Shown here piece after piece: positions 1 to 44,546 of a stretch of 44,546 nt of DNA. The stretch comes from Dirinaria sp. TL-2023a (lineage: Eukaryota). Every line of letters starts with the position of its first letter. Within the stretch, counting starts at the first letter, position 1. Position numbers and translations under genes: made by a program. The notes beneath the pieces are model-generated. The model did no database searches. It saw only the letters and a program-made list of their open reading frames with translations, and had not been told where the DNA came from. The DNA is taken from assembly GCA_051941275.1 (NCBI GenBank), contig JAVEBF010000030.1:1-44546 (forward strand), given 5' to 3'.

Positions 1-800
1 CCCCCCCAAAAACAAGAAAAAACCAAAAAAAGGTTTCATTTAGAACCCCTGCCCCGCCCCTCAAAAAGACGACAGAAGATCGTTCGTCCGTTCGAAAAAA
101 TGTTTCTTGCCTCCCATCCCAGTAGATAAATCGATTTAAACACAAAAAAACCCCGCGTGCATGCGTGCGAACAAAAAGAACCTCTCGAATCATTTCTGAT
201 CAGATATACTTACTCCTTTAATACCTGCATGCATGATTCCAGCTCGCTCGCTCAATCTACCCGTTCGGGATCGTGATCGGGGTTTCAGAAAGTCGGGCAC
301 GGCGTGTCCGATTGGTCCCCCAAAGGGGGGGTGGGGTTTGATTAGACAGCTTGCCTGGTATGATGAAATCTGTATTTTTTTTGTAAAGACGGTCATGAAC
401 CTTCATCCCGAAGCATGTCTCCAAATCCCATCAAAAAAAAGCCGTACTACGCCATTATACTTCGTTCTGAAATAGGGTTGAGTCACTAGTATCAATCGCC
501 TAGTGTAGCGCCAAAGTTTAGCTGATAGGAGGACCGAGCTTGTGCGATGACATGGTGTCGATCCTGAGGGCCCAGGCGCTAGAGGAAGGTTATTTTTTTA
601 TTTTTTTTTCTTCGAAAGAACGTATGTTGGTGGTGGTTGTGGCGGGGGAACGAGAGGAGGTAGACAGGTAGGTAGGGAGAGGGGGATATCTGGAAAGAGA
701 GGGGTTGGGAGAAAGGACGGAAGGCTTCTATTCTATATAACATTAATTTTTTTTTTTCTTGGGCTATACATACTAACCCGTCTCTACCTCACAGCGTTTC

Positions 801-2227
801 CTATCGCTTTTTCCCCTTGCCCCCCGTAACCAAGACCACAAGCACCAAAACCACCGCGCAGAGCGCAGCGTTACTCCATTGCAGAACGCGCCACCCCGCC
901 GCCACCCTCACGAACCCCGCATACAGCGGCCCAACCAGTCCTGCCGCAGCGACCACGAGATTCACAAGACTATACGCTCGCCCGTACGCTCCGTTGCCGC
1001 CGAAGCGACCTGGTCCTTCTTTCTCCATCTGCTCCACCACCAGGCTCACCTCCACCTGCAGTGGAGGCAGCGCGAGCGCGAACGCTAGACCCAGGAACAC
1101 GATCAGGATTGCTAGTTTGGGGATCGGTGAGGATGTGTTTTGTGAAATGAGAGATAAAAGGGTCAGCGATGGGACCGCGAGGGTCAGCCCGACTGCGGTG
1201 GGGAACCGGGGTCCGAAGCGGTCTGTGACTGAGCCCAGGAGAGGCGCGAGGAGCATCGGCATTGCGAGAGCGACGAAGAGAGCCGCGGCCTGCGAGGAGT
1301 GCAGATCGAATGTGGCCCGGAGGTAGGGGGTCAGGATCGAGTCGAAGCCGCAGGCGATGCCGTTTAGGACGAAGAGCCCGATGAGGGCCACGATGAAGCG
1401 GGGCGAGGTGAGGAGCGCTTTGTAGGCGTTGACAGGCTGGGAGTTTGTGTGCGCCTCAGAGTTTAATAGTGGTTGTGACTCGGCTGGTGTCGCAGTCGGA
1501 GGAAGATGGTCTGTTGTTGGTGCCTCTATAGACGATGCTTTGTGTGTGGTAGCTTCAGGCGATGGAGATGCTCGCTCGTTTTCTCCAACGATCATCATTC
1601 GAAGAATCACCTCCAGAACTACCAGTCCAAACACGGGACAAAACACCGAGAAGTACCCGCAGTACTCGTAAAGAAACCCCCCGACTACAGGCCCGCTCAT
1701 CAACCCAAGGCTCAGCGCGATACTCGTGTATCCCATTGCTTTCCCCAATTGCTCAGGTCCTACTACGTTGGTCAGGAGAACGTATCCGACTGTGGTTACG
1801 ATGGCGGTAGAAAAGCCTTCCAACAGGCGGGCCGCGAGCAGGACCCACAGATTCGTGGCGAGGGCGAAGAAAAGGGTCGAGAGGAAGACGATTACCAGGC
1901 CAGATACGAACAGCGCGCGGCGCGAGGGGATTATATCACCGACGTAGCCGAAGAGCACTGATCGATGAGATTATTAGAGATTTTTGGAGTTCGTATTCTA
2001 AGTGAATAGCCCGTACAGGATCCCACCATAAATGCACCACCAAACGCTGACGATAGAATCGAAGTCCATTTCTGTATCTCTGACTCTTTCTGCAAACCAA
2101 TTCGTGAGTGAAGAGCGTAGGGTAACACGGGGACAACGAGATTCTGTAGCAAGATGTCTGTGAAGATAGCAACGGAGACGACGAAGGTGGTGAATGCCTT
2201 CGAGGTACGCAATGAGCGGGTCAACAT
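801..2227 (-). CDS. MFS transporter (DHA1 / vesicular amine transporter-like), 2 exons (2227-2017, 1957-801)
   Basis: N-terminus LRTSKAFTTFVVSVAIFTD...VPVLPY; MFS motif A-like GYVGDIIPSRR and GSVTDRFGPR; ARLLEGFS; many hydrophobic helices. Intron 2016-1958 (GTACGG...CTAAT...CAG) joins the 1931-2227 and 801-1958 ORFs in frame. Confidence 0.92.
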
Positions 2228-3922
2228 TTTTCAAACCTTCATGCAAATTTGACATGGCAGAATGAACGATCATATATATTGCTAACGCTTGACATGATGG
2301 AGGTTAATCCTAGCGCCTCAGCTTACGAAGGGCGAGGCTCTTAGTTCGGTGGATTGATGGGCGCATTGCTAGACTTTTTCATGCAATTTATATCAGCGGA
2401 GCATGCACGCCTTAGCATAGTCGATATTGGAGACTTTACTCCGAGAATAGCTGAAGCCAATGGTTCTAGCATCATGGCTTGGCTCGGTTATTGTTCTAGC
2501 CAACGACTGGCCCCGCATGCTGCGCCGGGCTTGTCCGACAAACCCTATGAAGGCCGCAATCCTTGGGTATCGGTCGCTCTAAATTCACGGCGACGTAGGG
2601 AGAAGCCAGAGAATGGACGATCAAGCCAAGGTAGGCTTCCGAACGCCTTTTCTCGCTTTAATTGTTTGGCGCACTTTTTTAGCCTTGACTAAAGCCTTCT
2701 TCGGGTTTTGAGATCTCGCTTATCTCGCAAATTGTGCCTTGTTATGCGAAGCTAATTGTTTCCGCGCATATGCACCTAGATCTAGGTCATATCGGATGGA
2801 ATTCCTGTCATCCAGCACTTCTTGCCACTCATGCCTTCTCGATTTAGGAAAATTGCTTTGCGTTTTGCAGAGTGGCTAAGTCCTATACTGCCTTGATCGT
2901 GACATCACACTTGGAAGAATATTTCGTACAATCACCGACGTTCTAGGATTTTGCATCTTGATCTTGAGTCTAGACCTTTTTTTTCCGTGCTCCGCATCGA
3001 AGCGGTGGAATTCGTTTGAATGCTCCTTCGAAGTCTTTCGGCTGTTCTAACGCGGAATGGTTGTATTATCCAAATAAGATATCCAAGTCTCATGTGGAGA
3101 TACCATGGCCTAAAGAATGAAGCGTCTGATGAAGATTTTGTTCGCTGGCACTGTTTCGTCCACTGTAGTCGATACATCGTCTCCTGGTCTGCAGAACTGA
3201 CCTGGCCACTGAATTCTCTTAATCATCTGCTAAAGTACTCTGCATTGACCCAATTCGACCTCGAGTTCAGCCAAAGAGTGGCCGCACGAATGCTTTTGCA
3301 TTTGCTGCCGGACGTAGCATCTGGCTACAAAGGGGCTGTTTCGTCGAGGTAGTACTGTATATCTCCGAGCTTTATAGCGGACTTTTCCCAATTGTAAGAA
3401 TAGGCGAAGCCGATGCCTTGTGAAAAGTGGTGCAGTATCCTCATTCCGGGGAGATCGACGATCAGGTGTAGATTATGGGTATCGAAGTAGGGCTAATTGG
3501 GAGGGTGGAGGACAGGAAAATAGCGAGCGTTGGAGACATTGTTCACTCAATGTAGCTTATGAAGCTCATCGACCTCGATCTTCCGATACAGATCTTGGTC
3601 CACGTTACTGTTGGCTGCCACATTATAGGTATACTGAGGATATCCATTCGGTCGGTAAGGTTTATACAGTGTGGTTGCAGGATTCTGAATTTGTTTCCAT
3701 TAGCGAGGATGAACACTTTTGGAGAGGACAGTCCTGTGCCTATCAGTTTAAAAGCACCTCGGCACCTCGGCATCTCGGCATCTCCCGGTTGCTCTGGACA
3801 ACCACAACAGCTTCCTTGGAACACCTCTACTCTACACTCCTGAGGATACCACTGGTAACTTGTTCTGCAATGTGCATATTTCATCCTCCAAATCCTCACG
3901 TACCAAGTCGCATCAATTCGCA

Positions 3923-5587
3923 ATGCCGACATTACTTGGGGATGATAAATTCGAGTCTAAATTAAGTGCCCTTAAAGCGCCTTCTGCAGCGTCCAGTCGA
4001 AAATCCGTCCTCTCGTGGGTCGAGAACCTTCCTCCGCCTGAGATCGACATCGAAAGTACCTCATCAGCCATCACAAGCACCAAAAAGCGTAAAAAAGCTT
4101 CTCTTACGCCAATCTTGAACGACCGAGTATTGCGCCCGTGCCGACAAGGCCCAGCAGCAAAAGAAATAGATGCAAAACAGTCCCTCAAGAAGCAGGGAGC
4201 GGGGAGACAACGAGGTCGACCTCTAGAATCGCGGGGTCTGGCGGGTAAGGAAAAAGCGAATAAGGATGAACATGAGCATACAGAAGAGGATATCGAGGAT
4301 GTAGACGCTACACCACGACCTGCTCGTGGGAGAAAAGTGGCCTGGAAATCGTCCTCCTTGCAACCCAGCTCCGAGGACAGCAGCAGCAGATCTACCCGTA
4401 GCCCGATGAAGATGTCACGTCTGCGGGGCCTCAAGACCCCGCACAGCTATGAGTTACTCCATAATGTATTCGTTGTCGATGCAATGCATCCGTTGTACAA
4501 GATCGAGGCACTCTTGAAAGACTTGGAACGTATCTCAGAAGGCACCGCTGTTGTTCCTGAAGCTTTGAAAGTATTGTCGACTCTGTCACCCGCTCTACAT
4601 TATGCGTCTGCTAATCTCCCAACGCTAGTTTCTACGCGAGGATCCAAAGACCGGGGACGCATTCGAATTTGATATGTCTTTTGATGCAACTCCTGGGCGA
4701 GATTCGTGGGGAAGAACGCCGGATTTAGGCTCTGTAATGCATATCCGTGACTTAACCCAGAGATGTCAGACGAGACAGGCTCATGAGCCTGACTGAAATT
4801 GCTATGTCCATGCGCGTATTTTGGATATGGCACATACACTGTCACGACACGGGGCCGGGCTGGATATTCCTAATATGTAAGGCTGCACTCCCTCGGTAAC
4901 GAGTCTACGATAATATGTTAATGACCACCTTAGTACTATGACGCGCATAGAACCCAAAAATTTAGCTTCCGAAGGGATAGACGATTCTATCATCAAGGGG
5001 GAAATGGTTGACTTCGCCATTGTTCTGCAGTCATCTGAGCGACTTAGAGAAGGGCTTCGAAACCTAGACCCTGTTACTGGCAGCAGCGTCGCTAGTTACA
5101 ACCAAACTTCAGACAACACTATCGTATATCGGCCCATCGCTGTCAGCATCGCAACCAACGCCGAGGGGGTCGGTTTTAATCAGGAGCTCATACGAATGTC
5201 TATCTGGACCGGTGCGCATTTTAGACGACTGAAGCTGCTCGCTCAGTCCCGTGGTCACAAAGTCAGCAGATCCATCGAGATGCCTATTCTGCCTCTTTTA
5301 CTCGTTGACGGTGTGACGTGATTATTGTTCGCAGCGTCGCTGGGTGATAAAGGTCCAGTGAGTTCTTCTATCGGGAATGCTTCTGTCGTCTCGCGAATTC
5401 ATGTTAGGTCCTATGGCGAATGTTTGAGATTGGCCGCTCCGATGACCTTGTCGGGATTTACCAGATCATTGCGGCCTTGCAGCGGCTAATGATCTGGGCG
5501 GAAACAGAATACCGGGCATGGTTCGAGACAAATATGGTGCCTCTTACTCCAGAGCAAGAGAAGCTCTTGAAGCGACCTCCCAAGTAG
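3923..5587 (+). pseudogene. Fungal PD-(D/E)XK nuclease-like gene with two in-frame TGA stops; exons ~3923-4570, 4629-4876, 4934-5357, 5408-5587
   Basis: Spliced translation gives family-typical blocks HEPD*NCYVHARIL, GEMVDFAIVL, SYNQT...RPIAVSIATN, SIWTGAHF, LLLVDGVT*LLFAA and IGRSDDLVGIYQIIAALQRLMIWAETEYRAWF. TGA at 4794-4796 and 5319-5321 fall where Trp is expected. The N-terminus is low-complexity and basic. Confidence 0.75.
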
Positions 5588-6241
5588 AATAATCAAGGCT
5601 GTGTGAGACCCATAGGGGGGAGATGCATGTTTAGTGCTGTAAGACATGTAGATAAATGACGAATAAAGAAAAGTAGTAACTCCCGGCATGCCAACCTCTG
5701 CCGGCATACTATCCTCCTCACTATTCATTTCCACCTATTAATGCCCAGAGCCAAACCTTCTCGTCTCCCTGCTCTGACAGAGTGCGGGATTCGAGCCAAA
5801 ACGTTTTGACGAAGTGGCGATGGATCGACTCACCATGAAAGCGCCACTGTCAAATAGACGAATCGTTAATGTCAAAGACGTTAAAATAAAGGATGACTCT
5901 GGAATCCGGGTCCTGAGGCGTCGAGACGTGGGGAAGTGTTGTCCAATGAAAACGAATATATCTGATGATGCGGCCTCCAGCCCCAAGTGAATATCGTGTG
6001 TGATGTTGAAACGCGAGGCACGCTACGCTGTCCACTACGCTGTGCACTTCATAGATGCTTTGGCGAAGCTCTTGATGAGGTCGGGATTGAGTAAAATCCT
6101 CAAGCAGGTCACGTCGGTTCGCGAAGCAAGCGTATGATAGTCGCAGAATCACCTCCAATGCCGTGTCGCTCTTCCTGACTTATTTGACTTGATAGTTGAA
6201 CCATCACGAAGATAAGTGTATACTCCGCATTCGCTTCTGCA

Positions 6242-7015
6242 TCATGAACGTCGCCTGTTTATTATCTTTCCTTGCTCGGAGTTCTCTTTCACTGCACCTC
6301 CACTGAAAGAGGCCCTTCGCCTCGCAGAAAAACCATTTGGCAATGCTTGAAGTTGAGCGTCCTTTTCGATATATTGTACAACCCGCTTAAGCATGGTATC
6401 ATGTGCAGCACTCTTTCTGTAATGGCGTCGGCAGCATTAGCTGGTACGCGGCAGTAGCAGTAATGGGATGATTCGAAAATGAAAGGACCCATATTAAGAA
6501 AGTTGAGTTGTCAGCACGTACTTCAAGAACAGACTGTTTTGAATACTATTTAGCCTGCCCGTCAACACCGCCAACCTCGCCACCTTCTCTCCCACTTCAT
6601 CCTTCCTCATCAAAAACTGCACCCGTTTCCATAACCGTTCGGGCTCGCGCTCACTCCGTTTCAGCAGCTCATCCGCCTCGTAGAAAAGCCGGGTGCAGTC
6701 CCTCAGGAGCACTTGAACTTCTTCGAAGAGCAATGAATCGTAATAACTCACGCCTACGAGATTTCCGTCCGATGGGCCGTTGTGGTAATCGGAGAAGATG
6801 TACTCGGCCACACGATTGATCTCATGCTGGGTACTGCGCAGGTCCGCAATCAGACGACCGATCTGGGTCGGCGCAGAACGTGTCGAGGTGTGTAGAGCCA
6901 CGTAGGAGGCGAAGAGTCCCAGTGCGAAAGTGAGGATGCCGATGATGGAGGAGGTCGTTGATAATGGGCTATCGGTTGTCGGACAGCAGGTCGGTGTGGG
7001 GTATGGGGTTGTCAT
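6242..7015 (-). CDS. Small fungal protein with an N-terminal helical domain (HeLo-like / fungal N-terminal domain type), probably 2 exons
   Basis: DSPLSTTSSIIGILTFA hydrophobic start, then amphipathic helices (LWKRVQFLMRKDEVGEKVARL). A GTACGT...CTAAT...CAG intron after LFLK extends the frame to a TGA at 6242. Confidence 0.55.
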
Positions 7016-8409
7016 TGGCTACAGATCATACCGTCCATGGAGGCTACCTATCTAGATTGACTAGTCTCAGAAAGTGCTGTATTCGATAGCCGCCTCTGTA
7101 TGAAAATGCTCGTCAACTTGAGGGTCATGATGAACGCGGACAATACGTCTTATGCTGATTCCTGAGAGCTTTGCACCTTCCCTATGTACCTTTTTGAGTG
7201 GCTTGGCGTCCTTAGCGCTGTGAGGAATAAAACGCCCTCATACGGAGTACCTCCGTACATACCTTATGGAAGCAAGAGGGTCTGTACTGATCGTGATTAG
7301 TCAGCTCTCACCCCAGTACTCCGCATATTGGTGGAAGTCAGCCCCGCCTGTATCTTCCAATCATCTACATCTTGATTTGAAAATATCGGCCTTTAGCTGC
7401 GATCAGAAAAATAATATGCGGGGAGACTTGAAACGCTCTAGTTCGGGGAATTTTCTACCAATGGATGCTTAAGCGAAGGTTGGTGAAATGATATACCCCA
7501 GGAATATTCTTATTAGTGCGTGCTTGCGACCGCTTTTTTTGTACGTAAATGCCGATCCGCGAGTCAGGAACATCATCCTCACGATCGAAGTGATTTTCAG
7601 CTTGAATCGATCCGAGCTGATTCTGACTAGGTTCTTGGTAAATGATGGGGTGGCGTTGGATAGCGTTGGATAGCGGCCGTGTTTGGGAGTGATCCCTTCT
7701 AAGCCCAGCTTTTCCGAAAGTCAGCCGACTACTGTTCTGCTCTTACATATCGAGGCACTCAATGTGCGAGCCACCATGTTGACCTATACTTCCTTTTGTA
7801 TATCGTGGCGGGCTTTGAGGCTCTCTATAAGTTGGATCCTACACACGTTCCAAATTCTCGACGCACTTACAAATTAGAGAATTGCATTGGCCTACGCGAT
7901 TGCGCTGAATTCCCAAGTCCAGCTTCACAACAATGCACGGTCGAGAAAAATCGGACTGAAGCTAGCCGCTAGGTACAGGCTATGAGCCGTGTTCCTTCAT
8001 TGACAGTCATGGACATCCCTGACGGCATGATCCGTCGGCTCCACGAGGTACGCAATTAAAGCCACCCGTAACTGCATAGCATCAGAAGTCAAGGGTCCAT
8101 TGTCTTAAGCTCGTGTTGCCACGAGGTACGTAGATCAGAGCCAACGGTCAGGTCACTGGTCAGTGTGCTTTAGCGCAGCAACTATTCCCCTCGTCTTGCT
8201 ATCTCCAAAGAGCTATGGCTGCTTACAGCAGTGAGCGACAGTTAATCAATACCTCCACCCATTATTGATATAACTCTACAATCCTTCCTACCTTCACACA
8301 ATGCCTCCTTCTCTTCCTAGGAGAGACGGCCCCCTAACAGCTTCATTGTCGAAACCACACTGTACTGTTTCCGCAACAGGCTGTTTGTCAACATACAGAC
8401 CAGAACACT

Positions 8410-9906
8410 ATGGCGCAATCCGCTCTCATTGGAGAACCGGCTGCGACAGTGGAAGATTACTGGATTTGCAAAGGCCTTCTTCAGGCAATCGGTATGCCCC
8501 AAGCTGATCCTTGGAAAGGGGTACCCGTCCCGCCAGCAAGGCCTCCTCCTGGACAGTACCATAAAGAATCTCGTGCTTCCAGCGAACTAGCATCATACTC
8601 TACCTCGATCGTTTTTATGTGCATTATCACCTTATCGCGCCTCGGTCTTCGAGCCTTCAGTAAGCGAATGCGATGGGGCCTAGACGATTGGTTGATGTGT
8701 GTGGCCTTCGTGCGTATCACTTTCTGAGTGTCCCTTTCGTTCAGAAGCTAAACTTCTATGATTAGCTTTTTGCAATATCTTGGCCAATTTTGGGGATATG
8801 TAACGTGATCTACGGCGGTTCCGGTCATCACATGTACGACATCACTTACCATCAATACCGCATATTCAAGCTCCTTGGTACCTGTAAGCAGACGGTGTTC
8901 TACATGGCAGTGGCCTGGATCAAAATGTCTATAATTGCTTTCAACATGCGGCTTACCGGTCTAACATCACGACGTTGGTATGTGACTGTTCAAGCAACTG
9001 ATTCCGCCCCAAGCGATTTGCGATCTTCGGATCACATTTGAACTTAAGTATTACTTCAGACTGACTGAGATATTCTTTCAGGATGATTGTGCACTGGACG
9101 TTCTTCGCATTTATGGTCCTGTTTGCCATCCTTGCATTCACCTTCAATATGACCATCGTCCTCCCCACTCGCGCGAACTTCGATCTGGCCTTTGCCGGGC
9201 ACCTCGACTACCCTCCTCGAACAACTATGAACATATGGGGCGTATCGTACACTTTAATTGTGATACACATTGTGTCTGATGTACTTTTACTGTCATTCTT
9301 TGGCATCGTGTTGTGGAAGCTGCAAATGTCATGGATAGTCAAGATTCGATTGTTGATGGTTTTTGCAGTTGGCGCAGTTTCTTTCATCGCAGCTATACAG
9401 TGGGAGCTCGCTCAGAAGAAGCTCCTCACCGATCCAGTTTGTAAGTGAATCTTTTGGTGAGCATTCGCTTGACTGTTATATCTGACAATGGGCTGTTAGG
9501 GAATATTGGCCACCAGATTGGATGGACGTTGACAGATCTAACCGCCGGCCAGACCGTCGCATCGCTACCAATTCTATCTTCAGTCCTTGTTCATGCATTC
9601 AAATCCGTCAAGAGTTCGCTTCTCTCGTTCTCAGGTGGTTCTTCACATTCTGCCGGTGCTTCTGGTCAGCAACACGTTCTAAGCGATTCCACTCCTTCCC
9701 GGCATCTGCGATGGCCCGGCCAGTCTCTGCTTTCGAAAACGGCGTACTCATTCGAAAGCCAGCAGGATGCATCAGATTTTGGAACAGAGACCAGTATCTA
9801 TGCCGAAACCCCTGGATGGGAAAAGCCACTTGGTCATGTGGAGGAGAAAGAGCAGCGGACCACTAGGGCAACAGTGAGGCATCAGAAGGAAGGCTACGAG
9901 TTGTGA
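8410..9906 (+). CDS. PTH11-like (fungal rhodopsin-domain) integral membrane protein, 4 exons (8410-8709, 8766-8977, 9082-9440, 9500-9906)
   Basis: RLGLRAF...WGLDDWLM, GSGHHMYDI, IKMSIIAFNMRL, HIVSDVLLL...LWKLQMSWIVKIRL, WTLTDLTAGQTVASLP; Ser-rich C-tail; canonical splice sites keep frame. Confidence 0.85.
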
Positions 9907-10767
9907 AATAGGATAGTCAGACCAAGTATGGAAGGTCGGAATTATGCAGGTGTCGGTATGCTCCGTCGAGTGTACGCCGGAAAAGCGGCTTGTAGATTAC
10001 AAGTTTTGATTTTCGCCAGGGAGACCGACCATCCATCCACGAGAAAACGAATTGAATCCCAGAATTCACTCATTTGGGCTACAGGGTCAAAGTTCCCGCG
10101 CAAATTGGAGTAGGCGACTATGGATGCCGATGTCTCCAATAAGACAGATTTGCTTCTTTACCTACGCTTTCTGATTTTTGCCTCGGATCATGCCACCCTT
10201 GGAAACCGATGTAGGTGCTGGCGCTTATTCGACTAGCGGCTCGCTGTAACCGATCAGGCTCAGACTTTCCGTCATCGATGAGGCGCGGAGTCGCTTCCTC
10301 TGATCATTCTCGATGGCTACTACTGCGGTTCTACCCGACGGCTTGGCTCAGACTCCAGCCTAGTTGGAGCCTATTCATAGAAAAGAAAACTTCCGAAGCG
10401 ACTAGGTCATATTATGATGATGTCGTGAAGCAAGGTTGCCCTTACCCGCCAAAGCTAAAGTATTTTGTCTTGCCTGCGAGCAAGGGCTTTCGCACATCTC
10501 TCTGGACGCTTCTTCGTAGTCCTTTGCATGCGCTTACGAATTTTTAGTCCGGAAAGTTTCTCAGACGCCGGAATGCGGCAGCAACGCGCTCTCCAGCGCC
10601 TCTCTAGGGCCTCTCATGGGTCCTCTGTTTCCTATAAAACCGTGGAATGGTTCCAAGTATTCCATTGCCATCTCGACATACACCTGAACTTTCTCCACCG
10701 TCGTTCAGTCATTGATCTTCACTTCAAGCAATAAGCTTCTATCATCCTGAACAACCCCGCTCGCAAA

Positions 10768-11451
10768 ATGCAATACTCTAAGCTCTTCTCCATCTCCTTC
10801 CTCATCGCTGCTGGTCTTCTGCCTGGGATCAGTGGTGCCTCGGTCAACGGCACCTCCTCAGCGAATCCCGCCAGTAACGATGCTGACGCCATCACCGCCA
10901 TCAGCCAGCTCCTATCCCTCTTCAGCATCACACTCGACACCAAAGACTTCAGCGCGCTAAGGGGCGTGTACGCCTCGAACGCCATCCTAGGCGGGGACGG
11001 CGCGGCCCAAAACATCACCGGCATCTCCGCCATCGAATCCTTCTATCGCGCCCAATTCGGCAACGCCTCCGTCTCAACACAGCACACTTCCGACACCGTC
11101 TACGTGTCCGACGTCACCGCCACGTCGGCCCGGTCGGTCAGTTACGGCAACGCGTTTTATTTCGGGCCGAAGGTACTTGAGAGGGGCGGTCAGATGTTTT
11201 CGAATCAGTCGGTTGTTTTCAGAGAGAGGTTCGATAATAAGTATTCGAAGGGGGAGGATGGGTGGAGGATTTCGCTACAGACTGGGCCAACGGTTTTGGT
11301 ACGTTTTCTTTTTCTTTTCTTTTCTTTTCTTTTTTTCTTTTTGGGATTTTTAATTGATTGTGCATGTATGACTGATACGTTCGATTGATTGAAGGCCATT
11401 GAAGGCGATACTTCACTGATCGCTCCCCCGCCACCTCCCGGCCAGGACTGA
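10768..11451 (+). CDS. Secreted SnoaL/NTF2-like fold protein, 2 exons (10768-11298, 11395-11451)
   Basis: Signal peptide MQYSKLFSISFLIAAGLLPGISG; AISQLLSLFSITLDTKDFSALRGVYASNA, TQHTSDT, RFDNKYSKGEDGWRI. The T-rich intron starts GTACGT at 11299 and has a weak AAG acceptor. Confidence 0.78.
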
Positions 11452-13050
11452 GTAGCTGACTAAGCCAACCTGCTCCATTTGTGAATCAAGCGGAGAGGGC
11501 TAATGTTACGTCACGAACTCGGCCAAAAAAAAAAGTGGTTATTGTAAGTTGCCAAAGGGCTGTTCGAATTACATATTGTCAGATTTTGATGATTTGGAGA
11601 CGAATTGGACCTATGTGTGTGTATTGGTGCTCAATTGCCTAAACATGAAAGGAAGAACTTTTGTGAACAGTGAATACACAGGGTCTGCTGTCTATGCATG
11701 CGACAGCCTGTCGTATTGTAAAATGGTCAAAAACGTGAAAATGTGGAGGATCTCGAGCTTTCGCATACCGAACCGTGGCATCGCCAGTAACCTTTCTGGG
11801 GTGCTACCGATGGCTCATGGACTGGCATTGATGAAAGCCCTTCACTCGGTAGGTTGCGTCTCGTCGGCGGCAAAACAAGCAACAAGTTTAATAAGGTACT
11901 CATTTACTCCCAAAGCGTACCTTAAAGTACTTTAAGGTCTACAGTATGATAGAACGCGGTCCGATCTGATGCCGTGCCTCGGTTCTTCAACATATCTGGA
12001 TATGTCACTTTCCATAAGCAATGACAAGACACTATTAATTGTACATTGGAGGTAAGGTAGTCGCGATGTCATCAGGTCAATGTGCACATATGTCATGCCA
12101 ACATGCGCACACGATGGCTCTTGCCCATTAATGATGACATTTGCACACTCAATAAGGCATCCAGGATGATCAGGTCATCAGGTCAATGGCGCGCACATAA
12201 CGGTAAGCCATGCTTGCATGTGCAGCAATAGCATCGATGGCCTCAAATGCACGCACCAGGGATGGCATCAAGACCTGACACACTTGACACCGGCTTCTAG
12301 GCACTTCCTTCTAGGCAAGCTATGTACCTGAAGGAAAACGCGCTCCGACTCCATCTTGTATTAATTAGAAACAATTCCTATTTGTCTGGAGTGATTTCCA
12401 CTGCTCACGTTGCTGAAGCATAACATAATATCACACGGTTTAGATCAGCGTAAGTGCTACATTTAATATATGCGAAGCCAATCGTCACTCAAAGTAAATT
12501 CAGTTGGTAAGTTTGAATCTCGCTGATTACATCGCTGAAGGAAGCACAGGGTTGATTGCCAGCTGTAACCCACCCCAATCAAACAATGAAGAGACAAAGC
12601 TGGGCTACATTAGTCAGCTTCTTTCCTTCATGGTAGTCCATCTCCGTCCTTTCTTCCATTCCAAGCGAGCCAAGACCTGCTCCTGACACTTTTCTGTATG
12701 TTGCAAGCCTAAGGTACTAGTACTTTACTTCCAAACCTTCTCCCAGCCTTCCCACTTTCTCCAATCTAAGACTGCGACCGCATATTGCAGCAAAGCAGCG
12801 CCTTGTTAGATTCAGAACCCGAGTCGAATGAAGTATTGACTCAGCAACTAGCGTTCCCAGATGATTCCTGCAGCTCTTGTAACATTGAGCATAGGTTCAT
12901 AGGAATCTTTCCGTTAATATCCAGTTAGTCCGGAATCCTACTGCATCTTTCCTAGAAGCAACGCTCAGTGGAAGCTAACTATCAGTGGCACGTACCGTAG
13001 CAGCAGTCCTTAAGCCACAGTTTTTCCAAAAGCTGCCAACAGCTGCCACC

Positions 13051-13755
13051 ATGAGTACGTAATGGCATTACTTCGACTGCGATGACTACCTTCCGGCATC
13101 CCTCCGACCCCGGACCCGCTCACGCTTCGATCTTACTCCGTATGGTGCAGACTTCAAATTGGACACTGCGGATTTTGATTTCGGAGAAAATCATATCATC
13201 CCCGTCCCGTGCCCCTACCAGAGTGCTTGCCAACACTGTGGCTCGCTCAGAGTGCATTTGGACGCGATTTTCGTGGCGATCGACGGTGCTTGTCGTGATA
13301 ACGGTGCCGCAGGTGCTCAATCAGCCTATGGGGTATTCTTCTCCACGCACTCGCCGCATAATTTGTGTTCGGTCATCCAGGGTTTCAGCCACACGAATCA
13401 GAAAGCGGAGTTACAGGCCTGCCTGATGGCTCTGCAAAAGGTGGAGGAGATCTTCGATCTATTCCAAGTGCTTGAAGATGAGCCGTTCATCCTTCGCAAA
13501 GTAGTCGTCAAGAGTGATTCCGAGTACGTAGTCAAGGGCATCACAGAATGGCTTCCCAAATGGAAGAGCAATGGCTTTCGCACCGCCCGAGGCAACCCAG
13601 TCGTCAACGTGAACCTCTTCAAGGAGATCGACACACAAATAGATTTGCTCGACGAACTTGGAGTGCGATGTCTCTTCTGGCTGGTGCCACGAGGCGAGAA
13701 CCAGGAAGCAGATCGGTTGGCAAATCGGGCGTTTGGTCAGGCCAAACCTCTGTAG
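13051..13755 (+). CDS. Stand-alone RNase H1-like protein (start uncertain: micro-exon plus intron, or premature stop at codon 4)
   Basis: All four acidic catalytic positions are present: AIDGACRDNG, TNQKAELQA, KSDSEY, NQEADRLA; also EWLPKWKSNGF. ATG at 13051 (GCCACCATG) is in frame but followed by TAA at 13060. No RT or integrase nearby. Confidence 0.82.
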
Positions 13756-15978
13756 GAGTCACTATGTCTGCGGTCTCTGAGCGCAGCTGTCTTTTCTCTG
13801 CTGGCAGGTCCTTCGTTCTTGTGTAAAGCCGGAACTTCAAGTGAGCTGACACCTTTAGTGACAATATCGGATCAGTCAACTAGGAGCGATCGTGCTAGGA
13901 ATGTGCTTTGAGGAGGAAACGTCACTGCGAAGTCCATGCTGCAGGTGTAATACTATCTGACCGCTAAATGTGCATGCGTTGAAATACTAGCATTCCTACA
14001 TTCGCATCCAAAACATGCTCGTATGAGACTAACAATAAGCACTTAGCTACCCACCCCTATCTCCGTGGCTATGTTCCTGACTAGTATCTGTTCTTCGGCT
14101 TCTCCATCCTTGCCTTACTACCTAACTTCCCCTTCCATGTCCTTCTATTCTGCCTCTTGTCAACTCCCCCTTTCCTAGCCCCCTCCCCACCTATTATCCC
14201 TTCGTCAACCCGCACGTGCACAACCCCAAAACAGATCAAAAAATTTCTATTCACCATTGCTCTGGGGCTTTGGGGAAGCGAATGGCTTTGGTTTGGCACG
14301 GTTGAATGGAGTAGGGTCTGGTCATCACTGTTGATGGCAGCCTTGAGGCAGCGTTCACCCTTGGCTTGATTGGTGATTGAGGCCGGGGCAGGTCTTGGAC
14401 TTCTTGGCATCATCTCCATATCCAAGTTAGACTTGATTTAAAGAAGGCATCGAGGATAATATTGATCTTCTGCGCAATCACGCTCGATCATTAAATCTAG
14501 TCGATTCAACTAAAGTCTTCTGGCCCTGCTAGTCTATCACTCTCCTTGCACTTGTCGTAGACCTTCAATACATGTTCAGGACAACGCAATGTAGTTGTAG
14601 AATTTGCATATTCCCGCAAACAGAATATCGGAGTTGTCGCTTTGGACTGAATACTCGAAGTGGTACCTTAAAACACAAGATGGGTAATCAGGCTGGATCG
14701 TGCTGGTAGGTAAAATAGTCTGGTGTACGAGTACGGCTGAGCAAATCTGCACTGCTGCTGGTAAGCTGGTTCCACCGGGAAGCCACCCGAGACTATCACC
14801 CGGACTCTTAAATTTGCTACCTAGCCGGCAGTTGATCCCTCCAAGGGGCAACTGTAGCCACCTACGCGACATAGTCTTGGCGTACATGATGCTAGCCGGG
14901 ACTTAGGTATGGTGTGGCCCCTCACTCCATAGTCCGTACTCGCGATAAGTACAAGTGCAGATATGGCTAAAACCTTGCCTAAAAAGCGCATACATCGTTC
15001 TGCCTTTCACATTGCTGGTTCATGGCGTATCGTCCGACGAGCTTGAAAATGTGGTGATGCCCTCGTGACGATGAAGACGCCGAATAGTCCTTAATGCCCT
15101 TCCAGCGGTATGTGCCTCCTCTTCTATGCCAATCCGACTGTGTAAAGTCCCAGCCATGTATCCCAGCTCTTGTGTATCACCTTCCTTGTATGCTCATCCT
15201 TCTGTAATGATTCTCCCCCTGTATGTCCCATCTCTCCATGTATCTTGTCTTGTCCGTCTCTTCTCTAATATATCTTTCCACATCTTTTATTCCTGTCACG
15301 ATGCTTCGAAGGTCGCCAACGCGGCATGGGACAGCTTTTCGACGTTGTCCCTTTTCAGGTCGACAAGATCTTTCTTGTTTCCATGCAGTATAACAACGTC
15401 TTAATGGCCGTCTTTAAGAGGAGAATATCATTGCTGGTCGCCCAACGCGAATGATCCTGATCGAACGTCGTCATCCTTAACAACGTGGTCAGCGCTGCGG
15501 TATTCCTGCTTTTCCCACGAAGTACAGATATCGAGCTTGACCCACTTCCATTCTTTAGTATTGCAACGTTTGTATGCCCCCGATTATGTGCCTCGCTCTT
15601 TCTTTGTCGAACCGAAAAAAAAAGCCAATCCTTGCCCCTCAGATTGCAGCGATGAGCGCACGAAAGGTCGGCGGGTTTGGAGGTATGTAGGGCTTGGTGT
15701 GGACGTAAATGCTGCAAGGAGCCTTGGCGTTGCAGGTCGCTGGGTTCCACATGACTCCCACTGATGCGTCTGCCCTTCTCATACAGTTTGCTACCGCCAT
15801 CTTCGTCCAGTTCGGGGATAGTTCCGGTTTATGCGAAAGGTTGCCTGCGAGGTATCCTTGATAGCCTGATGTAAGTATCGAACTATTACTTCGTAGCCCA
15901 ATTTCTGGATTTTGGATCGTGACAAACCTCATACAGTCCATTGTCCGAGACTCGCAATTTCTGAACAGTGGAGATCTT

Positions 15979-16795
15979 TCATTGCCAGACATTCCAATTT
16001 TCTCTCTGTCGAGCAGCGTTCTCTTGCTCCATCGGAATTCCGTAGAACCAACAGAGGTCGAAATCCATAACCCCATGGCTCAATAGTACGTAGGAAATCC
16101 TCAAGGCAAACAACTGAAAAGCTGAGCCATGTCCTGTTAATCCCATCACAAGTATATGTCTTCGGGAGCGGTACAAGTCGAGTTGGTTGATGAAAATGTC
16201 CAAGTATGCATGAATAAGCTCATGCACCAGCGTTAACAGGATCCTATCTCTCCGGCTTATTCCTAATGGACTAGCTTGGTCGGAGGAATCGATTTGAATA
16301 ATACGATCATGCCTTTGCCAATGGATGGGGCAAAATATACCAGAGGTGCAACCCCACAGACCGCCTTCCTTCAATCGCTGAAAGAATATCACGGTGCGGG
16401 CTGATACGCACGATCGAAAGAAGACCGTGTCTACGCAGCGCGCGAATCTTATTAAGGTATGGATATCCAGCGCTTCTGCATTAGGCCCGAAAGACCGCCT
16501 TATGTTCCTCATCTCTGCAAGTGCATTCAGTCTAGTTTGACTGATGCGGCCCGGTTCGACGTCCGATATCATCATGCCCCAGAGATAATCCGAATCATAT
16601 CTGGACGGGTATTTCCACTCGACGTCAAGGCTCGCCCCCTCGCAGCAAGGTAGCGGTGGATGAGCCTGAGGAGGATCTTCTTCAATACTCGCAGGCATCT
16701 CTGAGGTCGAAAGCTCGTCTGAGACTGTAGAAGGCACAATGTTAGCTAAGCTGCTAACATAATAATTAGAGTAGATCCGTACTACGATGTGCCAT
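15979..16795 (-). CDS. SprT-like zinc metalloprotease domain protein, 2 exons (16795-16783, 16724-15979)
   Basis: LLTLVHELIHAYL (HExxH) with downstream GHGSAFQ and upstream DTVFF. A GTACGG...CTAAC...CAG intron (16782-16725) supplies an ATG start. Confidence 0.75.
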
Positions 16796-16901
16796 CTCTA
16801 CTATCCACAGGCAAAAACCTCACTGAAGTTGCTAAGAACGACCGAAGACAAATGTCGAAGAATTGAGTCTTCTTCACGTCTTCTAAGACTCGAGTCTTGA
16901 A

Positions 16902-16927
16902 CGGCTGATAGCGGCTGATAGCGGCTG
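16902..16927. repeat. 10-bp tandem repeat (CGGCTGATAG) x2.6
   Basis: cggctgatag cggctgatag cggctg read directly. Confidence 0.85.
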
Positions 16928-17457
16928 CAATTTTGTCAAAAAGTCTCTCGAAGGTTTGCGTTTCGTCTCTCGAAGACTTGCGTTTCGACCGAAAGCTAGG
17001 ACAAAAGCTGATTACAATGCAAGTAGATGAAGCAAGCTATGGTATAGCTGTGATACTCAGAGGATGCTTTCACCTTGATGTCCACAGTATTCAGATGGTA
17101 CAGGCTACTTTGAAGAGCCTTTGTCTGCATTCAAGATATAAAGCAATAGAACCAGATTTGACGCTCGACACCCAAGATAACCCGCTCTATCGGAAGTTGT
17201 CCCGGTCTGTGACCGAAGAGATTACAGCTGGCATCCTCCAACACTCCGTTCATTCATGATTTCTCTTTGTCGAGTGGTGAACTGCTTTTGCCGAGAGACC
17301 GGGGGAGTTACCCTACAGCTTGATCCACACACCTCACAACTTCATCAAAGGAGTGACAGGTTATCAATTCTATTCTTCATAGCTTATTTCAGCTGGTCAG
17401 ACCTCATTCCCCCCTCTGCAACACACTTAGAGCAGCGACAGGATATCAATTCTGCCC

Positions 17458-17537
17458 TTCATGGCTGATAACAGCTTGTCAGCCTTCATCTCTGCTGTTC
17501 ATGGCTGATAACAGCTTGCCAGCCTTCATCTTTCTGC
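17458..17537. repeat. 40-bp tandem duplication
   Basis: ttcatggctgataacagcttgtcagccttcatct / ttcatggctgataacagcttgccagccttcatct at a 40-nt period. Confidence 0.9.
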
Positions 17538-17829
17538 AACACAATCAGTCAAACTGCATTTGGGGACGGAGGTACCTATTTAAACAACCGCCCCCCCCCC
17601 TCTTCCATTCTTTTTTTTTTTGCAAGCATCCACATCTACTCACTCCATCTTCCTTCCCACTCCTACACTTCCTCTTTCTTCAATCTTGGGCAGCTCAGCT
17701 ACATCTTTCAACCACCCTTGTGATATGCTTCAGCTGAGTCTGTCATAGTCCATCACTGCTCACTTTAACCTACCTCCTATCTAACTGTGTGATGTTAACT
17801 AGACTTTGATAAAAGCTCTTCAAAGGTCT

Positions 17830-20800
17830 GACATGTGAGTAGTACCTCTTAAAAGGTCATTGTGCTTTGCTAACACAGATCAGCTGTCCTTATATTAGTA
17901 TCATTCATCCTTCAGTACCTCTTCCTTACCTTCTCTCAAGCTCTCACACACCCTTTATTATGTCACTCGACTTAGTCTTTGGGCTTTGGGCATAAGTAAA
18001 GAGATGGACCCATACCTACACACCATATCACACTAGCGCCGATACCTCCATTCTATCTCCCTCACCTTCACATACTGCTTGGGTCAAGTCATTCAAGCTA
18101 GGCTTGGTGCATTACTCATAAAAAAGAACATGGATTCACACCTGACTTAATTTCCTATATCTCTTCTGTTGAGGTATCAAATCTAGGCTCCGTGCATCGC
18201 TCATGAGGAAAGAGATGGATCTACAACTACCATACTGGCTTTAATTACATACCTCCTCCGTTCTTGGCATCCTCTACCTCTTCAATTGAGACACTTAGTC
18301 TGGACTTTGCTCATCTATCACAGAGAAAGCGCTCGGTTCATGACTGTTTACTCTATCCACTCGGAATCTCAACTTTACATCCTACATTGTCTCAAGCTCT
18401 TATACCTCCTCCACAGTCATCTACCTTACACTTGTACATTAATAATAACAATAACCAAACGTGTTCTACCTTTCTATTATACTCTATCGCTGAACCCATC
18501 TTTACATCGAGCACTTGATCCCAAAATCTGACTACCTTAACTTTTAACCTTGATGACCACACTCTTCACAAGCTATACGCCTTGCATGGAAAGCCTTTTC
18601 GTGATGATTCTCAGCATCCTGTAAAGGGGCTTGAAAAGGTCCAATGAAAGATGGCCGTAAAGCCGAGACGGTACGATGATCTGCACATCAGCACTGATGG
18701 CAGATTTCTCATTTGTTGACTTATCTCACCTATTCTAATGCTATCATGTTTGACAAACTCTCAATCTTATCTCCTGAGTTGGAAGAGGGTTTGGTTGAAT
18801 CCCAGGAGGTCGAGTATACTTCCAAGATGGAAAACCTTACAACTCTCGAGTTCCTGTGGCGCCTGGCGGGATCTATTGCCCGCTGCAAGTTCTATGTCAG
18901 CAGCACGACATCTACGACTCCATCCGCTTTGAATTTTCGAGAGAATCAATACGTTGTGCCGCTCTTTTCCAACTTCGGAATCTCGAGCTCGTACTCAGCC
19001 GACAACAGTACCTTGAAACCGAGATACCTCAAGAGCGCGCTCGTTATACGCTTCTCTGCAAATGCATGGGGTTTGCACAACGCCTAAATCGCAAAGTGCA
19101 TTAGGAGCGTGTAGCTCAGGATCAAACGCATAATGCAACGTTGCCTTGGCCGTCGCGGAGAATAAACCGCCGAACAGTACCATTACTCGTTGGATTGATA
19201 GAGATACTCCTATCGCGAGCTATGGACTCAACTTTGATTTTCCAAACAAAGAATGGAAAGAATTTAAACGAAATCAAGATATTCAGACGTTGTTGACCGA
19301 ACTCTGGTACTTCCCGAAATCTTTTTTGCCACGTCTTGGCAAACAGACAGAGACATATTTGAGAATCGCGCTCTGATATGACAGATTCTGATTGAAAAGC
19401 TGGAAAGAAGGTCCAGTAAATTTGAGAAGAGAAGAGTGGAGTAAATTTAACGCCATCTATTACCGACGTTACTTTCAAGGAATAACAGCCTACTACTCCA
19501 CTGTCAAAGATCAAGGCGGTACTAGCTCAAATTGATCAGTAAGTGCAGTCGTGTCAGCTCCAAGGCGCAAGCTTACCTTCTCTTCCACAGAATAAGCACA
19601 CACGTTATGCTTCTTGTCAATAACAAGCGCGGTATACGTGTTGACCTTATCAAACATTTTCTATTACCTCCAAAACGAGGCTCTGCTCATTCTTATCACG
19701 CGCTTTAAGCTTCGCGCTTCAAGCTTCGCGCTACTTGCGTTGCCCCTACCACTACATTAAGAACCTTCTGTTCGACTCCAGCTCTTGTTAATGCATCTTT
19801 CTAAAAGGAATGTTTTCGGAGATCTCAGAATACCTTCTCAGAGATATTCTGAAAGCCTTTGTTCGCATTAGGTTCCACAAAACTTTCAGAAATCTTCTAC
19901 GATGTTTCAAGCGTGGGGTCGCCTTGACCAACGCATTGAGTGGGTTGACATCACAATGCGGATGCAGAACTGCGTTCGGCTGTCAAAGTAACACACAGTA
20001 TGATTGAAATTTTGGCTTTCAAGATACTTTTACTTATGTCCTTGGAGGCATGGAGACGCCTTGATCCACGTATCGGGTGGATCAATCTCACAACGCAAAA
20101 CCAGAATTGGGATCGACTGTCAAAGTAACAAACACTCGCAGCTAAAGTTTCCGGCTTTTGTAGAAAACAGTTTCCAATGCTGGTAACACCTACGAAGTAA
20201 GAAGCCTCGATTCTTCCGAAATGCGTTAGCTAATCATGCTCCTTGAAAGACTTATGCCCACAGCATCCATCGATTTCTGAGTCCTTATTCTGTCTAGGTC
20301 AGCGCCTCAAGAAGGACAACATAAGCATGTTTAATCATCAGCGATAAAAAGACACTAAAACATGGATCAGCCCGTCTGTTAAATTTTGTGAACTCCCTCC
20401 GTCCTCAAGCCAATGCCCTGAACATGCATCAAGACCGTTTCTGGAGACCAATTCGGGCGACCAATACGGAGAGGTCATTACATCGAACAGTACATATGTC
20501 GCGAAAACAGAATGCGAATCTTTCTTCGCCAACACAACGAAACTTAAAAATAGACCAACTCCTTTACTAAAGGTACAACATAGCACAATGGCAAAGATCA
20601 AGGAGTCTCCCGAAATCCTTGCACTGCTTCGCTCGTACCTCGTCAACGAACTGCCCATCTTTCTATTCAGCTATGCTCGAATGATGCTCGAGCCAATGAC
20701 GTTTGAATTTTGCATACAACAAACTCTCGATCGAGTTGACTTCACGGTCTTTCCATTACTTTCACAAATTTTCGAGATTCTGGCTCAGATAGGCGTCTCA

Positions 20801-23800
20801 GAAGCCCGGCAGGAGTTCCGGTTCGCTTATGTTTTGCATAAATTGACCTCGGAGTACAGCATTGAGGACCTTCTTGGTGAAGAGCCGATGCAGAGCTTAT
20901 CGGCGGGTGGCAGATACGTCCAAATTAACCTTTTTATACTATTTATACTATCGAACATCAACCTTCCGATCAATTTTCATACACATCCTACATACTTCTG
21001 TTCTTAAGTCGGGGCCTACCTCACCAAATCAATCACTGTATCAACCGGGCTGCCAAAAGCTTCGGTTTCCTTGTGCATTGCACCAATTGATCCCAGAGCA
21101 CAGCACCGAGAGCCATTGGGAAGAAAAATTCTTAGGCGAACAGCCGATGCAGAGCTTAACGAACTTCCTACAGATACATCAAAATTTATTCTGTCTATAC
21201 TATCTAACATCAATCTTTCGATCATTTTTCGTACTCATTTTAGATGAAGAATTTCATCGATTTTTTCGAGTTCACTGCTGAGCAATTCTGGTGGCCGATA
21301 CGCCAAGCAGGACCTCGTAGCGCAAATCCGGGCAGAATCGAGCAGCTCGTTGGAGAAATAACCATCTGTATGTCGCCGCATGCAGAACGGACGATGTTCC
21401 TGGAAAAATACGTGTTCACCTTATACTCAAAGTTCGTTGAATATACTACATAGCGAAAATGTGAAGCATCACCTTCAAGACCATTCATGATGAATTCTTT
21501 CGATCGACGATTCTCATGGCTTCAATTGGCCGCAGAAGAGCTCTTCATGATATCATGGGAGTGCTGAATATCACGATGCTGGACATACTGGGCTAAAAAG
21601 ACAAGAGACAATGCTAGACAACAAACCTCCTCGATACTCTTCGAGTCATGGGAAAAATGGCGCTGAATGCAAGAGGGATTGCTGGAGGCATTCAGCAGTC
21701 TTACTCAAGTCGTCGTGCCACTATACTAATTAGAAACACACAGCATCACCATCCGCCATTGCCAATTACACACAGCGGATGTATATATCGACAAAAACAC
21801 AGTGGATCCCAAGCGCGATGCACAAGACCGACTCATGTGGGAGCAGTGGCCAAGAGGTCTGAGACCCGGGAAAGAGACAACCTGATCTTGTGATCGGTGC
21901 CTGGCGACAGCCCGATCCAAGGATTACCTGGAACGACCTGGTGCGTCTTTGGCGGAGATGTCAGCTTCGGATCAACACAGACAGAGCTCATCAAAAACGT
22001 GGACCGGAAGGCCACCTCCTGTTCCAACGATGAGCTCATGGTCTGAGATTAGATGAAGAGAGGGCATCATCTTGTGATCGATATCTAACGAAAATTGAAC
22101 CCTCGCATCACGTGGAACGATCTGATTATGAGAATGCAGAGGCATGGTGGCCTTTTCCTAGGATAGTCAAACCTGCACGGCCCTCGTACTAAGAAGCCGC
22201 GAGACACTGGAAAGTCAAGTTCGAAGTCAGCGGATCAATCGTGATCAGACATGGACTTACCCTGGGAGCGAGACCATGTTGTGGAGTTGTCGGACGATCA
22301 CGATATCCAGCGCGAGCTCGATCCAGTCAGACAGCCATGCAGAAACAAGACCAAGAGAACATCTTCAAGCTAATTCTTCACCTCTTTCTTGACACGATGA
22401 GCTTTGCCATCATCCAAACTCACGATCCAAACGGAAGACACAGCTCTCTTAAATCATGAAATCAGCACTCATAGCTGGCTTTTCCAATTTTCACCGAGAT
22501 TGAGACATAGAGTCTCGACACTCACGAGTTCCAAACTGTTTGAAAGCTTCGTTTTGACAACTCGTGTCTCGACTTCTCCCTCAAAGAGACAATCCACTAG
22601 GATCGCTGAAAAGAGAAGATCAAAAGCCAATACTATCGCAATAGCGACCTAAACTCAACACCCGCCGAACCACTCCCTGTCTAAGCCAACAGAACCGGGG
22701 AAAAGAAGTGACGTGAAGACCTGAGACTGTCCAAACGCAATCGTGTCGACTGTTTTACATACGACCGCTGTCGTTTCCATACCCAGATTCTAGGATCACC
22801 GAAGAAGTAAGGACACGATAAAGACTCAGAGCTCGATCCAAGAAGCCAAAGAAATCGAAGAGAGGAAGTTCGGGCAGCGAAGAAATAATCGCTGAAGCCA
22901 GTACACCTACGACCGCCGCCGGTTCCATATCCAGATTCAAGCATCCCCGAAAAAGCAAGGACACGATAAAGACTCAGAGCTCGATCCAAGAAGTCAAAGA
23001 AATCGAAGAAAGGAGGCCCGAGCAGCGAAGACCAGAATCACTCAGGCCAGTGCGCAAGCTACAGCCAAACACTATTTCTGCTCTTTATTCAGCGCAACAG
23101 CAAAACCCAGCGCTTTTCAAAAGAAAGGAGTGACAAATGTTCTCGCGACCGAAGAGGGCTGCCTCTCGAGAATTTTCCAGTGGCGGAACTGTCATGGGCC
23201 ATGGCAATGGGCATGTACACACAACAACTGCTTCACATATACAATCAGTTCTCACTCTACATACACCTGTACTCGTACAACATGCCTGAAAGAACATTCC
23301 TACAGACCAAAGGCTTTACACATCTCCGGTATGAGATTTAGAGTCTCAAAAGTCTCACAAACCGACGAAGAGCGAAATCGGCTCAGATAAAGTACACACG
23401 ACATATCCTCTATCTGGATCATCCTCACGAGAGACATCTTGAAGATCAAGATTTACATATGCTCTCTCAGCATAACTTTCATGCCAAACACGAGAAGAGC
23501 TTTCTGACCCATCAAACAACATCAAACAAAGCACCATACCGAACTTCGATCATGTTGATGATCAATCCTTCATCTCCTGACATCAACCTCATCGCAAATA
23601 TATAATGCATGTCAGGCCAGTTGGTCTCGCGATCTAATTCCGGGATCATCAACGATCTCCGAGATCTTTCATAGAGGAGAGGAACGATATTTCATTGATG
23701 AAGAAATTAAAAATTGGAAAAAAATCATTGCTATTCAGGCGGTCGAAGTAATGACATCCTTCGAGAATAAAAGACGAGCTTCGGGAGCTCTGGTGAAGGA

Positions 23801-23900
23801 ACGGAGCAACGGTACACGGACGGATATCAGGGCGTTTGGTATAGACAGGAAAGGTCTTGTATATTTGTGCCGGGTTTATATAGCGTTGAGATTGTCAGAA
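17830..23900 (+). pseudogene. Decayed coding region(s) with internal duplications; product not identified; boundaries approximate
   Basis: Protein-like plus-strand fragments (18713-19087, 19146-19376, 20588-21007) are broken by stops and frameshifts. Four copies of a W-R-x-x-D-P-R-I-x-W-x-D motif and several diverged direct repeats are present. Confidence 0.5.
22761..23055. repeat. Two-copy tandem repeat, 148-bp period
   Basis: aaggacacgataaagactcagagctcgatccaagaag occurs at 22809 and 22957; flanks align with mostly transition differences. Confidence 0.88.
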
Positions 23901-24524
23901 TAGCTTCTAGAAGATTATATAGCATCGATCTCAGTTGTATAGAAGCATTGAACATGGGATTGCGTTGATGATCTGTGCAGATGTGCAATTTCGAACTTGG
24001 CTAACACCAGGGTTATTTACCCTCGGTCCGCTTGTAGTACCTTCGTAATATACGGGCCGAGCTAAAGTCGGGAAAAAATATTCATCCTCTCTCTGTGTAA
24101 AATCTCCGCTTGAGTGATGCCTGGAAACAAAAATCAATTATAGGAATACTTCGTAAGAAGACCCTTCAGCTGATCCGCATTCAGAATATCACTGGGAGAT
24201 CATCAGCGTCTTTTCCTCAGATGTGGATGTGTAGTCCGCCACCTACATTCAATTTAGGACTCAGATCAAGGAGGTTTTCTAATACTACCAGTCTAGCTTT
24301 GACAGTTTAGTATTGGGAAATCCTTGACTATCAGAATGATTCTAGAAAGGCCCCCCTGGGTCATCTATATGCCTTGACGCTCGCCTATACAACTATCTGA
24401 TCACAGCCCCTGCCTAATGCTAAATAAGGATTGTGACTGCAGTGCAATTTTTCACACTAAACCCACAAAAAGTTCCCTCCTGACTTGGCTTTATGGCTAT
24501 TAATAACATTCATTATTTTAGGTG

Positions 24525-26070
24525 TCATGAGACCATTTCATCATGTTGCCGGATATCACTCTTCACGTGAATTCTGTCGGGCTCTTGCGGTATTGGCATA
24601 GGTTCGGTGTCATGGGTTACGCTCGTGTCTACCATCCCCGAATCGGGGTGTAATGCTGGCGCTTGAGAGGCCGAAGAGTTGTTTGCTTTCATTTCGTAGT
24701 AGGGTGTTCTGCGACGGCTCTTCGAGCGGCTGGACGCATTAGATCCAAGGGAAAGTTGACTGCGAAGGCTCGCCACAATCGATCGCACTGATTTTTTTGT
24801 AACGAGGAAATGTAGGCTGGGGAGGTTGGTGGCTATGATACTTATTCCAGCCTCGAGCATTCCCCAATATAGTAACGTAGTCAAACCCTCTGCAGTATTG
24901 GTCAGCGAAACCGAACATCTTCTGCCATGCGCAATTGTGGCGTAATGCAAGGAGAGCAAGAGGTCTGATTGCAAAGAAATGATCAACCTGCCGTCAACAT
25001 CAGTCTTGGCAGCTAACCCAGTCGATGCAATTTGAAACCCGTAAACGATACGGACCGCAGATGCGACAATCGATCTGTTCAAAGTCAGAGCAAGGTCTCA
25101 GCATGCCGATCGTTCTTAAAATTCTCACATAACACCTAGAAGGAGAACACCGATGATTCCTAGTTTGCGTGAAGTCGTCATATGGAGTCGCAAAACCTAA
25201 TAGAGGATCAGTGTACATTGATCTCACCATAGGAAAGCTCTGATAGGGCTAAGAAACGTACGATCGGGATCGGTAAGCCCACAACTAGCAGGTCCGTGAT
25301 GAGATCGGTGATAAAGAGGGTGTTTATGAACTTGTACGCCGTTTTGCAGTGCGCAAGCTCTATCAAGGGTCCCCAAAAAGCAGCCACGTGCCCACCACAC
25401 CTCAAAATCTCTGCCAGGCCGTATGCAAGTGTCCAAGCAACAACAATGACTATTGCTACTTTGCTGATGATGTCAAAATGGTTGGAGCTTCTGTCGGCGA
25501 ATAATCGGCGGTAGAAGAAGAGTACACTCAGTTTGATGAATCCATAGGCAAAGATAGAGATGAAGAAGAATATCCATTCGATCTGTGCAAGTGCTGCTTA
25601 GCTGGCAAAGTCTTAGAGAATGAATATTCCACCCTACTTTCTCGACGGCTACCTGAGCGGGGGAGATTTGGTATAATTGAGCTTGAGGATCTTTGTTGGG
25701 ATTCGGGGGTGTCGTGTGGGCGATTACATGTTTTGCAACCCCTTTTGCGCGTAAGTCAATGAACAGTAGGTGCATTTAGAGGTTCTTGGGATAACTTACC
25801 GACGAGCAGAGTTATTCCAAGACCAATGACACAAAGCTGTTGCTCTTAGGTCAAACGGTGATCCCTAGTACGGCTGATGCGTCTAACCAATGCTGGGACA
25901 ATAAAAACGTCGTCCAGCCCAAATGCAATCTGCCTATGATATCTTGTCCAAAAGCGCAATGCGACGGTAATAATGGCAAGTCCTGGTAGCACGGTTGCGG
26001 CTGCGATCGTTTGACCACGAGTATTCCAAGCGAATGATGTTCCCGCCGTATGGCCAACAGGAGCTGCCAT
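24525..26070 (-). CDS. PTH11-like (fungal rhodopsin-domain) integral membrane protein, multi-exon
   Basis: LAIITVALRFWTR...FGLDDVFIVPAL; TDLITDLLVVGLPIP; IVASAVRIV; LYWGMLEAGISIIATNLPSL; Ser-rich C-tail. The exons appear as separate ORF fragments. Confidence 0.85.
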
Positions 26071-27392
26071 AATGAGCCTTGTAATACTTGCACACTCGTT
26101 GAAGCGTTGTACTGTATCTGCCTATCGCAATCCAGGGAACAGACTGGTGGAAAAAATAGAGCACGAACAAAACTTGTACAGGAGCTGTGCAGCGTAGAAA
26201 AGAAAGTAACAGAAAATGCGAGACACTGAGCTAGGCTAGCGAAGAGCCTCTCAAGCGCGGGTCAAAATTATCTGACTTGGGGGTGTTTCAGTGCCTAGGA
26301 GACGCCATGTTCGCTCGCGACGTCCATTTCCGACTTCCAAGCGTAGTTCTCACGCAGCTGTCAATATGGGCATCCCGTGCCTTGTTGGATAATGGCGATG
26401 AGCAACGGAACGGATGTGCTAGCAGAGCGCTTACAATAATGCACATGAGCGTTTTGAGTCGTCTCCGGAACGACTTCCACAGTGCCGTTGCATTAGTGGC
26501 GCTGATCGCGTTAACCAGCGCTCTTGCCGCGCGTGGATAGCTCGGGTAGAATAAGGTAGGAGGGGTAGGTACGAGCATCTTAGTGATCATCATGGTGCAT
26601 GCATCAGGAATGCATGGCATATTTTGCGACCTTGCGTTACTGCAGTAGCCGAGTGGTCTTGACTCACAAACTAGAAGGCGCGCATACTTGAGATGTGGGA
26701 TGCATTCGAAGGAACCGACGTCTTAACACGATCGCCGATCTTGCAATTCAGGCAACCACCCAGGCACCATCGGTTTCAATTTATGATCTCATCGTGCACT
26801 ATTCGTACCATAAACATGCAACGCTACGGTGGAACAAGGCGCAGCTCGATGCCTGGTGATGGATGATAGGAAGCTCATGCGGTATCAACCGACCACTCAT
26901 ACTTTGAAGACTTGCACTTTGTCGTACCACCCTTGCAAAGGGCAGCACTAATGACATCCTTTAGGATCGTACTATCCCGATGTGCGTCAAGTGATTAGCA
27001 CGACACCTGGCCAGGCCGGCAAGCTCAGGAATGCATCTCTGTTAGATGCGAAAAAGTGTATCCTGAAGTCTGATGGTCAGTCTCGGGTTGATTCTTTCCC
27101 TCGCAATGGCAGAGCATACATGCTCACATCCAGGCGATAATAGATCGGCGATTGACCGGGATGAGCTCCCGAAAATGCTCATCACTCAGGAAGCATGGCC
27201 CACACAGCGTGCATATTGGGTGTGAATCCCTGGAGCACACATGGAATCCACACCAGAATGGACTACTCTTGCATAACCCACTGTACCGATTTGCTGAGCA
27301 CAGTATGTGCTGTGAAGCCTCGTTTTCGAACGAAAATTCCTTCTAAGGCTCTACCTTTGTCAAATAAGGACCACAGCAGGATCCTGTGTCCT

Positions 27393-28612
27393 TCACTCCG
27401 CTAATCTTCGTGCTACGATTGTCATCTTTGCGTATCTTACAGCTGCGCCAGCTTCAGACTCCTGGGTTGCTTTGAGCACCATGTCTCTCAACTCTTTCTC
27501 CCTCTCCACATCACGTGCCTTCAACATCACATCTGCAAATTCCTCTGCAGAGAGAGCCCATCTGCCATGGTCAGCCTGGAGTGTCGAGCAGTGAAAAGCA
27601 CTTTGAAAGGTTTGATATGTAACTTACACGTCATTCCAGAAGACAGCCATGTGTGCGCCCTCAAGATATTGAAATTTCTCTGCGTTAACAAATCCGTTCC
27701 TTGTGAGAGTCGCTGGAATCTCTTGAATCCAGTCACGAGGTCCAAGAATGGTCCTATGATTCGCCCAGGTCAGCCAGGGAACCACGGTCCCAGAAGCGTA
27801 AATGAAGAAAAGCCTACTCTCCCTTCTGCCCTTTCAAGGGGGACACTAGTAGATTTCGTAAACTGTTCAGTCCGCTGACTTCCAGGCCCGACTTAGTTGA
27901 AAAGACGTGAGCGGTCGGTGTGTCTAGCTCGTCCCACTGTACATAGCCACCGGGTTCTGGCGCAATCAGTCACAAGAGAGTCTCATCGTCGCCTATTGAA
28001 TCGGAAAAGAGTTGTAGTAGGTGCAGAAATCAAACTTACTTAATAGACGAGCTAGGTCCCTGACAACATTGGTAGAATCATTATTCTTAATAGTAATGGC
28101 AATTACTCGTACATGGACTACGTCGTATTTGGCCACCAGGTCTTGTGGTACCTCTGAAGAGAAATCCCACTTTCGAAATCTGACGTTGGAGGGAAGCCAC
28201 GCTTCTGGCGGACATTGACCCAGATTGATATCCAGACCATCCAGTTGAGTGGTAGCTGGGAGCTTTTCGGCAAGGTCTAATAGCCAAATACTAGTTCGCA
28301 GTCAATCAGCGAACATTCAGATGATGCAAAGAGACGAATTCAAAAGAATAGTCACGGCAAGCCATCTGTCGTACCCAGAACCGGTGGCTAGATCAGCAAT
28401 TCTCGCATCCGCAGGTAAAGCCGGTATATTCGGGTGCAAATGGAAGCCCAGCGAGTGTTGCCATAAATAATACTGGTAGTTAAGACTGCAGCGATAGTGA
28501 GTATCTCGCTTTGAATCACATAGAGAAGAGAATGTTCCTACCGAGAAGTTGCACTATGGCTCCGTCCAAGTACGTATCCGTCCTTAACGGGAGACTCTTC
28601 GGCGTTCATCAT
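27393..28612 (-). CDS. SAM-dependent methyltransferase (fungal secondary-metabolism class, GliN/LaeA-like), 6 exons (28612-28542, 28485-28375, 28290-28040, 27956-27818, 27753-27628, 27561-27393), ~288 aa
   Basis: Manual splicing gives MMNAEESPVKDGYVLGRSHSATSRLNYQYYLWQHSLGFHLHPNIP...RIADLATGSGIWLLDLA...LDGLDI...CPPEAWLPSNV...YDVVHVR...LLKPGGYVQWDE. All five introns are GT-AG and frame-preserving, with no internal stops. Confidence 0.9.
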
Positions 28613-29241
28613 TCTAGTCGAATTTCGAAAGGAAAATCAAGGAGCAGATGGGACTGCGCAAGGAAGGAAACGCATGAATATCTAAATTCCACAACTATTT
28701 TAGCATCTGTACGTCAATAGGAACCTTCTGTGAAAATTGGGTTCCGTGATGTTTATATGCAAAAGGGACTAATAGCGGGCGTTCTTGAAACTACCTAGGT
28801 TAAGACTGACACTCTCCTTGCAGGTCGGGTAACATCGGGCCGGCTGGTTCAGAAAATTAGAGGTCAAAGTGGGGTTATGCAAGCACTAGACCAGCGCAGC
28901 AGTTTTTTTGGTTGATCCTGCAAGCCTGCCCTGCCCTTTATGGCTCGTCAAATATCCAAAAGAAAAGTGTTCGGAGTATCGTCCACTAACTTCTCCCCCA
29001 AGCTGTCAAGCTAGGGAAGCGGTCGCTACCATGCGTCCAATTCAACACCCTCACCATAGGAATTTGCCAAGTCCTGGATGAAAAATCCAAATCCAAATCT
29101 TTTAAGAATTGAAGGGCCAAAGAAGATTCTCATTTGACTTGTCGTGGATTCAGGTTGCCCAGCTTCATCCGAATAAACGCCACTGCTCAGATTGGAAAAC
29201 GACTAGTATAGCACAGCCACAAGATCCGATGACAAGCCATA

Positions 29242-30217
29242 TCAATGGATGCTCTCAAAGCCATCTTCTAAAGTGATATCGTTTCCGCTTTCGGGACTCC
29301 ATTGCGAACTCTTTCCAAAATGCTCACGAACTTTCGGCCAGTAAGGCGAATCCTTGGGACAGAATTTGAAGCGCTCGAACTGATCGATGTAATCGGCTTT
29401 AGGACTGATGTAATTATAACATGAAGTTCGCTTCTTGGCCCAATTCTCTAGTTTCGACCAGTGTCGGCATTGGCGCAGCTGACCAACTGCACTCTCTGGT
29501 GATTTCGTGATGGTCGTATAACGAGGGGTGTCGTCGGCCTGACAGAGTATATCGCTACGTAAAGCGTCCAGGCAGTGAGTAATGTGTAAAAGGGGCAGAG
29601 TCTGCGGGAGACCTAGATGATAATGACGAATTGATTGATGTATGTTTTTCTGCTAATACATGAGACTAGTTAACGCTCGACTCGAGGAATGACATACAAT
29701 GCAATGAAGAGCGTGGTAACCATTGAGTACGTACAATCCCTGAGTTACATCCCAAGGGAAAGACTGTGCCCGCGGCAGCCCCTTGGATCGAGTCCATTCA
29801 TACGGCAGAGCAACGAAGCCTGGGTCGAAGTCGATGGCGTCCCAAAGCTCCGCAGCTAAAGTGAGATTATCTGTAGCGTATTCTGTGGCCCACTCGAAAG
29901 GGACAATATTATCATTCAGCAGATCGGCTAAATCTGTTAGCAGTGCATACCAAATACTGTATAGGGGTGAGAAAACCATAAGCGGAGCGTTGGTGGATCG
30001 TTGGGCCCTTTGTGCGTATAAAATAGACGGTAATCGCGACGTTGATTGCTAAGGAGATACTGAAAAGCAGCAGAAATACATCTCTTCCACTGCAAGACCG
30101 CCAATGCTCAGACTTAAATGTTGATTTCGACACATTGCATTCATGCTCAGTGTCAGTGGATAGAAGTGGCTGTATGTCGGTCTGCATGTTTTGTAAAGGA
30201 GTGCTAGGGCTCGTCAT
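29242..30217 (-). CDS. UstYa/DUF3328-family oxidase #1, 3 exons (30217-29977, 29927-29698, ~29649-29242), ~292 aa
   Basis: Single N-terminal TM (LLLFSISLAINVAITVYFI); twin HxxHC motifs GYHALHC and LHITHCLDALRSDILCQADDTPRY; RQCRHWSKLENWA. Confidence 0.92.
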
Positions 30218-30519
30218 GATTAATGCCCGTCGTAATCTCGAGAAGAGGCAATTGGTACGGCTGCTAGTTTTCTTTGACTTCTAACGTTTCTGTCTTTTCA
30301 AAGCTTTCTTAAGTCAGAAAGTGCGTGCCATTTAGGCCAAGGCGTATTGAGGAAGAGTTCCAACTTGGCTATTTCCTCGTCTCGAGTTGTGAGGAGTAAT
30401 TGTTATCACGAAGACGCCGTTGCAGAGATGAATGCGAACCTGGACCGGAATGTAAGTCATATGTGAAAGAGAAATATCTGTCCGATCCGTTGTATCCAGT
30501 TTGGTATCGGACTTGAGCG

Positions 30520-30543
30520 GCGCCAATAGCTGCGCCAATAGCT
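30520..30543. promoter_or_regulatory. Tandem 12-bp CCAAT-containing repeat upstream of DUF3328 #1
   Basis: GCGCCAATAGCT x2, about 300 bp upstream of the ATG at 30217. The regulatory role is inferred. Confidence 0.35.
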
Positions 30544-31857
30544 AAAGAAGCAAAACCAGGCACGTATTATTGCAGGTGAAAATTTCAAAGAAAGATTCGG
30601 AATGTTCCAAGGCATTCTCATGTAGGGTATTGTGATTTACCCAACCATACCTACTACGCTCGAAGATAAGACGATGTTGACAGGGGGAGGTGATGCGCAC
30701 TTTTCCTCCACCAACCAAATTTTGAAGCAGGGCTTTCGCCCTGCTGCGCGAAACGCAGAGCTAGCAGGCTGTAGCATAGCGTACGTAGAGTTCTCACATG
30801 GATGCAGTGATACATGCACGTCGCGACGTACAGTACTGTAGGATTTGAAGCTGGTTAGTGCCATTCCCTTGAGAGAAAAACTGGTGTCACATGCACATGC
30901 GGTGTTCCAATTGTCATTTCGGCAAAACTTCGGTGACCAGCTTCGTAGGGCTGCTAGCGCGCATCCTTTTTACTTATGCGACACTGCGTCATTCAGATAC
31001 ATTGACAAGAGAAACCCAAGATTGAATGAATGCGTGGTCAAACAAATTCTTTCATTTAGCATTATGAGACTTATCAGCTTCCACAACTCCGTTGGAGTTG
31101 ATCATTCGCAATTGATACGAATCAAGTGAATGTCGAGATCAAATCTTGACGGATGGCCAGTAAGTAGACGTGGTTTGTAAACGTAATCGCTGATACTCTC
31201 ATTGAACGAAACCGAAGGCAGGGTTCAACCGTGCGCTTTAGGCAGTTCTAATAAAGGATTACAGCAAATTTTCGGGAACATCTGTAGCGCAGACACCTTT
31301 GCTACGATGTTACAATAGAAGGTAAGTTACTTGACCTAAAATGCCCTAAACTACTTCTTCGGGCGCGCAACCCGCCCAGGTGAAATTTTTGCGTAATGTC
31401 TTTCAAAGAGCATAGGGAGCAGTCCTCGCAAGCATCTATCCCCGAGATCATTCACCGCGACCCGAACACCTACTCTGCATTGCCTTCCATAAAGGCCGAG
31501 GCCACTGCACAACATCTTGAGACGGGCAGCGATCTTGTCGGATAACGGAGAGATTCTCTTGAGGTCAACCCTCAGTAGCATGTCTATGTTGCATCCCCAA
31601 GCTAACTCCGACTCACTAATTTGCGGTTGCTTGAAGCTTCAAATAATTAAAAAATGGGAGGCATAAAATGTACGACTTTTACCGGGATGCTTTATAGCAA
31701 CAGCAAGAACCCGGCGAAAGATCCACCAAATACCAACATCAACTATTCCCAGCATAATGAAAGCCCGAGCCGATCATAGCGTCCTCCATTTTGCGTTTTA
31801 TGACTGTAATGTTTCGGCCATACCCTGTGCTATCAGTGTTCCTCCAGCACCAATCAG

Positions 31858-32007
31858 TCAGAGCCCGTAACCAGGTCCTGGTTCCGTTTCGGGGACCTCT
31901 AAAATTCCATACTCATGGGAAGTCGGGGGGCAGTAATGGATAGGAACGGCGGTAGTCAGACTCAGCAGCGCAAGAATTGCAGCGCGAATGGCGTTTTCGA
32001 TACGCAT
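31858..32007 (-). CDS. Small secreted peptide, 49 aa (MRIENAIRAAILALLSLTTAVPIHYCPPTSHEYGILEVPETEPGPGYGL); candidate RiPP precursor
   Basis: ATG in CAACAATG context; signal peptide with basic n-region, hydrophobic core AAILALLSL and TTA|VP cleavage; likely 5'-UTR intron; lies between two DUF3328 genes. Too short for the ORF track. Confidence 0.72.
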   Translation of the reverse strand: MRIENAIRAAILALLSLTTAVPIHYCPPTSHEYGILEVPETEPGPGYGL

Positions 32008-33376
32008 TGTTGCCTATGACGGACTGATAGTTGTAAGTATGCACTTGTCCACCACCAAGCAAAAGTACCTACTCTGCTGTTGAAGAAACCGAAGTTCGTG
32101 ACAGAGTTTGGATAACGGATAGGAAACAGAAAGCGATAAATTTCCAACTGGTACTAATTTTCACGCAGGCGAAGGTTCTCACCAGCTAGAGTGTCGATAA
32201 TAGTTCTAAAGCTTAGGCCAAGCGACTTTGAAAAAGATAGACTATGTACGAACATGTTTTGCAAGTTATTATACTATACTCAACCCCCGCCAAGGACGGC
32301 TCTCATGGAATCTGCTACGGTAAGAAGTTTAAACCCGTCATTCACCGTCCAAGCACGCCGGAAAATGAATCGTTGATCATTTGCTGATTGGGATGCTCCT
32401 AAATCCGTCAGTGGAGAAAGCCTTTCTTGAGTTCACTCATACGTGGCGTATGCGTCTCAACTGTGGATCGCGTCATTGTGGCAACCAATAATGAGCTCAG
32501 ATTTTTATGGCAATTCTCAAATCCTAGAAGAAATTTGTCTGACATTGTCGAGGTGCGGGATGAAAATAGGCAGGTATTGGCTATTCGGACCAAGAAGCTC
32601 ACTCCGTTTGGTAGATTGTCGACGGGATCTACCCTATGCACTCTAATCAGGCTATTTGACGGTAGCAGTAGGCAATTGAATCATGCGTCATGCTTAGAGA
32701 TTTGCATGCTACATTTCGAAATGCAGAGTGCAGCAAGGGACCGTGGAATCCTACTGGATCATGCGCCCAAGAGGCACGACTTACTTGCTACCCAGTTATG
32801 CAATGCATGTAACAAGGAAATTTATATCCCGATACTAGTCAGACAACGCGAGAAAGCAATTGTAAGCAAAAGATGCAGCAAGCTATCATGCACTCCACCG
32901 CATGTGCAATACCAACCTATAAACACCTCGGAACTCGATCCAGGATGGCAAGATCAGCGAGCGACCAGAAGATGAAAAGCTAGTTGAGCGGTCAAAGAAG
33001 TACTACGCGTGTAGGCTATAGAGCTGCATTGACACATCACTATGCTTGAACAAAGGATGGAACGCACTAAATATAATCGCAGAGAGTATTCTGACCTGCA
33101 TGAAGGGCACCCATTACTGACCAACGGCAGATTGAGGCGCGCTCGTCGTTCCTTTCAACGTACTTCAAAAAGATTGGCGGTTCATAGGCCAGCCTCTCCA
33201 ACCGACTTCATGCCTCTCGTTACCAAGAAGCTTTAATGAGAATGCTCAGTTCTCGAGACTTTGTCGATTGAACTTAGCTACGAATTCTTGCTAAGAATCT
33301 GTTTGCTCTTCTCTGTCAACCGCGAGACCTGTCATAGATTCATTGGGAACTGGGAAAGAAAGACATACGCTGGACG

Positions 33377-34359
33377 ATGAAGGATTTCTATACTGCCAAT
33401 CGCAAAAATTCAGGCGCGAGCTACCGTCCGATCGACTTTTTTGAAGAGTACGAAAATAAACCTCATTCAAAATCGAAACCCGCAACATTTTATTGCAATT
33501 CCCCACTGAATTGGGCAACAACAATATGCATCGGACTTCTAGCGCTTGTCTTTTGCCAGCAGTATTGGATAATTAGACACCATTTTCGACCTTGTCCAAA
33601 TAGGCTGTTATCGTCTAGTGAGCGTCCCAAAGCTCGTTTCTGTGCGATGGCTTAAGAATATAGAAGTCACTGGTGGATTGAAGGCTGATATGGCAACTCT
33701 TCAGACGGTCTAAGCCTTGCTCTTGACAGAGAATACCTTGCTTCGGTACCAACGAAGTTCACATCACCAAATCTGACCGAAGCCCACGAAGCTTGGGGTG
33801 CTGTCGAAGCTGGTCACGGCGATGTACTGATCGACCCTGAATACGCAGCTGAGCGTGACTTACCACCATCCATACCCCATCCGAGAAATCCAACCAAATT
33901 ACTATACATCATCGAGTCTTATCACGCAATTCACTGCATCGTAAGTAGTATATGCTGAGCCATTTTGGACTCCAGGGATACGTCTCGAAATTGGCTGATG
34001 AGTTTTCGTTCGCCTTGTAGAAAAGACTTCGTACTCATTACTTTTCGCTCATGCATGGCAAGCCTCTAGTCTGGCCTCTAGAGCATGATGAACATTGCTT
34101 CGATACTTTGCGGCAGAATGCTATGTGCTGGGCTTCGGACACGCTTTTGTATACCACGGGAAATTTTGATGCGGGCGTAAATCAAACACGCTTCTGTCGA
34201 GACTGGGGTGCGCTCAGAGATTGGGCAACTGAGAGGTCAGCTTGCTATCACGACTACGAGATAGTTACTGGCGAAGAGCTAGGAGAAGACGGATGGGGAA
34301 AGCACCTAGGAAAATGCGATCGTGGTGATGACGGCTTGCCTTTGGATGGCTTACTATGA
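33377..34359 (+). CDS. UstYa/DUF3328-family oxidase #2, 3 exons (33377-~33617, 33705-33940, 34021-34359), ~271 aa
   Basis: N-terminal TM (TICIGLLALVFCQQYWII); SYHAIHC and EHDEHCFDTLRQNAMCWASDTLLYT; RFCRDWGALRDWA. The first donor is ambiguous among same-phase GTs at 33618, 33636 and 33642. Confidence 0.92.
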
Positions 34360-35728
34360 CAACGTGGCCAGCCAACTCCGACTGACTCTTTTGTCTTCTT
34401 AAGAATCCTGGCAGGCTTTCTACGCGTCGTTGATTATAGATGCGGTTGATTGACCTTTTTGGGATGAGTAAAGACGATTTTAGCTTCTTCTACTCGAAAG
34501 ACACCTTACGATTCTCACAAATCGAGAAGCTTCCTCCAGAGCTTATTCCTTGACTATCAACGTCCATCTTTAACCATGAATCAATATCTTTAATGTTTCA
34601 ATTGGTAATCTGTCCGACCTGTGTACGTAAGATGAAGTCGAAATCAAGTGGAGTTTTCTGTGAACAAATATTGAGTGCAAAATAGCGAGTTTGATACTCA
34701 AGCTAGGTTAAAAGGATTCACATGTAGCGCAAAACTGTGCTGATGCGCCAGCAGAGGAGAGTGAGTGACGGAGAACTCGTATGCTTTTGCCGCACTTTTC
34801 CTCCAGGCTTCGCTTGGGCCCTGACTATCGGTTATCGTTGTAGACAGGATACAGCAGTTTGCGTAGCTACTAGCCTCTTATGAACAGCTTCTCAGTCCCC
34901 TGATGTTTATCCCGTTGATGTGAGCTGCCAGAGTTCAAGGACTGAATAAACATCTTTAACGTCGACGAGACTCAAAACATAGTACAACGACTTATTCAAT
35001 ACGAGCTTATAAAGCATCGAATGCAGTTCCCACGTATGAGACGATATATGTTGCATTGGCAAAAGCGGATGAACAGGAGACAAAAGCTGAGTCAGTCAAA
35101 GTATGGGTTTTTTTTGATCAATGATTTTCGATGAAGATCCGATCCACTGCGTGCATAGATGATATCATAGATTCAAAAAAAAAAAAAAAAAAAGATGTGC
35201 TGCTGAGATACCACTCACTGTGGTCTGCAAGAACTGTTCTCGTGCCAAGACTCAATAACAGCGAGGTGCATCCTACCTGCCTGCATATGGTCCCTCTTTG
35301 TATGCACGTCTGCCTGCTTTCTAAAGTCTCGCCAGCTGTTTTGCTGTAGATCAACGCAGCTATCTCCCACTCGATTGCGTCGTGTAACTGCCCTCGGCAT
35401 CCATCGTATCCGGCTGTCTCTTTGTTCTCGTCATGAGGTCGTATACACTGAGATCTTTCTTAGACGGCAAGGGTTCTCTGAATGTTCTGATAGCTCATGC
35501 ACGTCCTGTCGATAATATCTTGCAGATGTCAATGCACTATGTCTTCATAGAAGCATAGCAGCCGTCAATTGCCAACGGTGTGTTCTGCGCCCATAACACG
35601 CCTACTTGAAAACTTCTCCCTCCAAGTAGGTACTGACGGAGATGTGTCTAATGTAAATGTTCTGATAGCCGGAGAGTATCAGTCGTCAAAGTTCATATAG
35701 CTCATAAAGACCCGAATCCAGTGAGACA

Positions 35729-37096
35729 ATGACTTCTTGGAAGGAGACATCGCCGGGGCGTTTCGAGCGGCCATTTGACTCGATAGAGAGGTTCTTTCTT
35801 GCTCTAGCACGGCAAAGCCTGCCTCTGAACAGAGAGCATTGGGCTCTCAGCTTTTTTGCGCAATTCGATTTGAAAGCATCACAAGCAGACACTGAGTCCG
35901 CACTGAGACATGCCTGGAAGACAATGCGATATGACCATCCTCAAATTGCGTGTATCGCATGCGAAGATACCAAAATATACGAAGTACCAGATCAACTCGC
36001 CTTGGATGCCTGGTTAGACGAGACTTTCATCGTAACCACAGCATTCTCGACCAAGGATGACTTAATGGCGTCATTTCGTCCGTGTAAAAAGGCAACGCTC
36101 TACTATCTTCCGCATACATCGGAAATTTTGATCCATACTTCGCATTGGCGAATCGATCTCATTGGAATGGCTGCCTTTTTGCAGAATCTATTCAAAGCCG
36201 TGGCCGAGCCTCGTCAAATTCATTTTGGTGACGAAGGAGTCAACCTTTCACCAAGCCGAGACCAAGCTGCCGAGTATGGCTCATTAGATTACATCGGCTC
36301 CTCAGTCCAAGCCAAGCAGAGGGAGGAAGCTGCCACAGACCTTTTCATGCAACTGCTCGTTCCGTCAATAGGCCTCCCAGCGCAGAATCTCGACCTAGCG
36401 CCAGGCCTCACTCGACGATTGGAGCTTGTCCTTGACACCAATACAACGTCTGCAATCGTGCTGGCAAGCAAGCAGCGAGGCTTCACCATCGCCACAGCGT
36501 TTCATGCTGCTCTAATTGTTGCACTGCAAGAAGTAGCCCCTCTATCTCCGTCAACGCCGAGTAACTATGTAACCTTCGGGATATTCAGTGTACGCCCACT
36601 GCTTTTACCCACATCTAATGACGCATCCGCCCATCCAGCAGCAGTGTACATTACGGGTCTGCCACTAGTGCTACAGCTTTCTACTTATATCGATCTTGCT
36701 CTTCAACTCAAGCAATATTACAAGCAGCCCCTACCTCCGTCAGCAAACAGCCATGTCAAAAAAGATATCATTGTCCCTTACACATGCAAAACGGTCGACA
36801 TGATCGATCAGGCCCGACCTGGGGAAGTGCTAGCGCTGAGAGAGCCAATCTTGAGTAGCGCAGGAATCTTAGATAAATATCTAAAGCCCATGCATGGCGA
36901 TATAACAGTCAAAACTTTCGGCATGGGATTGCAGATGACGACAGCACAAATAGCATGTCACCTATGGACTTGGCAGGGCAAGATGACATTGAATGCCTCC
37001 TACAACGAAACCTTTTATGACCAAGGCTTCGTCCAGAGATATTTGGAGCGGGTAATAGAGATAGTCAAAACGGAGCTGGCCGTTCGGATAGTCTGA
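35729..37096 (+). CDS. Tri3-like (trichothecene 15-O-acetyltransferase family) CoA-dependent acyltransferase, intronless, 455 aa
   Basis: WKETSPGRFERPFDSIE, AWKTMRYDHPQIA, catalytic HxxxD in SHWRID, FGDEGVNLSPS, C-terminal WTWQGKMTLNASYNETFYD. Confidence 0.85.
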   Translation: MTSWKETSPGRFERPFDSIERFFLALARQSLPLNREHWALSFFAQFDLKASQADTESALRHAWKTMRYDHPQIACIACEDTKIYEVPDQLALDAWLDETFIVTTAFSTKDDLMASFRPCKKATLYYLPHTSEILIHTSHWRIDLIGMAAFLQNLFKAVAEPRQIHFGDEGVNLSPSRDQAAEYGSLDYIGSSVQAKQREEAATDLFMQLLVPSIGLPAQNLDLAPGLTRRLELVLDTNTTSAIVLASKQRGFTIATAFHAALIVALQEVAPLSPSTPSNYVTFGIFSVRPLLLPTSNDASAHPAAVYITGLPLVLQLSTYIDLALQLKQYYKQPLPPSANSHVKKDIIVPYTCKTVDMIDQARPGEVLALREPILSSAGILDKYLKPMHGDITVKTFGMGLQMTTAQIACHLWTWQGKMTLNASYNETFYDQGFVQRYLERVIEIVKTELAVRIV

Positions 37097-39006
37097 TTGG
37101 TTTTGAGACTACTATATCGAATATTCGTCCCACGGGTTTCCGTTTGTCTGAAAGCGCTGAGAACATTTCGTTAGGCTTAGTCTGCACTCGAGTGCCATTC
37201 TTTCTGAGTATGTCGAAAGTTTTCCAATGTGCCAGTTTCCCATTTTCAAGACGATGGTCTTCTGAAGTTTTCAGCCTCGCAGTTTAACAGAATCTTGGTC
37301 CATCAATTACTTTTTCCTACAGAGCTGCCCTTTGGCCTCTGACACTATAAGGCGGGGTCAAAAGCCTCATGACCCGAAAGTCAGAATGTCAGCGATCTTC
37401 TCGGCTATTGAAATGCCCTGTCTACCGAGCTGAACGATAGAATCTAACCCAGGAGAAATTGGTTTTACGAACCACTCACAGCTCTCTCGAGATGTTGGAA
37501 CTCCGTGTAACTTTAGCTGCCATGATACACGTTAACCTTCTAAGAACGGCAAAGTGCACAATTAGTGATACATACCCATTACGAACTAAAATGTACGCTT
37601 TGATGAAGACCTAAGGTCGGAATTTGCTGTCAATACCCTGTCCTTGTTGGCTACTCCCTCGGCTAGGTGCTGTGCACTCAAATCTGCAGAGTGCAATATA
37701 AGCCTCGGAATCCCGTTCCCCTCGCGATCATTCTTGTACGTCTTGTTTCGAGCCCATCTATAAAACTGCCTCAACACCTCCAACAACATTTCTTAGATAC
37801 GTTGACCAAAACGGTCTAGCTTCTAGACTAGGCAACCTTACCTTAACACCTCTAAGGGTAAATAGTGCCCACAAATGCTTTTTCATAGACTTTAGACAAT
37901 ACATGCTACATACACATACCAATTAGGTGCAATTGACTTGTTGGCGTATAAATCTGACACCATCATCATTGCTTGTGACGCCGGACCCTATATTTTAGTC
38001 TTCATACGCTGGAAATTTTGTTCTGCTTCGTATTGTCCGCTTCGTCTTGACAAAGAAATCCAGCGATGAGATGCATTGTAGAGTCTCAATGCCAGAAATG
38101 TTTTGGCTATGTCGAATAGGGTGACTCAGAAGATAATGTCTCTCGACAGCACTTCTTGGACTCGACCGACGGGCACAACTTCGCATTTCGCGACACACTT
38201 TGAATCTCAAAATATCGTGTATTGCGCTGAGAGGAGCATCGCATGTGAGGAAAAAGGCACGTGAACGATAGATTGTACATAAATGGATATGGCTGGTCAT
38301 CGGAAACCCAGGATCGGACACATTCACGAGAGCTTGGAACAAGATATCAAAGAACCCATGAACCACGTAACTTGTCGTCTGCTTCATCGACAGATCGAGT
38401 CACTCGCAAATCTTTTACAGAATCGATCCGCTTACGCGATGAAGTTCTCAAAAGGCTTGTAGCACGCAACAACCACCTTAAGGTACTTTCGTTTTTGGTG
38501 AGTCTTTGCCAAGTTCGAAAAAGTCGAGTAAATAAAGTCTTACGTAAGTCAGTATGCCAAGCTTTCACTCGATAATGTGATGATGTAATTCAATTTCCCC
38601 TTAACAGTCCACGCCAAGCTTTGTAGACAAACTTAGGTTTACTCAGGGCTGACTCAGGTCTAGTAGAAGAAACAAGCGCTGCTGTATCAACTTTTCTTCA
38701 ATACGATTCTGCCTGCCAGACATCACGAAAATTTGGTTGCTCACTCGTCTAGCGATTATTTTTGGGTTAGTCATAGAGGATGTTGTGTAGACTGGAAGTG
38801 GTTACTTTGTTTATGTGAATTCAACGAGCGTAACCACGGCAGGAGAGTCAAGGTATAATATCTCTTGACTTTCTGGAAAGCGGGAACGGCTTTTTGGACC
38901 TCTGGTCGCCTTTTATTACTCGTAGTCAGGTCGTGATGTGATTTTGAGTCATTTTATTGAGCAAAATGACTTGTGTACTAGTGTTGCAAACACTACATGG
39001 TTCTAC

Positions 39007-40641
39007 TTACTCGACATCTGCAGAAATCAAGGCTCTTAACCCTTTTGACTTTCGACTTGGCAAGGCATTGAAACCGTCGACAGTAATCTTCAAGTCCCGG
39101 TCATAGTTAACTTCGTGCAGACTCAATCGACCTCCAAACCTTCTTACCACGGCAGCAATCGTCAAATATAGTTCAGCCCAAGCGAGGTTGAGTCCGAGAC
39201 ACATACGGGTGCCACCACCAAACACAACCAAGTGCTTGCAACGTTGGCGAACCTCAGGTGAATCGAGTGGCAGCCAGCGTTCAGGCAGAAAATTGTGCGG
39301 CTCCGGGAAGATGTCCGGATTCTCAAGTGTGTCCATCATAGTCATGCCAACGGGGACATTCTTTGGAATAATGACATCGCCGTAGTGGTATGATACGTCT
39401 GGTGAGATCCGCGCTAGGCGATGTGGTACGCTCTTGCTTAGCCGGAGAGCTTCGTGCAGTACAGCGGTCAGGTAAGGGAGCTTTTCAAGCTCTGCGAAGG
39501 TGGGCATAGCTGCAGGGTTAGGAATTGCAGCATTGAGCTCTTGACGAAGTTTTGTTAGACACGTTGGGGAAGTCAGAAGGTAGAAGATGGTAGCATCCAG
39601 GGCAGTTCCAGTTGTCATAGTTCCCGCTCCGGTCAATGCTTGCGCCTCTTCAGTCAAACGAGCCACAGACTTCTCGTGAGGAGGCACATCGGCTTCAAGT
39701 ATAGCGTCGAATATGGTGAACGCGTCTGTAGGTTTCTTGGAACCTGTTGCGTAGCGCTCTACGACCCCTGAAACCCCTCTTGCAAGATCCGCCTTGCGTC
39801 TATTCGCTGCCTGTAGGCCATTTGCTGTGGCTCGCGACGTTATTTGTGGGAAAAGTGCCGTGACTTGGAAAATCCAAGGGAAATGCCGGACGAGGTTGCC
39901 GGTGCGACTTTCAGAGACCATCTGTCTGTACCAGTCTTGAGCAAAGTCTTCCAGCTCCAAACACCCATACGAGTAGCCGAAACAAACTCGAGAGATGATG
40001 TCCAGAGTAAGTGCCACAAAAGCGTGAGTTAGCGATATTACTTTCTTGGTTCCGCTCGCTTCTTCCAACCGAGAGCAAAGCTTGTCAATCTTGCTGGTGA
40101 TGAGAGGTTCGAGGGTTCGTATCGAAGCTTTGGAGAAGAACGAGCTTAGTTGATTGCGTCGCAGCTTATGTAAGTCGTGTCCGATGGTTTTGAATGTAGA
40201 ATTTCGTGTCCACCTAAGGGGCAGCTGTTATCTCGAGACTGGCTGGGGATTTTCTTGACGTGGGCAGGGGCATACGATTGTCTTGCGAGCCACATTGGTT
40301 TGTCAGTCCTCCTCTTCGCTGAGCCAACGTAGAGCACGTCGAAAAAAGCTGGATCGTTGCAATGCACTTCATGAGGATTGATGCGAACGAAAGGTCCTGC
40401 GTCATCAAGATCAGAAACATTCAAATAGGGCTCTAAGACAATACATACCATACTTTTCGTGCAAGTCCCGCAGCTTCCAAGTATATTGCCCTTCGTGCCA
40501 GACATCGTAGAAGAATTCATAGAAGTATGTAAGTGCTGCGAGCTTGGGCCCGGGAAACCTGGCTGCCGGCGCGAAGCAGAGACGGTAGATAATGAGGAGC
40601 GCAAGATAGAGAGCAGCTAGGATGCTCAACAGAGCAAGCAT
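39007..40641 (-). CDS. Cytochrome P450 (CYP58/Tri4-like clan), 3 exons (40641-40449, 40396-40276, 40213-39007), ~506 aa
   Basis: TM anchor then FPGPKLAALTYFYEFFYDV; GPFVRINPHEVH; I-helix AGTMTT; ExxR (EALR); PERW; heme motif FGGGTRMCLG. Confidence 0.93.
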
Positions 40642-41280
40642 GCTTTGAAAATTTAGGCTTAAATCTGAGAGGTCCTGAGAATGATGATCACATTCTTCGT
40701 GACTCGACAATATTAAATCCAACAGGCCATGGGTGCCCGGCATGGAAGTATTTCGGCGAGAAGTTTGCGTGTTTTCTAGTCTGCAATACAGGATTTCTTT
40801 CGATCCATGATCGCCACTCCCCAACCTTTCTCGAGTATTGCAAGATTGTCTTGTCGAATCAAAGCTCTGGCCAGTCATGCAGTCGTCTGACTAAGCCATC
40901 TTTCCATGCGGGAGGATGCAGGATCCCAGCAAAGCGAACTAAGGCGCCGTGAGCTGCCTACAACAGTCCATCCCCAGCATTTGATACTTAAGCATGAAGA
41001 GTTCCAAGTCTCGGTTGACACACCTCGTTCTTGAAATGCTAGAGCGGGCATAGATTGGCGAAATATGCGAGACACTCGAAGCAAGCCAACGACTAATCTA
41101 CCGCGAGATCCTCTTTTGCCTCCTCGCAATACCTTCTATTTAGTGCAGCAGGATGGTCTGTGGAATGGTCTATTACAGCTCTATGATCCCTATAGGGTTT
41201 TCACAGAGTTTTTGAATTGCTAGTAATCTATTATAAGCTCGCAAAAACCTATAAGAGTCATCCGTGCCGGACCTTTGGTT

Positions 41281-42552
41281 TCAAGGTACCTTTTTCATCT
41301 GCAAATCGAAAGCCGGATGGGCAAAGTTCTCCCGCTCTGGAAACATCTTTGTTACCTTCGTCCATGCGACAAAATTGACCAGTCCTACAGCGATACTGTA
41401 GATCGTTCGAAGAATCCAAATGCCCAGACTCGTCTGAGGGTTGAGAAGGTACGGTGCATAGCCGCGTAGTGGTATAACCTGACATTCCTCCACATACGAT
41501 CGAAATCTCTTCTCGTACATCTCAAACGCCGTCACATTCCGATTTCTCGATAGTTCTTGGGCTAGGACCCAAGCACCTATAATTGCCAATTGATTTCCTT
41601 CGCCAGTAAAAGGACTTGGAGCCCAAGCTGCATCACCAACGAGAGCTACCCGGTTCTCGGACCATTTCGGGAGCTTCACCTGCACGAGCTCATCGGAATA
41701 AAAATTGTCGGTCTCCATCATCCCCTCCAGGATCCGAGGAGTTTCCCAGCCTAGGCCACTGTATATATCAGCAAAGGCTTCCTTTTGCTTTCGTCTTTCC
41801 CCAGCAGCATTCGCTCGACGCAAGCTAGGGATATCGTCCGAGAGCTTGATGAATGCTACTGATGTGACCTTGGACGAGCCGTATTCCTTGCCTGTTGGCC
41901 GCGTCCACACAATTCGCCGGCCTGGGAAGTGGCATACACGGGAGTAGGGCCAATCTCGGTCTTGTTTCGGGATGGAGAAGTAAGCAACGAAGGCACCGAC
42001 ACGCTTGAAACAGCCGAGCTTCTCGGGTGAACCCATGACGAGCTGCCTCGTGCGAGACCCTACTCCGTCCGCACCTACAACTAGGTCAAACTCTTCGCTG
42101 GTAATGGCCTTGGTGTTTCTGTTCTCCAGGTCGACGATGGCTTTTTCTGGTGTCTGTCTGATGCTATGGAGTGTTGTCTCGAATCGGTAGGCGACATTGG
42201 CAAGTTCGTTGGCGGCATGATAGAGAACTTCAGTCAGGTCACCGCGCATGAGCTCAAGAGCACCTGTGGGACTGATGCCGTCGCCGGCATCTAGGACGCC
42301 GTAGGAGCGAGCTTGCGCGTCTTCAAGCTTGAAGCCTTTCTCGCCTGTCTTCTTCTCTTGGAGCTTGTCCAGGACGCCCATCGCCTTCACGACTGTCAAT
42401 GCCGGTTCCTCGATCTCAATACCTTGTCCCGCTTTTTGCTCAGATCTTGACCGCTCAATGACGACGACTTGAAAGTCGTTTCTTGCGAGCCAGTAGGCTA
42501 AGATTGAACCTGCTGGACCTGCGCCACAGACGAGAACCCTTTCCGACGGCAT
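41281..42552 (-). CDS. FAD-dependent monooxygenase (FAD_binding_3 / group A type), intronless, 423 aa
   Basis: GAGPAG Rossmann motif, DLVVGADGVGS (DG motif), RVALVGDAA...GEG (GD motif). Confidence 0.92.
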   Translation of the reverse strand: MPSERVLVCGAGPAGSILAYWLARNDFQVVVIERSRSEQKAGQGIEIEEPALTVVKAMGVLDKLQEKKTGEKGFKLEDAQARSYGVLDAGDGISPTGALELMRGDLTEVLYHAANELANVAYRFETTLHSIRQTPEKAIVDLENRNTKAITSEEFDLVVGADGVGSRTRQLVMGSPEKLGCFKRVGAFVAYFSIPKQDRDWPYSRVCHFPGRRIVWTRPTGKEYGSSKVTSVAFIKLSDDIPSLRRANAAGERRKQKEAFADIYSGLGWETPRILEGMMETDNFYSDELVQVKLPKWSENRVALVGDAAWAPSPFTGEGNQLAIIGAWVLAQELSRNRNVTAFEMYEKRFRSYVEECQVIPLRGYAPYLLNPQTSLGIWILRTIYSIAVGLVNFVAWTKVTKMFPERENFAHPAFDLQMKKVP

Positions 42553-44546
42553 TGTACGTGGTAATCCTTGATATAAGTGATTGAGATATCGAATATAGTT
42601 TGAAAATATCTACAGCAGCAGACGATATGTACAATAAATTATGTGCAATAACGATGTACCAGCCTGCGAAGGGATGTTTAAGGTACTTGTGTTTCGAACT
42701 TTTTAGGCTTCAGGAATTTAGCAGGATGTGATTGGCCACAGAAAACTCCGGGAGTACCATTACACCGCAGAGACAGTGTCGTCGGAACAATGTATTTCCG
42801 AGGCCGAGGCAGCAGGATCTTCAAAACCTTGAGTAAGTGTGCAACCGCTACTTAAAGTCTTCGAACCGTGTGCGGTGCATTGATTGACTCAATATACAAT
42901 ATGGGATGCTAATTTTCAAAGCACAGGTTCAATGTATACAGAGACCAATATATGAACCGCAGTAGATCTAGTCGCCTCCCACACGATGGAGGCTGGCATC
43001 TCTATTCTCGACAATCACTGTCGGAGAAGAAATCAACCTCCGATATTTGTTAGATCTTGCAGCGTTGAAGTTCGGAATTTGGTCTTGATACTCGTGACCT
43101 TTTTGTTCTCGCGATCTTCATGCTCTCTCTTCCATCTGCTATGCGGCGGGCACTTCTGGCCCGTACGCGGGGAAGTAGACAGTTCCAATGAGGACAGGAA
43201 CAGAGGAACACCAAGCCGATATTTCGAGCAGAGTCTGCTGCTCCGGGCTTCGTACCTGACCAAGAGCTTCTGTAGCTTTCACAAAATTCTTTATGATGTT
43301 TGGAGAATTGAATAAAGATTTTCATTTAGCATACAGCTAGCAGGAACAACTATCTTAGCGGAGACGTGCGAAACCAGGAGGCCGAGAAGACGCGGACGCT
43401 CTGGAATAGCAGTATCTCTGCGTTGATAAGGCATCGATACAGTATCTCCACGGAACCCATACGACTGATAAGGTGTCTATACTATTCTTCCAGAGCTACC
43501 GCGCCTTCTCAGCCCCATGGGTTTGCATATCCCCGCTCATATATGGAGAAAAGTGGATATTACAGAGCCATAAGACTTCAGAAAAATGTCTTTGTGGCTA
43601 TCGAGATCATTGCTTAGAGCACCGTTCTAATTACGAGGCGGAACTACTCGCACCGACAATGGTCAAGCAACGTTGAGAACGTCAGTGTGAGGAAATGCAT
43701 GAGCGAAGAAAGCGAAATAAGGGAGAAGACCACTTGCCAGTGATAGATATTGATGACGGATCGTGGTTGAGTATAGCAGGGAAAGCGCATAGCAGACGCG
43801 GCCACTTCGTGCCTTCCCTTTTGGTTCGATTCACCAAAACACACCTCAAGTCTCTGTCTCTCTGGTGTTTTCTTTTGGCAAACAAATCTTCAAAGACTGA
43901 AAAGGTTTGGGATTAAACTTCAAAAACTCGATTATGGCGTCTCATACAATCGCTTTCTCCACGACGGCTTTCCCCTCCCCAGTTTCTTCCTCCCCCTCTC
44001 CATCCGTGTCCCTGACCTTGAAGCCTTGGGGCTTAGACCCCAATCATTGGGGCTTTTTATCTGGCTTCGGCGCCATGTAGGCTGCGGGTAATGCTTTTCC
44101 ATCTCCTTCGTTCGAGGGGCAGTTAGGGTTGCCGTGAGCGTCAATCTATATATCTTTTAATGCATGGCTAGTCGTGCTTGGGTTAAGGGATTTTTAATCC
44201 TGCTTAATTCTGTTCCACTAATTGACTTATGACACCAGTTGAAATCAAACTTGAACCTAATCTTTGTTGAATTGTGACGAGAACTCGCGTTGACATGTAC
44301 TCATAGCCCTTATGACTATTTTGGCCTTCCCGACCCTCGTGCAATGGTTGAGGTGTTGGGGACTCGTTCGCCTGTCTCAGGACGACCTCCTCGACCGGGG
44401 GGCAAAGCTGGCTGCTCTTGCAGCAGCAGCCAGGGCCTCAACTAGTCCTCTGGTCGAGGAGGGTCTGGCGGATAGGCTGACTGATGAGGCAGCGGCGGTG
44501 GGGACGGAGTGGGTGAGACGGGAGACTGGGGGTTGGAGTGAATGGT

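Follow-up and report, generated by a model that had tools for sequence, protein, structure and literature searches.

Positions 27393–42552 of the DNA analyzed here (a stretch of 44.5 kb, hereafter the window) appear to hold seven clustered secondary-metabolite genes of a lichen-associated ascomycete. The most likely product of the cluster, named with less than even confidence, is a dikaritin-like ribosomal peptide derived from a single-copy precursor. The candidate precursor is a 49-codon ORF placed between two UstYa/DUF3328 genes, and the other members encode a methyltransferase, an acyltransferase, a cytochrome P450, and an FAD-dependent monooxygenase. The original prediction had listed these seven features in this interval, and all seven are present, as follows.

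27393–28612 (−): putative class-I SAM methyltransferase, 288 amino acids; six exons (28542–28612, 28375–28485, 28040–28290, 27818–27956, 27628–27753, and 27393–27561)
29242–30217 (−): UstYa/DUF3328 protein (UstYa-1), 291 amino acids; three exons (29977–30217, 29698–29927, and 29242–29649); TM anchor, HALHC, HITHC
31450–32460 (−): transcript with the small ORF, its ends estimated from bin depths; 49-nt GT–AG intron at 32024–32072 in the 5′ UTR
31858–32007 (−): 49-codon ORF, candidate precursor; signal-peptide-like residues 1–20, then a Tyr/Pro/His-rich tail of 29 amino acids
33377–34359 (+): UstYa/DUF3328 protein (UstYa-2), 271 amino acids; three exons (33377–33617, 33705–33940, and 34021–34359); TM anchor, HAIHC, HDEHC
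35729–37096 (+): stand-alone HxxxD (HWRID) CoA-dependent acyltransferase, Tri3/AATase/condensation-like, 455 amino acids; one exon
39007–40641 (−): cytochrome P450; three exons (40449–40641, 40276–40396, and 39007–40213); N-terminal anchor, FGGGTRMCLG
41281–42552 (−): group-A FAD-dependent monooxygenase, 423 amino acids; no intron; hydrophobic C-terminal segment

The enzyme genes and their surroundings

The enzyme genes clearly represent more than chance. Every enzyme ORF is intact in the window itself, with all catalytic motifs present. The RNA evidence consisted of assembled contigs from one lichen metatranscriptome sample (four runs), whose source is a relative with 90–99% similarity. Contigs from this sample lay over all seven features, and spliced contigs were obtained for five of the seven, including the small-ORF transcript. 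All 205 stop-to-stop ORFs of at least 70 amino acids in the window (33 + 150 + 22) were scanned for domains, and no NRPS, PKS, terpene synthase, tyrosinase, or S41 peptidase domain was found in any of them, which confirms the earlier claim that the window lacks the first three. The window includes 27 kb of left flank and only 2 kb of right flank, and these 2 kb beyond the FAD monooxygenase gene contain no Pfam-recognizable ORF. Inside the seven-gene block, the Pfam scan of the ORFs detected no transcription factor or transporter, and no PLP enzyme was found there.

Spliced RNA contigs from the relative back all five GT–AG introns of the methyltransferase gene, and the 288-amino-acid ORF closes only when these are removed. 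Single exons gave no Pfam match (CheR, 0.2), the domain being split over six exons. The spliced ORF contains DLATGSG, LDGLDIN, YDVVHVR, and LLKPGGYVQWDE, which we take to be class-I SAM motifs; the putative assignment follows from this reading of the motifs by eye.

Both UstYa proteins belong to the UstYa/DUF3328 family (PF11807), with profile scores above the curated cut-off of 25 bits in the last exons of UstYa-1 (29242–29652 (−); 7e-12, 46.1 bits) and UstYa-2 (34021–34359 (+); 1.5e-11, 45.0 bits), whereas the UstYa-2 exon at 33689–33958 (+) scored slightly below it (5.9e-5, 23.5 bits). In each protein, a hydrophobic N-terminal segment is followed by an intact HxxHC(x)nHxxHC arrangement, with HALHC at residue 152 and HITHC at residue 179 of UstYa-1, and HAIHC at residue 154 and HDEHC at residue 181 of UstYa-2. 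A TM helix combined with this motif is described as typical of UstYa proteins, the motif being the Cu2 site, and CctR variants mutated at its His/Cys residues were inactive (PMC12435403). The two proteins share 28% identity, as would be expected of a UstYa/UstYb-type pair. The UstYa-1 intron at 29650–29697 is spliced in the RNA of the relative; that at 29928–29976 (49 nt, GTTTTC donor) was placed by aligning UstYa-1 with its homologue P0005, and the contig of the relative still contains it. Orthologues of UstYa-1 from three other sources (P0003–P0005) were 66–71% identical to it; one is encoded on a 50-kb contig, and P0005 matched the UstYa profile over its full length (78.1 bits). The UstYa-2 model is supported by RNA joints and was confirmed by the protein of the relative (P0001; 206 of 220 residues identical). 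The relative's copy differs from that in the window by 12 non-synonymous and eight synonymous changes in 554 nt and carries Cys185Tyr in the second HxxHC motif (HDEHY) and a premature stop 51 residues early.

The label "Tri3-like" given earlier to the acyltransferase is reasonable, considering its match to the PDB Tri3 structure 3fot (6.3e-6, residues 393–446, i.e., 54 residues), its HWRID motif, and its nearest Atlas clusters, in which Tri3, AATase, and PapA_C occur in 11–89% of the members, depending on family and cluster. However, its profile scores were all under the cut-offs (Condensation: 3.9e-4, 19.7 vs 30.6 bits; Tri3: 0.014, 14.6 vs 23.5 bits). Contigs of the relative from the RNA library cover the gene end to end, and because it has no intron, this cover is indistinguishable from DNA carry-over. 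The P450 was identified by PF00067 (7.4e-53) and the heme motif FGGGTRMCLG, and two of its joints are spliced in the RNA. The FAD monooxygenase matched FAD_binding_3 (8.2e-25), and its best solved relatives were group-A hydroxylases (1e-47 to 1e-44), namely 6-hydroxynicotinate 3-monooxygenase (1.1e-47) and the tetracycline destructases (around 1e-45). It is thus of the group-A aromatic-hydroxylase type and not a class B FMO like UstF1 and UstF2. The proposed analogy with ustiloxin tailoring holds in that a putative methyltransferase, a P450, and a flavin enzyme are present, but it is loose for the flavin enzyme.

The 49-codon ORF

The 5′-UTR intron of the small-ORF transcript is supported by one contig in each of runs X2 and X3 (two of four runs, one sample), which cross the joint 32023>32073 and whose shorter arm spans 255 letters. 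A spliced minus-strand contig of the relative holds the whole 49-codon ORF on the correct strand. This is the longest ORF of its transcript; an in-frame stop lies two codons upstream of its ATG, which has an A at −3, and up to five upstream ATGs precede it if the contig end is the true 5′ start. For this transcript, the relative's listed indels are limited to those at 31836 and 31846, just 3′ of the stop codon of the ORF.

Of the window's 177 null ORFs, only five pass a home-made signal-peptide rule that the predicted product also passes. At residues 33–36, this product contains Y-G-I-L, preceded by Glu. At the level of sequence, it thus has a Tyr-containing core of the YxIx form, the pattern proposed for ustiloxin/phomopsin-type precursors (PMC7329392). 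As the original prediction had stated, the peptide lacks tandem Kex2 repeats: neither KR sites nor internal repeats occur in its 49 residues, Tandem Repeats Finder reported no repeat at 31858–32007, and there is no repeated core with Kex2 (Lys-Arg) flanks.

The chance tests were less favorable. Sense ORFs of at least 49 codons arose in 68% of 2,000 dinucleotide shuffles of the transcript (median, 56 codons), so the length of the ORF carries no weight. The 3.2-kb spacer alone holds 28 ATG-initiated ORFs of at least 30 codons, and the codon-usage score of the small ORF (0.113 per codon; rank 11 of 107 when set beside ORFs from DNA presumed to be non-coding) is unremarkable. By the same crude home-made rule, a signal-peptide-like ORF appeared in 7.3% of 3,000 shuffled transcripts, and one that also contained YxI, a motif chosen post hoc, in 0.23%; YxI was present in 12 of the 177 null ORFs of the window.

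A word search of proteins of 26–86 amino acids found no relatives of the peptide. A HMMER search against 1.84 billion representatives returned one match, P0002, with two repeats of about 34 bits each, which by our own estimate is the chance level in that library. A metagenome scan yielded a single locus, which proved to be false. The Atlas look-up gave no match (recognition value 1946, below the 2300 mark). The claim that this is a RiPP locus is therefore borne out in part: the gene set, the intact UstYa pair, the spliced transcript, the position of the relative's indels, the signal-peptide-like start, Y-G-I-L, the existence of UstYa-1 orthologues, and the lack of backbone and tyrosinase domains among the 205 ORFs speak for it, whereas the chance-level length, the unremarkable codon usage, the upstream ATGs, the failure to find a homologue, the lack of Kex2 sites and repeats, the damaged UstYa-2 of the relative, the origin of all RNA contigs in one sample, and the short right flank weigh against it. 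With less than even confidence, we regard the ORF as the precursor gene, its translation being putative.

Alternative explanations and the proposed pathway

The cluster may instead tailor a non-ribosomal product, namely a primary metabolite, or a small molecule or nonribosomal peptide with its backbone enzyme encoded outside the window. The RNA of the small ORF would then be non-coding or promoter-associated. We consider this a serious explanation, although on balance a doubtful one. DUF3328 enzymes are also reported from NRPS and PKS pathways, such as those of cyclochlorotine, astins, and atpenin (PMC12048977; PMC12435403); the flavin enzyme here belongs with the small-molecule aromatic hydroxylases, and the acyltransferase is Tri3/AATase-like. 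The transcript offers no ORF beyond chance length and has several upstream ATGs, and its peptide found no homologue in the sequence searches or the Atlas. Only 2 kb of sequence follows the FAD monooxygenase gene, but no Pfam-recognizable ORF occurs in it, and none of the 205 ORFs across 44.5 kb, the 27-kb left flank included, carries a backbone domain. A sense-strand signal-peptide-like ORF with YxI is also uncommon by chance, at the frequencies given above.

It is unlikely that the pathway is ribosomal with its precursor elsewhere, i.e., that a Kex2-repeat precursor lies outside the window or is unlinked and the 49-codon ORF is irrelevant. The dikaritin precursors named in PMC6514808 and PMC7329392 are all Kex2-processed repeat proteins, and a "precursor not located in the BGC" is among the alternatives listed for lichen clusters; yet the same source places precursor genes close to the DUF3328 genes, at an average distance of three genes (PMC12048977). 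We noticed no secreted ORF with repeats in the window, where the only long array among the 31 entries of Tandem Repeats Finder was a 148-bp unit in 1.8 copies (22760–23031), whose ORFs have no Pfam match. Similarly unlikely, in our view, is a set of neighbors with no shared product, or a decaying cluster, in which the block would be transcribed without forming a functional pathway. The relative's altered copper-motif cysteine and premature stop in UstYa-2 would fit such decay, as would the lack of a transcription factor or transporter in the block, whereas the intact enzyme ORFs with all their catalytic motifs, the same-sample contigs over all seven features, and the 9-mer CTTTGAAAA, all four window copies of which sit 5′ of four cluster genes, argue against it.

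If the product is instead the dikaritin-like peptide that we prefer, the 49-amino-acid translation product would enter the ER via its signal peptide, and its Tyr-rich 29-amino-acid tail would be modified in the lumen by the divergent pair of membrane-anchored UstYa oxidases. By analogy with ustiloxin and phomopsin, a Tyr-O-C(β) ether might be formed across Y-G-I, each UstYa protein presumably working as a binuclear-copper, O2-dependent homodimer, like the family members CctR, AprY, and ApnU. Because the 49 residues contain no KR site, we propose that trimming would depend on proteases other than Kex2. Oxidation of the product would fall to the P450 and to the flavin hydroxylase of group A, the latter perhaps replacing the absent tyrosinase, and the methyltransferase and HxxxD acyltransferase would then cap it. 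More speculatively, and with doubt outweighing belief, the peptide could be the first single-copy, Kex2-independent UstYa precursor, composed of a signal peptide and a 29-amino-acid propeptide with one YxIx core. Were this so, it would represent a dikaritin branch that lacks repeats and whose tailoring enzymes are a P450, a methyltransferase, an acyltransferase, and, in place of tyrosinase, a group-A flavin hydroxylase. It would also account for the failure of repeat-based mining to recover a precursor from the hundreds of DUF3328 clusters in lichen-forming fungi.

Comparison with known systems

The cyclochlorotine (cct) and astin clusters resemble the present locus in their DUF3328 paralogues, several per cluster, which are described as membrane-anchored, lumenal, and copper-dependent and act on a cyclic peptide (PMC12435403); these clusters contain an NRPS, whereas the 44.5-kb window contains none. 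Asperipin-2a (aprA, aprY, aprR, aprT) is a UstYa-dependent RiPP made without tyrosinase, which is likewise absent here, and a single DUF3328 cyclase ether-links its Tyr side chains to β-carbons (PMC6514808); the dependence of AprY on copper and O2 is cited in PMC12435403. However, AprA, whose core is FYYTGY, is a precursor of the Kex2-repeat type, unlike the single-copy candidate, and the asperipin-2a cluster has a single UstYa together with a reductase and a transporter, which do not match the tailoring set found here.

The ustiloxin (ust) and phomopsin (phom) clusters share several features with the locus (PMC6514808, PMC7329392). At least two divergent UstYa/DUF3328 oxidases are encoded beside the precursor gene, as here beside the candidate; their precursors have an N-terminal signal peptide, to which the start of our candidate is similar by the home-made rule; and their Tyr-x-Ile cores (YAIG, YVIG, and YVIP, compared with Y-G-I-L) follow an acidic residue. 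The ust cluster relies for tailoring on a methyltransferase (the counterpart here is putative) and, like the present cluster, on a P450 and flavin enzymes, of which UstF1 and UstF2 are class B and not group A (PMC6514808). UstA is composed of 16 repeats with Kex2 (KR) sites, its YAIG cores being flanked by ED and KR (PMC6514808), whereas the candidate is single-copy and, having neither a Kex2 site nor a repeat, lacks a defining trait of the described dikaritin precursors. The tyrosinase (UstQ/PhomQ), which cyclization requires in this subgroup, and the S41 peptidase of these pathways have no counterpart among the 205 ORFs of the window, and the locus differs further in its additional HxxxD acyltransferase and in having no PLP enzyme, pathway regulator, or transporter in the block.

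The "RiPP-like" DUF3328 clusters of lichens (Clans R1 and R2 and many singletons; PMC12048977) are, like the present locus, lichen-fungal and centered on HxxHC-bearing DUF3328 proteins. As described there, Clan R2 has GNAT acetyltransferases, unlike the cluster here, and neither clan has the combination of P450, group-A FMO, and Tri3-like acyltransferase. In its Results and opening Discussion, that survey names no specific small ORF and gives no transcript evidence. In those clusters, no repeat precursor was found and non-repeat signal-peptide genes were noted, and Pasinato and Singh accordingly raised the idea of a single-core precursor as one explanation in 2025 (PMC12048977), the same idea that we favor for the 49-codon ORF.

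Gene content of the cluster and its surroundings

The window DNA is fungal and contains introns. All seven features that the original prediction had placed at 27393–42552 were confirmed with Pfam matches, motifs, RNA joints, and ORF models, and its statement that the window contains no NRPS, PKS, or terpene synthase held when all stop-to-stop ORFs of at least 70 amino acids were scanned against Pfam (0 of 205). In addition to the methyltransferase and the small ORF (31858–32007, minus strand), which is the candidate precursor, the cluster contained the following features.

Enzyme-coding features of the cluster
29242–29652, minus strand: exon of UstYa/DUF3328 #1 (Pfam, 7e-12)
33689–33958, plus strand: exon of UstYa/DUF3328 #2 (Pfam, 5.9e-5, slightly below the curated cut-off)
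34021–34359, plus strand: exon of UstYa/DUF3328 #2 (Pfam, 1.5e-11)
35729–37096, plus strand: acyltransferase, 455 amino acids, single exon (HxxxD motif HWRID and sub-threshold profile scores)
39007–40227, minus strand: P450 (Pfam, 7.4e-53)
41281–42552, minus strand: FAD_binding_3 monooxygenase (Pfam, 8.2e-25)

The two profile scores of the acyltransferase, both sub-threshold, were 3.9e-4 (Condensation) and 0.014 (Tri3). Its last 54 residues matched the solved Tri3 acetyltransferase 3fot (6.3e-6), and its Atlas neighbours were fungal clusters with Tri3, AATase, or PapA_C (score 0.99). The flavin enzyme is, judged from its sequence, of the group-A aromatic hydroxylase type, and its closest solved structures were 6-hydroxynicotinate 3-monooxygenase (1.1e-47) and tetracycline destructases. 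The methyltransferase is the least secure of the enzyme assignments: its exons, searched singly rather than joined, matched no profile; removal of five RNA-supported introns left a clean ORF of 288 amino acids, in which class-I SAM motifs were recognised by eye. The cluster block lacks a tyrosinase, an S41 peptidase, a regulator, and a transporter.

Other genes and ORFs recognised with Pfam in the window
801–1970: MFS transporter, outside the cluster
4914–5321, plus strand: PD-(D/E)XK nuclease-domain ORF (7.8e-18), outside the cluster
8338–9906, plus strand: fungal-rhodopsin-domain membrane protein, PTH11-like (Pfam ORF 8766–9448)
10735–11388: SnoaL-like protein, outside the cluster
13063–13755, plus strand: stand-alone RNase H ORF (1.2e-19), outside the cluster
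24525–26121, minus strand: fungal-rhodopsin-domain membrane protein, PTH11-like (Pfam ORF 25208–25597)

The RNase H and PD-(D/E)XK nuclease ORFs may be remnants of mobile elements. The PTH11-like gene adjoining the cluster (24525–26121) was spliced in the RNA of a related fungus (joints 25074>25262 and 25582>25638). Between the cluster side and the left-hand genes, the stretch at 17000–24000 combined a lower GC content (44–46%) with a strongly negative GC skew, held no ORF that Pfam recognises, and contained repeats (a 148-bp unit in 1.8 copies at 22760–23031 and a 40-bp unit in two copies at 17451–17531); it resembles degraded repeat or transposon DNA.

The four copies of the 9-mer CTTTGAAAA in the window were all located 5' of cluster genes, namely UstYa #1 (30295–30303), the small ORF (32226–32234), the P450 (40643–40651), and the FAD monooxygenase (42913–42921). 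The word CTTTGAAAATT, with at most one mismatch, occurred five times against 1.5 expected, and none of 100 shuffles reached five. These words may represent a shared control element, and are taken as no more than a lead, since the k-mer screen behind them was exploratory and did not control for multiple tests.

Transcription and the UstYa pair

The RNA data comprised four runs (X1–X4) from one lichen metatranscriptome sample and study, the contigs of which were compared with window positions 25000–44546. The contigs were 90–99% alike to the window and none reached 99%, which means that they derive from a relative and not from the strain of the window. GT–AG splice joints were found in the methyltransferase (five), UstYa #1 (one), UstYa #2 (two), and P450 (two) genes. 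The acyltransferase and flavin enzyme genes have no introns, so their RNA cover is not separable from DNA carry-over by splicing, and a contig in X4 (29678–29936) that runs into an intron indicates unspliced material in the RNA library. The stretches without contigs (26304–26955, 38040–38691, and 42604–44546) say nothing about the cluster boundaries or silence. Contig depths, which are unfit for ranking genes, were left aside.

Each UstYa protein carries a hydrophobic anchor at its N-terminus and the paired HxxHC motifs, and the two are only 28% identical. In UstYa #1, the frame of the membrane anchor does not run on into the catalytic frame. As its alignment to the orthologue P0005 showed, a 49-nt intron (29928–29976, minus strand) must be removed, which yields an intact protein of 291 amino acids; the same alignment led us to reject a start at Met 29979, which would lack the membrane anchor, and a 58-nt intron at 29893–29950. 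The 49-nt intron has an unusual donor (GTTTTC) and the branch site CTAAC. It was retained in an otherwise spliced RNA contig of the relative, and a second orthologue, P0004, reads through the equivalent stretch.

The UstYa #2 model (271 amino acids) was independently confirmed by P0001, the protein of the relative, which is identical at 206 of 220 residues and originates from the same kind of RNA assembly as the contigs. This copy stops at residue 220 of 271, 51 residues early (window 34201–34206), and has HDEHY instead of HDEHC, a change of the Cys in the second HxxHC copper motif to Tyr (window 34096). Over 554 nt of coding sequence, it differs from the window by 12 non-synonymous and eight synonymous changes, and five of the seven nucleotide changes at 34054–34097 alter the protein. 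According to PMC12435403, the DUF3328 protein CctR is a membrane-anchored, lumenal, disulfide-linked homodimer whose HxxHC(x)nHxxHC motif binds two copper ions and which requires O2 and electrons; replacement of its conserved His or Cys residues with alanine abolished activity, and the paper also cites comparable findings on AprY, a cyclase, and ApnU, a halogenase. In the light of the CctR mutants, the UstYa #2 copy of the relative is probably inactive, though still transcribed; that lineage may therefore be able to do without the enzyme or the whole pathway, or the contig may stem from a dead allele.

The small ORF and its product

The small ORF is flanked by the two UstYa genes and has the same strand as a spliced transcript. 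The minus-strand joint 32024–32072 was found in one contig each of X2 and X3, which reaches at least 255 letters on each side and thus holds the whole small ORF. The ORF is the longest in its RNA of approximately 970 nt, and an in-frame stop two codons upstream of its ATG rules out that it is the end of a longer protein read through the mapped intron. If the RNA starts at the contig end, five short upstream ORFs precede the ATG. The region had no contigs in X1 and X4, which is no sign of absent expression. A contig of X1 within 32255–32800, with a 45-nt skip (32398>32444), leaves the small-ORF exon almost uncovered, suggesting that a second, overlapping spacer transcript may exist, which could be an antisense RNA or stem from a UstYa #2 start further upstream. 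From the X1 cover over 32255–32400, in a contig of its own that excludes the small-ORF region, we infer that the long 5' part of the small-ORF RNA may be a merger of overlapping transcripts.

Residues 1–20 of the product are signal-peptide-like, and Tyr, Pro, and His abound in the remaining 29 residues, the tail, which includes E-Y-G-I-L. Both indels listed for the relative in this transcript fall 12–22 nt beyond the stop. A possible second intron of 47 nt (31825–31871, minus strand; GTTACG...CACAG, branch CTGAT) runs across the stop codon of this ORF; with it spliced out, G-Y-G would be kept and the product would be 73 aa long and include an N-I-T site as well as K-R-K. It was unspliced in the RNA contigs and was not adopted; the relative carries two indels inside it, an insertion of 19 nt and a deletion of 1 nt.

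No protein collection that was searched contained the small ORF. A word-based homologue search among proteins of 26–86 amino acids gave no candidate, and the ESM Atlas gave no usable match. Of 601 pattern matches in a metagenome scan, one passed tblastn (YGILEVPESPPGP, in L001), and was rejected as a chance match: it lies in a 44-aa alternative frame within an intron-less ORF of 422 amino acids, on a contig of 51–61% GC that carries other long ORFs. HMMER against 1.84 billion representatives returned a single match, P0002 (119 amino acids, from a 120-kb metagenome contig), which matched no Pfam family. It consists of two near-identical 60-aa units sharing YCPPxxHEY, each with a hydrophobic stretch and, after it, YCPPKPHEYSPLF, a sequence similar to HYCPPTSHEYGIL of the small ORF. 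Its HMMER value of 3.2e-6 arises because the duplicated unit is counted twice; with BLASTP, each copy scored 33.5–34.3 bits, which we estimate at an E value in the hundreds for that library. P0002 was therefore rejected as a homologue, and its likeness to the small-ORF product is probably due to chance. Small ORFs are seldom called as genes, so the missing relatives are weak evidence.

Competing readings and known UstYa systems

The prediction of a RiPP locus is partly supported: there is a real, transcribed cluster around two UstYa genes, and its single-copy precursor is plausible but unproven. We hold tentatively, at somewhat less than an even chance, that the 49-aa peptide is the UstYa substrate. 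In its favour count the position and strand of the ORF, its rank as the longest ORF of the RNA, the signal-peptide-like start, the tail with E-Y-G-I-L, and the place of the relative's indels beyond the stop. A home-made, crude signal-peptide rule (a charged start, an uncharged hydrophobic run of at least 8, and small residues at −1 and −3) was passed by 5 of the 177 ATG-ORFs of 30–120 codons in presumed non-coding window DNA, and among 3000 dinucleotide-shuffled versions of the transcript, 7.3% held a passing ORF; this rate was 0.23% when "YxI after the signal peptide" was added, a motif picked post hoc. A complex prediction of the lumenal part of the relative's UstYa #2 with peptide residues 18–49 gave no answer (score 0.01) and weighs neither way. 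A pathway to a non-ribosomal product or small molecule, in which the spacer RNA is non-coding, is a lesser but still substantial possibility. Besides the upstream ORFs and the missing relatives, length and codon usage count against the peptide. The length of 49 codons is what chance yields: 68% of 2000 transcript shuffles had an ORF at least as long (median 56), and the 3.2-kb spacer contains 28 ATG-ORFs of at least 30 codons. The codon-usage score (0.113 per codon; real genes, 0.035–0.245) ranks only 11th of 107 among non-coding ORFs and fails to set the small ORF apart from them. There is no backbone enzyme for 27 kb on the left side, and the right side is visible for only 2 kb.

It is improbable that this is a RiPP pathway with its precursor encoded elsewhere, a reading in which the spacer ORF would not be the substrate. 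A non-functional or chance neighbourhood is unlikelier still; the probably inactive UstYa #2 of the relative stands beside the splice joints in five of the cluster genes and the intact UstYa proteins of the window.

Genome mining has revealed very large numbers of UstYa/DUF3328 genes in fungi, and for most of their clusters the precursor is unnamed because current rules seek Kex2-flanked repeats. At this locus there is a definite candidate, short and transcribed and placed exactly between two intact UstYa genes, and the precursor question thereby becomes directly testable. If the peptide is confirmed as the substrate, the rules for fungal RiPP precursors must take in single-copy small ORFs, which are skipped by ordinary gene callers; should it be refuted, the locus joins the cases in which DUF3328 enzymes serve a non-ribosomal pathway.

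As described in PMC6514808 and PMC7329392, dikaritin precursors have a signal peptide and Kex2-flanked repeats (UstA has 16 YAIG cores between ED and KR), and YxIx is the proposed core pattern. The Tyr–Ile ether ring is made by UstYa, UstYb, and a tyrosinase, and later steps involve a methyltransferase, a P450, two class-B flavin monooxygenases, and a PLP enzyme; the flavin enzyme here is of group A, in contrast to the class-B type of the ust cluster. A literature search that covered few subscription journals found no UstYa RiPP from a single-copy precursor without Kex2 sites. In PMC12048977, 987 'RiPP-like' clusters are counted in 111 lichen-fungus genomes, and lichen DUF3328 clusters are reported to lack repeat precursors, some of them having signal-peptide genes without repeats; the peptide words HEYGIL and YCPPTS occur in none of four supplementary files of that paper. 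A single core peptide had already been put forward there as one possible explanation, so the single-precursor idea is not new. The gene set here differs from Clans R1 and R2 of that paper, and this difference, together with a specific candidate with transcript evidence, is what is new at this locus.

Follow-up and report, generated by a model that had tools for sequence, protein, structure and literature searches.

The locus analysed here raises the question of what its two UstYa/DUF3328 enzymes act on. Dikaritin precursors are secreted, multicore repeat proteins that are processed by Kex2 (PMC9233826), and clusters with UstYa/DUF3328 genes are common in fungi. In a survey of 111 genomes of lichen fungi, DUF3328 clusters were reported to be widespread while no repeat precursor accompanied them; according to the available text of that survey, the missing precursor may be encoded elsewhere or is "possibly a single core peptide" (PMC12048977, Pasinato & Singh 2025). 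Genome-mining rules look for a signal peptide plus Kex2 repeats, and therefore a 49-codon precursor with neither repeats nor Kex2 sites would escape them and stay unannotated. A small frame of this kind had been pointed out in a first-pass annotation of the DNA studied here, a stretch of 44,546 nt from Dirinaria sp. TL-2023a (hereafter the window), where it lies between two DUF3328 genes. The features of the locus are collected in Table 1.

Table 1. Features of the UstYa locus in the window, in order of position.
Feature	Position	Strand	Description	Evidence
Six-exon gene, 288-aa protein	27393-28612	minus	DLATGSG motif	RNA-guided model
UstYa/DUF3328 gene 1 (UstYa-1)	29242-30217	minus	motifs HALHC and HITHC	Pfam, RNA
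3′ untranslated part	31454-31857	minus	collinear, unspliced	RNA, same contig as the ORF
Candidate small ORF	31858-32007	minus	49 aa, coordinates including stop	translation
Intron	32024-32072	minus	49 nt, GTAGGT...CTTAC...CAG (CT..AC on the plus strand)	RNA joint 32023->32073 in X1 and X3
First exon and 5′ leader	32073-32414	minus	end at about 32414-32420, estimated from bin depth	RNA to at least 32327
Probable second intron	32399-32442	minus	44 nt, GTATGAGT...CTGAC...TTTAG	X2 joint 32398->32444, one letter between
UstYa/DUF3328 gene 2 (UstYa-2)	33377-34359	plus	exons 33377-33617, 33705-33940, 34021-34359	Pfam, RNA
Tri3-like/condensation-superfamily acyltransferase, 455 aa	35729-37096	plus	HWRID (HxxxD)	PDB 3fot 15-O-acetyltransferase, E 6.3e-6
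Cytochrome P450	38923-40890	minus	two RNA-supported introns	Pfam
FAD-dependent monooxygenase (FAD_binding_3)	41281-42609	minus		Pfam, RNA

The two genes that flank the frame were characterised by domain and motif searches. Pfam matches to UstYa (PF11807) were obtained at 29242-29652 on the minus strand (E 7e-12) and at 34021-34359 on the plus strand (E 1.5e-11), and both products keep the HxxHC(x)nHxxHC motif, so that family match and motif together identify them as UstYa/DUF3328 copper oxidases. UstYa-2 has an N-terminal membrane helix and the motifs HAIHC and HDEHC, and its exon junctions are confirmed by P0003, a protein of a relative that was called on an RNA contig and aligns to the three exons with 76/80, 74/78 and 55/61 identities (205 of the 219 aligned residues are identical). 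P0003 stops after FCRN, 51 residues early, and carries HDEHY in place of HDEHC; because of this truncation and replacement, the UstYa-2 gene, or the pathway, may be decaying in the relative even though it is transcribed. In UstYa-1, an intron of 48 nt at 29650-29697 is supported by RNA. At 29928-29976 (minus strand), the frame that holds its start codon (ATG at 30217) and membrane helix is offset from the frame of the UstYa domain; the two can be joined by a GT..AG intron of 49 nt (GTTTTC...CTAAC...TTTAG), which is not removed in the relative's RNA contig, collinear with the genome across 29698-30345. The offset reflects either a retained intron or another start.

What is known of this enzyme family sets a requirement on any substrate that is made by ribosomes. 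In CctR, the HxxHC(x)nHxxHC motif binds two coppers, and activity is lost when the motif's His or Cys residues are mutated; the catalytic domain is turned towards the lumen in Golgi, endosomes and vacuoles (PMC12435403). A ribosomal substrate would therefore have to carry a signal peptide. No frame in the window encodes a classical precursor with a signal peptide and repeated cores flanked by dibasic sites. Two tandem repeats, at 22760-23031 and 17451-17531, were considered as repeat precursors and rejected, as they encode nothing of that kind; the former (148 nt, 1.8 copies, 87% matches) is AT-rich, and its frames are basic, of low complexity and free of Pfam matches.

Re-translation returned the candidate ORF with the same coordinates, strand, length and setting between the two UstYa/DUF3328 genes as in the first-pass annotation, and its product reads MRIENAIRAAILALLSLTTAVPIHYCPPTSHEYGILEVPETEPGPGYGL, followed by the stop. 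The ORF cannot start further upstream, because a TAG in the same frame (32016-32014) precedes the ATG by 9 nt; a search for a longer spliced ORF across both introns found none, the frame being closed by this TAG. The ATG stands in a good context (GCAACAATGC, A at position -3). The first 20 residues look like a signal peptide: R2 and R8 lie in the n-region, the h-region is AAILALLSLTTA, and positions -3 and -1 are occupied by Thr and Ala. These 20 residues pass a heuristic rule of our own, which combines a basic n-region, an uncharged hydrophobic window of 10 residues and small residues at -3/-1, with a mean Kyte-Doolittle value of 2.36 for the hydrophobic window and a predicted cut after residue 20; the signal peptide proposed earlier is thus borne out at the level of this simple rule. 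The remaining 29 residues (VPIHYCPPTSHEYGILEVPETEPGPGYGL) comprise 3 Tyr, 1 Cys, 2 His, 6 Pro and 4 Glu. Lys and Arg are absent from them, and indeed from everything after residue 8, which agrees with the earlier remark that the mature part has no KR/RR site. Accordingly, no Kex2 sites flank cores in the ORF. Several repeated cores are likewise absent: there is one YGIL, at residues 33-36, and one YGL, at the C-terminus. Neither an internal repeat nor a paralogue elsewhere in the 44.5-kb window was found, and Pfam gave 0 matches to the ORF.

We then asked how readily such a frame arises by chance. The UstYa start codons at 30217 and 33377 leave a gap of about 3.1 kb, and the ORF lies in it, directly between the two genes. 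Its length is unremarkable, because the gap holds 18 ATG-initiated ORFs of at least 40 aa; mononucleotide-shuffled gaps average 8.8. The signal-peptide rule is passed by 4 of the 207 ORFs of at least 40 aa in the window, namely the N-termini of a SnoaL_4 protein and of an MFS transporter, the candidate ORF and a 56-aa ORF. Within the gap, the candidate is the only one of the 18 to pass (at least one pass occurs in 6% of 300 shuffled gaps), and it is also the only one among the 123 ORFs of at least 25 aa between 27 and 43 kb. The 56-aa frame (14821-14991, minus strand; MRFLGKVLAISALVLIASTDYG...) is a second small ORF with a signal-peptide-like start, far from the cluster. The codon-usage log-odds of the candidate, from a score trained on seven real coding stretches of the window against intergenic background, is 0.189 bits per codon, compared with 0.190 +/- 0.124 for real 49-codon windows and -0.02 +/- 0.09 for 155 small ORFs; the candidate's score is reached by 4 of these 155, and it ranks first of 17 within the gap.

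Transcription of the ORF was assessed in three runs (X1, X2 and X3) from one lichen-metatranscriptome sample of one study (6-7% of sampled words each). The RNA contigs are 90-95% alike to the window, as compared over 24547-44546, and therefore come from a relative and not from the Dirinaria strain of the window. In X1 (depth 21.9) and X3 (depth 28), contigs span 31454-32023 and continue from 32073 to at least 32327, having lost an intron whose end lies 16 nt upstream of the ATG. Its sequence is that of a canonical short fungal intron, and the GT..AG joint fixes the minus strand and identifies the molecule as RNA rather than DNA carry-over. Transcription of the ORF, which the first-pass annotation had named as a check of its proposal, is thus seen in this relative, spliced and on the minus strand, and the candidate is the longest ORF on the RNA-covered stretch. 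The upstream end is less sharply defined, as cover is thinner further up and contig depth cannot place the transcript start; given the probable second intron, some transcripts would begin upstream of 32444. In the window genome, leader ATGs lie at 32380, 32341, 32306 and 32255, the last of which opens an ORF of 33 codons, and the 198 spliced nt directly before the ATG of the candidate are free of ATGs (none from 32254 down). There are at least four upstream ATGs if the transcript starts at about 32420 and eight if it starts at about 32700, the latter including a 73-codon ORF across the upstream intron.

Differences between the relative and the window were compared along this transcript. Among the differences listed, which run up to 31881, 35 fall in the 3′ untranslated part and one falls inside the ORF, a non-synonymous change (31881 G>A, Pro43 to Ser). 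Among the indels listed, none lies inside the ORF and two lie just 3′ of the stop, where 1 nt is deleted (31836) and 19 nt are inserted behind 31846, both at most 22 nt after it; this placement is a weak hint that the frame is kept in the relative. The insertion adds a copy similar to a 13-mer, CACTTTTCCTCCA, which occurs on the plus strand of the window at 30698-30710, 31834-31846, 32042-32054 and 34793-34805 (two exact, two with 2 mismatches). Across the whole window there are 6 matches to it with at most 2 mismatches, where 1.39 are expected and none of 100 shuffles gives as many; the 13-mer could be either a regulatory site that is shared or the remnant of a short repeat.

The signal-like start, the codon usage and the spliced transcript are the three things that lift the ORF above chance, and we judge it reasonably probable that the ORF is a real small gene. 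The main rival, which we regard as unlikely, is that the transcript is a non-coding spliced RNA (long non-coding, or promoter-associated in a region shared with UstYa-2), that the ORF is a chance frame within it, and that the UstYa substrate is made elsewhere. A leader that is not depleted of ATGs (4-8 upstream, including those of 33-, 45- and 73-codon ORFs) and that perhaps contains two introns would suit such an RNA, as would the abundance of ORFs of this length in the gap; against this, the longest ORF of the transcript is the very one in which a signal-like start, gene-like codons, a favourable ATG context and an ATG-free stretch of 198 nt come together. That the one difference listed inside the ORF is non-synonymous also fits a non-coding RNA, but an Rfam scan of 30300-33400 gave 0 matches at E up to 1, and introns of 44 and 49 nt are too short for a snoRNA host.

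The search for relatives of the peptide bears on the same choice, since the lack of a homologue among 1.84 billion representatives, apart from one non-significant match, favours a non-coding RNA. Word-based protein searches returned no candidates for the ORF (26-86 aa) or for one unit of P0002 (30-98 aa). HMMER with the ORF against these representatives gave a single match, P0002, with an E of 3.2e-6 that is the sum over two tandem units, each of which has an E of 4-13; P0002 was accordingly kept as a lead and not accepted as a homologue. It is an orphan ORF of 119 aa on a 120-kb metagenome contig and consists of two tandem units of 62 residues, each with a basic start containing KR, a hydrophobic stretch and ISYCPPKPHEY (compare IHYCPPTSHEY of the candidate ORF). 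What P0002 and the ORF share is thus I-x-YCPPxxHEY after a hydrophobic stretch, and not YGIL; Pfam on P0002 gave sub-threshold noise only. In JGI metagenomes, one locus (L001) was confirmed out of 601 pattern matches and was rejected as chance, because it lies on a densely packed bacterial contig with YGILEVPE out of frame inside a 416-aa ORF. The ESM Atlas held no usable match to the candidate.

The remaining genes of the block were examined for another source of the cluster's product. Spliced contigs from the same runs cover all six neighbours of the ORF: the methyltransferase-like gene, UstYa-1, UstYa-2, the acyltransferase, the P450 and the FAD monooxygenase. The six-exon gene is called methyltransferase-like on the strength of its DLATGSG motif, which we take to be of the SAM-methyltransferase type; Pfam on its largest exon gave no match. 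In all three runs, the acyltransferase contigs are by far the deepest of the locus (about 70-75, compared with 5-28 for the others), depth being a poor measure of expression. Every other covered unit of the block has an enzyme gene, which leaves the transcript over the ORF as the one unit to which no protein had been assigned. The X1-X3 contigs give no cover at 30550-31216, 37887-38553 and 43223-44546; these stretches likely mark intergenic DNA and are not proof of silence. Among 108 stop-to-stop frames of at least 90 aa, Pfam found 0 matches to PKS, NRPS, tyrosinase or peptidase families in the 44.5-kb window. Upstream of the cluster, isolated matches to a PD-(D/E)XK nuclease and to RNase H, at 4914-5321 and 13063-13755 (both plus strand), may be relics of mobile elements.

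This inventory also bears on the possibility, which we consider quite improbable, that the cluster tailors a non-ribosomal peptide or another metabolite whose synthase lies outside the 44.5 kb, as in the cases of cyclochlorotine and the astins, the ORF being irrelevant. DUF3328 enzymes are reported to hydroxylate and chlorinate NRPS products (PMC12435403, PMC12048977). The Tri3-like acyltransferase, the P450 and the FAD monooxygenase are generic tailoring enzymes, and the window ends 1.9 kb past the last cluster gene, so that a backbone synthase could lie beyond 44546; the final 1.3 kb, however, has neither RNA cover nor a Pfam match, and the stand-alone 455-aa acyltransferase is the only match to a condensation, adenylation or ketosynthase domain in the 44.5 kb. 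It is very unlikely that the ORF encodes a real secreted peptide, symbiosis- or defence-related, that merely lies between the UstYa genes without being their substrate: the evidence for a real gene applies equally to such a peptide and nothing chemical ties the peptide to the enzymes, but its mature part contains a single Cys and nothing that would form a fold, the Y-x-I-x motif is present, and the co-transcribed tailoring block has no other backbone gene.

We thus return to the ORF as the source of the cluster's peptide. That it is a real, unannotated small gene for a ribosomal precursor, which would serve as a single-core, Kex2-independent UstYa substrate, is a tentative reading to which we give close to even weight; it is favoured because of the position between the UstYa genes, the topology and the lack of another backbone gene. 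The first-pass annotation had proposed that the ORF is a single-core or C-terminal-core precursor released without Kex2. The small-gene part of that proposal is upheld by the transcript and the signal-like start, and the further step, to a UstYa substrate freed without Kex2, is an inference from position. A complex prediction that combined UstYa-2 exons 2 and 3 with peptide residues 20-49 (score 0.01, mark 0.34) counts neither way.

Under this substrate reading, the pathway would begin with the minus-strand mRNA between the UstYa genes, which, as seen in the relative, loses its 49-nt intron 16 nt before the ATG. Translation from the ATG at 32007 would yield a 49-aa prepeptide, whose N-terminal 20 residues would direct it into the ER and be cut off after T-T-A. 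As judged from what is known of the family, the 29-residue peptide would then reach UstYa-1 and UstYa-2, which are anchored in the membrane with their binuclear-copper domains in the lumen. With the help of O2, these enzymes would link the side chain of a Tyr to an aliphatic residue two positions further along. In YGIL, Y33-G-I35 would be the ustiloxin/phomopsin-type Y-x-I, and Y47-G-L49 a possible second site. Tailoring would fall to the methyltransferase, P450, FAD monooxygenase and Tri3-like acyltransferase, and trimming to peptidases whose genes lie outside the cluster; Kex2 cannot be the releasing protease, because no Lys or Arg follows the signal.

A broader proposal, for which our confidence is lower still, extends this scheme to lichen-type fungi in general. 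They may derive a dikaritin-like peptide from a precursor of 49 residues that is single-copy and has no Kex2 sites, from which signal peptidase alone would free a 29-residue substrate and the two UstYa enzymes would cross-link YGIL, perhaps also YGL-COOH or YCPPTSHEY; such tiny genes might be the "missing" precursors of many lichen DUF3328 clusters. If the ORF is the substrate, it would be a dikaritin-type variant that is single-core, Kex2-independent and very small, and the question of the missing precursors of lichen UstYa clusters would have an answer open to testing. There would also be a defined peptide for synthesis and for assays with the copper-dependent UstYa enzymes, and small genes of this sort could be sought in other "orphan" UstYa clusters. 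If the ORF is not the substrate, the locus is still a co-transcribed UstYa cluster that is active in a natural lichen thallus.

Comparison with known systems places the ORF near the dikaritins and outside their precursor family. Its likeness to UstA, PhomA and AprA (the precursors that give rise to ustiloxin, phomopsin and asperipin-2a) consists of the signal, the adjacency to UstYa/DUF3328 genes and a candidate Tyr-x-Ile-x core. A methyltransferase, a P450 and a flavin monooxygenase belong to the ustiloxin cluster as well, and all three have counterparts in the cluster of the window. In contrast to these precursors, the ORF is present in one copy, has 49 aa in all and contains no KR/RR site, and the window has no tyrosinase or peptidase; word, HMMER and Pfam searches detected no sequence similarity of the ORF to UstA, PhomA or AprA. 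Because repeats and Kex2 sites, the two defining features, are absent, the ORF does not belong to the dikaritin precursor family, although it could work like a dikaritin precursor. Dikaritin cores follow Y-X-I-X, as in YAIG, YVIG and YVIP (PMC7329392, Umemura 2020), and YGIL fits this pattern, a single occurrence in a short peptide being weak evidence. The weight that had been placed on YG[IL] as the feature to look for is reasonable in this light, although P0002 has YCPPxxHEY in common with the ORF instead.

Other fungal systems share part of this arrangement. The flanking enzymes resemble CctR, the DUF3328 hydroxylase of cyclochlorotine, in HxxHC(x)nHxxHC and the N-terminal membrane helix; unlike them, CctR acts on an NRPS product, and the window has no NRPS. 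The GigA/epichloecyclin precursor is likewise small, secreted, expressed in symbiosis and clustered with a DUF3328 gene, with a Tyr-Ile cross-link in its product (PMC9233826, PMC10540207), but it is a multicore repeat protein processed by Kex2. AcaA, the 81-aa precursor of acalitide in Acremonium, is a fungal RiPP with a single core and no repeat array; it differs in that the available text of its description includes no DUF3328 enzyme, in that a dedicated peptidase, AcaB, releases and cyclises the core, and in that disulfides stabilise the product (PMC10840396). In the open-access text available to us, no UstYa-linked precursor with a single core or without repeats is named beyond the suggestion in PMC12048977. 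The Parmeliaceae Clans R1 and R2 of that survey have other accessory genes, to be set against the Tri3-like acyltransferase, P450, FAD monooxygenase and LaeA-like methyltransferase of the window, and the available text names no precursor for them (PMC12048977). They are nonetheless alike in the features from which the present question arose: a lichen-type fungus, UstYa proteins that carry the HXXHC motif twice, and the lack of any repeat precursor that could be recognised (PMC12048977).
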